Source: Methanobacteriota archaeon
GTDB lineage: Archaea; Thermoplasmatota; Thermoplasmata; SG8-5; JAGLSY01
Length of the DNA: 64,000 nt
Reading direction: 5' to 3'
Assembly: GCA_020697715.1 (NCBI GenBank)
Contig: JAEHCO010000001.1
Location: 512,001 to 576,000 of the forward strand
Shown here one piece after another: positions 1 to 64,000 of the stretch. The notes beneath the pieces are model-generated. The model saw nothing but the letters and a program-made list of their open reading frames with translations, did not search any database and was not told where the DNA came from. Every line of letters starts with the position of its first letter. Position 1 is the first letter of the stretch. The position numbers and the translations under genes are program-made.

Positions 1-862
1 ATACATAACCCTGGTTTAGCAGATCTTTCAGATCCAATCCAGTTCCCTGATAATATCTGAGGAACATTCCTTTCTTCCCCAAATCCTGTGTCCTTACCTC
101 ACACCAGGTGAGCATGGCCAGTGCAGTCTCTTCCTTCTCAGCCACCAGTAATTTCAAGATCGTGTTCATACTACCATCTATGAGCTCGTACGTGTGTAGT
201 ATGAGATGGTTCGGGAAGCCTGTCCCATCATCGAATTCCCACATCTCGCCCAATTCATGATCCTCCGTGGCCAGTATCTCAGCCGAATAGTCCAGGCCAC
301 GTTCTATCTTTCCCCATGCTGGCCTGAGCCTTGGAATATCTTCCTGCCCTATCTTTCTCGCTACCAATGAGCTATCTGAATGGCCATTTCGTGTTTCCAG
401 ATCTTTGAAAAGGACATAAGATAGCTTTTTTGGCTTGAAGCCATATTTTGTGTAAAATGCGATATTCTTAGAGCTCCCAGCCATTGTTTCCAGACCCGTT
501 GTGGAGCATCGGCTTTCATTCAAAAAGTTCATGGCATAATTCACCAATTCCTTACCGATCCCCCTATTCTGATACTCTGGAAGCACCTCAAAGGGGCCGA
601 ACCATCCGACACTGCCCCAGGTGTGACAGATAATAGATCCAATAATTCTACGATCTATCCTGGCCACAAAGCAGAAGCCCCCCTTCTTCGTCATATAGGA
701 TTCGATATTCTTCCGACTCCTGTACAATAGTGGAACTTCCTGCCCTCTTTCTTTCAAAAAATGATCTTGCCAGACCAATGCCTGCATATGCCTCAGCTCA
801 TCTATCTCCTCGTGCTTAAGCTCAGATATTTCAAGTCCCAGCATATGGTCACTCGCCGACAT
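1..862 (-). CDS. GNAT-family N-acetyltransferase (3' end runs off the window)
   Basis: Not in the ORF track. Manual translation of the minus strand from ATG 862 (or 844) gives MSASDHMLGLEISELKHEEIDEL...FVARIDRRIIGSIICHTWGSVGWFGPFEVLPEYQNRGIGKELVNYAM...NIAFYTKYGF, which has acetyl-CoA motif A (QxxGxG) and the FY..xGF motif. Confidence 0.8.
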   Translation of the reverse strand, partial: MSASDHMLGLEISELKHEEIDELRHMQALVWQDHFLKERGQEVPLLYRSRKNIESYMTKKGGFCFVARIDRRIIGSIICHTWGSVGWFGPFEVLPEYQNRGIGKELVNYAMNFLNESRCSTTGLETMAGSSKNIAFYTKYGFKPKKLSYVLFKDLETRNGHSDSSLVARKIGQEDIPRLRPAWGKIERGLDYSAEILATEDHELGEMWEFDDGTGFPNHLILHTYELIDGSMNTILKLLVAEKEETALAMLTWCEVRTQDLGKKGMFLRYYQGTGLDLKDLLNQGYV

Positions 863-1167
863 CTATTGATTATATGTACAATACTCGCAAATGTTCCCAA
901 GGGTGGGTTGAGATGACATTCCGTGCGTGCCAACCCATCTGTCACATCTACCATGTTGTGCTGGTTCTAATCCTAATTGACAACCCATATTTTTTTCACC
1001 AAACACTGTAATTCAAGGATGATATTTCAATCTTTGGCCTAGTTTTCCTCTTTTTTGGCGTAAAAACCATGGCCAGATATAAAAAATAATGTATTATTAC
1101 ACTCAGTTAGTAATATATATAAAAAGCTCTTTGTCCTCCTACTTTCCAAGGCAAAAGGTGTTAGTAA

Positions 1168-1596
1168 ATGGCAAGAGGATTGAATACTGCAAGGAAACTG
1201 AAGAACGACCGACAGAAGTTCCGCTGGAGCGACAGAAAATACAGGACCAGGGTAGAGCGTCTCAAAGAGAAGGCTGATCCCCTGGAAGGCTCAGCTCAGG
1301 CTAGAGGCATAGTTCTGGAGAAAGTGGGTATAGAGGCCAAACAGCCTAACTCCGCTATCAGAAAATGTGTCAAGGTCCAGCTTATTAAAAATGGTAGGCA
1401 GATCACTGCTTTCGCTGTAGGTGATGGTGCTATTAATTTTATTGATGAACATGATGAAGTACTCGTGGAAGGAATCGGCGGTAGGATGGGTCGTTCTTAC
1501 GGTGATATTCCAGGAGTTAGATTCAAAGTTATCCAGGTTAACAGCGTGTCTCTTGATGAGATGGTACGCGGTAGAAAGGAGAAGCCAGTTAGGTGA
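1168..1596 (+). CDS. rps12: 30S ribosomal protein S12 (uS12, archaeal type)
   Basis: [11 protein letters not shown]...[21 protein letters not shown]...[10 protein letters not shown]; first gene of the str operon. Confidence 0.98.
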
Positions 1597-1601
1597 TTTA
1601 T

Positions 1602-2597
1602 ATGGCCGATGATATTAAGACAGAAGAGAAAAAAGAAGAGGCTGTTGAGGCAAAGCCAAAGGTAGAAGAGGCGCCAAAAGCAAAGCCTGTTGCCAAACCA
1701 GCTCCTGAGTTGAAACCAACTCCTGAGTCCAAGGAAGAACCTAAAGTCGAAGTAAAGGAAGATGCTCCTAAGCCGGAACCTGCCCCAAAGCCAGCTGCTA
1801 AGAAGAAGGCAGAGCCCAAGGCTGATGAACCAGCTCCTGAGTTGAAACCAACTCCAAAGGTCAAGGAAGAACCAAAGGAGAAGCCCGAGGCAAAGAAGCC
1901 AAAAGCTAAGCCTAAGGCAGAGCCCAAGACCAAAGAAGAACCTAAGGTTACTGAGCCGGCTGCCGAGGGAGAGCCAAAGCCCGAAGAGGTACCAAAAGTA
2001 AAAGGCCCGAAGAAAGTCGTTGGTCTGCCACCAGAAAAAGTGCTTCTGTTCGGTAAATACAATTTATCAGAAGTGGTCGTACATGATCCAGGTCTTGAAA
2101 AGTATCTCAATATAGATCCTATCATAGTACCACATACTGGTGCTAAGCATGCGAATAAATGGTTTGGTAAGACCAAGCTTCACATCATCGAGAGATTGCT
2201 TAACAATCTCATGAGGACAGAAGAGTTCACAGGCAAGAAAACAAAAGGATACAAGGTTGTCAGGGATGCATTTGATATAATCGAGAAAAGGACCAAATCA
2301 CATCCGGTCCAGGTACTTGTCGATGCATTGGAAAGCTCCGCTCCAAGAGAAGAGGTCACAAGACTGAGATATGGTGGAATATCCGTTCCAAAGGCAGTGG
2401 ATACCAGCTCATCAAGGAGATTGGATATCGCTTTCAGGAATATCTGCAAAGGCGCTGTGAAAACATCCTATAAAAATTCAAAACCAATAGAGGTGTGCCT
2501 CGCAAATGAGATCATTCTGGCCTCAAAGAAGGACATGAACAGCTTTGCTGTATCCAAGAAGGAAGAGCTCGAACGTGTTGCAGCTTCCGCAAGGTAA
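1602..2597 (+). CDS. rps7: 30S ribosomal protein S7 (uS7) with a long K/E/P/A-rich N-terminal extension
   Basis: C-terminal ~190 aa is archaeal S7 (LLFGKY...APREEVTRLRYGGISVPKAVD...KKEELERVAASAR). ATG 1602 follows SD-like AGGTGA; syntenic between S12 and EF-2. Confidence 0.95.
   Translation: MADDIKTEEKKEEAVEAKPKVEEAPKAKPVAKPAPELKPTPESKEEPKVEVKEDAPKPEPAPKPAAKKKAEPKADEPAPELKPTPKVKEEPKEKPEAKKPKAKPKAEPKTKEEPKVTEPAAEGEPKPEEVPKVKGPKKVVGLPPEKVLLFGKYNLSEVVVHDPGLEKYLNIDPIIVPHTGAKHANKWFGKTKLHIIERLLNNLMRTEEFTGKKTKGYKVVRDAFDIIEKRTKSHPVQVLVDALESSAPREEVTRLRYGGISVPKAVDTSSSRRLDIAFRNICKGAVKTSYKNSKPIEVCLANEIILASKKDMNSFAVSKKEELERVAASAR
1696..1855 (+). repeat. 28-bp direct repeat within the S7 extension
   Basis: aaccagctcctgagttgaaaccaactcc at 1696-1723 and 1828-1855, encoding PAPELKPTP twice. 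Confidence 0.9.
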
Positions 2598-2638
2598 TGA
2601 TTCAATAATATACTATATAGAAAAAAGAAGGTATAATT

Positions 2639-4840
2639 ATGGGACGTAAAGAAGATAACATAAAAAAAGCCCAGGCACTGATGACTCAACACGAGCAGAT
2701 CAGGAATATCGGAATAGCCGCTCACATAGACCACGGTAAAACCACATTGAGTGACAATCTCATCGCCGGGGCTGGCATGATGTCAGAAGAACTAGCTGGA
2801 AAACAGCTTTTACTGGACTTTGATGAGCAGGAGCAGGCAAGAGGAATCACTATCAATGCTGCCAATGCTTCCATGGTTCACGCATATGGTGACAAGGAGT
2901 TCCTTATCAACCTTATCGATACACCTGGCCACGTGGATTTCGGCGGGGACGTCACAAGGGCAATGAGGGCTGTTGACGGTTCCATCGTTGTGGTTTGCGC
3001 TGTTGAGGGTATCATGCCCCAAACAGAGACAGTTATCAGGCAGTCACTGAAAGAAAGGGTCAGGCCACTTCTTTTCATCAATAAGGTTGACAGGCTCATC
3101 AATGAGTTGGAGGTCACCCCAGAACAAATGCAGGAGCGTTTCATTAAGATCATCAAGAACGTTAATGACCTCATAATGAAGATGGTCCCTCCAGAGTTCA
3201 AGAAGGACTGGGGCCTCAAGGTGGATGATGGCAGTGTTGCCTTTGGTTCTGCTTATCATAACTGGGCGATATCCGTACCTTTCATGAAGTCATCTGGCAT
3301 CAGTTTCAAGGACATTTACGATTACTGTGCCAAGGACGAGCAGAGAGCGCTTTCAAAGAAGGCGCCCATACATCAGATCCTTCTGGATATGGTTATCGAG
3401 CATTGCCCAGACCCGATCGTTGCGCAGAATCGCAGGATACCAAATATCTGGCACGGAGACATAGAGTCCAAGGTAGGCCAGAGCATGATGAAATGTGACG
3501 GTAAAGGACCTGTCGCTCTCATGGTGACCAAGATAGTTATAGATCCCCACGCGGGAGAGATAGCCATTGGGAGAATGTACAGTGGAAGTATCAAGAGAGG
3601 ACAGACATTACATGTTCTCGGTATGCCAAATCCAAACAGAGTGCAGCAAGTATCACTCTGTGTAGGATCTGACAGGATAGCGGTCGATGGCATTGACGCA
3701 GGTAATATCGTCGCTGTCAACGGATTGAAGGATGCCATTGCTGGTTCAACAGTTTCGGACGATCCAGAAATGGATGCTTTCGAGAAGATCGTGCACTACT
3801 CAGAACCTGTGGTCACAGTCGCTATCGAGGCAAAGCATATGAGAGATCTTCCAAAACTGGTCGATGTGCTCAGATCCGTTGCAAAAGCAGATCCATCTAT
3901 TCAAGTTGAGATCAACCAAGAAACTGGAGAACACTTGATGTCCGGTATGGGAGAACTTCATCTTGAGATCACAGAATACAGGATAAAGAATGAATACGAT
4001 GTGGAGATCCAGTCTTCACCACCTATTGTTGTTTACAGAGAATGTATCGATAGAGAAGCAGGACCATTCGAAGGTAAATCACCGAACAAGCACAATAGGT
4101 TCTTCATGACAGTATCACCTCTCGAAGAAGAGGTCGTAAAGGCGATCCGAGAAGGTACCATACAGGTCGAAGGCAAGATCAAGGACAGTAAAGTATTGGG
4201 TGCTCAGCTCCAAGAAATGGGCATGACGAAGGAAGAGGCCAAAAAGCTCGTTGTCTTTGAAGGATCCAATGTACTGATAGATGGATCAAAGGGTGTTCAG
4301 TACCTCCACGAGACCATGGAATTGTGTAAAGAGGCCTTCAAAGAGGCCATGAACCGTGGCCCACTGGCCGAGGAAAAGGTCATGGGAGTGAAGGTCAAGC
4401 TTATGGATGCGAAACTTCACGAGGATACCATTCACAGAGGTCCGGCCCAGGTAATTCCAGCTGTAAGACAGGCGATCTATGGTGCAATGTGTGTTGCAGG
4501 TAGAACCCTTCAGGAACCAAAACAGATGGTATACGTGAGTGTACCACAGGATGTCATGGGAGGCGCAACCAGTGAGATGCAGCAAAGACGTGCAGTGATA
4601 GAGGACATGGAACAGGATGGAGATCTGACAGTGATCAAGTCCAAAGCTCCAGTCGCCGAGATGTTCGGCTTCTCCAATGATATGAGAAGTGTAACAGGTG
4701 GAAGAGCATCCTGGTCTACTGAGAACTGTGGGTTCGAAAGGATACCCAGAGAATTGCAGCAGGACGTTGTATCCAAGATAAGAACGCGAAAGGGGCTCAA
4801 ACCTGAGCCCTATGATGAGCACTACTATTCATCAGCATAA
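2639..4840 (+). CDS. fusA: Translation elongation factor aEF-2
   Basis: [19 protein letters not shown] and NKVD GTPase motifs; diphthamide loop [11 protein letters not shown]. Confidence 0.98.
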
Positions 4841-4902
4841 TAGCTAAGAAAAGAATATATATTAAATAGATATAGGGACAGAAAACCATTGGAGGAAATA
4901 AA

Positions 4903-6174
4903 ATGGCAGAAAAACCGCATTTAAACATAGTCTTCATAGGACACGTGGACCACGGAAAGTCGACCCTTGTAGGTCGTATGCTCCTGGACACAGGTACTAT
5001 CGAGCAGCATATAATCGACAAATACAGAAAGGAAGCCGAAGAGAAAGGCAAGGCAAGTTTCGAATTTGCCTGGGTCATGGACGGCCTCAAGGAAGAAAGG
5101 GAAAGAGGTGTGACCATAGATGTGGCTCACAAGAAGTTCATGAGCGAAAAGTACTATTTCACAATCATTGACGCACCTGGTCACAGGGATTTCGTCAAGA
5201 ACATGATAACCGGTACCAGCCAGGCAGATGCCGCAGTGCTGGTCGTTGCCGGACCTGAAGGTGTCATGGCTCAGACAAAAGAGCACGTTTTCCTTGCAAG
5301 GACATTGGGTGTCGCACAGCTTATTGTCGCCATCAACAAGATGGACGCAATTGGCTATGATGAGGCCAAATACAAGGCGGTCGTTGAGGAAGTCACAAAG
5401 CTGGTCAAGTCAGTTGGTTACAAGGATGACCAGGTGAACTTTGTTCCAGTCAGTGCTATCAAGGGCGACAATGCAGCAAAGGATCCTGGCGAAATGGGCT
5501 GGTGGAAGGGCAACACTCTTCTGGGACAGCTCAATGATCTGAAAGAGCCACCAAAATCCACAAATCTCGCACTTAGGGTTCCAGTTCAAGATGTATATAC
5601 CATCACAGGTATCGGAACAGTTCCGGTCGGCAGGGTGGAGACAGGTACATTGAAGCCAGATATGAAGCTCGTCTTCATGCCATCTAATAAGGTCGGCGAA
5701 GTAAAGTCGATCGAGATGCACCACGAAATTTTGCCAAAGGCAGAACCAGGTGACAATGTTGGATTCAATGTTAGAGGAATAGGAAAGAACGATATCCGCA
5801 GAGGGGATGTCGCTGGACCAGTGGATAGCCCACCGTCTGTGGCAAAGACCTTCACTGCACAGATCATGGTTCTTAACCATCCGTCGGTTCTGACAGTCGG
5901 TTACACACCAGTGTTCCACTGCCACACAGCTCAGGTCGCATGTACCTTTATCGAACTTCAGAAGAAGCTCGATCCAAGAACTGGTGAAGTGAGCGAAGAG
6001 AACCCGCAGTTCCTCAAGACCGGAGATGCAGCAATAGTCAAGTTGCAGCCGTCAAGACCATTCGTCATTGAGAAGGCAAAGGAATTCCCACAGTTGGGAA
6101 GATTCGCCATCAGAGACATGGGTCAGACCGTTGCAGCTGGAATGTGCATAGATGTAGAAAAGAAGGAGATGTAG
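4903..6174 (+). CDS. tuf: Translation elongation factor aEF-1alpha
   Basis: [37 protein letters not shown] and [10 protein letters not shown]; GGAGG SD upstream. Confidence 0.98.
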
Positions 6175-6198
6175 GGTCTCCTTCCCTTTTCTTTTTTT
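6162..6198 (+). terminator. Hairpin plus U-tract overlapping the tuf stop codon
   Basis: gaaggaga-tgtaggg-tctccttc followed by ccttttctttttttg. Confidence 0.55.
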
Positions 6199-6216
6199 GT
6201 TTGACGGGGTGTATGT

Positions 6217-6534
6217 TTGTCTCAAAAAGCAAGGATCTCACTTAGTGGCACTGACCCTGAGAAGGTGGACAGTGTCTGTATCCAGATAAAAAACATATCT
6301 GAGAGAACAGGCGTTGCCATGAGTGGACCAATACCATTACCAACAAAACGCCTCATAGTTCCATGTAGGAAATCACCAGATGGTGAGGGTTCCGAAACAT
6401 GGGAACGCTGGGAAATGCGTGTGCACAAGCGCCTTATAGATTTGGATGCGGATGAGAGAGCTCTACGCGCTCTTATGAGGATCCAGGTGCCAGATGGCGT
6501 GAATATCGAAATAATACTTAGGACCAGAGACTAA
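6217..6534 (+). CDS. rps10: 30S ribosomal protein S10 (uS10)
   Basis: KARISLSG...[10 protein letters not shown]...[25 protein letters not shown]; TTG start after GGGGTG. Confidence 0.97.
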
Positions 6535-6543
6535 GTACATTTG

Positions 6544-6576
6544 ATTTTAAGGGTTCGAATTTAGAACCCTTAAAAT
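6544..6576. terminator. 13-bp inverted repeat between convergent genes
   Basis: attttaagggttc-gaattta-gaacccttaaaat. Confidence 0.6.
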
Positions 6577-8699
6577 TTCATTTTTAATTCATTAGCTTCA
6601 GCCATATTCGGATCCATTTCCAGAACTATATTGAGAAAGCTGATCGCTTTCTTCATCTTACCCATTTCGAAATACACTCTTGCTTTACCAAGCCAGCCCC
6701 AAATATAATCCTCATCTATGCCCAAGATATGATCATAGGTGTCCAATGCTTTCTTATGATCTCCATTCATGAGATCTATTTCAGCCATAAGCTTCCAGGC
6801 GGGTAGCCAATCACCTTCCCGCTCAAGTGCTTTTTCCAGAGATGCCAAGGCACCTGTATTGCTCCCCATTTTCATCTCCACCTCCGCCTTCGTTGTCAAG
6901 GCAGAGGGTCCGAGTCCTTTTCTGGCGAAGCACACCATGGCCTCCTCATATCTTCCCATATCTGCAAGAAGTCTGGCCTTCATTATGTGGACTTCCTCCA
7001 TTTCTTCGCCATCTTCACTTTTTTCGAGGCTATTGGTGAGTGAGATCAATGCCTTTTCATTTTCTCCAAGGCCATGAAGGGCTCTTGCCTTGAAGTACAA
7101 TATCTTACTGCCAATACCTTCACCTGGCATTTCATCGATCCATTCCAGTAATTCATCATATTCCTCGAAGGATATCAATAATTCCGCTTTCTTGATGATC
7201 AATTTCTTTTCATCATTGGCCGATAAGGCCTGGTCATAGCATATCATCGCCCTCTCGTATCTTTTGAGAGTGCTCAAGAGGCCTGCTTTATTCTCAAGAT
7301 TGGTGATATCCATATGATCGTACATCAGAAGATTGTCCACTATATTGAGAGCTTCTTTGAAACTTATCTCAGCCTCTTCATAATTTCCCATCTCCTTGAA
7401 TATCTTGCCTCTATCGACCCATGCCTCGATGAACATCGGATTGAGGATTATGGAATTGTTGATGGCATCAATGGCCTCCTCATTCTTCCCTATCCAGTGC
7501 ATGACCTCTCCTTTCGCATGCCATGAATGGTCATAATTGGGATTCAGCTCCAGGGATTGGTTCATAAGTTCCAATCCATAATCCATATCGCCCAATTTAG
7601 CAAGACCGAATCCTTTTGCGTAAAGAGCGTAATCAAAATCAGGCTTGAATTCCAGAGCCTTATCATGATATGGCTGAGCCTCTGCATATCTCGCCATTTT
7701 ATCCAATGCATTTCCAATATTGTTCCAAGCGATCTCATAGCCAGGCGATACTTCTATTCCTTTTTCAAAATAGGGGATAGATTCCTCCCATCTATCAAGG
7801 TTGTACAATGCATTTCCAATATTGTTCCAGAGGACCTCATCTCTCTGATCCATCTTCAGAGCCTCTTCATAACATTCGACAGCCTCTTCCAGCCTTCCAA
7901 TGCCATGATACGTGTACCCTTTATTGTACCAGGCCTGTTTGTATCGGGGATTAATGTCAATAGCCATATCATAGCTTTTCAATGCTTCATTATGAAGCCC
8001 CAGCATGAAAAATGTAAATCCTTTATTATTCCAAGCTTCCTCACTTTGAGGATTGATGTCAATGGCCTCATCATATGATTCAATGGCCTCCTCGAACCTT
8101 TCGAGATTGTAAAGGGTATTACCCCTACCATTCCACGCCTCTTCATTATCTGGATCCAGCTCCAAAGCCACATCATAATGCTCCAATGCGGCCTCAAAAT
8201 CCCTCTGCGCATCCAGTAATAGACCCTTTCTCATCCAGGGCCCGGGAATATCTGGATCTCGTTCTATTATCTCATCATAAAGCTCCAATGCCTCATCCAG
8301 TCTCCCAAGGGACGATAATGTCAATCCTTTATCATAATAAGCATGCATGTATTCGGGATCGATCAAAATGACCTGGTCATAGACTTCAAGTGCTTCATCC
8401 AGTTCTCCCAGATAGGTAAGGGAATTGGCCTTATTGTACATCGCGATGGAATATTCTGGTGTGATGGCCAGGGCATTGTCGTACATGTCTATGGCCTCTT
8501 CATGTCTCCCAAGGGCATCCAGTGCCACCCCGTAATTGTTGAAGAGCACATCATTATTTTTTAGTGTTTCCGAGGCCTTTTCGTAATATTCTATCGCCTT
8601 CTGGTAGTTTCCATATTCGGACAGAATATTCGCTCTTATGAAATTCTCATCCTTCTCTTCATCGTCTTGTTGGATGTGTCCTGCCGGAGGGTCTTCCAT
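6570..8699 (-). CDS. Tetratricopeptide-repeat protein
   Basis: Many tandem 34-aa units such as AWNNKGFTFFMLGLHNEALKSYDMAIDINP; no catalytic domain seen. Confidence 0.92.
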   Translation of the reverse strand: MEDPPAGHIQQDDEEKDENFIRANILSEYGNYQKAIEYYEKASETLKNNDVLFNNYGVALDALGRHEEAIDMYDNALAITPEYSIAMYNKANSLTYLGELDEALEVYDQVILIDPEYMHAYYDKGLTLSSLGRLDEALELYDEIIERDPDIPGPWMRKGLLLDAQRDFEAALEHYDVALELDPDNEEAWNGRGNTLYNLERFEEAIESYDEAIDINPQSEEAWNNKGFTFFMLGLHNEALKSYDMAIDINPRYKQAWYNKGYTYHGIGRLEEAVECYEEALKMDQRDEVLWNNIGNALYNLDRWEESIPYFEKGIEVSPGYEIAWNNIGNALDKMARYAEAQPYHDKALEFKPDFDYALYAKGFGLAKLGDMDYGLELMNQSLELNPNYDHSWHAKGEVMHWIGKNEEAIDAINNSIILNPMFIEAWVDRGKIFKEMGNYEEAEISFKEALNIVDNLLMYDHMDITNLENKAGLLSTLKRYERAMICYDQALSANDEKKLIIKKAELLISFEEYDELLEWIDEMPGEGIGSKILYFKARALHGLGENEKALISLTNSLEKSEDGEEMEEVHIMKARLLADMGRYEEAMVCFARKGLGPSALTTKAEVEMKMGSNTGALASLEKALEREGDWLPAWKLMAEIDLMNGDHKKALDTYDHILGIDEDYIWGWLGKARVYFEMGKMKKAISFLNIVLEMDPNMAEANELKMKF

Positions 8700-8872
8700 G
8701 GATGGTGATATGTATGTTTGGATATAAAATAATTTGATGAATTATCAATAGATCGAGAATTCTTGATTCTTTCCATTTAGAGTTAAAATTCGATCGGAAC
8801 CAGTACTAAATAATATGTCATTTTTTAAATTCACAGCAATCATACTTAAATATAGATATACAGTAATGGGGG

Positions 8873-9751
8873 TTGATGAGAAAAACAAGAACCGACAAGT
8901 TAGGAAACATATATGAAACTCCTAAAGGTATCTTGGTCGCAGTGGGGGGAAACGAGGATAAGGAAAACGATTTAGATGTTCTTAGAAAAATAACCAAACT
9001 TACAACTAAAAAAGATCCAATTATTGAGATAATCACCACAGCCACAAGCACACCGAATAAAACTGGAGACGCGTACCTCAATGCTTTTAAGAAGATAGGC
9101 ATAACCAATACCAACCTTCTTCATATTAGGGTGAGAGACCAAGCAAATAGCATTGAATATCTTGAGAGGATCCAGAAGGCCGACATAATATTTTTTACAG
9201 GCGGCGACCAGCTCAAGATCACCAGCATACTTGGAGGCTCTCCTATTCTTGAAGAGATCAAAAGAAAATACTTCAATGAAAAATGTGTGATCGCCGGAAC
9301 AAGCGCAGGGGCGTCCGCAATGTCGGATACCATGATATATGGCGGTGAGAGCCATGAAGCCCTATGCAAGGGTGTGGTCCAGATGACTGGTGGTGTGGGC
9401 CTGATAAAACATATGATAATTGATAGTCATTTCATAAAAAGAGGCAGGTTCAGCAGGTTGATGGAGATAGTCTCTTCAAACCCAGGGTATATCGGCCTGG
9501 GCCTGGGGGAAGATACAGGAGTTATAATTCGGGATGGACACATATTGGAAGCTATCGGCACCGGTTTAGTAGTGATATTTGATGGCTATGGAATAAAATA
9601 TACAAATATCTCTTCTTTAAAAGATGGGGAAGCAATTGCGGTTGAGGGTGTTCTTGTCCACACACTTGGAAAGGGCCATGGATTCGATACCTTGACAAGA
9701 GAATATCTGAAACCATCTGGACTTAAAAAGTCCCTGAGGTCAAATGCATGA
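8873..9751 (+). CDS. cphB: Cyanophycinase (peptidase S51)
   Basis: LVAVGGNEDK, FFTGGDQ, GTSAGA (catalytic Ser), IIDSHFIKRGRFSRL, GLGEDT; 4-bp ATGA overlap with cphA. Confidence 0.93.
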   Translation: MMRKTRTDKLGNIYETPKGILVAVGGNEDKENDLDVLRKITKLTTKKDPIIEIITTATSTPNKTGDAYLNAFKKIGITNTNLLHIRVRDQANSIEYLERIQKADIIFFTGGDQLKITSILGGSPILEEIKRKYFNEKCVIAGTSAGASAMSDTMIYGGESHEALCKGVVQMTGGVGLIKHMIIDSHFIKRGRFSRLMEIVSSNPGYIGLGLGEDTGVIIRDGHILEAIGTGLVVIFDGYGIKYTNISSLKDGEAIAVEGVLVHTLGKGHGFDTLTREYLKPSGLKKSLRSNA

Positions 9752-12372
9752 AAATTGAGGAAATAAGAGCTCTTTGGGGTCCGAACTATTACAGTCGTTA
9801 TCCAGTTATTTACATGCTTTTGGATATAGGGAAATTAGAGGAGAAACCCTCTGATATGGTCCCAGACATGAAAGACAGATTGCTCAAATTGATGCCGAGT
9901 ATAATGGAACATAGATGCTCCCCAGGTCATATAGGTGGCTTTTTAGAAAGGATTGAAAGAGGGACATGGGCCGGTCATATTGTAGAGCATGTGGCAATAG
10001 AGCTTCAATGTCTCGCAAACATGGAAGTTGGATTCGGTAAGACAATAGGAACAGATGCTAAGGGAGTTTACAAGGTTGTATTCAGATACAGGGATCAAGA
10101 GGTTGGTGTTGAAGCCGGGAAAGCAGCGGTAAAGATAGTGGATGCATTGTTCAAGAACAAGCCCATCAAGATCGAACCGATCATCGCTCGCTTGAAGGTA
10201 ATTCGGGAAGAGAACATATTTGGACCTTCAACTTATTCAATAATCAAAGAAGCGGAGAGTCGTGGGATACCACATATTCGTCTCAATAAACAAAGTTATG
10301 TTCAGTTGGGACATGGTATAAATCAACGCAGAATTCAGGCCACCATGGTGGACAATACCTCTGCCATTGGTGTGGAGATAGCAGATGATAAAGAACAAAC
10401 CAAGGAGATCCTGGATGAGGCTGGAATTCCAGTTCCTATGGGAAGATCCGTAGATAGTCTAGAAGGGGCTTTCCTGGTCGCCAAAGATATAAATTATCCA
10501 GTCACCGTGAAACCTTTGGTGGGGCATCATGGTAAGGGCATCACGGCCAATGTGAAAAATGATGGGGAACTTAAAATAGCCTTCAACAGTGCGAAAAAAT
10601 TCCATGAACTTATTGTTGTGGAAAAGCATTTGGAAGGTTTCGATCATAGATTGTTGGTGATCAATGGAGAACTTGTTGCAGCTGCTAGAAGAGAGACTGC
10701 CAGTGTTGAGGGCGATGGAAGATCAACGATCCGTGAACTCATCGATGTGGTCAATGAAGATCCAAGACGGGGCATCGGGCATGAGAAGGTTCTCACGGAG
10801 ATAAAAATAGATTATATGACAAAGAGGCTGCTCAAACACCAGAACTTGAAACTTACGGACATACTTCCAGATGGAAGTATGCTCTATCTCAAATCCACTG
10901 CCAACCTCAGCACTGGTGGTTGTTCGATAGACGTGACTGATGAAGTGCATCCTCATATCAAAAGGATGGCAGAGCGGATATCCGAGATAATCAATATCAA
11001 TGTGATGGGAATAGATGTGGTAGCTCCACATCTTCGAAGACCCTTGAAAGAAACTGGAGGGGGAATAATTGAGGTGAACGCAGCTCCAGGATTCAGGATG
11101 CATTTAGAGCCATATTCAGGTGCTAGGAGGAATGTGGCTAAACCTCTGGTCGATATGTTGTTTCCTCCAGAGGCAAAGAGCACGATCCCCATCATTGCAG
11201 TAACTGGCACGAATGGGAAAACAACCACGGTCCGCCTCATAGCACACATCCTCAAATATGCTGGAAAAAGCGTGGGAATGTGTTGCACAGACGGTATCGA
11301 GATCGGAAACCAGGTGGTTTTGGAGGGAGACTACAGTGGACCTTCGGGAGCCAGGCATATTTTGACAGAACCATTGGTTGACCATGCTGTTTTAGAGGTT
11401 GCCCGTGGTGGCATCCTGAGGAGAGGACTTGGATATGATGAAAGCGATATCGGGGTCTTTCTAAACATCTCCGCCGACCATCTTGGCTTGGATGGACTAA
11501 ATACCCTGGAGGATCTGGCTGACCTGAAAAGTGTGGTCGTGGACAATATTAAACCCAAAGGGTTCGCAGTCCTTAATGCCGATGACGAATTGGTCATGAA
11601 ATCAATAGACAAGATCAAGGCGAATATCATATTATTCTCTCTCGATAACACCAATCCAGTCCTTTTAACCCACATCTCAAATGATGGAATTGCTGTTACA
11701 GTTAAAGATGGGAATATCATCTTAAGAAAGGGTGCTATTGATATGAAAATAGCAAGGATCAGTAATGTCCCGATCACTTTCGGCGGAAAAGCATTGTTCA
11801 ATATAGCCAATACCCTGGCAGCTGTTGGAGCGACATATGCGGTTGGCATAGATATTAAGACCATACAAACCAGCCTAGTTACATTCAACTCGTCCACAGG
11901 GCAATTGCCAGGCAGGGCGAATCTAATAGATGTCGGCTCATTCAAGGTCTTGATAGATTACGGGCACAATCCCTCTGCAATTGAATCACTTGCAGGTCTG
12001 ATACCTCATCTTACCAATGGAAGAAAGATCAATGTTGGAAGCGGTACAGGGAATCGAAGAGATGAGGACATACTGAATTTTGGTAGGAACATGGGAAAAA
12101 TGTATGATGAAATAATCCTATGCGATTCAGATCCCAGAGATCGGAAACCTGGTGAAACTGCTGAGTTGGCACGTGAAGGTGTGCTATCATCAGATTTTCC
12201 TAAAAAGAATATTCAGATCGTCCTGGATGAGGGTGAGGCCATACAAACTGCTCTTGAAATGGCTAATGAGGGCGATCTCGTGGTCATTCAGGCCAATTAC
12301 ATCAAAGAAGCGATCCATATTGTATTGGAATACAAAGAGAAGCTATTGGCAAAAAGCAAGAAGCGAACCTGA
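9748..12372 (+). CDS. cphA: Cyanophycin synthetase CphA1
   Basis: GPNYYS N-terminus; N-domain C-x19-H-xx-E-H; ATP-grasp domain (KPLVGHHGKG, ANLSTGG, IEVNAAPGFRMH); Mur-ligase domain (VTGTNGKTTT, LEVARGGILRRGLG, DHLG, DYGHN); 874 aa. Confidence 0.95.
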   Translation: MKIEEIRALWGPNYYSRYPVIYMLLDIGKLEEKPSDMVPDMKDRLLKLMPSIMEHRCSPGHIGGFLERIERGTWAGHIVEHVAIELQCLANMEVGFGKTIGTDAKGVYKVVFRYRDQEVGVEAGKAAVKIVDALFKNKPIKIEPIIARLKVIREENIFGPSTYSIIKEAESRGIPHIRLNKQSYVQLGHGINQRRIQATMVDNTSAIGVEIADDKEQTKEILDEAGIPVPMGRSVDSLEGAFLVAKDINYPVTVKPLVGHHGKGITANVKNDGELKIAFNSAKKFHELIVVEKHLEGFDHRLLVINGELVAAARRETASVEGDGRSTIRELIDVVNEDPRRGIGHEKVLTEIKIDYMTKRLLKHQNLKLTDILPDGSMLYLKSTANLSTGGCSIDVTDEVHPHIKRMAERISEIININVMGIDVVAPHLRRPLKETGGGIIEVNAAPGFRMHLEPYSGARRNVAKPLVDMLFPPEAKSTIPIIAVTGTNGKTTTVRLIAHILKYAGKSVGMCCTDGIEIGNQVVLEGDYSGPSGARHILTEPLVDHAVLEVARGGILRRGLGYDESDIGVFLNISADHLGLDGLNTLEDLADLKSVVVDNIKPKGFAVLNADDELVMKSIDKIKANIILFSLDNTNPVLLTHISNDGIAVTVKDGNIILRKGAIDMKIARISNVPITFGGKALFNIANTLAAVGATYAVGIDIKTIQTSLVTFNSSTGQLPGRANLIDVGSFKVLIDYGHNPSAIESLAGLIPHLTNGRKINVGSGTGNRRDEDILNFGRNMGKMYDEIILCDSDPRDRKPGETAELAREGVLSSDFPKKNIQIVLDEGEAIQTALEMANEGDLVVIQANYIKEAIHIVLEYKEKLLAKSKKRT

Positions 12373-12459
12373 ACAGATCTTGAAATTTGATTACTTAAAA
12401 CTTGCCTATCTTCCACGCCTGGAATGAGAACATTCAGATTCTTTAGAGTCTGAATGTTC

Positions 12460-14136
12460 TCAGAATACCGCAGGTTCCTCATATTCACCAAATATGTCCC
12501 TGAGGGCGCTACAGGTCTCTCCCAAGGTCGCCTGCTTCTTGACAGCATCCAGTATGTAGGGCATCAGGTTCTCATCTCCTTCCGCGGCTTTTCTCAAAGC
12601 CTCCAATGCGGCATCGGTCTTTACCTGATCTCTGTTAGATCTTATCTTTCTAAGTCTATCAAATTGGATCTTCTCGCCTTCTGGATCTATCTTCAGTATC
12701 GGAATATCTATGTTCTCGTTCTCATCCACATATTCATTGACACCGACAATGGTCCTTTCTCCACTATCGATATCCTTCTGATACTGGAAAGCGGCATTGG
12801 CTATCTCCTGCTGGAAGAATCCTTTATCAATGGCTTTGAGGACTCCACCCAAAGCCTCGATCTTGTCAAAATATTTGTAAGTCCCTTCTTCCATCCAGTC
12901 GGTCATATATTCAACATAATAGGAGCCTGCCAGAGGATCTATGGTATTGACCACCCCGCTCTCCTCGGCTATTATCTGTTGGGTTCTGAGAGCGATCTTC
13001 ACAGCCTTCTCGCTGGGTAGTGCCAGAGCTTCGTCCATCGAGTTCGTGTGGAGTGATTGTGTACCACCAAGTACAGAAGCTAATCCTTGGATCGTGGTCC
13101 TAACGATATTATTTTCTGGTTGTTGTGCAGTTAGCGAACAACCAGCAGTCTGGGTATGGAACCTCAGCCACATGGTCCTGTCCTTCTTGGCTCCTCGTTT
13201 TTTCATCTCATTTGCCCAAATGCGCCTCGCGGCCCTGTATTTACCTATTTCTTCGAATAGGTCATTATGTGCATTGAAGAAAAATGATAATCTTGGAGCG
13301 AACTGGTCCAGGTCCAAACCACGCTCCATAGCGGCATCGACATATGCTAATCCATCTGCCAATGTGAAGGCCAGTTCTTGAAGCGCGGTGGATCCAGCTT
13401 CCCTGATATGGTATCCACTTATGCTTATCGTGTTCCATCTTGGAACTTCCTTGGTTCCAAATTCAAAAGTATCGACAATGAGCCTCATCGATGGTTCTGG
13501 AGGGAATATCCATGATTTCTGCGCGATGTATTCTTTCAAAATGTCATTTTGAATGGTTCCAGTGATCTGTCCTCTGGAAGCTCCCTGATTCTCGGCAGCC
13601 GCGATATAGAAGGCCCAGACAACTGGTGCTGGCCCATTGATGGTCATCGAGGTACTGACGTCCTTCATCGGTATACCGTCGAAGAGAGTTTCCATGTCTT
13701 TCAATGAGGATATGCCAACACCACACTTGCCAAATTCTCCCTCGGCAAGTGGGTCGTCACTGTCCCTACCGTAAAGGGTAGGGAAATCAAATGCCACGCT
13801 GAGGCCAGTCTCTCCGTGAGCCAGGAGATACTTGTACCTTTGATTTGTTTCTTCCGCTGTCCCGAATCCCGCAAACTGGCGCATGGTCCAAAGCCGGCCA
13901 CGGTGCATGGTCGGCTGAACACCTCTTGTGAAAGGGAATTGACCAGGAAAGTTCAATTTCTCCATGTAATCTGAATCATTGATGTCATCCGGTGTGTGTA
14001 ATGGTCTTACCGGTACACTGGATGTTGTGACGAAGTCATCCCTGCGCTCACCGTGTTTGCTGACCGCATTGGCATATGTGACCTTCTCCCATTCCTTCTT
14101 CGCTTTCTTGATCTCCTCAATTTTTGGATCCGACAT
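12460..14136 (-). CDS. B12-dependent acyl-CoA mutase, large (substrate-binding) subunit; isobutyryl-CoA-mutase-like residues
   Basis: PGQFPFTRG, WTMRQFAGFG, GLSVAFD, QNDILKEY, SISGYHIREAG, GGTQSLHTN. Likely start is ATG 14136, after GGAGG. Confidence 0.92.
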   Translation of the reverse strand: MSDPKIEEIKKAKKEWEKVTYANAVSKHGERRDDFVTTSSVPVRPLHTPDDINDSDYMEKLNFPGQFPFTRGVQPTMHRGRLWTMRQFAGFGTAEETNQRYKYLLAHGETGLSVAFDFPTLYGRDSDDPLAEGEFGKCGVGISSLKDMETLFDGIPMKDVSTSMTINGPAPVVWAFYIAAAENQGASRGQITGTIQNDILKEYIAQKSWIFPPEPSMRLIVDTFEFGTKEVPRWNTISISGYHIREAGSTALQELAFTLADGLAYVDAAMERGLDLDQFAPRLSFFFNAHNDLFEEIGKYRAARRIWANEMKKRGAKKDRTMWLRFHTQTAGCSLTAQQPENNIVRTTIQGLASVLGGTQSLHTNSMDEALALPSEKAVKIALRTQQIIAEESGVVNTIDPLAGSYYVEYMTDWMEEGTYKYFDKIEALGGVLKAIDKGFFQQEIANAAFQYQKDIDSGERTIVGVNEYVDENENIDIPILKIDPEGEKIQFDRLRKIRSNRDQVKTDAALEALRKAAEGDENLMPYILDAVKKQATLGETCSALRDIFGEYEEPAVF

Positions 14137-14431
14137 CTGGGTGCCTCCATTGACGTAATATATGGGAGAAATCATGGTTCATGACCCTCTCATCAATGCA
14201 TCCGACATAAATTTCGGGTTAAATAGTGTTTTGTTCTGCCAAAACAGTGCTTGTTCATAGATTTCAAGCACTGGCTATACAAAATCACAATAATTTAAAA
14301 ATCAACAAATATGATCAGCCAGCTCTTCGAATATTTGGATGATTTTCAAAATAGTTATATATATAAAACATTTTTATACTATTATATCTATTTACCACTT
14401 GGAATTTAAATCATGCGTGGGATGTGAAGCA

Positions 14432-15145
14432 ATGTCGGAAGAAATCAATGTACTAGATAGAAGATATCTAGCTGAGCTTTTGGGAACCATGATCCTTGTA
14501 TTCATAGGATGTGGAAGTGCAGTGATCGCAGGTGGATATGTAGGATTCTTAGGGATCTCGTTCGCCTTTGGATTGACAGTCCTGGCCTTGGTATATGCCA
14601 TCGGGCCAATATCTGGATGTCATATCAATCCAGCCATAACAATCGCTATGCTGGTGTCTAAAAAGATAAAGAAAAATGATGCCATCATGTACATAATCTA
14701 TCAGAGCGTGGGAGCGATAATAGGTGCTCTTATACTATTCTCCATAATGAATGGTCATGTGGATTATGACCTGGCAACCAATGGATTGGGCCAGAATGGA
14801 TATGACACAGCATCTCCAGCGGACTTCCCATTGATGTCCGCATTCATTGCCGAGGTCGTCCTTACTTTCATCTTCCTGCTTGTCGTGCTGGGTGCAACAA
14901 GCAAGAAAGCGGAGAACTCCTTCGCAGGAGTGGCCATTGGTCTTACTTTGACCTTCGTGCACATTGTTGGAATTCCAATAACTGGAACATCCGTCAACCC
15001 TGCAAGAAGTCTTGGACCTGCATTGGTCATGGCGATGGAGAACACACTGGCTCTGGAACAACTTTGGATGTTCTGGCTGGCTCCGATAATAGGTGCGGTC
15101 ATAGCAGCTGTAGTGTGGAAATACGTTCTGGAACCCAGAAGGTAA
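14432..15145 (+). CDS. aqpZ: MIP-family channel, aquaporin Z-like
   Basis: AELLGT, SGCHINPA and GTSVNPARS (two NPA motifs); six hydrophobic helices. Start is probably ATG 14432. Confidence 0.88.
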   Translation: MSEEINVLDRRYLAELLGTMILVFIGCGSAVIAGGYVGFLGISFAFGLTVLALVYAIGPISGCHINPAITIAMLVSKKIKKNDAIMYIIYQSVGAIIGALILFSIMNGHVDYDLATNGLGQNGYDTASPADFPLMSAFIAEVVLTFIFLLVVLGATSKKAENSFAGVAIGLTLTFVHIVGIPITGTSVNPARSLGPALVMAMENTLALEQLWMFWLAPIIGAVIAAVVWKYVLEPRR

Positions 15146-15159
15146 TTTAAATTAAAAAT

Positions 15160-15188
15160 AATGTCCAGCCAGACATAGGCTGGACATT
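15160..15188. terminator. Hairpin between convergent aquaporin and RNR genes
   Basis: aatgtccagcc-agacata-ggctggacatt (11-bp stem). Confidence 0.7.
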
Positions 15189-15213
15189 TCCCTATTTTAT
15201 ACACTATCTTTGT

Positions 15214-17445
15214 TTAACATTTTGAGAAGCCACAGTTCTGGCAGATCAAGCAACCCTCGATGAATGCGATAGGCCCACCGCATTCAGGGCATTCGGGTCT
15301 CACACCACTATCCAGCTTCGTCATTTCCTGAATGATCTGCCCTTTGTTCTTGAGATGCCCTTCAATGGCCTTTCCGATAGCATCAGGGCACGAATATATC
15401 TTATCCTTACCCAGTGCCCGCTCTGGACATCTGATACCCTTCAATTGCTCTATGATATTGCTAGAATCAATGCCCGCCCTCAGTGCCAGGGATATCAATC
15501 TACCAATGGCCTCGGTCTGGCTAGCGGCACATCCGCCTGTCTTTCCCATTCTGGCAAAGAGCTCGAATAACTTATTATTGTCCTCATTCACCGTGACATA
15601 AAGATAACCACACCCGGTCTTCATCCTGTGTGTGGCTCCGTGTATCATAAGCGGCCTCGGCCTCGGCCTCAGCTTGCCATTACTATCAATACCGATATCA
15701 GCCAATGTCGTCTGGTGGATCGCTGTATCTGTCTTGCTCTTACTGGCACTACTACCGGATTCAAGGACCTGTGTCCCCCTGCAACCATCCCTATAAACTG
15801 TAATGCCCTTACAACCTGTTTCGAAAGCCAGGTTGTAAACATTGGCGATATCATCCTTAGTAGCACTGGTATTAAGATTAACTGTCTTGGAAACAGCATT
15901 ATCCGTGTGTTTCTGGAAGGCCGCCTGCATCTGCACATGCCCTTCTGCAGATATCTCATGAGCGGTCTTGAAAAGCGATTTTAGATCACTCGGGAATCCA
16001 GGTAAACTGGCGGTAGTTCCCAACTTGACAATGGCCTCTTCCAACTCATCCGTGTATATGCCACGTTCCTCACATTTCTGCTTGAAGAAAGGATGCACAT
16101 AGTGAAGTGCATCGTCGTCCATCACAGTTTTCACATACGCGATGGAATAAATGGGCTCTATCCCACTGGAACAATCTGCGATCATGGATATGGTGCCAGT
16201 AGGAGCGATCGTCGTGATAGTGGCATTCCTCACCTTCCTATCATTTTCAAATATACTGCCTTTGAAACTGGGGAATGTTCCTCTTTCTTCGGCCAGTTTT
16301 TCAGAGGCTGACCATCCCTCATCCTGCACGAATTTCATCAATTTCTTTGCGAATTTATATGCCTGGGTGGATTCATATGGAATATCCATCTGGATAAGCA
16401 TATCGGCCCAACCCATTATCCCCAATCCGATCTTCCTATTGTTCTTGGTCATTTCGTCTATTTCTGGTAAAGGATATTTGTTCATGTCTATGACATCATC
16501 AAGGAATCTGACCGAGGTGTGTATCACTTTTCTGAGCTTGTCCCAGTCCACTTCATCATCCTTGATCATGTGGCTGAGATTGATGGAACCTAAATTACAT
16601 GATTCGTATGGAAGAAGAGGTTGTTCACCACATGGATTGGTGCTTTCCACCTCTCCAACATGCGGTGTGGGGTTGAACTTGTTAATGCGGTCTATGAAGA
16701 CCATGCCAGGGTCACCTGTTTTCCAGGCCATGCTGGATATGTCATCATAAATCTCTTTGGCACTGGCCTTGCCACATTTCTTACCATCTTTGGGATTGAT
16801 AAGATCATATTCCTCACCCTTTTTCAGGGCTTTCATGAACTTGTCCGTTATGGCCACGGAGATATTGAAATTCGTGAGAACACTCAGATCCTCCTTGCAT
16901 TTTATAAACTCTTGAATATCGGGGTGATCGACGCGCAAAATTCCCATATTCGCGCCTCTGCGAGTACCACCTTGCTTGATGGCCTCAGTGGCCGCATTGA
17001 AGACCTTCATGAAGGAGATAGGTCCACTGCTAACGCCACTGGTGGACATGACAGGGTCATTCTTCGGCCTCAATCGAGTGAATGAAAAACCAGTTCCCCC
17101 TCCACTTTTGTGGATAAGGGCTGCGTTCTTGAGCGCATCGAATATGCTCTCCATGGAATCGCCCACTGGAAGAACAAAACATGCGGATAATTGCTGAATA
17201 TCTCTGCCAGCATTCATCAGGGTTGGTGAGTTTGGCAGAAAATCTAGATCTGCCATCAAATTGTAGAATTCGTTTTCTATCTTTTTGATATCTTTTTTGC
17301 TTTTTCCATAACTCGCTTCTGCCGAGGCAATGTTCTTGGCAACTCTCCTGAACATATCCTCTGGTCCTTCGATCAATTTCCCATTATCGTCCTTTGCCAG
17401 ATAACGGCGCTCCAGTACTGTTAATGCGTTCTTGCTGATACTCAC
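15214..17445 (-). CDS. nrdJ: Class II (adenosylcobalamin-dependent) ribonucleotide reductase
   Basis: PNSPTLMNAG, SACFV, GGTRRGANMG, TNPCGEQPL, CNLGS, TIAPTGT; C-terminal SCPD domain and CxxC zinc ribbon; no ATP cone seen. Confidence 0.93.
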   Translation of the reverse strand: MSISKNALTVLERRYLAKDDNGKLIEGPEDMFRRVAKNIASAEASYGKSKKDIKKIENEFYNLMADLDFLPNSPTLMNAGRDIQQLSACFVLPVGDSMESIFDALKNAALIHKSGGGTGFSFTRLRPKNDPVMSTSGVSSGPISFMKVFNAATEAIKQGGTRRGANMGILRVDHPDIQEFIKCKEDLSVLTNFNISVAITDKFMKALKKGEEYDLINPKDGKKCGKASAKEIYDDISSMAWKTGDPGMVFIDRINKFNPTPHVGEVESTNPCGEQPLLPYESCNLGSINLSHMIKDDEVDWDKLRKVIHTSVRFLDDVIDMNKYPLPEIDEMTKNNRKIGLGIMGWADMLIQMDIPYESTQAYKFAKKLMKFVQDEGWSASEKLAEERGTFPSFKGSIFENDRKVRNATITTIAPTGTISMIADCSSGIEPIYSIAYVKTVMDDDALHYVHPFFKQKCEERGIYTDELEEAIVKLGTTASLPGFPSDLKSLFKTAHEISAEGHVQMQAAFQKHTDNAVSKTVNLNTSATKDDIANVYNLAFETGCKGITVYRDGCRGTQVLESGSSASKSKTDTAIHQTTLADIGIDSNGKLRPRPRPLMIHGATHRMKTGCGYLYVTVNEDNNKLFELFARMGKTGGCAASQTEAIGRLISLALRAGIDSSNIIEQLKGIRCPERALGKDKIYSCPDAIGKAIEGHLKNKGQIIQEMTKLDSGVRPECPECGGPIAFIEGCLICQNCGFSKC

Positions 17446-17863
17446 TCAACCACCCCTGAGAAAATACTGAAAACACTAGGCTTCTGCATCCCGTTCCCAA
17501 GACAGAAGGCACTGCGATTTTATGATATAAACCTTGTGCCGAAAGTCCTTTTATAGTGTTTTTTAATTGGCTAAAAAGAGCCCGTAAATGGAGGCTGTAT
17601 TTCACTGCTCGAAGGCCATATTGCTTACAAAAGTCTGTACCGGACTACTTAAATATTACACAAAAAACCGTACCAATCTCCTTATTAATCAGGATAATGA
17701 TTATTTCATAATGCAGGGACAATGCGGATAAAAAAATTCCATAGTGTTCGCCCACTCATCTCCTCCCATATATCTGACCTCCCTGCCTCACTCTTTTTTC
17801 CCTGGTCATTTTCCATATTCTTAAGGTATTGGATTTAAGTATACATCCACTCTTCCGGTTTTC

Positions 17864-18988
17864 ATGAAAGCCGCGATGATCAACATGATGTCAAATGCCG
17901 CCTGGTTCTCATCCCTATTCCTGATCCCACTATTCGCACAGGATCTGGGGGCTAGTGAGGTTCAGATAGGCCTCATTGTCGCTGCTTACGGCACTGCTTC
18001 TCTGATGTCTTCCTATATATTTGGAAGACTAGCAGATATACATGGTCGCCGGCTTTTCCTGAGGTTCGGTCTTATATTCTCAGCCTTTGCCGCCCTGCTG
18101 CAGATGCTATCTCATGATCCCATAACCCTTCTCTTGACAAGGTCTTTGATGGGTTTCTCGGCTGGCATGTTCCCCGCGGCTTTGATGGCCTATGCTTATG
18201 AATCCAAGTGGAAGATGGGCAAGTTCATGGCCTACGGCTCTCTTGGCTGGGGATTGGGCACTATTGTCGCCGGCATCCTAGCGACAATAGTGGTAATAAA
18301 AAATCCTTACATGGCTCCTTTCCTGCTCAGTGCGATACTTCTCTTCTTCTCCTTCCTCATATCTATGAAGATGCCGAAGGTTCAGGATCATAAGATCAAG
18401 GTTCCTCTATTCCCTAAAAAAGTTATAAAAAAGAATTTGCCGATCTACCTGACTGTCCTGATAAGGCACATGGGAGCCTGCACCATATGGGTGATATTCC
18501 CGATATACGTGATGGAGCTCGGGGGCTCTTTCTTCTGGATCGGTGTGATATACGCGATCAATTCCCTCACCCAGTTCCTGGTCATGAGAAAGCTCAAGGC
18601 CAAAAGTAAGACCCTGATAGTTTGGGGTCTTATCCTATCGATGATAACTTTTGCATCTTTCACATTATGTCAGAATATCTGGCAATTATTACCCACCCAG
18701 GTATTGTTGGGAACGGCATGGGCCTTCCTTTATGTTGGTTCGATAAAGTTCATAATGTCCAGAAATAAGGAAAGGGCGACCGCGACTGGCCTTCTGAACT
18801 CGGTCATGAACATATCATCGATAGGTGGCGCGCTCATAGGTGGTGTGGTGGCTGGTTTGCTTGGATACCATGCGACCATGTATCTTGCGGCGGCGGCTTC
18901 ATTGGTAGCTTTGATAATATTTCTGGTACTTGTCAGGAATGGCAAGAGATCTGGAACTAAAACCAGATCAACCCCCATCGTCTCATAA
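17864..18988 (+). CDS. MFS transporter
   Basis: MFS motif A (GRLADIHGRR); about 12 hydrophobic segments. Confidence 0.88.
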   Translation: MKAAMINMMSNAAWFSSLFLIPLFAQDLGASEVQIGLIVAAYGTASLMSSYIFGRLADIHGRRLFLRFGLIFSAFAALLQMLSHDPITLLLTRSLMGFSAGMFPAALMAYAYESKWKMGKFMAYGSLGWGLGTIVAGILATIVVIKNPYMAPFLLSAILLFFSFLISMKMPKVQDHKIKVPLFPKKVIKKNLPIYLTVLIRHMGACTIWVIFPIYVMELGGSFFWIGVIYAINSLTQFLVMRKLKAKSKTLIVWGLILSMITFASFTLCQNIWQLLPTQVLLGTAWAFLYVGSIKFIMSRNKERATATGLLNSVMNISSIGGALIGGVVAGLLGYHATMYLAAAASLVALIIFLVLVRNGKRSGTKTRSTPIVS

Positions 18989-19040
18989 GATGATCAATGA
19001 ACAATAATAAAAAAGATAATTTTCTTAAAAATGTAAAAGG

Positions 19041-19064
19041 GGGGAAGGCTGGATCGCCTTCCCC
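19041..19064. terminator. Hairpin between convergent genes
   Basis: ggggaaggc-tggatc-gccttcccc with flanking A/T tracts. Confidence 0.7.
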
Positions 19065-19078
19065 ATTTTCTTATTACT

Positions 19079-22000
19079 TCACTCAGATGTGAGGTCTTCT
19101 ACTGAGACATCGCCTGGTTCTTCCGATGAAACATCGGCCTCGGGCTCCGGGGCTGCTTCAGCTTCAGGAGCTGGTGCTTCTTCAACAGCTGGTTCTGGAG
19201 CAGGGGTCTCTTCGACTGGTGGTTCTTCCGGTGCTGGAACCTCGTCCTCAGGCTTCTTTCCCTTCATCATCGCCTGAAGTACGATTATGACGACCAGTAT
19301 TATGATGATAATGATCCACATGAAATCATTTCCACCATCACCATCTTCTGCATCATCTACTGGATCTCCTGCTGGTGTATCATCATCCACATCCAAGACC
19401 CCGTCACCATCATCATCCAAGTCCTCAGTAAGGTTGGTCGTCGAGTCTTCTGCTGTGTAACCCGGGTTCCAAGTATCTGGCTGTCCGTCACCATCTGTGT
19501 CCACAGATGCTGCTGGATCATTTGGGAAGGCATCATCTATGTCATCAACACCATCACCATCTGTATCATCTTCTGTTGGAACCGGTACTGGTGTTGTGTC
19601 TATAGCTGTTTGGAAACTATCTGTGTATGTTGTTCCCATTAAATTGCCTGCTATATCCATCGCACTCGCACCCACTGTGAAGTTGTATATACTATCATGC
19701 TCCAACTCTACGAATGAGATAGTGACATATCTGTCTGATAGATCCCAAACAAAACCACTCACATTCGCCCCATCAATGTCAAAAGCTTCCTGAACAGACA
19801 TCCTGTCCATCTCTTCTGTGAATACGATGATGAGATCCCAACCGAGTGGAACGTCCTCCATTGCCTCTCCTGGGGCGACCACAAGCACATCTGGTGGTGT
19901 CATATCAACAATATCGATCCATGTGACCAATTTTCCAATGTTCCCGGCCGCATCCCATGCTGTAATGGTCAAGGTAAAGTTGCCAATGTTCGTAAACGTG
20001 TAGTTCACAATTTCACCTGTTAACATGACATCATTTGCCCCGTCATTGAATGACCATTCATAGCCAATGATACCCACATTGTCGATACTTGCAGAAGCAT
20101 CCAGGGTCACTAATGAACCTTGTGCCATTGTCAGTCCACCTCCAATAATTGTCGGCGGTGTCACATCATTAACGGTTACGGTAAATGTACCAGTCGCACT
20201 GTTTCCTGCCTCATCCAATATTGTGAGAGTGACGACATAAACACCCGGTTCGGTAAAGACATATGATGGCGCTTCTCCGTATAATGTTTGCACGGTATCA
20301 TTCATGAATGTCCAGGTATAGTTCACAATACCCACATTGTCAGTGCAGCCAGCTCCATTGAATGATACTACAGTATCCTCATCCACAATTTGATCCGGAC
20401 CTGCAACGGCGATCGGTGGCGTCACATCAAGAACGACTATGCTGACCATGGCTGTGTCCGTGAATCCCTCATAATCGGTCACTGTCAATGTCACATTGTA
20501 TGTACCAGGCTCTGTGAATATATAGGTCGGGTTGACCCCATACAACTCCATGGTCTGATTATCAAATATGAAGTCCCATGTCCAGTTTATTATCCAGAAC
20601 ACGTCATCAGTGGAACCAGATCCGTCAAAGGTCACGACCGTATCTTCATCCACTGTTTGGTCAGATCCTGCATCTGCTGTTGGGGGTCCAGTTACATAAT
20701 CCAGTATAATGATGATGTCTTTGGACATATCTATGGTAGACACCACATTGCCACTGGATGCTCCCTTTGATGCGCTAATGGTGTGTGGTGTGTACATGGT
20801 TATGGAATTGTTCAGCTGGAAATATTCCTGTCCGATTATCCAATGCACATATCCGTCCATTCCTGTGACTCCAGATGCTACAAGCACTCCATTGATATCA
20901 CGAACCTCGACCATTGAATTTGGTAATCCACGCCCTGTTCCCTGCTGCTCGGCCTTGACATGCATATACCACTGCACAGTTAGAGCTGAGGAATTTCCGG
21001 GCACTATGGTAACACCATTAGCACATGCCATCCAGTAAATGACTGGAGTGATAGTGATAGTGCCGTTGTCACCGCAATCCATCAATCCAGATACATCAGT
21101 TCCTGAAGTGCCGGCAGTCACATTGGTTATGCTCGTGGTCGGGCGCTGGGTTCCGGACATGATGGTAAAGGCAGTTCCGTTCCATGTACATGTTGCTGCT
21201 AAGAAACCGGTCAATGGCACTGCCTGCAATGCGGTTTGGATTATTGCTGCCACATCGTCCATCGTGGTGGCCGTGGTGAAATCAATACCTGCGAGGTTCC
21301 AAAGTGAACCGTCCATCGAGATGGTAAAGCTTCCATCATTCGTGGAGTTCCAGTTGAGTACATCCCCGTCAGCCGCAGTTCCACCGGTCAGTGTTGCCGA
21401 GTATGATGATTCCACATTACCAGATATATCTGTTCCATTGGCTCCACTGTGTGAAGTTGCTGCTGTGATAGCGGATGGTCTTCCTACGGTTCCAGATGTT
21501 ATGACAAAGCCCATTCCATCCCAAATACAGGTGGCATTGGTGAATCCGCCGCTTCCTACGGCCTGCAATCCATTCTCAATGACATCGGCCACGTCATTCA
21601 TTGTCACTATTCCGGAGAAATCAAGTCCATCTATATCTGCGAAGACACCATCAATTCCTATCCTGAATGAACCATTGGATACACCCTGCCAGGCAGGTTG
21701 GAATCCTTCGGCCATGTCTCCGATCAGGCTTGCTGGGCTTCCCTCAACACTCACCTTGTTCTTGTTAAATACCGTGTCCAAGGCCGTTACATTGGAGCAA
21801 GCGATCAAATTCAGTTCGAACTCCGCATCTGGATTGTCGAAGAAGCTGCTCTCCAGGTCAACGATAGTATTCATAGTGAACAATCCACTACCAACACTTG
21901 GAAGGTCTCCGTTCCAGTTACCGCCATTGTCGTAAACCTGTACATTCTCTATTGAGCCAGTGGCATCCAGTACCCCGTTCAGGCTGACCAGGTATATGCC

Positions 22001-25000
22001 GTGCCAGTTATTGCTATAGATGTTACAATCCGAGATATCAACATCCCCGTCCATCACAGCCTCGATATAAATTCCGGCTCCGCGGTTGTCATAGACATCG
22101 ACACCCGAGATGTCAATATCCATGGTATTGGCCAGAAGAGTGATCCCGTTTCCGTTCATCTCATCCCCGCCACCGCACCAGTTACCGTATAGGGCTCCTG
22201 CCACTGTGCCGCCGGTCATATCAAGTTCAAGAATGTTCTGGGCATTGATCTTCAAGGCACTCGCCTTTCCACCAGGTCCAAAGACATTATCATTCATGGT
22301 CGCGAATACATTCTGGGTCAGGGAGGCACCACTGCACCATTCCCCGATCCTGACACCGAAATCGTATATCTCATCTTCATCGTAAATCTCATCCCATATT
22401 CCCTGGACGATATTGTTGTTCATCTCAAGAGTTATATTATTCTGAGATGCTATCTTGATACCGCCTCCAGCATCTGCATCTTTCTGGAAATCCGCGATTA
22501 TTGTATTATCTGATATCCTGGCAAATATGTTATCAGCATAAGCAGACCCACCAGAAGCACCGATGGTGATGGCTCCTTCAAGCGATGCATCATTTGAGAA
22601 GATGGCAATGTGATTGTATCTTATGTCATTGCCAATGATATCAGTATATATGTCACCATTTCCAATTATGCTGATGATGCCGCCACCAGTTGGCCCGCCT
22701 CCGCCCAGGATATTGATCAATATTGTATTGTCCAGAAGGTCAGCACTGACATTTCCTGGCGTGCCCCAATCATTACCAATGGATATCAAGGTTCCAGTAT
22801 CAATGTCCAAAGATGCTACCATCTCCGTGTACTCGAAATAATTGTTGGATATTGTGGTATTGAGGAAATCATAGATATCCAGGTTCACAAAGGAGCACCC
22901 GTCCTCATCCATTATATTTTCCACAATGAACTCATTGTCTGTTACAATAACATCTCCAGTATCGGCATTGACACCAAGTAATCCCTCTGAGCCGATCCGT
23001 CCATTTCCATAATACTTGTTCATTGAGAAGAACACATCGGCATTGTCATTACTTTCAAGAATAAATACAGAATATAATTCTGGGAAGTCGGTACCCAGAG
23101 ATACAATCTCAATATCATTCCCAGTTATGATCGCGGTAAGGTCACCATTATCTGCATCTACATCAAACACTTCTCTGAGCTCGTTCACTTTTGATAGAAT
23201 GTGATTATCCATGATCGTGATATTTATGTCTATACTCGCATCAATATTGAATATACGGTCAATACAGTAACCGACCCCGTATGTTATGATATTGTTTCCA
23301 GAGAGATCTAAGGTCATGTTACCAGCATCTGCATCAAATTCTATGAAATCATTTTTATTTTCGTACATGTACGTGGTGGTCACAGTATCTGTCATCACTA
23401 TTGTGTTTTGACTAAAGGATGCGGCCATATTGTTATCGGCATAGAATTCAAATCCATCGAACATATACCTTTGGATATTGATATCATTGTTCTCAAATGC
23501 CAAGGTCATATTATCAGATTCCACATCGAACAAATGCGCTCCGTGTAAGGCAATGTCAACATCATTGTCTATGAAGGTGAAATCCATATCTCCGTTATCG
23601 GCATAGATCTCGAAGACGGGTTTCCAATCCTGTGTATAATCATCCACATGATAATCATCTATCAGATCTCCATTGATGTAGATATCATTCCCCTCAAATC
23701 CAAGGTCCATGTTCTGATCGAATGACTCAATGTAGAATAATGAAGTATATACCCAGGCATCGGTGATCGTGATATTATTATTGATCAGATCCAAGGTAAT
23801 ATTCTCATTGGCCGTTACATAGAACACCCACCTGTCATTATCCCTACAATAATCGTCACTTCCGATGATTATGTCATTGTTCTCTATAGTGGCGGTGATA
23901 TTTCCATCAGAGTATAACTCAAATGTTCTCCTGTGGTATTCGTCTACAATTATCGGTAGATAATTGTTTTTAATAATGGCATTAAGATTGTTGGAGCATT
24001 CGAAGTTGAAAGCAGATCCCTCATATGAGTATGGGAATGAACCTACATCGAACTCGATATAATTGTCCATGATGATCACATTGATATCCTCACAATTCCT
24101 GATACAGAATGAATCCCACATATCGGGATCGTTTGTAAATGATATGGCATTCCTTATGAAGTTGGCATTGATGGTGTCTGCATCTTCAAAGAAGAAAGCC
24201 TCTTTAAGATGATCGCTGTATATGTAGATGAAGCAATCAGCTATAGTGACATCCAAGACATCATTCGCAGTTATATACAATCCCTCATGAACTTCGTTGC
24301 AATAAACGTCCACCATGGTATTCTCAAAGGTTATGCTTGCATTTTCATTCCCACTGAACCAGAATATATGATATAATGAATCAAATTCCCCACCAATTGT
24401 ACAATCAATGAACAATGCATTCATGTCTCCACCAGCACTACCAAGAACTATTGCGTCCATATAGCTACCATCGATATCACAGTATATCTCATTCTCCTGG
24501 AAATTGAGGTTAACATCAGCATTATCAGACTCAAATGAGAATATTCCATCATTGTTGCCGGAAGTATCTGACTCGTCATTAACAATGTTGTTTAAGAAGT
24601 CAAAGTTCAATGTTTCTCCAGCTTCTATTTCGAAGACCGAACCAGAGGATATTTCCTCATGATTTATATCAAAGGAGTTATCGGTCATGGTCACATTCAT
24701 AAAATCATCTGCATACATGTAAATGAGATACCATAGGACCATCCAGCTTTTATCCCCATTGCAATCCATGACATTATCAACAAAATTCAATTCAATATTG
24801 CCATTGGAACGCATATACAGGTTCTCGGCCCAGCCAAAGCCATCTGAACCACTGAAATAATTGCCCGTCATATCGATGTCCAATAGGTTCCGGGCTCCGA
24901 AATTCTCGATCATCGTTCCAGTAGATTTATCTCCATTCCCGATAATGACATTGTCAGTGAAGGTCAGTGTGGTGTTGGCTGAGGTTGGTGAATCCCACGG

Positions 25001-26929
25001 CCCATACATTCCAATGGAAATCACACCACCATCGTAAACACCCCAGTTCTCCACTATGGTGTTCCTCTCCATGGTGACCATAAGCTCTCCATCGTTCGTG
25101 TCAATGTATAAAGCCGCCGCAGGCATATTACCAGGTCTGGGTTGGAAAGGCCAGTCACATAGGTCTGCATCGTTGCCCCATATCTCACAGTCTGAGATGG
25201 TGGCATAAACCAAGTTCGGTGCGTGAATGAACATCCCATGCCCACCAAATGAAGTGTTGACATTATCCAGGTCACATACTATTTGATCTGTTGCTCTTAA
25301 GAATACACCAGAGTAGTATGAGTTAGTTAAGGTCGAATCATAGATGGTTGCATCAATGGTGTTTGCTGTAATGATCTCAACACCGTGCTCACCGTTATCA
25401 TCAGCATTTATATCGTGCAGATCGATCACGACATCCTGAACCGCGATCACAATGCCAGAGCCAGTATTACTGAAGAACATATTATCCGCTATCATGCCGT
25501 TCACGACATAGTTGGGATTGGTCATGTTTCCCACACCAAGGCCGAACCCAGCGTTTCCAGCTATCATATTGTTGGCCAAAGTTGCGGGGAAGCAGCTGTC
25601 GAATATCAGACCGTTGTAGTTGTCGAATATCATGGAGTTCTGTATGGCCACACTGTTGGATTGAATATAAATTCCAGTGTTGCTCATGTAAACTGGATCT
25701 TCAACCACATTGGCCGCTCCATCCATCCACCAATGGACTGGAGGTGTTGTTATCAAACCAAAGAGATTGTCACAATCCATATCGAAGCTTATATCAGTCC
25801 CTGGCCCGGGTGTCACGTAGGTCATTGTCGGAGCCGCGCTGATCATTCCAGATGTGATGATGAAGTTGGTCCCTGTCCAAATGCAGGTCGCACCTGTGAA
25901 CCCTGGGGCAACAATGGTCTGTATTGCTGCTTGAATGAGGGCTGCCACTGCAGGCATATCGGCAGCTAGCGTGAAATTTATTGGGCCAATGGTCTGTGTG
26001 AAACCTTCGAACCCTATTGTGAAGTTCCCATCGGTGATGGTCTGCCAATTGGCAATGTTACTTTCGGCACCCACTCCTCCTGTCAAGACTGCAGCGAAGG
26101 TGGATGGAATCATACCTGAGATATCAGTTCCAACTGCACCACTATGTGTGACCAGAGCACTGACTGAAGATTCCATATAGTTGAGTGAAATATCGCTTCC
26201 AGATGTTATAGTAAAAGAATTTCCAGTCCATGCTACTTGAGCCGCTGCGAACCCTCCGGTTCCAATGACTCGTATCGCAGTCTGGATCCTGCCCCTAACA
26301 TCGTTCATGCTGCCCACTCCTGTGAAGTCTATGGGTCCAATGTCCGAGTAAACACCATCTATTGTGACTCCGAAGGTACCATTCGTGATAGCCTCCCATA
26401 TTAGATAGTCAGGCTCGGCATCAGTGTCACCCCACAATCTTCCGTTCGTTGTACTGAGGTAACCCATATTCTCGATCTTACTGTTCTGGATATCCACGAC
26501 CGCGTTCGGTCTGATCCATAAATTTGCCTCGTCATTCGTGTCATTGGTTGTGATTACAGAAGCATCGGTATCAAAGATCTCCGTGGGCATAAAACCGTCG
26601 CCCCCATCCTGCATTATGAGTGTTCCACCATCTTCCACTTCAATGTGAAACTGGCCAGGGAATGAGCAGTTCATCAATATCGTCGTATTGACGAGTGTCA
26701 GGGTCTCACCTGCTGGTATTGTCAGGTTACCTGTCAAATATATGGTCTCATTCTCAAAATAGTCATCAGGTGTGGTTACAACCCAATCACCCTCAATGAA
26801 CTGATCCCCATTTGTTATGTCATCTGGCGGTGGAGGTGCTGTGGCTCCTGAAACCACCATGTTCATGAACACTACACTCATCATTGCTAGCGATAATATT
26901 ATTGCGTATACCTTCCTCATCATAGTCAA
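19079..26929 (-). CDS. Giant (2616 aa) membrane-anchored surface protein: beta-helix repeats, PKD domains, Ig-like domain, TSP3-like Ca-binding repeats
   Basis: N-terminal signal peptide; long N/D/I-rich parallel beta-helix-type repeats; three PKD units (ADAGSDQTVDEDTVVTFDGSGS...PGTYNVTLTVTD); Big_5-like Ig domain; DTDGDGVDDIDDAFPNDP repeats; C-terminal TM helix and P/E-rich tail. Confidence 0.85.
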   Translation of the reverse strand: MTMMRKVYAIILSLAMMSVVFMNMVVSGATAPPPPDDITNGDQFIEGDWVVTTPDDYFENETIYLTGNLTIPAGETLTLVNTTILMNCSFPGQFHIEVEDGGTLIMQDGGDGFMPTEIFDTDASVITTNDTNDEANLWIRPNAVVDIQNSKIENMGYLSTTNGRLWGDTDAEPDYLIWEAITNGTFGVTIDGVYSDIGPIDFTGVGSMNDVRGRIQTAIRVIGTGGFAAAQVAWTGNSFTITSGSDISLNYMESSVSALVTHSGAVGTDISGMIPSTFAAVLTGGVGAESNIANWQTITDGNFTIGFEGFTQTIGPINFTLAADMPAVAALIQAAIQTIVAPGFTGATCIWTGTNFIITSGMISAAPTMTYVTPGPGTDISFDMDCDNLFGLITTPPVHWWMDGAANVVEDPVYMSNTGIYIQSNSVAIQNSMIFDNYNGLIFDSCFPATLANNMIAGNAGFGLGVGNMTNPNYVVNGMIADNMFFSNTGSGIVIAVQDVVIDLHDINADDNGEHGVEIITANTIDATIYDSTLTNSYYSGVFLRATDQIVCDLDNVNTSFGGHGMFIHAPNLVYATISDCEIWGNDADLCDWPFQPRPGNMPAAALYIDTNDGELMVTMERNTIVENWGVYDGGVISIGMYGPWDSPTSANTTLTFTDNVIIGNGDKSTGTMIENFGARNLLDIDMTGNYFSGSDGFGWAENLYMRSNGNIELNFVDNVMDCNGDKSWMVLWYLIYMYADDFMNVTMTDNSFDINHEEISSGSVFEIEAGETLNFDFLNNIVNDESDTSGNNDGIFSFESDNADVNLNFQENEIYCDIDGSYMDAIVLGSAGGDMNALFIDCTIGGEFDSLYHIFWFSGNENASITFENTMVDVYCNEVHEGLYITANDVLDVTIADCFIYIYSDHLKEAFFFEDADTINANFIRNAISFTNDPDMWDSFCIRNCEDINVIIMDNYIEFDVGSFPYSYEGSAFNFECSNNLNAIIKNNYLPIIVDEYHRRTFELYSDGNITATIENNDIIIGSDDYCRDNDRWVFYVTANENITLDLINNNITITDAWVYTSLFYIESFDQNMDLGFEGNDIYINGDLIDDYHVDDYTQDWKPVFEIYADNGDMDFTFIDNDVDIALHGAHLFDVESDNMTLAFENNDINIQRYMFDGFEFYADNNMAASFSQNTIVMTDTVTTTYMYENKNDFIEFDADAGNMTLDLSGNNIITYGVGYCIDRIFNIDASIDINITIMDNHILSKVNELREVFDVDADNGDLTAIITGNDIEIVSLGTDFPELYSVFILESNDNADVFFSMNKYYGNGRIGSEGLLGVNADTGDVIVTDNEFIVENIMDEDGCSFVNLDIYDFLNTTISNNYFEYTEMVASLDIDTGTLISIGNDWGTPGNVSADLLDNTILINILGGGGPTGGGIISIIGNGDIYTDIIGNDIRYNHIAIFSNDASLEGAITIGASGGSAYADNIFARISDNTIIADFQKDADAGGGIKIASQNNITLEMNNNIVQGIWDEIYDEDEIYDFGVRIGEWCSGASLTQNVFATMNDNVFGPGGKASALKINAQNILELDMTGGTVAGALYGNWCGGGDEMNGNGITLLANTMDIDISGVDVYDNRGAGIYIEAVMDGDVDISDCNIYSNNWHGIYLVSLNGVLDATGSIENVQVYDNGGNWNGDLPSVGSGLFTMNTIVDLESSFFDNPDAEFELNLIACSNVTALDTVFNKNKVSVEGSPASLIGDMAEGFQPAWQGVSNGSFRIGIDGVFADIDGLDFSGIVTMNDVADVIENGLQAVGSGGFTNATCIWDGMGFVITSGTVGRPSAITAATSHSGANGTDISGNVESSYSATLTGGTAADGDVLNWNSTNDGSFTISMDGSLWNLAGIDFTTATTMDDVAAIIQTALQAVPLTGFLAATCTWNGTAFTIMSGTQRPTTSITNVTAGTSGTDVSGLMDCGDNGTITITPVIYWMACANGVTIVPGNSSALTVQWYMHVKAEQQGTGRGLPNSMVEVRDINGVLVASGVTGMDGYVHWIIGQEYFQLNNSITMYTPHTISASKGASSGNVVSTIDMSKDIIIILDYVTGPPTADAGSDQTVDEDTVVTFDGSGSTDDVFWIINWTWDFIFDNQTMELYGVNPTYIFTEPGTYNVTLTVTDYEGFTDTAMVSIVVLDVTPPIAVAGPDQIVDEDTVVSFNGAGCTDNVGIVNYTWTFMNDTVQTLYGEAPSYVFTEPGVYVVTLTILDEAGNSATGTFTVTVNDVTPPTIIGGGLTMAQGSLVTLDASASIDNVGIIGYEWSFNDGANDVMLTGEIVNYTFTNIGNFTLTITAWDAAGNIGKLVTWIDIVDMTPPDVLVVAPGEAMEDVPLGWDLIIVFTEEMDRMSVQEAFDIDGANVSGFVWDLSDRYVTISFVELEHDSIYNFTVGASAMDIAGNLMGTTYTDSFQTAIDTTPVPVPTEDDTDGDGVDDIDDAFPNDPAASVDTDGDGQPDTWNPGYTAEDSTTNLTEDLDDDGDGVLDVDDDTPAGDPVDDAEDGDGGNDFMWIIIIIILVVIIVLQAMMKGKKPEDEVPAPEEPPVEETPAPEPAVEEAPAPEAEAAPEPEADVSSEEPGDVSVEDLTSE

Positions 26930-26988
26930 ACTCTCCTGTTTAATCTAATATTCTCTATAATACATAGGATAATATAGATATATAAATA

Positions 26989-27026
26989 AATAGTTATAAA
27001 CAATAGTTATAAACAATGGTTAATAA
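26989..27026. repeat. 13-bp tandem repeat upstream of the giant surface-protein gene
   Basis: aatagttataaac twice, then degenerate aatggttaataa. Confidence 0.6.
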
Positions 27027-27065
27027 AATATACTTTTAGTATTTTTGTATATTATCTATTGTTAA

Positions 27066-27506
27066 TTAGGTGATTTTCATCTCCTTAAGCCCCGATTCGG
27101 AATTCAGCACTCTGCTGAATTCCACATCTTCGAATTTCAGTATCAGGATCTCATTGAGAACACACACTTTCGCTCTTTTCAGATGCCCGCCCAATAATTT
27201 GTGATCTGATCCTGCAAGTCCAACATGAATGTGGATCATGGTCTCATCCTTGGTCGAAATACTGCCATGCATACTTACCAGTTCATGTGGTTGCTCATGT
27301 ATCACCCAGTCATATTCCCCATCCTTGAAGAAACCGATCTCGAAGTCCGCCAGCATACCGATCCCCGATACTATTATTCCCGATCTTATGTCATATTCCA
27401 CAATGGCTTTCTCCAAGCATTCGAATAATCCTTCTCCATCGTCCAGCTTCAGTGCGATGAATTTGTCCTCCACTTTCCCATGCATGTTTAACCTCTCCAT
27501 TTTCAT
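27066..27506 (-). CDS. PPC/DUF296 domain protein
   Basis: IALKLDDGEGL...SGIGML...ELVSMHGSI...HIHVGLAG...GGHL. Confidence 0.85.
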   Translation of the reverse strand: MKMERLNMHGKVEDKFIALKLDDGEGLFECLEKAIVEYDIRSGIIVSGIGMLADFEIGFFKDGEYDWVIHEQPHELVSMHGSISTKDETMIHIHVGLAGSDHKLLGGHLKRAKVCVLNEILILKFEDVEFSRVLNSESGLKEMKIT

Positions 27507-27550
27507 TACGAGCTTTTGAATGTGCGAACTGAGTTAACACATTCAAATCC

Positions 27551-27949
27551 CTATCTTCTTTTTATATTAAAAACATAACGCGTTGGCACACGCCTCTTCA
27601 TTCCTGTCCAATAAGTGCAGGTTGGACAGGTATGGCCCAATGTCACAGTCCCGCCAAACACAGTTTGATTCTTGGATTTTTTTAATTTGGAACCACACAC
27701 GGGGCAATTGGACAGGGGCTCTTTTTCCTGCTCCGTTTCCTTACAATGTACCTCCACCTGAGCAATGCCTGTATTGATGGCCAGTAATCTCATTCGAGTT
27801 CCGCCGACCTTGAAGTTCTCATTGTTCTGGTTCAGCTCCCTCTCAACCAGTTCCTTCAGCTTTTTCTGTGAGTTGACCACCTTGTACCTGGCCATCACAT
27901 CCCTTATGGCGATTATCACCTGATCGCTCTTGGGTATCCTGTACATCAA
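27551..27949 (-). CDS. Hypothetical protein with C-terminal zinc ribbon
   Basis: CPVCG...CPTC pairs; basic N-terminal helical region. Confidence 0.7.
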   Translation of the reverse strand: MMYRIPKSDQVIIAIRDVMARYKVVNSQKKLKELVERELNQNNENFKVGGTRMRLLAINTGIAQVEVHCKETEQEKEPLSNCPVCGSKLKKSKNQTVFGGTVTLGHTCPTCTYWTGMKRRVPTRYVFNIKRR

Positions 27950-28056
27950 GTATGGTATTGGTTTCGATATATATAAGTTTGAACATCCGGGCTATGGCCA
28001 CTATGAACTAATGTACCAGGCGTAAGTTAATATAGCCAGTTATCGATCATCATATC

Positions 28057-28251
28057 ATGGAATGCAAAAAAGAAATCAATTTAGAAAATTGCAATTGCTC
28101 ATATCCTGGCTGCAGCCGAAAAGGCAGATGTTGCGAGTGCTTGGCTTATCATCTGAAGATGAGACAGTTGCCAGCCTGCTGCTTTCCGGATGATGTGGAA
28201 AGAACATATGATAGGTCATTTGAGAAATTCGCCGAAGCCTGGAAATTGTGA
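28057..28251 (+). CDS. Small Cys-rich conserved protein (DUF6485-like)
   Basis: CNCSYPGCSRKGRCCECLAYH...LPACCF...YDRS pattern. Confidence 0.7.
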   Translation: MECKKEINLENCNCSYPGCSRKGRCCECLAYHLKMRQLPACCFPDDVERTYDRSFEKFAEAWKL

Positions 28252-28344
28252 AGGAATATGGTTATAGGTCTTTATCAGGAAGAAATGCTATCATCATTTC
28301 TTTTTTAGAAACCCTTTTACTTCTTCAATCATATCACATGCGCA

Positions 28345-31300
28345 ATGGAAGACCCCCATCCAAAACAAATACAATTGATCGGTAGAGACGATGAACTGGA
28401 TCTATTGAAAGGAAATCTTGAAGATGTAATTGGTGGAAAAGGGTCAACGATCCTCATATCTGGTGAGGCTGGTATTGGCAAAACCAGACTTGTTGATGAA
28501 TTCCTTCTTCATGCTGTGGCCGAAGATATGAAGATACTGGCGGGATCCAGCTCTTCCGACACGATACATCCCTTTCTAACATTTTCCAAAGCCCTTGAAA
28601 AGGAAATTGACGATCCCTTGCTTCAAGATCAGGAATACAATTCATTTGCCGCTATTTTTGCCATAGACACATCTGGTATTATCATTGCCCAGGCATCGTC
28701 CACTGCCAATGACCTCGATGCGGATATATTTGCAGATATGCTTTCAGCAGTTCAAGATTTTATCAAGGATTCATTCGGTATCGCCAGTAAGCAAAGATCT
28801 GGATTGGGACGATTGGAATATGGCGATATGAAGATAATGATTGAACACGGCTCTCATTTACATCTCACTGCCGTGTTCAAGGGCAATGAACACCCGGACA
28901 TGAAGACATTGCTCAAAGCTGCTGTAAATTCTATAGAAGAAGGAAACGAAGAGATCCTTGAATCATGGTCTGGAAATACAGACAAAGTGCCTTGGATCCA
29001 GGAAAAAATATCATCACTGGCTGATGTCAAATTCCTCATACGGAGAGATCTGGAAGGCGTGAAGTTAGAAAATGAGAGGATCAGAATAGCTGATGAAGTA
29101 TTAGAACTCTTAAAATCGATATCTGGCAAAAGGCCCTTAATCCTCCTGCTGGAGGATCTCCATTGGGCAGATGAATCCTCATTATTTGTATTGAATTATC
29201 TTTCCCGGAATATCAAGGCAGAAAATATCATGATCGTGGGAACTCTTCGCCCCGAGAAGACCATCAGTCTTCAAACCACTCTGGAGAAGATGAGCCAAGA
29301 AGAGAATTTCCTACTCCTGCCTCTTATTCAACTTGGAAATACGTATGTATCATCTCTCGTAGAGGCTATGTATCCAGCCAATGAATTTCCAGAGAAATTC
29401 ATCAAACATCTATCCAGTGCCTGTGATGGCAACCCTTTCTTCGTTATCGAATTGCTCAGGCAGATGAAATTAGATGGAAATATCTCCACTAATGAAGGTA
29501 GCACCATACTCATTAGTCAGGATTATTCCATACCTGGTTCGGTAGATGAGATGATCCAAAGACGCTTGGAGAACCTTGACCCCGAATCCATGGCCCTTGC
29601 AGAGTACACCTCGTGCATTGGAAGGATGTTCGAGTCCAAGGCTGCAATGTCCATAAAGATAGCTCGTGATCCGGTCCAGGCACTTCAGAGATTGCAGGAT
29701 AGCGGGATCATCATCATAAATAATGGAACATCCGAATTTTGCCACGCGATCTTTCAAGATGTGATATACAAAGGCATTGGGAATAGATGGAAATCTTCCT
29801 ATCACAAACATCTTGGAGAATATTATGAAGAAGGATATGTGAATAGGACGGAAGAGGTTTTATATGATCTCGCCAAACATTTCTCCAGATCTAATGAATA
29901 TGAAAAAGGATTTGATTATTGTTATAAAGCTGGTGAGAAGGCGGAGAATATCTTTGCTTTGGAGCAAGCCATCAGCTTTTACAAAGATTCGCTCAACTCA
30001 CTCTTGAAGATCAGATCTATCGATGACCATGAAGGAAAAAGATTGGATCTTCTGGAAAGAATGGGTGGCATCAGTGCGATATCTGGGGATTATGATGGAT
30101 CATTAAGTATTTTCAACACCGCTTTGGAGATCGTGGATGACGATCAGAATAAGGCCAGGATATTGAGGAAGATCGGAGATGTTCATGTAAACAAAGGGGA
30201 ATTTGATGAGGCCTTGAAAATACTGTCAATGGCTAAAGAAGTGGTGGAAGAAGGAACAGCAGAATATGGCCGGATATTAATCAATGAGGCCAATCCTCAT
30301 TTAAGAAAGGGTGATTTTGACAAGGCTCTCCCACAACTTTCAGAGGCCATAGAGGTCTCGGAGAAAACTGGTGTGAGTCAGAAGGATATTGGCAATGCAT
30401 TAAGAGCCATTGGGAACATTCATTGGTACAAAGGAGATTATGACAATTCTCTCAAATTTTACAATAAGAGCCTTGAGATAATGGAAAATATAGGGGACAA
30501 GTATGGCATCGGATCCACATTGAATAATATTGGTAACGTGCACCATGCTATGAGCAATATGTCCAAGGCATTGGAGTATTTTGGGAGCTGCCTTGAGATA
30601 ATGGAAAAGATCGGGGGCAAACAGGGCATTGCCGCCGCCTTGAACAATATGGGCTTAGTGTATTACGAGATGGGGGAGCAGACCAAGTCTCTGGAGTTCT
30701 ACGAGCGCAGCCTGGATATAAAAGAAAAGATAGGGGATAAGCAGGGAACCGCACTCTCATTGAGCAATATTGGCAATGTGCATAATTTCACAGGCAATTT
30801 GCAAAAGGCACTGGAATTTTATGGGAATGGCCTTGGTATTATGGAATCAATAGGTGATAAATGGGGTATCGCGCTGTCCCTGAACAATGTCGGCAATGTG
30901 TATCATTCAATGGGCGATCTGTCCAAGTCTCTGGAGCTTTATGAGCAAAGTCTGGAAATAAGGGAAAGCATAGGGGACAAACACGGCATCGCCCGAGTGC
31001 TGATCAGATTAGGTAATGTTCATCATTCAATGGGCGATCTGGCCAAAGCTCTTGAATTCTATGAACGTAGTTTGAAGATATTTTTGGAAATTGGTGATAA
31101 GATAGAATCTATCTATCCATACTGTGGTCTTGCCGAGGTGTACATAGATCTCGGCAAGGCTCAACACTCTCTTGAAAATGCAGAGAAAGCTGTTGAGAAC
31201 TCCATAGAGACCATGTCACAACGTGAAGAGGGCAAGAGCCGCCGCATCCTTGGTATGGCTCATAGGGATCTGGGGAATTACAGTAAAGCGGAAGAGGAAT

Positions 31301-31503
31301 TTGAAAAAGCTAAGAACATTATGGACGAGATAGGATACAGAAGGGAGCTGGCCAAGCTCATCTATGAATACGCCTTACTGTACAAGATAAAAGATGAGCT
31401 AGATATAGCTCGCGAGTATGTGGAGCAAGCCCTATCTATGTTCGAAGAAATGGGCATGAGATTATGGGCGGAGAAGTGCCGTAAAGTTATGATCGTCCAG
31501 TGA
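28345..31503 (+). CDS. STAND/AAA_16-type ATPase with inserted roadblock/longin-like domain and C-terminal TPRs
   Basis: LIGRDDEL, Walker A GEAGIGKT, Walker B LLLEDLHWAD, GNPFF motif, ~40-aa TPR units (LNNIGNVH). Confidence 0.88.
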   Translation: MEDPHPKQIQLIGRDDELDLLKGNLEDVIGGKGSTILISGEAGIGKTRLVDEFLLHAVAEDMKILAGSSSSDTIHPFLTFSKALEKEIDDPLLQDQEYNSFAAIFAIDTSGIIIAQASSTANDLDADIFADMLSAVQDFIKDSFGIASKQRSGLGRLEYGDMKIMIEHGSHLHLTAVFKGNEHPDMKTLLKAAVNSIEEGNEEILESWSGNTDKVPWIQEKISSLADVKFLIRRDLEGVKLENERIRIADEVLELLKSISGKRPLILLLEDLHWADESSLFVLNYLSRNIKAENIMIVGTLRPEKTISLQTTLEKMSQEENFLLLPLIQLGNTYVSSLVEAMYPANEFPEKFIKHLSSACDGNPFFVIELLRQMKLDGNISTNEGSTILISQDYSIPGSVDEMIQRRLENLDPESMALAEYTSCIGRMFESKAAMSIKIARDPVQALQRLQDSGIIIINNGTSEFCHAIFQDVIYKGIGNRWKSSYHKHLGEYYEEGYVNRTEEVLYDLAKHFSRSNEYEKGFDYCYKAGEKAENIFALEQAISFYKDSLNSLLKIRSIDDHEGKRLDLLERMGGISAISGDYDGSLSIFNTALEIVDDDQNKARILRKIGDVHVNKGEFDEALKILSMAKEVVEEGTAEYGRILINEANPHLRKGDFDKALPQLSEAIEVSEKTGVSQKDIGNALRAIGNIHWYKGDYDNSLKFYNKSLEIMENIGDKYGIGSTLNNIGNVHHAMSNMSKALEYFGSCLEIMEKIGGKQGIAAALNNMGLVYYEMGEQTKSLEFYERSLDIKEKIGDKQGTALSLSNIGNVHNFTGNLQKALEFYGNGLGIMESIGDKWGIALSLNNVGNVYHSMGDLSKSLELYEQSLEIRESIGDKHGIARVLIRLGNVHHSMGDLAKALEFYERSLKIFLEIGDKIESIYPYCGLAEVYIDLGKAQHSLENAEKAVENSIETMSQREEGKSRRILGMAHRDLGNYSKAEEEFEKAKNIMDEIGYRRELAKLIYEYALLYKIKDELDIAREYVEQALSMFEEMGMRLWAEKCRKVMIVQ

Positions 31504-31519
31504 CGAATATCTCAGCATC

Positions 31520-33919
31520 TTATAAGAAGTCGTCCAGTGTCAGCTTCTTATCCGTCTTCTTGACCTCGACCTTTTCTTTCCTGGCTGGTGCGTCACCACC
31601 ACCATCTCCAAAGCCCCCCTCTCCGAAAAGTGTCTTCTGCTGGCTCCCGGTCATCAGGCTCTTCATGTCCCATCCGAATACCTCGGTGATACGAGAAAAT
31701 GTCATCGCCATCCTTCTTGCATAATAATCATAATCTGGTTTGTGGGTGAATTCCTTGCCATCGATGTAGGGCTCTGCCTCTATGGGTGACCTTTTTCCAT
31801 CTGTCACGACCCAGGAAACTTTCATTCCTGGAACGAACTCGAAGCCCATGGCCATCATTTTTTTGGCAGTTTGCACTGTTGTTTGAGAATCTGGATCCTT
31901 GTAAGCTCTGAATTCCTTGCAACTTCTTGATATCACAAGATCCTGAACAGGCGTCTTTTCATTGAGAGTGTCCGTGACAATGTCCCTTGCCAAGCGCACT
32001 GCCTCATCAGTTTCCTGTGCCAGTATGAGATCAAAGACCTTGGTCAGGCCTTCACTTTGAAGTGTGAAGGAATCCGTTCTCCGGGTCTCATACCCACGAA
32101 TGACCACTTTTTCCTCGGGCCAGATAACCTTCCCCACATACCTTTTCTTCGCTCCGTGTGAGAAAAGAGGATGGTATATGCCTTCGAATTCCAGCACCGC
32201 GCCTTCTTTCGAATATCTCTCGGCAACTGATTTACCTATCTCCACGGCCTCGTCCATAGTATAGCCAGGCGACTGGAAGAACACGGAATCCGTGTCACCG
32301 TATACGACCTTCAAATTCTCGCTTTCAAGTTGTGATATTATGGATTTAGTATTCTCGCGAGCGAAGCCCGTTATACTGGCTCCGATCTTCGGATTAGTGA
32401 ACCTGTAGAAAGCGGAGGCAAATACACCATAGAAGGCGTTCATCAGAATTTTGATGGCAAATTGCACCCCATCGTAATATCGTTTCTCTTCCTCAGTGCT
32501 GGCATTCTTCAATTTGATCTTTGTATCATCCCTTTCTGCCATCAATTTTTCAAGAACTCGGGGCAATAATCCTTCATATGTTCCCTTGTCAAGGTAGCTG
32601 ACCCCTGGCTCCGGGCTTTTTATCGTGCCTTCAGGGCTGAGAGTGGTGAAACAGATATTCTTGGCAATTATCAAACTGGGGTACATGGATTTAAAATCCA
32701 ACACACACACCCATTCATACAATCCGGGATCGATAGTGTGGACATATCCTCCTTCAATCTTGGAGGTCTTCTTGTGTCCGGATGTCACTGGCACTCCGAT
32801 CTTGTGTTTATCAGCCTCTCGGATCAATATGGAATCAATAAGTGTGGAAGTCCTTCCATTGACAACGTCATCCAATGGAAGTTTGGCCACCGTGGCAAGG
32901 TCCATTCCCTTTTCCAAAACAGCAATGTATTGAAGGATCTTCAAGGCCAATTCCGCATCCTTCTTGCAGTATTTTATCACTTTATCCTTATCATCCGCCC
33001 ATTCCTGATCTATATTGATAGGGTTGACATCGTGCTTCTTCTCTCCCAGATACTCCATCGCGACCGCGTTAAGGGTCTCTTTCTTCGGCCTAAGCTCTTG
33101 TTTGGCATTCCACCAAGCATCGGCTATGATCCGCCCATTAAGACGCCAGAATCGCCCTCCCACGGCCCTTGGATCGCTGAAGTTCCTGCCGATGTCTATC
33201 TTCACCTTGTGCAATTCCGCTCTTTCCAATACCATCGGAATATCATAACCATCAATATTGTATCCGGTTATGATGTCCGGATCCTCTCTTTTTATTACAT
33301 TGACAAAGTCCTGGAGTATGCTTTTCTCATTGCCATCAATACTGTAACTAACTATATCTGAGCTTCCGGTTGCGGAGATGGAATAACAGATAGTGTATAT
33401 CTCCTTTGTCGCGATACTATTCTCTATGTCGAAGCTGAAAATTTTAAGGGCTGGCTTGAATGGATCAGTTGTCTTGAAGTCTTTCGCATCCACCACTATA
33501 TCCGTGGTGTACATGCTCGTATCCACTTCACTGCCTTCCACTTCGAAACAGCTTCCCAGATCCATGTCATATATGAACCTGTGATGAAAAGGAATATCCG
33601 CTGCCAGCACAGTTGGCGGGAAATATTTTTTTCTGTAATCTGGAACCATCCAGGGATATTTTATCGTGACCTTGGCACATCTACGCGGTCCGCCATTGTA
33701 AAATAATTCGATATTGTCTTCCACATCCAAGACAATATCGTCTGACTTCAGGCCAGATAGCACTCCGGCAGTGGGTTCCACCAGGTAAAAATAAGGTTTG
33801 AAGCCATTATACCTAACAGTGATGGACTTGCCTGTATCCGTTTTGCCAAATAATTCAAGAGTGACATCGTCCCTTCTTGAATATGAGGCCGCTAACAATC
33901 GAACTTTCCATGATGTCAT
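31520..33919 (-). CDS. polB: Family B DNA polymerase
   Basis: ExoI FDIEN, ExoII GYNIDGYD, DFKSMYPS, KILMNAFYG, YGDTDS, KKRY; C-terminal PIP-like QKTLF. Confidence 0.96.
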   Translation of the reverse strand: MTSWKVRLLAASYSRRDDVTLELFGKTDTGKSITVRYNGFKPYFYLVEPTAGVLSGLKSDDIVLDVEDNIELFYNGGPRRCAKVTIKYPWMVPDYRKKYFPPTVLAADIPFHHRFIYDMDLGSCFEVEGSEVDTSMYTTDIVVDAKDFKTTDPFKPALKIFSFDIENSIATKEIYTICYSISATGSSDIVSYSIDGNEKSILQDFVNVIKREDPDIITGYNIDGYDIPMVLERAELHKVKIDIGRNFSDPRAVGGRFWRLNGRIIADAWWNAKQELRPKKETLNAVAMEYLGEKKHDVNPINIDQEWADDKDKVIKYCKKDAELALKILQYIAVLEKGMDLATVAKLPLDDVVNGRTSTLIDSILIREADKHKIGVPVTSGHKKTSKIEGGYVHTIDPGLYEWVCVLDFKSMYPSLIIAKNICFTTLSPEGTIKSPEPGVSYLDKGTYEGLLPRVLEKLMAERDDTKIKLKNASTEEEKRYYDGVQFAIKILMNAFYGVFASAFYRFTNPKIGASITGFARENTKSIISQLESENLKVVYGDTDSVFFQSPGYTMDEAVEIGKSVAERYSKEGAVLEFEGIYHPLFSHGAKKRYVGKVIWPEEKVVIRGYETRRTDSFTLQSEGLTKVFDLILAQETDEAVRLARDIVTDTLNEKTPVQDLVISRSCKEFRAYKDPDSQTTVQTAKKMMAMGFEFVPGMKVSWVVTDGKRSPIEAEPYIDGKEFTHKPDYDYYARRMAMTFSRITEVFGWDMKSLMTGSQQKTLFGEGGFGDGGGDAPARKEKVEVKKTDKKLTLDDFL

Positions 33920-36843
33920 GTACCCTCTCCCATATCCATCAAGGCCTTTTTAGTCTTTTCAGTCCATATGTTCATATTTGCCTTACTGAAGATCTCCGCG
34001 GCCTTCATGAGTTCGGATCTAGCCTCATCAATATTTCCCTTGATCTTCTGTAATATTCCCATCTCGAAGATCAACATACCCAGTAGGGTGGCATCACCCA
34101 CTTCATTGATCAATACATTGGCTTTTTCCATCAATATCTCGGCCTTCTCAATGTCACCAATGTCTCTGTATGCCATTCCCTGGATCATGTAACACACTCC
34201 CTCATCTCTTTTGGCTCCCAATTCAATTGAAAGGTCAAGAGCCAGGCCAGCATATTCCAATGCTTTTTCACATTCTCCTATATCTATGAAGGTATCGGCC
34301 ATTCCATAATAGTTGTGTATCAGTAGTTGCTTATCTCCAATCTCATTACATAATTCAATGCTTTTTTCATGATATTCAAATGCCACATCATATTCCTCCA
34401 GGCTCTGGAATATGTACGCCATACTGCCAAGGGACCAGGAATATCCACTCTTATCACCGATCCTCTTCAATATCTCAAGGCTTTCCTCATGATACTGCCT
34501 TGATAGATCCAGGTCTCCCAGCGTGTGATATATGCTTCCTATATTGTCAAGAGTTCCCGCACGGCTATGTATGTCCTCTCTTTTTTCATCAATGGCCAGA
34601 CATTCCTTGAAGATATCCAATGCCTTATCGTTCTCTCCTCTTTCCATGTAGATAACAGCGATATTGTTCAGTGAACTTCCTCTTCCTCCAATATCTCCGA
34701 TCTCTTCTCTTACAGAGATGGCCTCGTTAAATGAGGCCAAAGCTTCGTCATAATCTCCCCTGAACCAGGATATCAATCCCATGTCGTGGGTGGCTTGAGC
34801 TATATCGATCCGACTGTCAAGTTTGACAGCCAGATCGATAACATCTTTTATGATCGGTTGGGAGCCATCATAATCTCCAGTTCGGATATAGGTGATACCC
34901 AACATTCTTTTCAATCTCGCAGTTTCTATATTCATACCATCATTCATGATATCGAGACCTTTCTGGCAGGCCTTCCTGCTTTCTTCATATTCTCCCATTT
35001 TCTCATGCACGATCGCGATCTTATAGTGGGCATTGGCCTTTTGTTTATCACTCATAGATATTTTTAATATATCTGAATAAAAAGCAAAAGCATCATCAAA
35101 ATTGCCAATTATGGTATGATTGTCACCGAGTCTCTCATTCAGCATAACTCTATTTTCAAGCACATCCTCCGCTCTGATATGGTTCAGGGAATTCAATGCA
35201 CTTTCATAGAGATTTATGGCCAGTTTTGGTGAGAAAGAGCTTTCGGCCAGTTCTCCACCACGGATGGAATATTCAAAAGCTTTTGAATATTCCAAAGTTT
35301 TCAAATAATGATGAGCCACCTCATACACAGTATCATCAAGTTCATTCCAATAGATACCTTCAAAATGTTCACCCAGGATCTTATGATATTTTATTTTCCA
35401 TCTCTGGTCAATGCCATTGTATATCACTTCCTTGAACATGGTTCTTGCAAATTCCCCGAATCTATCATCAGCCATGATAAGACCAGATACGGTCAGTTCA
35501 CCCATGATCTTGTCATGCCCCTGTATGAAATCAAGTGATAGGGTGGTGGTGATATCGAACCTCTGGCCAATGCATGATAAGAATTCCGCCATGCTCAATG
35601 CATTGGAATCCAGATGATCCAGTCTATTGAAGACTATAGCTTCCAGAGAATCAGGCGGACTATAATCCTCATTCACGAGCTTGGCTCCCCCACCATCATC
35701 AATTATGCAATTATCTCTGATCATGGATTCCAGGGTTTCGATAAGGAAAAGGGGATGCCCCTCTGTTTCCGAGCAGATACGATCGATGAACTTATCTGGA
35801 AACTCATTGTTTGGATACATGTTATTTATTATTTCAATAATATACTTTCTCTCCAGCTCGAGTACTGGCATCAATATGCGAGATCCATCCACGGTTCCTT
35901 TTATGAGCTCCTGAAGCCCACCATCAGCATCTGGCTTCACCGAGCAAAGCATCAATATGTTCTTGTCCCTGATATTTCTCGCAATATAATCTATTACGAA
36001 TTGTGATGACTCATCTGCCAGATGGATATCATCGATAGCCAGTACAACTGTTCTTTCTCTTGATAATTCAATGAGTTTGTTAAGCAGATGATCCGACACC
36101 CTCACTCTCTCCATTTCCAGATCAGATCCTTCTATGTCCTGCCTGACCTTGAATTTAATTGATGAAAGCCTATCGACATAATCCTGGATGACCTCCATAT
36201 CTTGGAGTTTGCCGCTCCAAGATCTGATGATATGGCCATGTTGTGATTCGATATCCCTGATCATATTCTTCATGACCCTTTCCATATCTGGATGTCCAGT
36301 ACCTTTGTATATCGAGGTCAGGAATATTCTTTCCCCATTCTCTATCAATATGCTCATATCTCCATATTCCATCTTCTTTATACCGCTCTTCTTTTCCAAA
36401 GATGTATCCAGTGAATTTCTGACAAAATCCTGCACAGCGGAGAGCATGCCAGCAAAAATATCGGCATCCATGTCGCCTGCCATCATGACGGAGGATTCAG
36501 CCAGTAATAGACCTGAGCGATCTATTACGAAGACCTTGGAAAATGATACATGGTCCTTTGGACGGAATAAAGGCTCAGATAGATATTTTTCAAAGGCAGT
36601 GGAAAATACATTGAATGGTTTGTATTCGCTTATGTCGGAATAGGCTTTTATTATCTTTATGTCATCCGTATCCTGGCTTTCCAGAAAATGATCCATGAGA
36701 ACGGATTTTCCAATTCCAGTTATCCCTGTTAGAAAGATCGAAGATCCCTTCATATCTCGGGCATCTGAAAGGCATTTATCGAGGATACTAATTTCATCCT
36801 CTCTTCCCATCAATTCAATTCTATTAGAGTAAGATGGGGACAT
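33916..36843 (-). CDS. Paralogous STAND/AAA_16-type ATPase with inserted roadblock/longin-like domain and TPRs
   Basis: LMGREDEI, GITGIGKS, LAIDDIHLAD, GHPLFL; same insert as 28345..31503 (DADIFAGMLSAVQDFVRNS...EYGDMSILIE); ATGA overlap with polB. Confidence 0.88.
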   Translation of the reverse strand: MSPSYSNRIELMGREDEISILDKCLSDARDMKGSSIFLTGITGIGKSVLMDHFLESQDTDDIKIIKAYSDISEYKPFNVFSTAFEKYLSEPLFRPKDHVSFSKVFVIDRSGLLLAESSVMMAGDMDADIFAGMLSAVQDFVRNSLDTSLEKKSGIKKMEYGDMSILIENGERIFLTSIYKGTGHPDMERVMKNMIRDIESQHGHIIRSWSGKLQDMEVIQDYVDRLSSIKFKVRQDIEGSDLEMERVRVSDHLLNKLIELSRERTVVLAIDDIHLADESSQFVIDYIARNIRDKNILMLCSVKPDADGGLQELIKGTVDGSRILMPVLELERKYIIEIINNMYPNNEFPDKFIDRICSETEGHPLFLIETLESMIRDNCIIDDGGGAKLVNEDYSPPDSLEAIVFNRLDHLDSNALSMAEFLSCIGQRFDITTTLSLDFIQGHDKIMGELTVSGLIMADDRFGEFARTMFKEVIYNGIDQRWKIKYHKILGEHFEGIYWNELDDTVYEVAHHYLKTLEYSKAFEYSIRGGELAESSFSPKLAINLYESALNSLNHIRAEDVLENRVMLNERLGDNHTIIGNFDDAFAFYSDILKISMSDKQKANAHYKIAIVHEKMGEYEESRKACQKGLDIMNDGMNIETARLKRMLGITYIRTGDYDGSQPIIKDVIDLAVKLDSRIDIAQATHDMGLISWFRGDYDEALASFNEAISVREEIGDIGGRGSSLNNIAVIYMERGENDKALDIFKECLAIDEKREDIHSRAGTLDNIGSIYHTLGDLDLSRQYHEESLEILKRIGDKSGYSWSLGSMAYIFQSLEEYDVAFEYHEKSIELCNEIGDKQLLIHNYYGMADTFIDIGECEKALEYAGLALDLSIELGAKRDEGVCYMIQGMAYRDIGDIEKAEILMEKANVLINEVGDATLLGMLIFEMGILQKIKGNIDEARSELMKAAEIFSKANMNIWTEKTKKALMDMGEGT

Positions 36844-36851
36844 ATAAGCCC

Positions 36852-38042
36852 CTACCTCCCACTGACAATTGTGATCACGTCACAATTGTCCAATTCATGA
36901 TCTTGCCCTATCACTCTTTTTGTCCTGGCATCTATCGCCCTGATGAACTTATCACCAAGATCTGTGTGGACCTTGTATGCCAGATCCTTCGCATTACTGC
37001 CCTTTGGCATCAAATGAGTATCTGGGAGGACCCGACCTTCTTTATCTGTTAGCTTTCCCTCATCTTCAACAGGATAGACATATATGAGGTCCAGTATGTC
37101 GAATATCGCCCTTTCCAAACATGGCTGCACTCCTGTTCCATCGAATTTTGTCATGAATTCCGCTATCTTCTTAAGGCCAGCGATCTGTCCAGCAGATAAT
37201 TTTGTTTCATCCACTATCTTGAAATGCGAGTCCCCTGGCACATAATCTATAAGGCCAGCCCCACCTGCTCTTCTCAGGGCCAGTTCGTATTCCGCCGATA
37301 TCATGATGATGGTCCTATCTTCCATCTCCTCAAGTTTTTTAATATTCTCCTCGGGAGCGATATCGCATTTATTGGCGGCGATGATTATTGGTTTTCCCGA
37401 TCTCTGGACCTCTGTGGCGAGCTTGAGGATCTCGTCATCACTCCATTTATCTGGATTTCCTTCCAGGCCAGCGGCACGTAATGCTCTGGTTATCTGGATC
37501 TCGGATATAGCCAGACCGGCGAGCCTATCATGAAGTGCTTTTTCTATCTTGATACCGACCAGCACGCTCTGTCTGCTGATCCTTTTCCAATCCTTCATGA
37601 TTATATTGCGTATCCAGTATACGACCTCCTTCTCCAGGAATTCAATATCCTCTTCTGGATCATGCTCCCCTATCCTGCATGGCGTGCCATCTATCAGAGT
37701 CCCACCACTGGCATCGATGATATGGATAAGAACACTCGCCTGCCTCAGGTCATCCAGGAACTGGTTTCCCATTCCCTTGCCCTCCCAGGCGCCTGGAACA
37801 AGGCCAGCAACATCAATGGCCTTGATGGGTATCAGCCTGGTACCTCCCTCACATTCGGAATTTCGAGGTGTACAAGTCACCTCGAATTCCTGGCACGGGC
37901 ATTTTCCACGAACATAGGCCACACCCACATTTGGCTCTACAGTTGTAAATGGATAATTAGCGATCTCCGCATTCGCCAGTGTCAGTGCTGAGAACATGGT
38001 TGATTTACCCACATTCGGTTTTCCTATAATTCCAATGTCCAT
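36852..38042 (-). CDS. ychF: Obg-family ATPase/GTPase YchF (archaeal type)
   Basis: GKPNVGKST, ANYPFTT, DVAGLVPGA...GMGNQFLDD, NKCD; C-terminal TGS domain. Confidence 0.93.
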   Translation of the reverse strand: MDIGIIGKPNVGKSTMFSALTLANAEIANYPFTTVEPNVGVAYVRGKCPCQEFEVTCTPRNSECEGGTRLIPIKAIDVAGLVPGAWEGKGMGNQFLDDLRQASVLIHIIDASGGTLIDGTPCRIGEHDPEEDIEFLEKEVVYWIRNIIMKDWKRISRQSVLVGIKIEKALHDRLAGLAISEIQITRALRAAGLEGNPDKWSDDEILKLATEVQRSGKPIIIAANKCDIAPEENIKKLEEMEDRTIIMISAEYELALRRAGGAGLIDYVPGDSHFKIVDETKLSAGQIAGLKKIAEFMTKFDGTGVQPCLERAIFDILDLIYVYPVEDEGKLTDKEGRVLPDTHLMPKGSNAKDLAYKVHTDLGDKFIRAIDARTKRVIGQDHELDNCDVITIVSGR

Positions 38043-38161
38043 TTACCTACCCCACCACAATATAAGACTAGGTATAGAAATAAGTAATGTAGAATATGGA
38101 TAATGTCCTGGCTTGCTGATAATTTGTAGATATCGATATTCCCGATCTGGTGCTTGGAAGC

Positions 38162-39622
38162 TCATTCAAGTTCTTTCAAACAGATATCCAGGTTCTTCTC
38201 CGCATCCGCATTGCCCGGTGATATTTCCAATATCTTGCCATAACAATCAGCGGCATCCTGCCAATTTTTCAATTGAAATGAACCATTGGCCAATGTGAAC
38301 CACGCAGGTAGCGAATCTGGTCTTGATCGAAGAACTTCTGATACAGAGCTCATGGCCTTGTTTCCCTCACCCAGTTCATAATGTGATTGGGCTCTCATGC
38401 AGAGGGCCATCTCATCATATGGATTGATCTTCAAGGCTTTTTTGTAGTATGATATAGCTTCTTCATGTCTGCCCTTTTTGGCCAGTGACTTCGCCCTGTT
38501 CACAAGCCCACTAAAATCCTTTGGCTCGGTCAATTTCTTCTTTTTCTTCTTTCCTTTATCGGATTCATCCAGTTCGATGATCTCATCGTCCATGGCCCCC
38601 AGGGTCTCACTCCTGTAATAGTAAACATATCGTCCTTTTTTCTCCTTGTTCACCATCCCCCTCTCTTCCAGGTCTTTCAATCCTCTCTGGAAGGTGGATT
38701 CTGACATATCGTCCTTGACACTCTTCTTGATATCAGATCTGGAGATGGGATCATCCCCTATGCTCTCGAAAAGTTTCTGCTGGCTCTCATTGAGATGATC
38801 CGAGATATGATCATATTCACTCTCGATGATCTCCATTTCCGAGCTCAATTCCTGCAGATCGGCCTCCATCTTTTCCTGAACATCCTTTGGCTTTGATTTT
38901 TTCTTCTTTGTCCTTGTCTTTGCTGGCATTTCTTCCTCTGCCAAGCTTTTCTTCAAGATATTGAGTGCCTTCTCAGCCTTGGTGAAATCAGGATTGAGCC
39001 TATGAGCCCTTTCCAGGCATATGATCGCCTTACCGAATTTCTTCTGACCTATCAATGCCTTTCCTTTGATATACCAGCCCTCTGCAAAGGTCGGTCTCTC
39101 TTTCAGAACACCATCAATAAGTTCAATGGCTCCAGAATAATCCTTGGTATGTGTCAATGACACAGCTAGATTGTTCATAGCTGCCACATATCCAGGATCT
39201 ATCTCCAAGGCCTTTTTGTAACACGCTATGGACTCATCATGCTTGTCCATCTTGGCCAGTAGGTTTCCTTTATTGTTCCAGGCGGCTTCATGATCTGGTC
39301 TGAGCTCCAGCGCGGCATCGTAATATTCCATGGCCTCGCTATAATTCTTCATCTTGGCATATATCATTCCGATATTGGAGATGGCATCGATATACACCCC
39401 GTCCAGCTCCAGAGCTTTAAGGTGGCATTTTAGAGCTTCTTGGTACTTGCCAACTATGGCAAGAACCAAGCCTTTATTATTCCAAGCAATGGGATTATCT
39501 GGATCGGTCTTTATCGCGGCATTGTAGGACTGCATAGCGGGTCCTAGCTCGCCTTTCCTATAATGATCATTACCCTTGGCTATTACCTTTGAGACATTTG
39601 GTTTTGAGAAAGGCCTGGCCAT
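38162..39622 (-). CDS. TPR - winged-helix - TPR protein
   Basis: N- and C-terminal TPR blocks around a wHTH-like segment (SESTFQRGLKDLEERGMVNKEKKGRYVYY). Start may be 39622 or 39664. Confidence 0.8.
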   Translation of the reverse strand: MARPFSKPNVSKVIAKGNDHYRKGELGPAMQSYNAAIKTDPDNPIAWNNKGLVLAIVGKYQEALKCHLKALELDGVYIDAISNIGMIYAKMKNYSEAMEYYDAALELRPDHEAAWNNKGNLLAKMDKHDESIACYKKALEIDPGYVAAMNNLAVSLTHTKDYSGAIELIDGVLKERPTFAEGWYIKGKALIGQKKFGKAIICLERAHRLNPDFTKAEKALNILKKSLAEEEMPAKTRTKKKKSKPKDVQEKMEADLQELSSEMEIIESEYDHISDHLNESQQKLFESIGDDPISRSDIKKSVKDDMSESTFQRGLKDLEERGMVNKEKKGRYVYYYRSETLGAMDDEIIELDESDKGKKKKKKLTEPKDFSGLVNRAKSLAKKGRHEEAISYYKKALKINPYDEMALCMRAQSHYELGEGNKAMSSVSEVLRSRPDSLPAWFTLANGSFQLKNWQDAADCYGKILEISPGNADAEKNLDICLKELE

Positions 39623-39796
39623 TCCTATAGAACCCACGATAATACCGTATTTGATCATATTCAATTCAAGACGCTCCTACCACCGAGGTATGTGGATTTG
39701 TATCTAAATACTTAACGCTTTATGGATGATAGATCACGATGGTAAAACCATGATGAAAATTGATAGATGATGATCATCCATGAATAACAATTTTGA

Positions 39797-39915
39797 TCAA
39801 TCATGAATGTTCAATATTTGTATGGCCTTGTGAACGTCAACACAGGTGTTGACGGATCCAATTCAATCATGAATGTTCAATATTTGTATGGCCTTGTGAA
39901 CGTCAACACAGGTGT
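39797..39915. repeat. 53-bp direct duplication of the 3' end of the DUF116 gene
   Basis: tcaatcatgaatgttcaatatttgtatggccttgtgaacgtcaacacaggtgt at 39797-39849 and 39863-39915. Confidence 0.92.
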
Positions 39916-40405
39916 CCACGCACCCATCTTTGCTGAGTTGCACACCCTGGTATGGGATATTGGCCATGGTCAGCTTCTCGAATGCTTCTTCAAGCTCGAA
40001 CAGGCAGGCAATGCCGACGCAGGCTGCTGGCGTATGCTGTTTGATGATCTTGAAGACCAGACTTCCACCTGGGACGATATAGACTTGGTAACCCAAGCCC
40101 AGTGCATGACTCTTTATTTTGGTTATGTCGCAATCCCCGCAGTCCAGACACTGTAATCCCGTGCTGGTGATCTCCGCCTTGCAGGTCTTGGATGATTTCA
40201 TACAATGGGAAATGAAAAGCGCCCTCTGGCTGTAGGGTATCTTGGAAAATGTCCTCAGGTTCAATCTATTTCTTACTTCAACGTAGATACTGTCCAAAGC
40301 CCGCGTGTCATAGCCTATGAATTTCAATGCCGAGCGAACAGCATCCTTGGTTCCCACATCCAAACCCAAGCTGATCAACCTGTTCGTCATTTCTTCAACA
40401 TGCAT
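39863..40405 (-). CDS. DUF116-family protein
   Basis: RALFISHCM...C...CLDCGDC...VYIVPGGS...VGIACLFEL...GVQLSKDGCVDT. Confidence 0.82.
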   Translation of the reverse strand: MHVEEMTNRLISLGLDVGTKDAVRSALKFIGYDTRALDSIYVEVRNRLNLRTFSKIPYSQRALFISHCMKSSKTCKAEITSTGLQCLDCGDCDITKIKSHALGLGYQVYIVPGGSLVFKIIKQHTPAACVGIACLFELEEAFEKLTMANIPYQGVQLSKDGCVDTCVDVHKAIQILNIHD

Positions 40406-40441
40406 ACGGACATCATATACAATGAAGGACTATTTAAATAA

Positions 40442-42457
40442 TTAGCCAGACATGAGAGCACTAAGTCGGTATATACCAGTGTCGCAAATATGACTTAGGA
40501 AGCACTTACCGCATTGAGGATTAATTGGCTTGCAGATCTCCTGCCCATGCCTTACTAAAAGGCGGTTGATATCGATCCAGTATTCTTTTGGTAATATCTT
40601 TTCGAGAGCGATCTCGGTATCATCGGGAACCTGAGATCTTACCAATCCCATCAGATTGGATATCCTATGCACATGTGTATCGACGGCGATCGCTGGCCTT
40701 TCAAAACCATAGACCAGTACGCAATTCGCAGTCTTCCTGCCCACACCAGGAAGATCAAGAAGATCATCCATATCCTCCGGCACCTGGGAGCCATGCTTCT
40801 CGACAAGGATCCTCGCGGTCTCCATTATCTTTTTTGTCTTCTGAACATAGAATCCAGCTGGTTTGATAAGTCTCTCCACCTCTTCAGGATCGGCATCGGC
40901 CAGCTTTTCTGGAGTATCGTACACGGCGAACAGATTTTCAGAAGCGATGTGCGTGTTCTGATCGCGTGTTCGTTGGGACAATATCGTGGATATCAGAACA
41001 TTGTATGCATCTCCGGACCTCTTACCCAGTGTTGTTTCGTGACCTGTTTCATCATCAATTTCCCGTCCTGGCTTATAGGTCTCATTTCCTCCCACTTCCA
41101 ACCCAGGAAATGCACCGATGGGATACGCTTTCTTGAGCTCGTGAAATATGATATCGATCCTCAGTTGGTTCAGGTGAGCCAGAGCATCCGAGGCAGTGAA
41201 TATCGAGCCTGTGATAAGTATCGCGGATCTGTCATCATCACCTGCTGTTTTTAGAGCTTTATCTATAGCATCTTTAACCTTCTTTTCAGTGCTTACCTCG
41301 ATGCCCTTCGAGATATGCCTGGCCAATTCCTCCGCCAGCATGGCGCGATGATAATCTGGAGCAGTTATGATGATCTCATCAAATAGGAGTTCGACCTTCT
41401 CCATGAACCCCTTTGTATCCTTATCTTCCAGCATCCCGATAATGCCAATGATCTTTTTATCGGCCAGCTCTTCCAAAACAAAGTCCTTCAATGCCTCGGC
41501 TCCGGGTGGATTGTGGGTTCCGTCCAGTATTACAAGTGGCGAGGTTCTGGCCACTTGTAGCCTCCCCCTCCATCTTGTGGTTTCTATGCCTTTGTGAAGA
41601 TCATCCTGGTCGATCTCGTATCCCAGTTCGACCAGTTTATCAATCGCGGCAATGCTGATCATCGCATTGCCGATCTGGTGCTTGCCAGCAAGTGGAACCC
41701 GAATGTTCTTCATGATCCCATTCGGGGTTTTGATATCGACATCTGATCCATAAATATCGGACTCGATCCTCAGGGCCTGGTAATCGTCATGTACCAGTAT
41801 CAATCCTGCCTTCATTTTTTTGGCCTTTTTCTGTATAATGTCAATGGCATCCGCCTGTCTGGCCCCACAAATAACAGGCCGGTTCTTTTTGATGATCCCG
41901 GCCTTCTCAAAAGCAATGTCCCGGATGCTGTCACCCAAGTGCTGGACATGATCAAGACCGATGTTCGTAATTACAGAAATAATTGGATCCGTAACATTGG
42001 TCGAGTCCAGACGCCCTCCCATGCCGACTTCCATGATGGCGATGTCCACTTTTTTCCGAGAAAATATGTCGAAAGCCATCGAGGTCGTGGCCTCGAAGAA
42101 GGTGCATTTTATCTCATCATCACGACTGGCCAGCTTCTCGATCTTCGGCTTAATTCGCTTGATCGAGTTGGCGATATCCCCCTCGCTTACAGGAAACCCA
42201 TTTACCGCGATCCTCTCTGCGAAATCACTCAGATGCGGGGAAGTGTAGGTTCCCACCTTGTAGCCAGCTTTTACCAGTATGCTGGTCAGAATAGCACAGA
42301 CCGAGCCTTTTCCATTGGTTCCAGCCACATGGATTATCTTCAGTTTTTCATGTGGACTTCCCAGCTCGGCCAGTAAAGCCTCTGTATTGGCCAGCCCCAG
42401 TTTCATACCGTGCCACTGGAGATCGTATAGCCATTCGAGATGTTCATCATAGTTCAT
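40442..42457 (-). CDS. folC: Fusion of folylpolyglutamate/dihydrofolate synthase (FolC) and endonuclease III (Nth)
   Basis: N-part: HVAGTNGKGS, YTSPHL, EVGMGGRLDSTN, DGTHNP, ITGS. C-part: LSQRTRD, HhH LPGVGRKTAN, VDTHVHRISN, C-x6-C-x2-C-x5-C 4Fe-4S motif. Confidence 0.9.
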   Translation of the reverse strand: MNYDEHLEWLYDLQWHGMKLGLANTEALLAELGSPHEKLKIIHVAGTNGKGSVCAILTSILVKAGYKVGTYTSPHLSDFAERIAVNGFPVSEGDIANSIKRIKPKIEKLASRDDEIKCTFFEATTSMAFDIFSRKKVDIAIMEVGMGGRLDSTNVTDPIISVITNIGLDHVQHLGDSIRDIAFEKAGIIKKNRPVICGARQADAIDIIQKKAKKMKAGLILVHDDYQALRIESDIYGSDVDIKTPNGIMKNIRVPLAGKHQIGNAMISIAAIDKLVELGYEIDQDDLHKGIETTRWRGRLQVARTSPLVILDGTHNPPGAEALKDFVLEELADKKIIGIIGMLEDKDTKGFMEKVELLFDEIIITAPDYHRAMLAEELARHISKGIEVSTEKKVKDAIDKALKTAGDDDRSAILITGSIFTASDALAHLNQLRIDIIFHELKKAYPIGAFPGLEVGGNETYKPGREIDDETGHETTLGKRSGDAYNVLISTILSQRTRDQNTHIASENLFAVYDTPEKLADADPEEVERLIKPAGFYVQKTKKIMETARILVEKHGSQVPEDMDDLLDLPGVGRKTANCVLVYGFERPAIAVDTHVHRISNLMGLVRSQVPDDTEIALEKILPKEYWIDINRLLVRHGQEICKPINPQCGKCFLSHICDTGIYRLSALMSG

Positions 42458-42515
42458 GGTAGCGGTACTGGATTTGATAACATCATATTAAAATCCCGCC
42501 CCATTATGTTTAGAT

Positions 42516-44060
42516 CTAATGCTTCAAACACCGCATACCGGTGAACACCATCGCGATATCATTCTCATTCGCGCAGTCAATGACTTCCTGGTCTCGGATC
42601 GACCCACCAGGATGAATTATGGCAGTGATCCCAGCCTTGGCAGCGGCCTCCACACTGTCCTTGAAGGGAAAGAACGCGTCGCTGGCCATGATCGCTCCTT
42701 TGGCACTATCGCCCGCTTTCTTTATCGCGATATCCACAGCACCCACCCGACTTACTTGGCCAGGCCCGACACCGATCATAACTTTGTCTTTGGCTAGAGC
42801 TATTCCATTGGAGTTAACGTGCTTGACCACTTTCCAACCGAATATCATGTCCTCCATTTCCTTGGCCGTTGGCTCGCGGTTTGTCACGGTTTTCAAAGTA
42901 GATGGATCAAGAACTTCCAGGTCTCTTGATTGAACCAGTAGGCCACCTGTAACTCTTTTGATATCCGTGTTCGGCATCTTGTCTCCAAGCTCGCCAGTCT
43001 CAAGAAGCATGACCTTTTTCTTTTCCAGAATAGGTAATGAATCCGGGTGGAAGGAAGGAGCTATTATGCAATCTAAAAATATTTTCCTCATGGCGGTAGC
43101 CGTGTCCACATCCAGCTCCCTGTTCAGGCTGACGATCCCGCCATAGGCCGATAAGGGGTCCGCTCCCAGGGCTTGTTTGAAAGCATCCGCGATATTGCCC
43201 GCACTGGCAACTCCGCTGGGATTCATGTGCTTGACCACCGCCACTGTCGGCTCTTCAAAATCCTTCACAAGCTCGATGGCCGCGTCTATGTCCAGTATAT
43301 TGTTGAATGACAATCCTTTACCTTTCAATTTCTTAGAATTCGCGATGCAAGGTTCCTTCAATTCGATATCTCGATAGAAGGCCGCTGTCTGATAGGGATT
43401 TTCTCCATATCGCAGATCTTGAACTTTCTTGAATGGTAATATGTATCTTTGTGGAAATTCATCACCGCCCAGCATACTTCCGAGCTTCTGAGATATGATC
43501 GCATCGTATTCCGCAGTTCGGGAGAATGCCTCGACAGCCAGTTTTCTTCTGGTGTCAAGGCTGACATCCCCATTTTTCTTTATCTCTTCCACCACAGCCT
43601 GATATTGTGCTGGCTCGATCACGATGATGGTATTTTCATGGTTCTTGGCAGCCGCTCTCACCATCGTCGGTCCGCCGATGTCGATGTTCTCTATAGCGTC
43701 CTCCACTGTCACGGCCGCTTTTTTCATGGTCTCTTCGAAAGGATACAAGTTCACGGCAACCAGATCGATCATGGCTAATTTGTGCTTCTTCATCTGTTCG
43801 ATATGATCTGGATCATCCTTTTTCGCCAGTATGCCCGCGTGTATGGCCGGATGGAGGGTCTTAACTCTGCCATCCAGTATCTCGGGGAATGAGATGATAT
43901 CCGATATTCTTTTGACATCGATACCGCCTTCATGAAGTGTCTTGAAGGTACCGCCAGTGGAAATTATCTCCCAATCCATTTCTGCCAATTGACTGGCGAA
44001 TTGCAATACATCTGTTTTGTCCGAAACACTGATAAGAGCTCTTTTGGAATCTTCGACCAA
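42516..44060 (-). CDS. purH: Bifunctional AICAR transformylase / IMP cyclohydrolase
   Basis: RALISVSDKT, GRVKTLHP, IDIGGP, LRYGENP, KHMNP, ASDAFFPF, PGGSIRD. Likely start is TTG 44060, after AGGAG. Confidence 0.95.
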   Translation of the reverse strand: MVEDSKRALISVSDKTDVLQFASQLAEMDWEIISTGGTFKTLHEGGIDVKRISDIISFPEILDGRVKTLHPAIHAGILAKKDDPDHIEQMKKHKLAMIDLVAVNLYPFEETMKKAAVTVEDAIENIDIGGPTMVRAAAKNHENTIIVIEPAQYQAVVEEIKKNGDVSLDTRRKLAVEAFSRTAEYDAIISQKLGSMLGGDEFPQRYILPFKKVQDLRYGENPYQTAAFYRDIELKEPCIANSKKLKGKGLSFNNILDIDAAIELVKDFEEPTVAVVKHMNPSGVASAGNIADAFKQALGADPLSAYGGIVSLNRELDVDTATAMRKIFLDCIIAPSFHPDSLPILEKKKVMLLETGELGDKMPNTDIKRVTGGLLVQSRDLEVLDPSTLKTVTNREPTAKEMEDMIFGWKVVKHVNSNGIALAKDKVMIGVGPGQVSRVGAVDIAIKKAGDSAKGAIMASDAFFPFKDSVEAAAKAGITAIIHPGGSIRDQEVIDCANENDIAMVFTGMRCLKH

Positions 44061-44192
44061 CTTAACATCTCCTTTCGTGGCCTCTCCACTCGACCCAGAT
44101 GATGGATCATAGGGGGACGACCCAACCTCGAATAGCATTCCACGTCATAAACATTGTGAATGGAATTCATTGGAATTCTTGAAAGCCAAATT

Positions 44193-44675
44193 CTATTCCA
44201 GCTTCCCAGAGAGCTCTACCGCCCACTTCCTCACCATCTCCGGATCCGCAGTATCCTTTTTCTCATCTTTATTTCCGCCTGGCTCGGGCATCCTTCCTGG
44301 AAATGCTCGATATTCCAGAGGTTCAAGTCCATATTTCTCGACAAGGGGCCGAAGAAATCTCTCTCTTGCCTGTTCCGGATCCTCGATAGCGATGCCGCTG
44401 GATAAGAATATGACCAGCGTCTTGTTCTTCAAAGCCTTTTGCTTTAAAAATCTCTTCCCACGGCCATAGACCCTGAACATTCTCACCCCAGTTCCCAGGA
44501 TCACATGATCATATTTCGTGATATCTGGCTTTTTGCCCCGTTTCAGATCCACCTGTTCCACCTGGAATCCATTTGCGATCAATATGCCCGCCACGATGCT
44601 GGAATATTCTTCAGTCACTCCGCCCTTTGTGGTATAAGCAATCAGCACTCGTCCCGCTCTTTCATTAGATGCCAT
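44193..44675 (-). CDS. Flavodoxin-domain protein
   Basis: LIAYTTKGGVT FMN-loop-like start, YDHVILGT and C-terminal D..VRKWA. Confidence 0.75.
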   Translation of the reverse strand: MASNERAGRVLIAYTTKGGVTEEYSSIVAGILIANGFQVEQVDLKRGKKPDITKYDHVILGTGVRMFRVYGRGKRFLKQKALKNKTLVIFLSSGIAIEDPEQARERFLRPLVEKYGLEPLEYRAFPGRMPEPGGNKDEKKDTADPEMVRKWAVELSGKLE

Positions 44676-45204
44676 TCAGATCCACCTCACATAATTTACA
44701 GAGCTCGTCATGCAGAGCTCTGGCTCTATCAGCAGCAACATCCAGCCCTTTATCTATACATTCCTGCACGAACATTGCTGACGTAATCTTCGCATCTGGT
44801 GATCCAGGGTTTCCAATAAGATTGTCAGAGTATGCGACTATCTTCTCTTCCAGGGTGACAGGAATATAATCGCCATCAGGAAAACCAAGAGAGCGTGCCT
44901 CTTCAGGTGTCAGGCCTGCGCCTATGTGCTTACGAACGATATCGACAATTCGAGTATCCATGCCTCTTCTTTCGAGTATCTCCACACCTCGTACACCATG
45001 CTGGATATCATGGGTCACACTTCGACCCACGTCGTGCAACAGGGCTCCAGCAGAAATTAATTTCAGATCGACCCCAGCTCTGCATTTCTCTCCGACCTTC
45101 ATAGCCAATGATTCAACGGCCAGGCAGTGCTCGATGACATTTGGCTCGCATCCTTCTTCTTTCAAAACAGTAAGGCATTCTGCCCTTGTCGGAAGTTCGG
45201 TCAT
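44665..45204 (-). CDS. HD (HDIG) domain phosphohydrolase
   Basis: VIEHC, ALLHDVGR, HG, HIGAG, EEKIVAYSD. Confidence 0.88.
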   Translation of the reverse strand: MTELPTRAECLTVLKEEGCEPNVIEHCLAVESLAMKVGEKCRAGVDLKLISAGALLHDVGRSVTHDIQHGVRGVEILERRGMDTRIVDIVRKHIGAGLTPEEARSLGFPDGDYIPVTLEEKIVAYSDNLIGNPGSPDAKITSAMFVQECIDKGLDVAADRARALHDELCKLCEVDLNGI

Positions 45205-45719
45205 TCCTCGACCACGACCTTTCCCTTATTGCTCGGTATGATCTTCATCTTGCCTTTAAGTTCCTTCATGGCATTACCATCATGATACCTATCCAGGAAC
45301 ATGGCCAGTGCCGCGACCTCCGAGTGTGGCTGGTTCCCCACCGAGATATTGAAATCCGCGGCCTTGTAAACCTCCCCAGGCACCTTCTCCGCGCCAACTA
45401 TAACGAGAACATTGTTATTGTCGTCTCCATCCTTATCCTTGATGGCAGCCACTGCCTCATCAAGCTCCATACCGTACATGGTGAGGTGGGCGATGATACC
45501 CTTCCACTCGCCAATGATCCTCCTCCATTTGACCCCGGTCTCTATACTGGCCCCCTCGCCAAATCTCTCATTCACACTATTGAATGTGGATTCCAATTCT
45601 CTATCTGCAAGGTCCACCAATATCCTGTCTGCTCCAAAAGCCCTTGCAACAAGACATACATGGGTGGTGATCCGCTTATCCCTTTCAGGTCTATGGCCTA
45701 TCCTCAAGATGGTTATCAT
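45201..45719 (-). CDS. trm56: tRNA (cytidine56-2'-O)-methyltransferase aTrm56
   Basis: LRIGHRPERDKRITTHVCLVARAFGA, HLTMYG, VGAEKVP, NQPHSEVAAL. Confidence 0.95.
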   Translation of the reverse strand: MITILRIGHRPERDKRITTHVCLVARAFGADRILVDLADRELESTFNSVNERFGEGASIETGVKWRRIIGEWKGIIAHLTMYGMELDEAVAAIKDKDGDDNNNVLVIVGAEKVPGEVYKAADFNISVGNQPHSEVAALAMFLDRYHDGNAMKELKGKMKIIPSNKGKVVVEE

Positions 45720-45843
45720 TCTACATCCTCTTTGGTATCTGATATTATACAGTCATATATGAATATCTGGTATATCAATACCCGAGATATCGATGTCTAA
45801 TAGATATCATTTTGATAGATAATATTTCCTATAAAATATGCTC

Positions 45844-46356
45844 TTATTCCACATATATCTCGATCCGATGGCCCCTGTACTCGAGCTTTGCAGATCGTTT
45901 TATGAGTGCTTTCAGCATAATGGCAGAGACCTCGAGCTTCTCAGCCACGTCTCCTGAGAAGGCTCCATCATCCTCTTTTTCAACCATTATGATGATCTCA
46001 TCCTCGATCTTTTTGTATTCCTTATCTGGAATGCCTGCAGCAGCTATGATGTCACTGATCTCGAACACAGATGCGGATGTATTGATATGGAAAGATGAAT
46101 AATATGTGTGATAGGCTTTCACGGGCTTTGTTGAAGTGTTATCATTGGGTTGCTGCCATCTGGTCTCGACGAGCTTCATTTTCTCAAAGATCCTCAAAGC
46201 CTTTCTTCCGTCCTTTCCGAACTTCTCTTCGATAAAGTTGACAGTTTTCCAGTCTACTGAGATCTCCTTGAATATCTCACGTTTAAGGTCTGTGTCCACA
46301 GCTCTGAAGACCGAAACAAGCTCGGCTGGTTCATTTATTACTTTGATTCTGTTCAT
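45844..46356 (-). CDS. Archaeal ArsR-like/HTH conserved protein
   Basis: MNRIKVINEPAELV...LVETRW...KAYHTYYS pattern typical of a conserved euryarchaeal family. The real start is ATG 46356; the ORF-track extension overlaps a tRNA. Confidence 0.72.
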   Translation of the reverse strand: MNRIKVINEPAELVSVFRAVDTDLKREIFKEISVDWKTVNFIEEKFGKDGRKALRIFEKMKLVETRWQQPNDNTSTKPVKAYHTYYSSFHINTSASVFEISDIIAAAGIPDKEYKKIEDEIIIMVEKEDDGAFSGDVAEKLEVSAIMLKALIKRSAKLEYRGHRIEIYVE

Positions 46357-46518
46357 GAATACCTGACCCTGTATCCTGTTATAACGATATAAAACCATCT
46401 GAATGAAAACTTGTCGAATATTTATAGGTGTGCTAGGGCGTACACTGGCATGGTGTATCGTAGGATATGTGACAACATCGACAAGTCTAAATATCTCCGC
46501 TTTAATCCCCGAGTCCAA

Positions 46519-46602
46519 GCCGAGATAGCTCAGCCTGGTAGGGCGCAAGACTGGAAATCTTGTGTGGGTTACCACTCGGGAGTTCGAATCTCCCTCTCGG
46601 CG
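46519..46602 (+). tRNA. tRNA-Ser(GGA)
   Basis: GCCGAGA/TCTCGGC acceptor, CAAGA-CTGGAAA-TCTTG anticodon arm, long variable arm GTGG-GTTA-CCAC, GGGAG-TTCGAAT-CTCCC, G73. Confidence 0.95.
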
Positions 46603-46723
46603 CTTTTCTTCTAATATAACTCCCGAGCGAGCAGTGCCGGACGATTTTTCTTTTGTAATGGAATACTTGTTCTTTTTGAGTCCGGCCAGCACAGCGAGGA
46701 ATAAAAGAAAAGGCTTCCGTTCT

Positions 46724-46745
46724 GAATCTCCCTCTCGGCGCTTTT
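46724..46745 (+). repeat. Duplicate of the tRNA-Ser 3' end (att-like)
   Basis: gaatctccctctcggcgctttt is identical to 46586-46607 (offset 138 bp). Confidence 0.85.
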
Positions 46746-47030
46746 ATGTTTTGAACATCCTCGTCCTCTATCATTGATATTTCATTACACCAGACGAGGT
46801 TTTCGATTAGGGAGCACTCTGTATTTGTCACTCGCTAGGCCATTGATTTTAGTACCCCGCCCCTGTATTTTTCGGGATTGCTCCGTCTGGCACTGAGATA
46901 TAGAATGACTTCGCAACCTTCGAAATTCTGGATGCCATCATCGAATATAGGGCGAATTTCTTCAGGCGGGGCATGTTCGAATGCAAATGCCTTGAATAAA
47001 AATTAAATTACAGAGTGAGCGGATCCCCAC

Positions 47031-47405
47031 TCACTCTGTATCATTCATATTATCCAAGGCTATTTTGACCTTGGTATAGCATTCATCCAGGCCTTTTTTT
47101 GCCATCCGGTATAGTTCTTTTTTTGGCACTCGCTGATAATAATTAGAATACCCTCTGGGTGTGCCAGATCTTTTTTCCTTGTAGCAGATCCCGGCTGCAA
47201 CCAGCTTTTCAAGACTTCTGTGTGCGGTGGACCTGTCTTTGCCTATTGCCTCTCCAACATCGTGAGCGGTGATGCCATCATTACTTGGAAGACTTTCAAG
47301 AGCCTTAATATCGGTATCAGTCAGAGCATGTATGCATTTAACGACATCCATACATGATAATGAATTTGGATCCATCCTTGAAAGCTTTCCCATTTTTTCC
47401 ATCAT
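47031..47405 (-). CDS. HTH transcriptional regulator (TrmB/COG3355-like)
   Basis: VVKCIHALTDTD...TAHDVGEAIGKDRSTAHRSLEKLV. Confidence 0.8.
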   Translation of the reverse strand: MMEKMGKLSRMDPNSLSCMDVVKCIHALTDTDIKALESLPSNDGITAHDVGEAIGKDRSTAHRSLEKLVAAGICYKEKRSGTPRGYSNYYQRVPKKELYRMAKKGLDECYTKVKIALDNMNDTE

Positions 47406-47422
47406 TGTACCCCATTCCTTGT

Positions 47423-47833
47423 TTAGATGAACAATGTTATGTTCGATTCACTGGCTGCATCCAGATAGGTTCCCACACCGCCGATCTCTGTTACTTCCGG
47501 CCTCAGGCTTTCCTTTGGTGTGTTCATAAGTGCCATGGTCATCTCGCAAGCGACCATCCTGACACCAAGGTCCGCACTGTCCTTTATGAGTTCGTCCAAT
47601 GTCGCAACATTCTGCTTCTTCATTACCTTCTTCATCATTCCAGTGAACATACTGAATTTAGAGAGCTTGGATTTGTCAGCCGCGCCTTTTTTCATGGCCA
47701 TTAAACCCCAGAAAGTGAAGAATATCGTCACGTCCATTCCCTTGGCGGCGGCTCCCGTTGCAAGGATGAAAGCAGCCATTGTCTTATCCAGGTCATTGGC
47801 ATGCATCACGATGGTCATTGATTTTGCAGCCAT
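47423..47833 (-). CDS. DsrE2/DrsE-like protein
   Basis: AFILATGAAAKGMDVTIFFTFWGL...VACEMTMALM...GVGTYL. Confidence 0.88.
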   Translation of the reverse strand: MAAKSMTIVMHANDLDKTMAAFILATGAAAKGMDVTIFFTFWGLMAMKKGAADKSKLSKFSMFTGMMKKVMKKQNVATLDELIKDSADLGVRMVACEMTMALMNTPKESLRPEVTEIGGVGTYLDAASESNITLFI

Positions 47834-47837
47834 GATA

Positions 47838-48062
47838 TCAACTCTTCTGTACCTTTATGATCCACTTACCGCCTGTTTCCTCAACACCCAATACTGCATC
47901 GCCAGTATCTTTCACCGCTTGCTGTATCTCGTCCTTGGAAACTGCATGGTCACCCTCTATGATGAGGATATCTCCTGCTGCAAGTTTTCTCATTGCTTTC
48001 CTTGTCTCTATCAATGGTTTTGGGCAATTGAGCCCGACTGTGGATATTTTTACTTCTGCCAT
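47838..48062 (-). CDS. tusA: TusA/SirA-family sulfurtransferase
   Basis: GLNCPKPL (CPxP) motif; 74 aa. Confidence 0.9.
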   Translation of the reverse strand: MAEVKISTVGLNCPKPLIETRKAMRKLAAGDILIIEGDHAVSKDEIQQAVKDTGDAVLGVEETGGKWIIKVQKS

Positions 48063-48110
48063 AGTTTTTCTCTCCTTTTTTTTAAATTTTAAATTACTTT
48101 TAAATTACTA

Positions 48111-48479
48111 TTAGAATGTCAAACAGAAATCATGTTCTTCCAGCAATCCCAGAACATCATCCCATTCGATCAATTCATGGTCCTCTATTAGGTCTGATTC
48201 TAACAGACCGCGTTCTTTCACTGCAGCTCTATCTGCTTTGATAACTCCTCCCAGCTCGATGAAATCAGCCAGTTCATCCAGATTGCTTGGCAGGCCCAGA
48301 TCGTTCGGGTCCTGTCCCTTCACAAGGATGTAGACACCATCCGATCTCAGGAAAAGTGTACATTCTCCGCCTCTGGCAAGTATTGCGTTTGCCAGCTGGA
48401 CCGCTCCGAACCCATCATCCTGATGTCCATATGTTCCGTGTACGAGTGATATCAATACTTTTTTGTTTAAAGATGCCAT
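48111..48479 (-). CDS. DsrE/DsrF-like protein
   Basis: LFLRSDGVY motif, ERGL...DLI, C-terminal LTF. Confidence 0.78.
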   Translation of the reverse strand: MASLNKKVLISLVHGTYGHQDDGFGAVQLANAILARGGECTLFLRSDGVYILVKGQDPNDLGLPSNLDELADFIELGGVIKADRAAVKERGLLESDLIEDHELIEWDDVLGLLEEHDFCLTF

Positions 48480-48486
48480 GCTTTTC

Positions 48487-48840
48487 TCACCCCGTGAATG
48501 TTATTACTTTGTCAGACTCTGCCAGCATATCCAGGAATCCATACAATCCTGATATCTCCACACCTGGGATGATATCGTCTTCCGTAAGGTCGCGGGCTTC
48601 CGAGCATCTGTGGCAAGCCTTGACCGTGACACCTTTCTTGATCGCCCATCTGAGCCATTCTCCAGCATTGGAGTATTCCTTCTCGGTCTTCACATGCGGG
48701 AGCCAGGCTCCGTCCAGATAAAGGAACATATTGACCTTGTACCCCATCTTCCTGGCTTTCAGAGCCATATTGGCTGCCAGGTCCGCATATTCCGAGATAT
48801 ACGGTCCGCGCAAAAGTAATATCGTCAATGTCTTGCCCAT
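48487..48840 (-). CDS. DsrE/TusD-like protein with active-site Cys
   Basis: TILLLRGPY, MFLYLDG, KACHRCSEAR, SDKVITF. Start probably ATG 48840. Confidence 0.85.
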   Translation of the reverse strand: MGKTLTILLLRGPYISEYADLAANMALKARKMGYKVNMFLYLDGAWLPHVKTEKEYSNAGEWLRWAIKKGVTVKACHRCSEARDLTEDDIIPGVEISGLYGFLDMLAESDKVITFTG

Positions 48841-48863
48841 GTCCTTCTTCTTTTTCTTTGGTC

Positions 48864-48889
48864 TGATGGAAGTTGGTAAACTTCCATCA
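48864..48889. promoter_or_regulatory. Perfect 11-bp intra-operon hairpin
   Basis: tgatggaagtt-ggta-aacttccatca between the first two dsrE-like genes. Confidence 0.55.
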
Positions 48890-48899
48890 CTGCCCGAGT

Positions 48900-49262
48900 T
48901 CAACATATTATCACCTTGTCCCATTCTTCCATCACGCTGTTGACCAGAGCCTTGTAAGTGTCCTCTATGAACTCCGCCCCTTGGATCACCCTGTCTTTGG
49001 GGAACCCAGCTGCTCTGGCGTGTTCATCACTGATGTATAATTTGGCTCCATCATTGACAAGCTGGCCAATGATCTCAGATACATTTCCAGAATCATTCAG
49101 CGCATTCCAAATTCCATCGGATATGAGAAATATTCCAACACTTTTCCCTTTCTTCACAGCTCCCATACCGAAATCCACGGCCTGGCGTGCGCTTCCGGTC
49201 ATGATCGACGTTCTTGCGATTATGATACCAAGACTATCAAATTTATTATCTGGCTCTATCAT
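48900..49262 (-). CDS. DsrE/DsrH-like protein
   Basis: GIFLISDGIW motif; ends WDKVIIC; first gene of the sulfur-relay operon. Confidence 0.75.
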   Translation of the reverse strand: MIEPDNKFDSLGIIIARTSIMTGSARQAVDFGMGAVKKGKSVGIFLISDGIWNALNDSGNVSEIIGQLVNDGAKLYISDEHARAAGFPKDRVIQGAEFIEDTYKALVNSVMEEWDKVIIC

Positions 49263-49494
49263 TCATTATCCTCCATTTAACAGTGTTTAACAATCGTATA
49301 TATAGTTGTGTATTATTTTGACACACTATAAATAATTATGACCTAATTTGAAGTATTAAATGAGACTGAGATCCAACTATATTCATTGTAGTTTTGTGTA
49401 GTTTTGTTACGAATTATTAATTCGTCAGAAGTTGTATTTAATATTTATATAATATAATAGGTATTGGGTCAAACCCAGAAAGGGAGAGGTAAAT

Positions 49495-50496
49495 ATGCTG
49501 GCTTCATGGAATGTCACAAATGAATGCAATCTTCGTTGCGAACACTGTTATAGAGATGCTGGAAATGAATATTCCAATGAGCTTAGCACTCAAGAGGGAA
49601 AGGATCTTCTAAGTGAGATTGCCAAGGCTGGCTTCAAGCTAATGGTCTTCTCGGGTGGTGAGCCTTTTATGAGGAAGGACATACTCGAGCTTACCGAACA
49701 TGCGGTCTCTGTCGGCCTTCGGCCAGTTTATGGATCGAATGGCACATTGCTTACCAAGGAGATGATCAGAAAGATCAAGGCAGCTGGTGGAAGCTCAGTT
49801 GCTATTTCACTTCACATGGTGGATAAGGATAAATTGGACGAGTTCTGCGGTATGCCAGGAACCTATGAGAAATCCATCCAGGCCATGAAGAACTGCAAGG
49901 AAGAAGGCTTTGATTTCCAGGTCAACACGACAGCATTCACCCGCAATATAGACGAGATAGAGAAGCTCTGTGAGCTTGCCAAAGAGATGGGCGCGAAATC
50001 CCATCACGTGCTGTTCCTTGTACCTACTGGCCGAGGCGAGGATATAGAAGAAGAATCCCTCCGTGAGAAAAATTACGAGATCTTGATCCGCAAGCTATTG
50101 GAGAAAAGAGAGGAATTGAATTTCGATATAAAGCCCACCTGCGCTCCCCAGTTCATGAGGATCGCGGCTCAAAAGGATCAGGATATGGGCCGATACACAA
50201 GAGGATGTCTTGCAGGTATGAGCTATTGTTCCATAGTTCCCAATGGCGATGTCTGGCCATGCCCTTATTTGCCAATAAAGGTCGGGAATGTTAGAGATAC
50301 GCCATTCTCCGAGATCTGGAAAACTAGCAAAGTTTTCAATGATATGAGATCCCTAGATTATACTGGCTCATGTGGGATCTGTAAGTATAAAGACATATGC
50401 GGCGGGTGCAGAGCCAGGGCCCACATCTATTACGATGATTACATGGCTCACGAGCCATGGTGCGCTTATGGAAGGGGTTTGGTAAAGAATGAATGA
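49495..50496 (+). CDS. ahbD: Radical SAM/SPASM protein, AhbD (heme synthase)-like
   Basis: SWNVTNECNLRCEHCY, KPTCAPQFMR, RGCLAG, PCPY, CGICKY...CGGCRARA...EPWC; Ahb gene context. Confidence 0.8.
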   Translation: MLASWNVTNECNLRCEHCYRDAGNEYSNELSTQEGKDLLSEIAKAGFKLMVFSGGEPFMRKDILELTEHAVSVGLRPVYGSNGTLLTKEMIRKIKAAGGSSVAISLHMVDKDKLDEFCGMPGTYEKSIQAMKNCKEEGFDFQVNTTAFTRNIDEIEKLCELAKEMGAKSHHVLFLVPTGRGEDIEEESLREKNYEILIRKLLEKREELNFDIKPTCAPQFMRIAAQKDQDMGRYTRGCLAGMSYCSIVPNGDVWPCPYLPIKVGNVRDTPFSEIWKTSKVFNDMRSLDYTGSCGICKYKDICGGCRARAHIYYDDYMAHEPWCAYGRGLVKNE

Positions 50497-50941
50497 GATG
50501 TCCATATTGGAGCAAAAGGTACTGAAGGAACTTCAGAAAGGAATAGAGCCAGTGACGCATCCATATAGGACGATAGCCGAAAAACTCAATTGCACCGAGA
50601 ATGACATAATCAAGATACTGGATGACCTGATGCAAAGAGGACTTGTCAGAAAATATGGAGCCATCATAGCCCCCAAGAAATTAGGCTATGTTTCCACGCT
50701 GGCCGCGATGGAGGTTCCAGAAGCAAAGATCGAAGAAGTTGGCCAGATGGTCAATTCATTCCACGGGGTCACACATAATTACCTTCGCGATGGTGAACCG
50801 AATCTATGGTTCACCATGATCGAGAAGAATGACGCAGCCCTTGATAATAATTTGAGCCAGATCAATGATAGAACAGGATTAGAGGTCATAAAACTACCAG
50901 CCAGAAAGACCTACAAAATAGGTGTTAAATTTGATATCTGA
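50489..50941 (+). CDS. ahbA: Siroheme decarboxylase subunit alpha
   Basis: Lrp/AsnC-like fold; STLAAM, GVTHNYLR, NLWFT. Confidence 0.87.
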   Translation: MNEMSILEQKVLKELQKGIEPVTHPYRTIAEKLNCTENDIIKILDDLMQRGLVRKYGAIIAPKKLGYVSTLAAMEVPEAKIEEVGQMVNSFHGVTHNYLRDGEPNLWFTMIEKNDAALDNNLSQINDRTGLEVIKLPARKTYKIGVKFDI

Positions 50942-51419
50942 TGTGGAGAAAAAAGTATTGTTCGAGGTCCAGGACATGCCCCTGGTTACCGACCCTTTCA
51001 GGATAATATCTGATAAGCTCGGTATGTCGGAAGAAAAGATCCTGGATATATGTGCTGGACTACTTGAAAAAGGCATAATTCGAAGGATAGCACCTTCCAT
51101 CGCCCACAGGAAGGTGGGTTTCTCGGCCAATGCGATGACAGCAGCCAGTGTACTGGATGACAGGATGGACGAGGTAGGAATGGCTGTCGCACAGGAAGAT
51201 GGAGTGACCCATTGCTATTCTCGAGATGGTTGGGATCATAATTTATTCTTCATGGTCCATGGCCAGACCCGGGAAGAAGCGGTATCCAAGGTCTCGGAGA
51301 TAGCCAAAAGGCATGAACTACAAAACTATGATATATTCTTTTCACACACGGAGCTAAAAAAGACCTCCTTCAGGCTGAGGAAGGAAGATCTTATTGACAG
51401 CGAGGAGGCCGGCTTATGA
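50922..51419 (+). CDS. ahbB: Siroheme decarboxylase subunit beta
   Basis: HRKVGFSANAM, VTHCYSR, NLFFMVHG, ELKKTS. Confidence 0.87.
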   Translation: MLNLISDVEKKVLFEVQDMPLVTDPFRIISDKLGMSEEKILDICAGLLEKGIIRRIAPSIAHRKVGFSANAMTAASVLDDRMDEVGMAVAQEDGVTHCYSRDGWDHNLFFMVHGQTREEAVSKVSEIAKRHELQNYDIFFSHTELKKTSFRLRKEDLIDSEEAGL

Positions 51420-52036
51420 AAATGCCCGTTGTACTGAACATGGAAGGGCCAGTCATCATCTTCGGAGGCGGCAATGTGGGTCAGCGCAAGGTGGAATACG
51501 CCTCCATGTTCACCGATGATATAACTCTGATATCCAAGGATGCGCTTCCAATGCCAGATCATGTCACTATTGTAAATATGGAAATAACTGGTGATAATTT
51601 CAAAGACCAGATCCCCGGCAATACGGCATTGGTCATATCTGCCTTTTCCGACAGGGCGCTTAATCGCCAGATAGCGGATTACTGCCTCGAACAAGGCATC
51701 CTGATCAATGTTGTTGACGATCAGGAGCTTTCCAATATATTTTTCACCGGCATTTCCAAAGCTGGAGATGTCACGATATCCATCTCCACTGGTGGTGTAT
51801 CGCCTTTCATGGCTCGCAAGATGAGGGAAGAGTTGGATGATTGGGTGGTCGGCAAGGATATCTGGCTAGAGGTTCTTCACCCACTCAGATGCCATATAGA
51901 TGGAATTGATGAAAAGAATCGCATTTTTGAAGAAATATTTGCAGATGCTCGGCTTGGGGAAATGGTCGAACAGGGTGAGATCGAAGAGGCCAGGAAAAGA
52001 GCGAAGGAGGTGTTCGATGTACATTGCCAGCATTAA
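51416..52036 (+). CDS. sirC: Precorrin-2 dehydrogenase / siroheme synthase N-terminal domain
   Basis: FGGGNVGQRK, INVVDD, ISTGGVSP. Confidence 0.88.
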   Translation: MKMPVVLNMEGPVIIFGGGNVGQRKVEYASMFTDDITLISKDALPMPDHVTIVNMEITGDNFKDQIPGNTALVISAFSDRALNRQIADYCLEQGILINVVDDQELSNIFFTGISKAGDVTISISTGGVSPFMARKMREELDDWVVGKDIWLEVLHPLRCHIDGIDEKNRIFEEIFADARLGEMVEQGEIEEARKRAKEVFDVHCQH

Positions 52037-53375
52037 GGTCACCTTCGAGACCACTGATCAGAAAATACTGGACACACTTCATATTCCCGAATCCAAGCTG
52101 GAAGATTTCTACAAGGAACTTCTTTCAACAGATGGAATATCGGAGGCCGTGGTAGTCCAGACTTGCAATCGCTTTGAAATTTATTATTCAGGAGATGATG
52201 AGGACACGGGAAAGGCCCAGATGAGGAAATTCATGATGGAAAGATATGGAGCCAGCATGTCCGAATATATTATTTCCGAACGCTATCTGGAAACTCTCGA
52301 TCATCTCTTCAGGGTCGTGTCCTCCATCGACAGTCTTATGGTGGGTGAGAATCAGATACTGGCCCAGATGAAGGAAGCACTTGAATATGCTTCCAAAAAT
52401 AATCATACAGGTCGAGTACTGGAACCCATCTTCCAAAGGGCTTTGTATGTTGGCAAGCGCGTGAGGTCTGAGACCGATATTTCCAGAGGAAAGGTATCTA
52501 TCTCATCGGCCGCGGTAGATCTGGCCAATAAGCACAATCCTCTTTCTGGAAAGAATGTGATGATAATCGGTACGGGAAATATGGCCTCCCTGCTAGCGGA
52601 TTATATCTGCCAGTTCCAGCTGAACAGTATTGTCACCGTGGGTCGCACCCCAGAGAATATCCAGAGATTCTGCGATAAATATAAATCCACGCATATGCCA
52701 TTTTCAGATGTCAAGCTGGGCATGGAAAAGGCAGATGTCATCTTCACAGCCACCTCCTGTCCCCATGTGCTCATCACGAAAGAACTGGTGGAATCTGCAG
52801 TGAAGGATAGGACAAAGCCGCTCACACTGATAGACATAGCTATGCCATCGGACATAGACCCTAGAGTGAGGGAATTGGATAATACCCAATATTTTTCAAT
52901 TCAAGACCTAAGGGAGATATCCGAGAAGAACAAACTGGCCAGACAAGAAGAGGTTGTGAGAAGTGAGACAATAATCGAGGAGGAGCTGTCCAGGTTCAAG
53001 ATGAAGTTGGAGAATCTGCATATCGAGACCTTCCTTTCCAGTTTGAACCGATACACGGAAGAGATACGCGCCAGGGAGCTGGAAAAGTCTCTAAGAAGAA
53101 TAGATGATCTTGATCCTAAGACCCAGAAGATCATGGATGATCTTTCACGAAGCCTGATGAAAAAACTGATGCACAATCTATTATTACATATCAAGGATAA
53201 TCCTCAAAGCCAGAATCAGATGGAGAACTTCACCCAGTTGTTCACTGGCAATGGCAATGGCCACCCAGGCGGTCACCCTCCTGCTCAGGAGCATCCGCAT
53301 GCTGGTGGTCACCCATATGCGATGAAGAAACCAACTGGCCATAGCAATGATGATAAAAAACAGGAGGATGAATGA
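52017..53375 (+). CDS. hemA: Glutamyl-tRNA reductase with a His/Pro-rich C-terminal tail
   Basis: TCNRFE, HLFRVVSSIDSLMVGENQIL, GKRVRSET, IGTGNM, DIAMPSD; ATG 52017 after GGAGGTG. Confidence 0.93.
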   Translation: MYIASIKVTFETTDQKILDTLHIPESKLEDFYKELLSTDGISEAVVVQTCNRFEIYYSGDDEDTGKAQMRKFMMERYGASMSEYIISERYLETLDHLFRVVSSIDSLMVGENQILAQMKEALEYASKNNHTGRVLEPIFQRALYVGKRVRSETDISRGKVSISSAAVDLANKHNPLSGKNVMIIGTGNMASLLADYICQFQLNSIVTVGRTPENIQRFCDKYKSTHMPFSDVKLGMEKADVIFTATSCPHVLITKELVESAVKDRTKPLTLIDIAMPSDIDPRVRELDNTQYFSIQDLREISEKNKLARQEEVVRSETIIEEELSRFKMKLENLHIETFLSSLNRYTEEIRARELEKSLRRIDDLDPKTQKIMDDLSRSLMKKLMHNLLLHIKDNPQSQNQMENFTQLFTGNGNGHPGGHPPAQEHPHAGGHPYAMKKPTGHSNDDKKQEDE

Positions 53376-54376
53376 TGTTTCCCAATGTGAGAATGAGAAG
53401 ACTGAGGAACCACCATCTAATGCGGAATATGGTAGCTGAATTTGAATTAAAACCATCCAATCTTATCCTACCAATGTTCGTAAAAGAAGATCTGGCAGAA
53501 GGTGAGAAGAATCCCATAAGTGCCATGCCGGGTGTTTTCCAGCATTCGATAAGCTCCCTGGTGAAAGAGGCCAGGGAAGTTCGCGACCTCGGTATACCCG
53601 CGATAATACTTTTTGGCATTCCAAGCAAAAAGGACCATCATGGTTCGGAAGCTTACAATCCCGAGGGAATAATACCTAGAGCGGTCAGGGCCATCAAGAA
53701 AGAGCTGGGTGATAGTCTTCTCGTGGCTTGCGATGTATGTCTTTGCGAGTACACGGATCATGGCCATTGCGCCCCCATTGAGGGTGATAGGATCCTCAAT
53801 GACGAGGCACTGGACCTTTATTCAAAGGCCGCGTTGGAATATGTGAGAGCCGGAGCTGATATCATTGCTCCGTCCGATATGATGGATGGACGAGTTGCGC
53901 ATATCCGCCAGGCACTGGATCATGACGGTCATAAGGACACGATAATAATGGCATATGCGGTGAAATATGCCTCTTCATTCTACGGGCCATTCAGGGAAGC
54001 GGCAGAGTCTGGCTTTGCAGAAGGACCAAAGGATAGAAAAGCTCACCAGATGGATCCAGCTAATTTGAGCCAAGCCTTCAGAGAAGTTGAACTTGACATT
54101 CTGGAAGGCGCGGACATAGTGATGGTCAAGCCAGCTTTACCATATCTCGATATAATCAAAGGGATCAGCGATACCTTTGATTCACCACTGGCTGCTTATC
54201 AAGTATCTGGAGAATATTCCATGATAATCGCGGCCTCGGAAAATGGCTGGCTGGACAAAGAATCGGCCATGATGGAATCCCTGCTGGCAATAAGGCGAGC
54301 CGGGGCAACTATGATATTGACTTACTTTGCAAAAGAAGCCGCAAAGGTGATCGACCGCAGAGTGGTAAAAAGGTGA
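53372..54376 (+). CDS. hemB: Porphobilinogen synthase (Zn-type)
   Basis: RMRRLR, DVCLCEYTDHGHC, APSDMMDGR, FYGPFREA, MVKPAL, YQVSGEY. Confidence 0.96.
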   Translation: MMFPNVRMRRLRNHHLMRNMVAEFELKPSNLILPMFVKEDLAEGEKNPISAMPGVFQHSISSLVKEAREVRDLGIPAIILFGIPSKKDHHGSEAYNPEGIIPRAVRAIKKELGDSLLVACDVCLCEYTDHGHCAPIEGDRILNDEALDLYSKAALEYVRAGADIIAPSDMMDGRVAHIRQALDHDGHKDTIIMAYAVKYASSFYGPFREAAESGFAEGPKDRKAHQMDPANLSQAFREVELDILEGADIVMVKPALPYLDIIKGISDTFDSPLAAYQVSGEYSMIIAASENGWLDKESAMMESLLAIRRAGATMILTYFAKEAAKVIDRRVVKR

Positions 54377-54380
54377 TAAT

Positions 54381-55652
54381 ATGAAAAATCAGGAATTGTT
54401 CGAAGCTTCAAAAGAAGTGCTGGTCGGCGGCGTGAACAGCCCGGTCAGAGCCATATCCCCGTATCCTTTCTTCGTGGAGAGGAGCGAGGGAGCTAGACTG
54501 TATGATGCAGAAGGACAGTCGTATATCGACTACTGCCTGGCCTTCGGGCCGATGATACTGGGCCATAATAACCCTATTATCAGAAAGGCAGTGGAGGAAA
54601 GACTGGCCAACGGTTGGTGTTTTGGTACACCGACCGAGGCAGAACTGGAATATGCCAAGTTGATAACATCCACAGTTCCCAATGTGGATAAAATAAGATG
54701 TATGAACACAGGTACCGAGGCCACGATGACGGCCATTCGCCTTGCCAGGGGATTCACTGGACGCGACAAGATAATCAAGATAGAAGGCGCTTTTCACGGA
54801 GCACACGACGCGGTGCTTGTCAAGGCTGGCTCAGGAGCACTGACGCACAGTGTGCCCAATTCAAAAGGCATACCAGCGGATGTGACAAAGAATACAATTC
54901 TAATTCCATACAATGATCTGGATGCCATCGAGACCGCCCTCAAGGAGAATGAAGGCGAAATAGCGGCCATGATCACCGAGCCAGCTATCGGAAATGCTGG
55001 CTGTATACTTCCAAAGGATAATTACCTGGCAGATGCTAAGAAGATACTTGCGGAGCACGATTCACTTCTGATACTGGACGAGGTCATAACCGGCTTCAGG
55101 CTGGGACAGGGCGGAGCTCAGGAATACTTCGGCGTGGATGCGGATATCGTCACAATGGGCAAGATAATCAGTGGGGGCTTCCACATGGGTATGATGGGAG
55201 CCAGGCATGAGATAATGGACAATATCACTCCATCTGGTCAAGTCTACAATGCCGGAACCTTCAATGGCCACCCGGTATCGATAGCCGCTGGCATCGCGAC
55301 ACTTAAGACCATCAAGAACACGGATGCTCTCAGCAAGATAGCGGATGCTGGCAACAAGGTGCAAAATGGTCTTAAAGACATTTTGTCCGATATCGGCCTC
55401 GATTACCAGGTGCAGGGCATCGGTCCTATGTTCCAGGTCTTCTTCAATGACAAGCCAGTCACCAATCTGGACGAGGCGAAATTATCGGATGATAAGAAAT
55501 TCCTGGACTACTGTGCTAAATTGAGAGAGTTGGGAGTCTTCCTGCCACCATCACAGTTCGAGTGCTGCTTTACATCGATCGCGCATGACCAGCAGGTTAT
55601 CGACACCTCTCTGGAGGCTTTCGAAACAGCCTTGAAACACACTCATGTGTGA
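54381..55652 (+). CDS. hemL: Glutamate-1-semialdehyde 2,1-aminomutase
   Basis: GGVNSPVRA, GTEATM, FHGAHD, DEVITGFR, GKIISGG, GTFNG. Confidence 0.95.
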   Translation: MKNQELFEASKEVLVGGVNSPVRAISPYPFFVERSEGARLYDAEGQSYIDYCLAFGPMILGHNNPIIRKAVEERLANGWCFGTPTEAELEYAKLITSTVPNVDKIRCMNTGTEATMTAIRLARGFTGRDKIIKIEGAFHGAHDAVLVKAGSGALTHSVPNSKGIPADVTKNTILIPYNDLDAIETALKENEGEIAAMITEPAIGNAGCILPKDNYLADAKKILAEHDSLLILDEVITGFRLGQGGAQEYFGVDADIVTMGKIISGGFHMGMMGARHEIMDNITPSGQVYNAGTFNGHPVSIAAGIATLKTIKNTDALSKIADAGNKVQNGLKDILSDIGLDYQVQGIGPMFQVFFNDKPVTNLDEAKLSDDKKFLDYCAKLRELGVFLPPSQFECCFTSIAHDQQVIDTSLEAFETALKHTHV

Positions 55653-55689
55653 TCGTGTATGTATGATAACACATGAATGGGAGAATCAA

Positions 55690-56604
55690 ATGAGACAATT
55701 AATTGCCGGAAGCCGCGGGTCGAAACTCGCACTGACCCAGACCGAGGGCATTATCAGAGACTTGGGTCTGGATATACCCATCAAGGTCATCAAGACCCGT
55801 GGTGATAATATCCAGGACGTGGCACTGGCCAAGCTGGAAGGTAAGGCTTTCTTCACAAAGGAGATCGACGACGCCCTCTTAGCTGGTGAGATAGACCTGG
55901 CAGTACATTCTTACAAGGACATTCCAACGGACCTGCCAGATGGCATTACCATTGCCGCGGTACCAATTCGTGAGCCCTCCAATGACGCCATAGTGGGTGC
56001 CAAGAGCATTGAGGATCTTCCACTCAATGCCAATATAGGGACATCAAGCTTACGCAGGCAGGCTCTGGCCAGGCACTTGAGACCCGATCTAAAAATGCTC
56101 GATCTCAGGGGCAATATCGACACCCGTATGCGCAAGCAGGCTGAAGGCCAGTACGACGCCATAATCGTGGCCGAAGCCGGCTTGAGAAGAATGGGCTATC
56201 CATCTGAAGAATACAAGCCACTGGATGGCGACACCTTCATACCAGCTCCGGGGCAAGGCGCTCTGGGGATCACGGCCAGAGCGGATGATACCGAAGTTTT
56301 AGAATTATTGAAAAAGCTCGAGCATGCCTCAACAAGAATGGCATGCGATATCGAGCGAAGTTTCCTGACAGCGTTGGACGGTGGCTGCCAGGTACCAGCT
56401 GGCATTTATACGGAAATAGATGCGGATGGAAAATTGGTCGAGATAAAGGGATTCATTTCATCCGCTGATGGAAAACGATTCCTTTCCGAGACAAGGATCG
56501 GAAAGCTCTCGGACGGCATAGAATTAGCGACTGGTCTCGCGGACAATCTCTTGAGGTCCGGGGGCGACGTTCTGCTGGAAGAACTCAGAAAAGGAGGGAA
56601 TTGA
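55690..56604 (+). CDS. hemC: Hydroxymethylbilane synthase (porphobilinogen deaminase)
   Basis: GSRGSKLALTQ, FTKEID, AVHSYKD, GTSSLRR, LRGNIDTR, GGCQVP. Confidence 0.95.
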   Translation: MRQLIAGSRGSKLALTQTEGIIRDLGLDIPIKVIKTRGDNIQDVALAKLEGKAFFTKEIDDALLAGEIDLAVHSYKDIPTDLPDGITIAAVPIREPSNDAIVGAKSIEDLPLNANIGTSSLRRQALARHLRPDLKMLDLRGNIDTRMRKQAEGQYDAIIVAEAGLRRMGYPSEEYKPLDGDTFIPAPGQGALGITARADDTEVLELLKKLEHASTRMACDIERSFLTALDGGCQVPAGIYTEIDADGKLVEIKGFISSADGKRFLSETRIGKLSDGIELATGLADNLLRSGGDVLLEELRKGGN

Positions 56605-58035
56605 ATGGTGGTTTACATCGTGGGCGCGGGCCCTGGAGATATCGGACTCGTCACACTCAAGGCGAAGGAATTGGTTCAGCGAGCGCAAGTAATAATATAC
56701 GACAAACTGGCCAATCCCCAGATATTGGATTGGGCTCCAGTTGATTGCGAGATGATATACATGGGTAAAAGGGAAAAGGATTCCGCTCATTCTCAGACCA
56801 TCCAGCAGCAGATCAATGACGCCATAGTCGAACATGGCCGTGATAAGTTCGTGGTTCGTTTGAAAGGTGGCGATCCACTCATATTCGGCCGCGGTGGCGA
56901 GGAAGCCCAGATCTGCTTAGAGGCTGGAATTCCCTTTGAATTGGTTCCAGGTATCTCATCCGCTGTATCCGTGCCAGCTTATGCTGGAGTTCCAGTAACT
57001 CATCGCGATTTCAATTCATCCGTTGCTTTCGTAACAGGTCATGAATCTGACAAGGAAGGTTCGTCCATAGAATGGAAAAATCTTCCGGATAATATTGTCG
57101 TACTGATGGGAGTATCCAGGATATCCATGACAGCCAAAAGGCTCATGGGCCATGGACGGCCAGCAGATACACCGGTGGCCGCCATATACAGCGGAACAAC
57201 ACCCAAGCAAAAGACCGTGATGTCCACTTTGGGCAAGCTGGCCGAGGAAGGCATAGACCTGCAGCCTCCGGTTATATTCGTTATAGGTCCGGTGGCTGAA
57301 CTTCACAATCAACTCAGCTGGTTCGAGAAGAAACTGGCCAATCTCAGAGGAAAGAAAGTGGTATTGACAAGAGCCAAAAGCCACATGAAGGAGAGCTTGG
57401 AGCTCTTCGAAAGTTATGGCATGGAAGCAATACCCATGCCACTTATCGAGATAGTTACCAGGGACTTCCAGGTGCCCGAAGTATCCGAATACGACGCCCT
57501 GGTCTTCACCTCATTGGAAGGCGTGAAGAAGGTGGGTGAGAAAATAGATCTATCAAATTATGCTGGCAGGATGTTCAGCATAGGCCCGAAGACCCGCTCC
57601 CACATCGAGAAGGAGTGGGGATTGAGAGCCACAAGTGGAGAAGCATACAATTCTGAAGGTCTAGGGGAGCACATAATGGCCGAAATGCCGAAGGGCTCGA
57701 AAATACTAGCCCTTCGCTCATCCGCTGCCACGGACCACCTGCCTTCCAGATTATCAAAGGATCATGATTATAGTGAGGTGCCTGTGTATGATATAGAAAG
57801 ATTGCCAGCTGATAAGAGCCAGATTCTCTCATCCGATGCGGTCTTTGTAGTATCAGCATCATGCGCCAAAAGTATCAGTGAAGTGTCTCCCAAGGCTTAT
57901 GATGGCAAGACCATCATATCCATCGGTCCCGAGACCTCAAAGTATTTGACCATGCCCCACATCACGGCCAGAGAGCACACCATACAGGGCATGGTGAATA
58001 CGTATATGAATTATATATGGAGTGGATTTCCATGA
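56605..58035 (+). CDS. cobA: Uroporphyrinogen-III C-methyltransferase / uroporphyrinogen-III synthase fusion (CobA-HemD)
   Basis: VGAGPGD, RLKGGDPLIFGRGGEE, PVTHR; C-part LRGKKVVLTR, FTS, IGPKT, IGPET. Confidence 0.92.
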   Translation: MVVYIVGAGPGDIGLVTLKAKELVQRAQVIIYDKLANPQILDWAPVDCEMIYMGKREKDSAHSQTIQQQINDAIVEHGRDKFVVRLKGGDPLIFGRGGEEAQICLEAGIPFELVPGISSAVSVPAYAGVPVTHRDFNSSVAFVTGHESDKEGSSIEWKNLPDNIVVLMGVSRISMTAKRLMGHGRPADTPVAAIYSGTTPKQKTVMSTLGKLAEEGIDLQPPVIFVIGPVAELHNQLSWFEKKLANLRGKKVVLTRAKSHMKESLELFESYGMEAIPMPLIEIVTRDFQVPEVSEYDALVFTSLEGVKKVGEKIDLSNYAGRMFSIGPKTRSHIEKEWGLRATSGEAYNSEGLGEHIMAEMPKGSKILALRSSAATDHLPSRLSKDHDYSEVPVYDIERLPADKSQILSSDAVFVVSASCAKSISEVSPKAYDGKTIISIGPETSKYLTMPHITAREHTIQGMVNTYMNYIWSGFP

Positions 58036-59228
58036 TCGGCGTATCAAAACTATTGTTAGGAGCGGAGAGCGAGTCGGACGGGCTCAGATATGGGGATGCC
58101 AAGGAAGGCGGACCAGAGCAGATCAAACATCACCACGGAGCGGTGAAATCGAACAAACCCATTGTGGTCTGGAACATGACGAATCGATGCAATCTGAAAT
58201 GTGTTCATTGTTATGCCGAGGCAACCACTCAAACAGCCGAGGGCGAGCTCAGCACGGAAGAGGCAAAGAGATTCATCAAAGATGTGGCTGAATACAATGC
58301 GCCAGTGCTTCTCTTCTCGGGTGGCGAGCCTTTCATGAGGGATGACTTATTCGAATTGGCCAGATATGCGAAATCACTGGGTCTCCGACCTGTGATTTCT
58401 ACTAATGGAACACTGATCACCGAAGATAAGGCGAGGCAGGCCAAAGAGGCCGGCATCATGTACATTGGGGTTTCACTGGATGGACTGAAAGATGTGAATG
58501 ACAAATTCCGAGGAGTGGATGGGGCCTTCGACAGGGCTGTCGAAGGAATGAAGAATTGCCTCAAGGTGGGACAGAAGACCGGACTCAGATTCACGATAAC
58601 CCAGCATAATAAGGACGACCTGGAGGGGGTGCTCCTCAAGCTCAAGGAGATCGGGGTAAGCAGATGCTGCGTGTACCATCTGGATTATACTGGAAGGGGC
58701 AAGGAGATACAGGAACTGGACCTGAGCCACGAAGAGACCAGAAAAGCGATGAGCACTTATTTCGATCTTACAAAAAAGCACCATGATGATGGGTATCTGA
58801 TAGAGACTCTGCTTGTTGGCAATTACGCGGATGCTGGCTACCTTTATCTCACACTGAAGGATGAGGACCCAGAGAGAGCGGAATGGGCTTACAGTCTGCT
58901 AAAAAGGAACGGTGGCGATGGTACAGGGCAGACAATAGCGGATGTCGACCACCTTGGCAGGGTGCATGCGAACCAGTTCTGGCAGCACTACAGCTTTGGA
59001 AATGTAAAGGAAAGAAAGTTCGGTGAGATCTGGGATGACATCTCAGACCCGGTCATGAATGGGCTGAAGAACAAGGACGATAAGATCACTGGCCGTTGTG
59101 CAAAGGATAACTGTCGGTTCTTCGAGATATGCAGGGGTGGATCAAGGGTCAGGTCTGAAGCTGTGGGAGATGTTTGGGGATCCGATCCAGCTTGCTATTT
59201 GACCGATGAGGAGATCAAGATAAGATAA
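58032..59228 (+). CDS. ahbC: Radical SAM protein, AhbC (Fe-coproporphyrin synthase)-like
   Basis: MIGVSKL N-terminus, PIVVWNMTNRCNLKCVHCY, YIGVSLDG, GLRFT, CVYHL, QFW, DPACYLTDEEI. Confidence 0.85.
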   Translation: MIGVSKLLLGAESESDGLRYGDAKEGGPEQIKHHHGAVKSNKPIVVWNMTNRCNLKCVHCYAEATTQTAEGELSTEEAKRFIKDVAEYNAPVLLFSGGEPFMRDDLFELARYAKSLGLRPVISTNGTLITEDKARQAKEAGIMYIGVSLDGLKDVNDKFRGVDGAFDRAVEGMKNCLKVGQKTGLRFTITQHNKDDLEGVLLKLKEIGVSRCCVYHLDYTGRGKEIQELDLSHEETRKAMSTYFDLTKKHHDDGYLIETLLVGNYADAGYLYLTLKDEDPERAEWAYSLLKRNGGDGTGQTIADVDHLGRVHANQFWQHYSFGNVKERKFGEIWDDISDPVMNGLKNKDDKITGRCAKDNCRFFEICRGGSRVRSEAVGDVWGSDPACYLTDEEIKIR

Positions 59229-59401
59229 TTTCGCACTTAAAAGGGGAAATCATCTTATCTTGCCCTAATTATATATACCAAATCTCATTTCATCGATGTC
59301 TGATCAAATACTAATTTGGCCAAATTGCAAAGTGAGGTTATCGATGTATAGATCTCTGATCTTTACGTCGATACCTCGGCGATTTGGCTGAAAGCCAACA
59401 C

Positions 59402-59472
59402 GCCGAGGTAACATAGCGGCTATGTGGGGGCCTGCAGAGCCTCAAACGGGAGTTCAAATCTCCCCCTCGGCC
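59402..59472 (+). tRNA. tRNA-Cys(GCA), atypical C73
   Basis: GCCGAGG/CCTCGGC acceptor, ACAT/ATGT D-stem, GGGGC-CTGCAGA-GCCTC anticodon arm, GGGAG-TTCAAAT-CTCCC. Confidence 0.88.
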
Positions 59473-59596
59473 TTTTAATTTTTAATTGTTGATAGTCAGG
59501 CCGATAGCCTGCGACCAAAAGTCATCACAGATATCAGTAACGCTTTTGGTCTTGCTCGCAAGAAGACATCTAATTGCTGGCCTCCTTCTTGCTCGT

Positions 59597-59608
59597 TCCC
59601 CCTCGGCC
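59597..59608 (+). repeat. Duplicate of the tRNA-Cys 3' end
   Basis: tccccctcggcc is identical to 59461-59472 (offset 136 bp). Confidence 0.7.
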
Positions 59609-59676
59609 CCATTTTTATATTAAAATTAATCCTTATAATTAGGTTTATAACCCTCGGTAACATACCCTTTTAATCC

Positions 59677-61272
59677 ATGAAAGAGGAAGTTTTAGAGATA
59701 CTTACTGATCACGGCACACTCATAGAGCCAGATGCTGTAGATTTTATACTTTTACAGAAGGATCCAAAAGCTTTCATCAAGGATTTTCTCAATAAAAGAG
59801 AGGCACTGCCTCTTGTTCTCAGTTTGAAGGATTTCAGGACCACGGAATCCGTTCTCTCATATGCCCCGGAAGGATCGAAAGTGGAAGAGATAGGGGATGA
59901 TGAGATATCAGAAAATGAGCCACTGGAAGATATTTCAGAAGAGTCTCCAAAACCAGAAAATGATCATGGGTCACCAGATATTGTGGAAGAACAGACCCTG
60001 CTCACATCCAAGGCAGCTGCCACTCCGATCATGACAAAAAAGAGTGGCGCGATCATACTCACAGATATTACTGGCAATAGCACATGTGAAGGCAAGATAG
60101 ATAATTTTGCGCGATATTTCAAGGACAGATATGTCAGCCTGAGCAGGATAGTCCGCCAGTGGCAGAGGATGCGATCGGCCGTTCCCATCAATAAAGCACT
60201 TAAAAAAGAGGAAGAGGTCAAAGTCATCGGCATGATAAGTGATATCAATAAGACAAAGAACGACCATACCATTATCACGATCGAGGATGCCTCTGGTAAG
60301 ATGGATGCCCTGATATTGAAAAGTAGTCCATGCTCTTCGATATCATTGGTACAGGATGAGGTCATCGGGATCATTGGCCAGACAAAGAAAAGCAAAGGAG
60401 GCTTCAAGGACAATGATATGATGCTATTTCCTGATGAGATAGTCAAGCCAGATATTCCGGTGAATCGTTCTCCAAGAAGAGCCTCTGAGGATATCGAGGC
60501 TCTATTCATCTCCGATGTGCATGTTGGTAGTAAGCATTTTTTGGATAAGGAATGGGATCGTTTCATGGACTGGCTGGCTGATGACGACAATGTATCGAAG
60601 ATAAAATATATGATCATTGCAGGGGATGTGGTCGATGGAATTGGTGTATATCCAAATCAAAAAGAAGAGCTCACCATCCCGAACCTGATGGAGCAATATA
60701 CTGAGCTTGGTCGATTGCTTGAAAAAGTGCCAGAGCATATTGAGATGATAATCCAACCAGGTAATCATGATGCTGTTAGGCCAGCCGAGCCTCAGCCTGC
60801 TTTTGATGATGACATAAAAAGTAGATTCAATGCCGATCTAAATATTCGATTTGTCGGCAATCCCTGTTACATGACATTGGAGGGAGTGAATGTCCTTTCA
60901 TATCATGGAAGAAGTGTGGATGATCTTATCGGGGATGTTCCCCAGCTTACATATCAAACCCCGATACTCGCGATGAAGGAAATGCTCAAGAGAAGGCATA
61001 TGGCCATCACCTATGGCGGCAAGACTCCCATAGCTCCTGAGGACAAGGACTATATGATAATCAACCCGGTTCCTGACATATTCGTGACAGGCCATGTTCA
61101 CGGCTCGGGTGTCGATACATATCGGGGTGTGAAGCTGATAAGTGCATCTGCCTGGCAATCACAAACCCCATTTCAATCCATTCATAATTTTCACCCTGAT
61201 CCGGCCAAAGTAGTTTGCGTGAATTTGATGACTGGATCACATAAGATACTGGATTTCACCACACCCGAATGA
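59677..61272 (+). CDS. DNA polymerase D small subunit (DP1)
   Basis: DITGNSTCEG, OB fold, ISDVHVGS, GDVVDGIGVYP, PGNHD, YHGRS, RRH, GHVH, WQSQTPFQ. Confidence 0.94.
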   Translation: MKEEVLEILTDHGTLIEPDAVDFILLQKDPKAFIKDFLNKREALPLVLSLKDFRTTESVLSYAPEGSKVEEIGDDEISENEPLEDISEESPKPENDHGSPDIVEEQTLLTSKAAATPIMTKKSGAIILTDITGNSTCEGKIDNFARYFKDRYVSLSRIVRQWQRMRSAVPINKALKKEEEVKVIGMISDINKTKNDHTIITIEDASGKMDALILKSSPCSSISLVQDEVIGIIGQTKKSKGGFKDNDMMLFPDEIVKPDIPVNRSPRRASEDIEALFISDVHVGSKHFLDKEWDRFMDWLADDDNVSKIKYMIIAGDVVDGIGVYPNQKEELTIPNLMEQYTELGRLLEKVPEHIEMIIQPGNHDAVRPAEPQPAFDDDIKSRFNADLNIRFVGNPCYMTLEGVNVLSYHGRSVDDLIGDVPQLTYQTPILAMKEMLKRRHMAITYGGKTPIAPEDKDYMIINPVPDIFVTGHVHGSGVDTYRGVKLISASAWQSQTPFQSIHNFHPDPAKVVCVNLMTGSHKILDFTTPE

Positions 61273-61273
61273 T

Positions 61274-61726
61274 CTATTTCACTTCACCATCGAGACTGAT
61301 CTCTCCAGTGATCACCCTTGTCGAGGCTATGGCCTTTCCATCATCCGCCAGTACGATATCGATCTCCACTATATCCAGGGGTTCCAGACCATTCTGCTCC
61401 CTTGCCCAGTTCATGGCATCGGCCATCTCCCTGGTGTTCTTGGATACCACGATAGCATCGTAATTGTATGTGGCTGCTGGCCCGAAGGGATCATTGATCT
61501 CTGTGATTGTGAAGCTCTTATCTCCAGAGAGCTTCATTGCTTCTTCCATCAATCTTTTTTCCCTGATCTCAAAAGGCTCGACAGCCACATTTCTGTATCT
61601 GCCAGCCATCTCATCCGAAGTTAGACCTATATGAATATAATCTCCAATCTCAAAGGCCTTTGCAAGTAGTTCTCTATGGCCTTTGTGGAAAACATTGAAG
61701 GTTCCTGCCACTGCCACTTTTTTCAT
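61274..61726 (-). CDS. coaD: Phosphopantetheine adenylyltransferase (archaeal type)
   Basis: AVAGTFNVFHKGH, GLTSD, DPFGP, IVVS, IASTRV. Confidence 0.88.
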   Translation of the reverse strand: MKKVAVAGTFNVFHKGHRELLAKAFEIGDYIHIGLTSDEMAGRYRNVAVEPFEIREKRLMEEAMKLSGDKSFTITEINDPFGPAATYNYDAIVVSKNTREMADAMNWAREQNGLEPLDIVEIDIVLADDGKAIASTRVITGEISLDGEVK

Positions 61727-61735
61727 TTGGAGTCC

Positions 61736-61927
61736 TCATACACCCGAGAACATGGTGAATACCATTATGGCCATCGCTATGAACATCATGATCATGAGCT
61801 GGTTCTTCTTCTTCTTCATCATCTCTCTATGATTCACATTGCATTCATCACTGCAAAAAGTATCATCGGCCGGTATGGCCTTGCCGCAGTTCCTGCAATG
61901 TTTATGCTGTAATAGTCTCTCTGCCAT
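61736..61927 (-). CDS. DUF2116-like zinc-ribbon membrane protein
   Basis: HKHCRNCGKAIP...FCSDEC plus a C-terminal TM helix. Confidence 0.8.
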   Translation of the reverse strand: MAERLLQHKHCRNCGKAIPADDTFCSDECNVNHREMMKKKKNQLMIMMFIAMAIMVFTMFSGV

Positions 61928-61987
61928 ATGTTAACCCGTTCCTTATGTCAATATGCTTCACTATATATTATAATTGTTTCAAATTCA

Positions 61988-62773
61988 TCATGCGCCGAAC
62001 AATTTACCAAAGATACCCTTTTTCTCTATCGTGGGTATCTGGGCCTTGATCTCTTCTCCTGTGGCTCCATCCATTATGAGCTCGTAGGTCTTGCCACCGT
62101 ATTCGTAGTTTATAAACCATATAGGCGCATGAAGGAATTCCGTATTCTTTATGTCGATCTGGGTGTCCATACTGGTAATATGATCGACCTCGGATGATAG
62201 AAGGAACTTGTGATGTTCTTTCACTTCCTGGCTAGCTATTTCTCCAGCCTCTTTCTCATCCAATTCCGAGTTCAGGAACTTTCCATCCTTGCTTAGCAAT
62301 GAAAGGTTAAAATCCGCCTTCCCTGATGCAGGTATCTGGTATGACGTTGTAGGAAAGAATGTCCCTCTTCTTCCCACGACCTTCCAATAATATATCTTCG
62401 TGAAATCTCCCTTCTTTTCAATATTCTGGCCAGTTCTTGTCATCACGCCTTCATAGGACGTCTTTGCTGAAATATTGATTATGAAAAATGGAAGGAACTT
62501 CAGGTCCGCATTCAGTATCTTCGATCTTCGGGCAAGGTCCGATGGTTTCAGGAATCCCTTTTTCATCCATGATTCCACTTCCTTAGCTATTGCTGAATTA
62601 TCGAATTTCGCAGAGATTATAGAATGCTTGAGGAAATATTTCTTTCCTACTGCCAGATTCACATCCGAACCGCAATATTCGCAGGTGATTATCGCCTCAC
62701 CTGCTTTGATCTTGAGCGGCGCGCCACAATCTGGACATCCTATCTCTTCAGCAATTTCTACCATATATATCAC
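61988..62773 (-). CDS. Hypothetical protein with N-terminal zinc ribbon
   Basis: CPDCGAPL...CEYCG; C-terminal HAPIWFINY...DGATG. Confidence 0.75.
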   Translation of the reverse strand: MIYMVEIAEEIGCPDCGAPLKIKAGEAIITCEYCGSDVNLAVGKKYFLKHSIISAKFDNSAIAKEVESWMKKGFLKPSDLARRSKILNADLKFLPFFIINISAKTSYEGVMTRTGQNIEKKGDFTKIYYWKVVGRRGTFFPTTSYQIPASGKADFNLSLLSKDGKFLNSELDEKEAGEIASQEVKEHHKFLLSSEVDHITSMDTQIDIKNTEFLHAPIWFINYEYGGKTYELIMDGATGEEIKAQIPTIEKKGIFGKLFGA

Positions 62774-63564
62774 CCCTCACTGCCATTATTAAGCTCACTC
62801 AGGACCATGGCCTTTGTCAAGGCTTTCTCTATTCCTTTATCAAATAGGTCAATCGGATATTTGGTATAATCATATTCCAATCTATGGTCTATGTCCATTA
62901 AGATCAATCCTTCTGGTGGGACTGGATATATAGCCAGCTTCTCATCATTTCCTTCAAGGGCACTTACGATCTTTTCAAGTTCCAGCTTGCCATCGTATAC
63001 ACTTAAAATGGTAGATACAAGTCGGCGTATCATCTGCCACAGAAAACGTCTGGCCTTGAGATCGAATATTATGAATCCATTCTCTTCATGAATTGAGATC
63101 TCATCAATGGCCAGCTTTGTTTTATCCATCTTTTTATCTGTTTTTGAGAAATGTTTGAACTCATGCTCTCCCAGGAATGTGTCTGATATGCGACTGAGCA
63201 TATCAGCATCATATCCACCTTTGTTAAGCATGAAATACCTGTACCATCGCTGATACGCATATCGAGGTTTGAAGTCCTCATCTACTTTGGCCATACCATA
63301 GAACACGATATCCTTCAGGTCTGAATTCAGTGCGGGGATGATCCCTCGCTCATCCACATCGGTCTCTATCACCAACACATTCCCGAGAGCACTGACGCCT
63401 TTGTCCGTCCTGCTTGCTGGGTAGAAGTTACCTTCAATATCCTTCACGATGCCTTCCTTTTTCATCGTGTGGATTATAGCCCCCTCGATAGTGGTATGAT
63501 CTGGCTGTCTGGCATAACCATCAAAGGCAGTCCCATCATAGGCGAATTTCAATGCGTACCTCAT
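62770..63564 (-). CDS. truA: tRNA pseudouridine(38-40) synthase
   Basis: LKFAYDGT, RQP, SRTDKGVSA, R.Y.Y, FLWQMIRR, PEGLIL. Confidence 0.93.
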   Translation of the reverse strand: MRYALKFAYDGTAFDGYARQPDHTTIEGAIIHTMKKEGIVKDIEGNFYPASRTDKGVSALGNVLVIETDVDERGIIPALNSDLKDIVFYGMAKVDEDFKPRYAYQRWYRYFMLNKGGYDADMLSRISDTFLGEHEFKHFSKTDKKMDKTKLAIDEISIHEENGFIIFDLKARRFLWQMIRRLVSTILSVYDGKLELEKIVSALEGNDEKLAIYPVPPEGLILMDIDHRLEYDYTKYPIDLFDKGIEKALTKAMVLSELNNGSEG

Positions 63565-63616
63565 GCGAAGGCTAAATGCGGTTGTCTTTATAAATCAGAT
63601 TGCCTTCCCTCAGATC

Positions 63617-64000
63617 ATGACCGAGTTCTCCGTCATATTGGTACAGCCGAAGTTCGCAGGCAATATCGGGTCCATAGCCCGCTCTATGGCCAATTTCGGA
63701 ATTAAGGATATGATATTGGTCGATCCCTGTGAGCTTGGTGATGATGCTTATCGTTTTGCCAAACATGCCAGATACATCGTTGAAAATGCCAAGATAGTGG
63801 ATGACTTCTCCGCCGCAATAGATATGGTGGACATGGTAGTAGGCACTTCCGGTGTCCTCTCTGACAATGAGAGGAAGTTCAATCGTCACACAATGAACCC
63901 TAAGGAGTTTGCCGAACACATCCATGACAAGGATGGAAATATAGGACTAGTGTTTGGAAGAGAGGATCAAGGATTGTACAATGATGAAATATCCAAATGC
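63617..64000 (+). CDS. SPOUT RNA methyltransferase, TrmJ family (partial)
   Basis: Not in the ORF track. Manual translation: MTEFSVILVQPKFAGNIGSIARSMANFG...VVGTS...LVFGREDQGLYNDEI. Confidence 0.88.
   Translation, partial: MTEFSVILVQPKFAGNIGSIARSMANFGIKDMILVDPCELGDDAYRFAKHARYIVENAKIVDDFSAAIDMVDMVVGTSGVLSDNERKFNRHTMNPKEFAEHIHDKDGNIGLVFGREDQGLYNDEISKC

Follow-up and report, generated by a model that had tools for sequence, protein, structure and literature searches.

Two genes of an uncultured Thermoplasmata archaeon code for paralogous STAND ATPases, P0001 and P0002, that carry a predicted longin-fold domain of about 135 residues between the Walker A and Walker B motifs. Both genes lie in the window analysed here, a stretch of 64,000 nucleotides from a genome of 2.1 Mb, and are two of the 11 genes of this type in that genome. 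The inserted domain belongs to a family that is coupled to Ras/Rab-like GTPases by genome distribution and by gene adjacency. STAND ATPases usually signal through a terminal effector domain. In P0001 and P0002 the sole candidate output is a GTPase-docking fold within the core of the ATPase; an ATP switch would in this way be coupled directly to GTP switches of the Ras type. We give about an even chance to the explanation that the longin insert of these paralogs is a GTPase-docking output platform displayed by the ATP switch. The domain also represents a large archaeal family that has no database model and is invisible to Pfam. Longin-type modules and expanded Ras-like GTPases, usually discussed as hallmarks of Asgard archaea or eukaryotes, would make up a coherent system in Thermoplasmatota as well.

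The P0001 gene (28345..31503, + strand) codes for 1052 aa and the P0002 gene (33916..36843, - strand) for 975 aa, as given in a preliminary description of this DNA. The two proteins share 35% identity in an end-to-end BLAST alignment of 923 columns. In both of them Pfam finds AAA_16 in two separate stretches (75.4 and 62 bits, the cut-off being 32.6), followed by TPR arrays; for P0001, the E-values are 9.5e-21 for the two stretches of AAA_16 and 6.6e-107 for TPR_12. According to Pfam, the NTPase of the STAND-longin-TPR proteins begins at residue 10. The Walker A motif (GxxGxGKT) occupies residues 40-47 in P0001 (28462..28485, + strand) as well as in P0002 (36703..36726, - strand), and is retained by 83 of the 84 family members in the alignment. 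The Walker B strand and the motif that follows it correspond to residues 265-277 of P0001 (29137..29175, + strand), Walker B itself (hhhhED) being residues 265-271. In the columns of the 84-row alignment, E270 is E in 71 rows and D in 12, and D271 is D in 76. The equivalent region of P0002, located by alignment with P0001, is 36010..36048 (- strand). P0001 therefore has the Walker A and Walker B pattern of a STAND NTPase of the AAA_16/MalT-like branch.

The NTPase of P0001 is followed by a helical domain with the GxP motif and a winged-helix arm (residues 331-552; 29335..30000, + strand), assigned from conservation and from the secondary structure of the model, and then by a TPR sensor array (30001..31500, + strand) recognised by nine stretches of TPR_12 and by TPR_MalT. 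G362 and P364, which form the GxP motif, are almost invariant in the alignment. This succession of helical domain, winged helix and repeat sensor is that of a STAND protein. The model of the N-terminal 552 residues (pLDDT 88.4, pTM 0.77; helical, then helix-strand) matches the folds of Avs3, the archaeal STAND-TPR protein 6mfv, Apaf-1, CED-4, MalT, NRC2 and RuvBL1/2 chains, which agrees with the earlier view that, outside the insert, these are normal STAND proteins with TPR repeats. The absence of an effector was also borne out, since neither Pfam nor NCBIfam finds a classical effector domain in either protein and the NCBIfam matches are only partial, sub-threshold ones to TPR or STAND models. 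The longin-fold insert is the sole module that these proteins have beyond the NTPase, the arm and the TPR array.

The boundaries of the insert were defined by comparison with an uninserted AAA_16-TPR paralog of 819 aa from the same genome, in which AAA_16 is contiguous over residues 13-199. Residues 11-84 of P0001 correspond to residues 13-87 of this paralog and residues 241-352 to residues 144-262. Since the flanks match, residues 85-240 of P0001 (nt 28597-29064) replace a linker of 56 residues. Within the P-loop domain, the insert comes after helix alpha2 and ahead of the Walker B strand. The longin-fold domain proper, supported by this comparison, the predicted fold, the longin matches and the lack of a Pfam match, comprises residues 96-228 of P0001 (28630..29028, + strand). 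In P0002 it comprises about residues 100-232 (36148..36546, - strand), which were recognised by an own-genome match with an E-value of 2.1e-36 and by alignment, and which have no Pfam match either. The preliminary description had placed inserts of about 130 residues at 28640-29045 and 36140-36545, which is correct to within a few codons, and the sequence motif that it had noticed in both inserts is visible in the BLAST alignment. The inserts of P0001 and P0002 are 42% identical. Among the own-genome paralogs, mean identity is 0.38 for the insert and 0.39 and 0.38 for the two halves of the NTPase core, so that the insert is conserved to the same degree as the core, which is counted as a sign of selection. 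This conservation, the identity between the two inserts and the 2524 cluster representatives matched by the family search (E<=1e-3) indicate that the insert is not due to chance. Conserved polar positions (D125, D127, D142, S143, W208 and G210) are found on the first helix and in its neighbourhood.

The model of the excised insert (pLDDT 86.1, pTM 0.78) has the predicted topology beta-beta-alpha-beta-beta-beta-alpha-alpha. Its DSSP elements are E7-17, E22-27, H35-55, E65-68, E71-77, E81-88, H93-115 and H125-135, and their order is identical within the 552-residue N-terminal model. The predicted structure is therefore that of a longin domain, a five-stranded antiparallel sheet in the order b1-b2-a1-b3-b4-b5-a2-a3 without an N-terminal helix. 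The best Foldseek match is the longin domain of Sec22b (1ifq; E 2e-4, TM 0.64/0.70), and further matches include AP sigma, zeta-COP, VAMP7 and the LAMTOR/Rag C-terminal domains. With VIA-align, the highest Z scores correspond to VAMP7 (4afi; 12.6), Sec22b (3egd; 12.2) and a CPLANE subunit (11.7), followed by a match with 11.4, and the best 24 rows are all of longin type. The Lokiarchaeal longin 8yqg reaches 10.1, MglB 9.1 and Roadblock proteins about 8-9. Common background in VIA-align is Z 7-8, which the longin matches exceed, and the insert thus resembles solved longin domains above the level of unrelated folds. Both structure searches place longin domains first, and not an ordinary STAND subdomain. 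The fold had been described as roadblock/longin-like. The general assignment is supported, the longin half of it better (Z 10-12.6) than the Roadblock half (Z 8-9).

As set out in the accessible part of Tran et al. 2024 (PMC10933270), longin domains differ from Roadblock domains in lacking the N-terminal helix and in having an extra C-terminal helix. Because the model of the insert has no N-terminal helix and an extra C-terminal one, it is assigned to the longin type. Membership of the Roadblock/LC7 family (PF03259) was rejected, there being no Robl_LC7 match and no N-terminal helix in the model; the two true Robl_LC7 genes of this genome are both located elsewhere. Pfam gives no family for either insert at E<=10, no significant match of the insert to its longin families (Longin, Clat_adaptor_s, Sedlin_N, Sybindin, SRX and Fuz_longin), and no family at 0.01 for the stand-alone carriers of the domain. 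The family profile searched against PDB sequences reaches a best E-value of 0.024, to unrelated proteins. Therefore, the insert belongs to the longin fold class by its predicted structure and lies outside the curated sequence families. Its neighbours in the protein atlas are weak leads (scores of 0.78-0.94) and mostly Asgard clusters annotated as hypothetical or 'Roadblock/LAMTOR2', together with 'clathrin adaptor small chain'.

The genome contains 18 copies of the domain, a count that the preliminary description had proposed to make. Eleven of them are in STAND-TPR paralogs, and the other seven are found in stand-alone proteins, in cytoplasmic tails of surface or membrane proteins, or in DUF835 fusions. 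Each of the 21 order-level relatives has the domain, with 3-26 matches, and genomes can contain up to 20 or more copies; the database names of the carriers are only 'TPR protein' or 'AAA ATPase'. Some carriers are giant surface proteins with the domain as cytoplasmic tail, a TM-like segment is present within 80 residues upstream of the domain in 19 of 54 non-STAND carrier proteins, and tandem copies occur within single proteins. In the tree, all 61 STAND-type copies fall in one supported clade (96/86; bootstrap not fully settled), which fits a single acquisition of the longin domain by STAND proteins.

The strongest functional clue in this analysis is the link of the domain to Ras-like GTPases, which the preliminary description had not noticed. 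Ten genes of this genome exceed the Pfam cut-off for the Ras family; their products score as Ras/Roc and have G motifs of eukaryotic type. Three of the 18 domain carriers are within 340 bp of a Ras gene, for an expectation of 0.46 (permutation P(>=3) = 0.008). None of the 11 STAND-type carriers of this genome is within 8 kb of a Ras gene. In a sample of 201 genomes of the phylum, 35 have the domain, 37 have Ras, 34 have both and 163 neither, and copy numbers of the domain and of Ras are correlated (Spearman 0.71), values that make the case look stronger than it is because related genomes are not independent. Among the matches listed, 12 domain-Ras pairs lie on the same contig within 3.2 kb, in 12 other genomes, and the seven that were fetched were confirmed. 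Three of the latter (L035, L036 and L037, chosen for their apparent adjacency) consist of a STAND-longin-TPR gene beside a Ras or TPR-Ras gene, and in G010 the gene for the STAND-longin protein has a divergently transcribed Ras gene as neighbour. In other genomes, nevertheless, only a minority of the STAND-type carriers adjoin a Ras gene; a rough reading of the matches listed gives about 4 of ~27 (ORFs of 850-1100 aa). Proteins of the V4R (Bet3-like) and KaiC-like types adjoin the same GTPase genes.

The insert most likely acts as an output module that docks a GTPase. The preliminary description had proposed protein-protein signalling as the putative output. Binding of a ligand by the TPR arm would promote the exchange of ADP for ATP, upon which the NTPase domains may oligomerise as those of other STAND proteins do. 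The inserted longin domains would thereby be gathered or exposed as a platform, which could dock a Ras-like GTPase and regulate it as GAP, GEF or scaffold. The model for such a platform would be the longin/Roadblock dimers of MglB-MglA, TRAPP, Mon1-Ccz1 and Ragulator. However, a common fold does not imply a common function, and some longin domains, such as those in SNAREs, do not act on GTPases. A tentative extension, possible although rather doubtful, is that a three-tier network is built on this one longin-type domain in Thermoplasmatota, which are not Asgard archaea: longin-tailed surface receptors, STAND-longin switches and expanded Ras/Rab-like GTPases, with the STAND oligomer as a ligand-gated GEF/GAP platform. 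If so, this network would be the prokaryotic equivalent of eukaryotic longin platforms such as TRAPP, Mon1-Ccz1 and GATOR/FLCN, to which it might also be related by descent.

The insert could instead regulate its own ATPase as a lid, a dimerisation element or a client-binding lobe, tuning ATP binding, hydrolysis or oligomerisation in the manner of domain II of RuvBL1/2 and having no small-GTPase partner. Its position within the P-loop fold, its core-like conservation and the lack of nearby Ras genes around the STAND-type copies of this genome are in line with such a role, as are the matches of the N-terminal model to RuvBL1/2 chains, where an insert occupies the equivalent position; the pTM of the 552-residue model may also mean that the insert has a defined position with respect to the NTPase. 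We hold this to be rather unlikely, since the domain family also exists outside ATPases, in stand-alone proteins and membrane-protein tails, is tied overall to Ras genes, and includes the three STAND-type carriers that adjoin Ras or TPR-Ras genes. An adaptor function, in which the insert links STAND proteins to stand-alone longins and to the longin tails of receptors by like-with-like contacts, following the logic of death-fold or TIR adaptors in NLR signalling, is less probable still. It would draw on the very different architectures of the 18 copies in one genome, on receptor-like surface proteins in which a transmembrane helix immediately precedes the domain, on the tandem copies and on the capacity of Roadblock and longin domains to dimerise, as given in the accessible part of Tran et al. 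2024 (PMC10933270). The heteromeric pair that P0001 and P0002 had been suggested to form would be a special case of it. However, these genes are just two of the STAND-type carriers and not a special pair, and their arrangement on both sides of the PolB gene recurs, among the matches listed, only in one genome of the same genus, so that their association is not conserved outside the genus. Like-with-like contacts alone do not explain the co-occurrence with Ras, although they are compatible with a GTPase-docking platform.

Two other explanations are very improbable. Avs3 is the best Foldseek match of the N-terminal model (E 1.3e-7), and the paralogs are numerous and vary in their TPR sensors, as could be expected of an Avs-like antiviral STAND in which the longin domain would serve as an unusual effector or a decoy. 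But the Avs3 match has a low TM (0.27) and reflects the generic STAND fold, the sole PADLOC matches are to generic TPR models, all the order-level relatives carry the family, and the neighbours are housekeeping genes and not defence islands, P0002 being squeezed between an Obg-like GTPase gene and PolB. Membership of the Avs/antiviral group was rejected in view of the lack of a defence model, of an N-terminal effector and of a defence-island context. Longin, profilin and GAF-like folds are related, and the domain might be a small-molecule sensor that reports a metabolite to the ATPase or to membrane proteins, to which the conserved polar positions on and near the first helix would lend themselves. 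We consider this equally improbable, since all 50 VIA-align matches listed are longin, Roadblock or related GTPase-platform proteins, with no GAF or PAS domain among them.

Among the closest known systems are the MalT-type STANDs, such as MalT of E. coli (8bob), the STAND-TPR protein 6mfv from an archaeon, and cyclase/kinase-AAA_16-TPR fusions, of which TIGR03903 is an example. They share with P0001 and P0002 the P-loop with Walker A and B, the GxP helical domain, the winged helix and the C-terminal TPR array, but P0001 and P0002 have no HTH, cyclase or kinase effector and carry the 135-residue longin between Walker A and Walker B. This genome contains one uninserted paralog of the MalT type (AAA_16-TPR). 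A longin or Roadblock domain is not described for any of the listed fold matches of the N-terminal model, among which only RuvBL1/2 chains have an insert between Walker A and Walker B. RuvBL1 and RuvBL2 (Rvb1/2) resemble the proteins studied here in having a folded domain inserted into a P-loop ATPase at the corresponding site, but belong to a different ATPase class and lack a TPR sensor, and the fold of their domain II is OB-like and not longin.

The eukaryotic and Asgard longins compared were Sec22b, VAMP7, Ykt6, the N-terminal domains of AP sigma/mu, zeta-COP, TRAPP sedlin/synbindin, Mon1-Ccz1, Fuzzy/Inturned and the Lokiarchaeal Roadblock-Longin 8yqg. The insert shares their topology and fold as far as predicted, with Z scores of 10-12.6 over 118-137 residues, and the link to small GTPases, but has only 4-13% identity to them in structural alignments, with no detectable sequence similarity, and is found in Thermoplasmatota, inside an ATPase or on membrane-protein tails. 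In MglB-MglA and in the actinobacterial conservon (CvnA-D), according to the accessible part of PMC4316618, a Roadblock/LC7 protein goes with a Ras-like GTPase. The system described here is likewise prokaryotic and pairs, by adjacency and co-occurrence, a domain of the Roadblock superfamily with a GTPase of the Ras superfamily, but its domain is of longin type with no Pfam Robl_LC7 match, and the GTPases of this genome score as Ras/Roc. An Asgard 'NPRL2-like longin' fused to two-component signalling domains appears in the accessible part of Liu et al. (10.1101/2020.10.19.343400), which makes no mention of an insertion into STAND proteins; by that description, both cases involve abundant longin-type domains shuffled into archaeal signalling proteins. 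Full-text searches of the literature brought up no paper on STAND or AAA_16 ATPases with an internal longin or Roadblock domain, or on this domain family in Thermoplasmatota, and the terms roadblock, longin and MglB are absent from the text of Kaur et al. 2020 (PMC7159879).

With respect to gene context, nine of the STAND-type carriers of the genome are flanked by unrelated housekeeping genes, with no recurrent partner around them. In the window, a family B DNA polymerase gene (PolB; 31520..33919, - strand; Pfam DNA_pol_B 5.5e-59) separates the two paralogs. Directly upstream of P0002 is a gene for an Obg-like GTPase of the YGR210/YchF type (36852..38042, - strand; Pfam YGR210-like_G4, MMR_HSR1 and TGS), which we take to be a member of a universal translation-associated family; it was set aside as a partner, its Pfam assignment not being Ras-like. 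The P0002 gene starts 8 nt past this Obg-like gene and overlaps the start of PolB by 4 nt.

The genes for P0001 (28345-31503, + strand; 1052 amino acids) and P0002 (33916-36843, - strand; 975 amino acids), the two paralogous STAND-TPR ATPases of the window, are separated by a gene for a family B DNA polymerase (PolB). Their products share 35% identity in an alignment that spans the full length, and in both of them the Pfam match to AAA_16 is divided into two stretches, behind which lies a dense array of TPRs. The Walker A motif (residues 40-47 in both proteins) and the Walker B motif of P0001 (residues 265-271) are intact; among 84 aligned family members, Walker A is kept in 83 and the acidic pair of Walker B is conserved. 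Searches of Pfam and NCBIfam detected no domain ahead of the NTPase, whose match begins at residue 10, or after the TPRs. A model of the 552 N-terminal residues of P0001 is confident (pLDDT 88.4, pTM 0.77), and its STAND matches in structure searches are Avs3, the archaeal STAND-TPR protein 6mfv, Apaf-1, CED-4, MalT and NRC2. The P0002 gene begins 8 nt behind a gene for an Obg-like (YGR210/YchF-type) GTPase and overlaps PolB by 4 nt. The apparent operon (33916-39664, - strand: TPR protein, Obg-like GTPase, P0002 and PolB) is an odd location for a signalling ATPase.

The limits of the insert can be established by comparison with the only AAA_16-TPR protein of this genome that lacks it, an 819-residue protein with a contiguous AAA_16 over residues 13-199. 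Since BLASTP aligns residues 11-84 and 241-352 of P0001 with residues 13-87 and 144-262 of this plain paralog, residues 85-240 of P0001 replace a linker of 56 residues. The inserts thus correspond to about nt 28597-29064 (P0001, + strand) and 36148-36546 (P0002, - strand), in agreement with the positions assigned in the preliminary description. The uninserted gene (L043:2757-7280, G000 C28) adjoins genes for a GvpD/KaiC-like ATPase and a separate Roadblock/LC7 protein, an arrangement that could represent a "split" equivalent of the inserted proteins.

At a threshold as loose as E<=10, Pfam has no match to either insert, and a profile of 18 copies of the domain finds nothing related among PDB sequences. 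The AlphaFold2 model, built from a 41-row alignment, is confident (pLDDT 86.1, pTM 0.78) and has the predicted order strand-strand-helix-strand-strand-strand-helix-helix. Its top Foldseek match is the longin domain of Sec22b (E 2e-4, TM 0.64/0.70), followed by AP sigma subunits, zeta-COP, VAMP7, and LAMTOR and Rag C-terminal domains. VIA-align, which is independent of Foldseek, ranks longin domains above Roadblock proteins: VAMP7 (Z 12.6, rmsd 2.9, 122 residues aligned), Sec22 (12.2), a CPLANE subunit (11.7), AP-3 sigma (11.4), a Lokiarchaeal longin domain (10.1) and Mon1-Ccz1 (about 10), against 9.1 for MglB and about 8 for other Roadblock proteins. The model shows no N-terminal helix like that of Roadblock but an additional C-terminal helix, the two features that distinguish longin from Roadblock in the available part of Tran et al. 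2024 (PMC10933270). Because of these features and the structure matches, the roadblock/longin-like fold first proposed for the inserts can be specified as the longin type.

The domain is not restricted to P0001 and P0002. A search with the insert finds 18 copies in this 2.1-Mb genome, 11 of STAND type and seven in other settings. Ten lie at residues 90-275 of proteins with 965-1056 amino acids; the remaining STAND-type copy belongs to a degenerate STAND-TPR protein of 804 amino acids. The non-STAND carriers are a stand-alone protein (164 amino acids), a protein with a zinc ribbon (182), a 235-residue protein, a DUF835-domain-TPR protein, a multi-pass membrane protein with the domain at its C-terminus, and two giant surface proteins (2321 amino acids, CarboxypepD_reg and PKD; 1176 amino acids, DUF11) in which it is the cytoplasmic tail after a single C-terminal membrane helix. 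The suggestion that P0001 and P0002 act as a heteromeric pair finds no support: among the matches listed, their PolB-flanking arrangement recurs only in a genome of the same genus.

In a library of 1.84 billion proteins, 2524 representatives match the insert at E<=1e-3. The domains of 260 carrier proteins divide into 206 STAND inserts and 77 of other kinds; those of other kinds often occur in tandem, with a TM-like segment just upstream in 19 of 54 such proteins, and further carriers include surface proteins with CARDB, PKD, Big_9 or He_PIG. A recurrent architecture among the representatives is that of large CARDB proteins with two or three tandem longin-like domains and a C-terminal DUF5915 (P0004, P0054, P0057, P0072, P0082 and P0139). 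The STAND-type homologs come from Thermoplasmata or Thermoplasmatota MAGs and are publicly named only "tetratricopeptide repeat protein", "AAA family ATPase" or "predicted ATPase". The domain is present in every one of the 21 order-level relatives (3-26 matches each). A maximum-likelihood tree of 135 copies places all 61 of STAND type, together with 11 others, in one supported clade (96/86), although the 125 columns resolve little else and the bootstrap is not fully settled. This fits a single capture of the domain followed by paralog expansion.

The genome also contains two separate Robl_LC7 genes and ten Ras-family genes that clear the Pfam cut-off by a wide margin (E 1e-27 to 1e-41). A Ras gene is present within 340 bp of three of the seven non-STAND carriers: the longin-tail membrane protein has two of them downstream in the same orientation, and the DUF11 surface protein and the 235-residue protein are each convergent with one. 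Random placement of the seven Ras loci predicts 0.46 neighbours among the 18 carriers (P(>=3) = 0.008). Across 201 sampled genomes of the phylum, the domain is present in 35 and Ras (counted at E<=1e-15) in 37; 34 genomes have both, one has only the domain (a weak match), three have only Ras and 163 have neither, and copy numbers correlate (Spearman 0.71), figures that are descriptive and not a test because related genomes are not independent. Twelve further genomes show at least 12 same-contig domain/Ras pairs within 3.2 kb among the matches listed (150 of 342 for the domain, 150 of 228 for Ras). Of eight pairs inspected at the locus level, seven were confirmed: four are longin-tail surface proteins adjoining Ras genes and three are STAND-longin-TPR genes, one convergent with a gene for a 272-residue Ras protein and two divergent from a 335-residue fusion of N-terminal TPR and C-terminal Ras-like GTPase (L035:2861-3865 in G032, L036:1737-2741 in G010). 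However, no Ras gene lies within 8 kb of any of the 11 STAND-type carriers studied here, nine of which have unrelated housekeeping genes as immediate neighbours, and elsewhere about 4 of ~27 STAND-sized carriers have a Ras neighbour, on a rough reading of the matches listed. Therefore, Ras adjacency is strong for the domain family but only occasional for the STAND-inserted form. For P0001 and P0002 themselves, the gene context thus speaks against a direct connection to Ras.

The ten Ras/Roc-type GTPases, encoded outside the window (loci L025, L026, L027, L028, L029, L030 and L031), are 37-63% identical to a reference protein of genome G010. About half of them have a conserved C-terminal extension of roughly 100 residues, and in several Ser replaces the catalytic Gln of the DxxGQ motif. 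Two tandem pairs (L028:3259-5647 and L029:2765-6822) lie among other signalling genes, one adjoining a V4R-DUF835 fusion and the other a KaiC-like ATPase and a zinc-ribbon-TPR protein. V4R has a Bet3/TRAPPC3-like fold; Ras, longin and V4R parts are thus together in one non-Asgard genome. Four genomes of one genus of the same class (G121, G164, G168 and G184) have exactly one longin-like match (ORFs of about 1500-1670 residues in three, a 300-residue open frame in G168) and one non-adjacent Ras-like gene each, which may represent the domain/Ras system in a minimal form.

Longin/Roadblock platforms for GTPases are described elsewhere, such as MglB-MglA, TRAPP, Mon1-Ccz1 and Ragulator (available parts of PMC4316618 and PMC10933270). 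Because of these precedents and the genomic coupling of the domain to Ras, we infer that the insert is most likely the output module of the STAND ATPase: the TPR arm would sense a ligand, the core would then exchange nucleotide and oligomerise, and the longin domains would form or expose a platform docking a Ras-like GTPase. Alternatively, the insert could regulate the ATPase internally, as in RuvBL; RuvBL1/2, in which a domain is inserted at the same place, also match the 552-residue model. The longin domains could also pair like-with-like, tying STANDs to the receptor tails, or the insert could be a small-molecule sensor. A role in antiviral defence is disfavoured, since PADLOC matches only the TPR repeats and the gene context is of the housekeeping type.

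The AAA_16 STAND, the TPR sensor, the longin fold and Roadblock-GTPase pairing are already known, whereas full-text literature searching did not find the longin-in-STAND/AAA_16 combination. It is not mentioned in the available portions of Liu et al. (preprint 10.1101/2020.10.19.343400), Makarova et al. (PMC11188069), a ParA-immunity preprint (10.64898/2026.10.19.760177) or PMC13734099, and roadblock, longin and MglB are absent from the text of Kaur et al. (PMC7159879). The same portions of Liu et al. report numerous fusions of "NPRL2-like longin" to signalling domains in Asgard archaea, and their supplementary tables may already contain this sequence family. The finding is of real interest, its functional reading being one that we infer.

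Elsewhere in the window, a giant ORF of 2616 amino acids (19079-26929, - strand), with PKD, K319L-like PKD, Big_5 and three DUF3383-like stretches, presumably encodes a surface protein and is absent from the longin-domain matches of the genome. The gene at 9748-12372 (+ strand) is cyanophycin-synthetase-like, in an archaeon, with an N-terminal Cyanophycin_syn domain as well as ATP-grasp and Mur ligase domains, and that at 40442-42457 (- strand) encodes an unusual protein in which the middle and C-terminal domains of a Mur ligase are joined to an HhH-GPD base-excision glycosylase domain.
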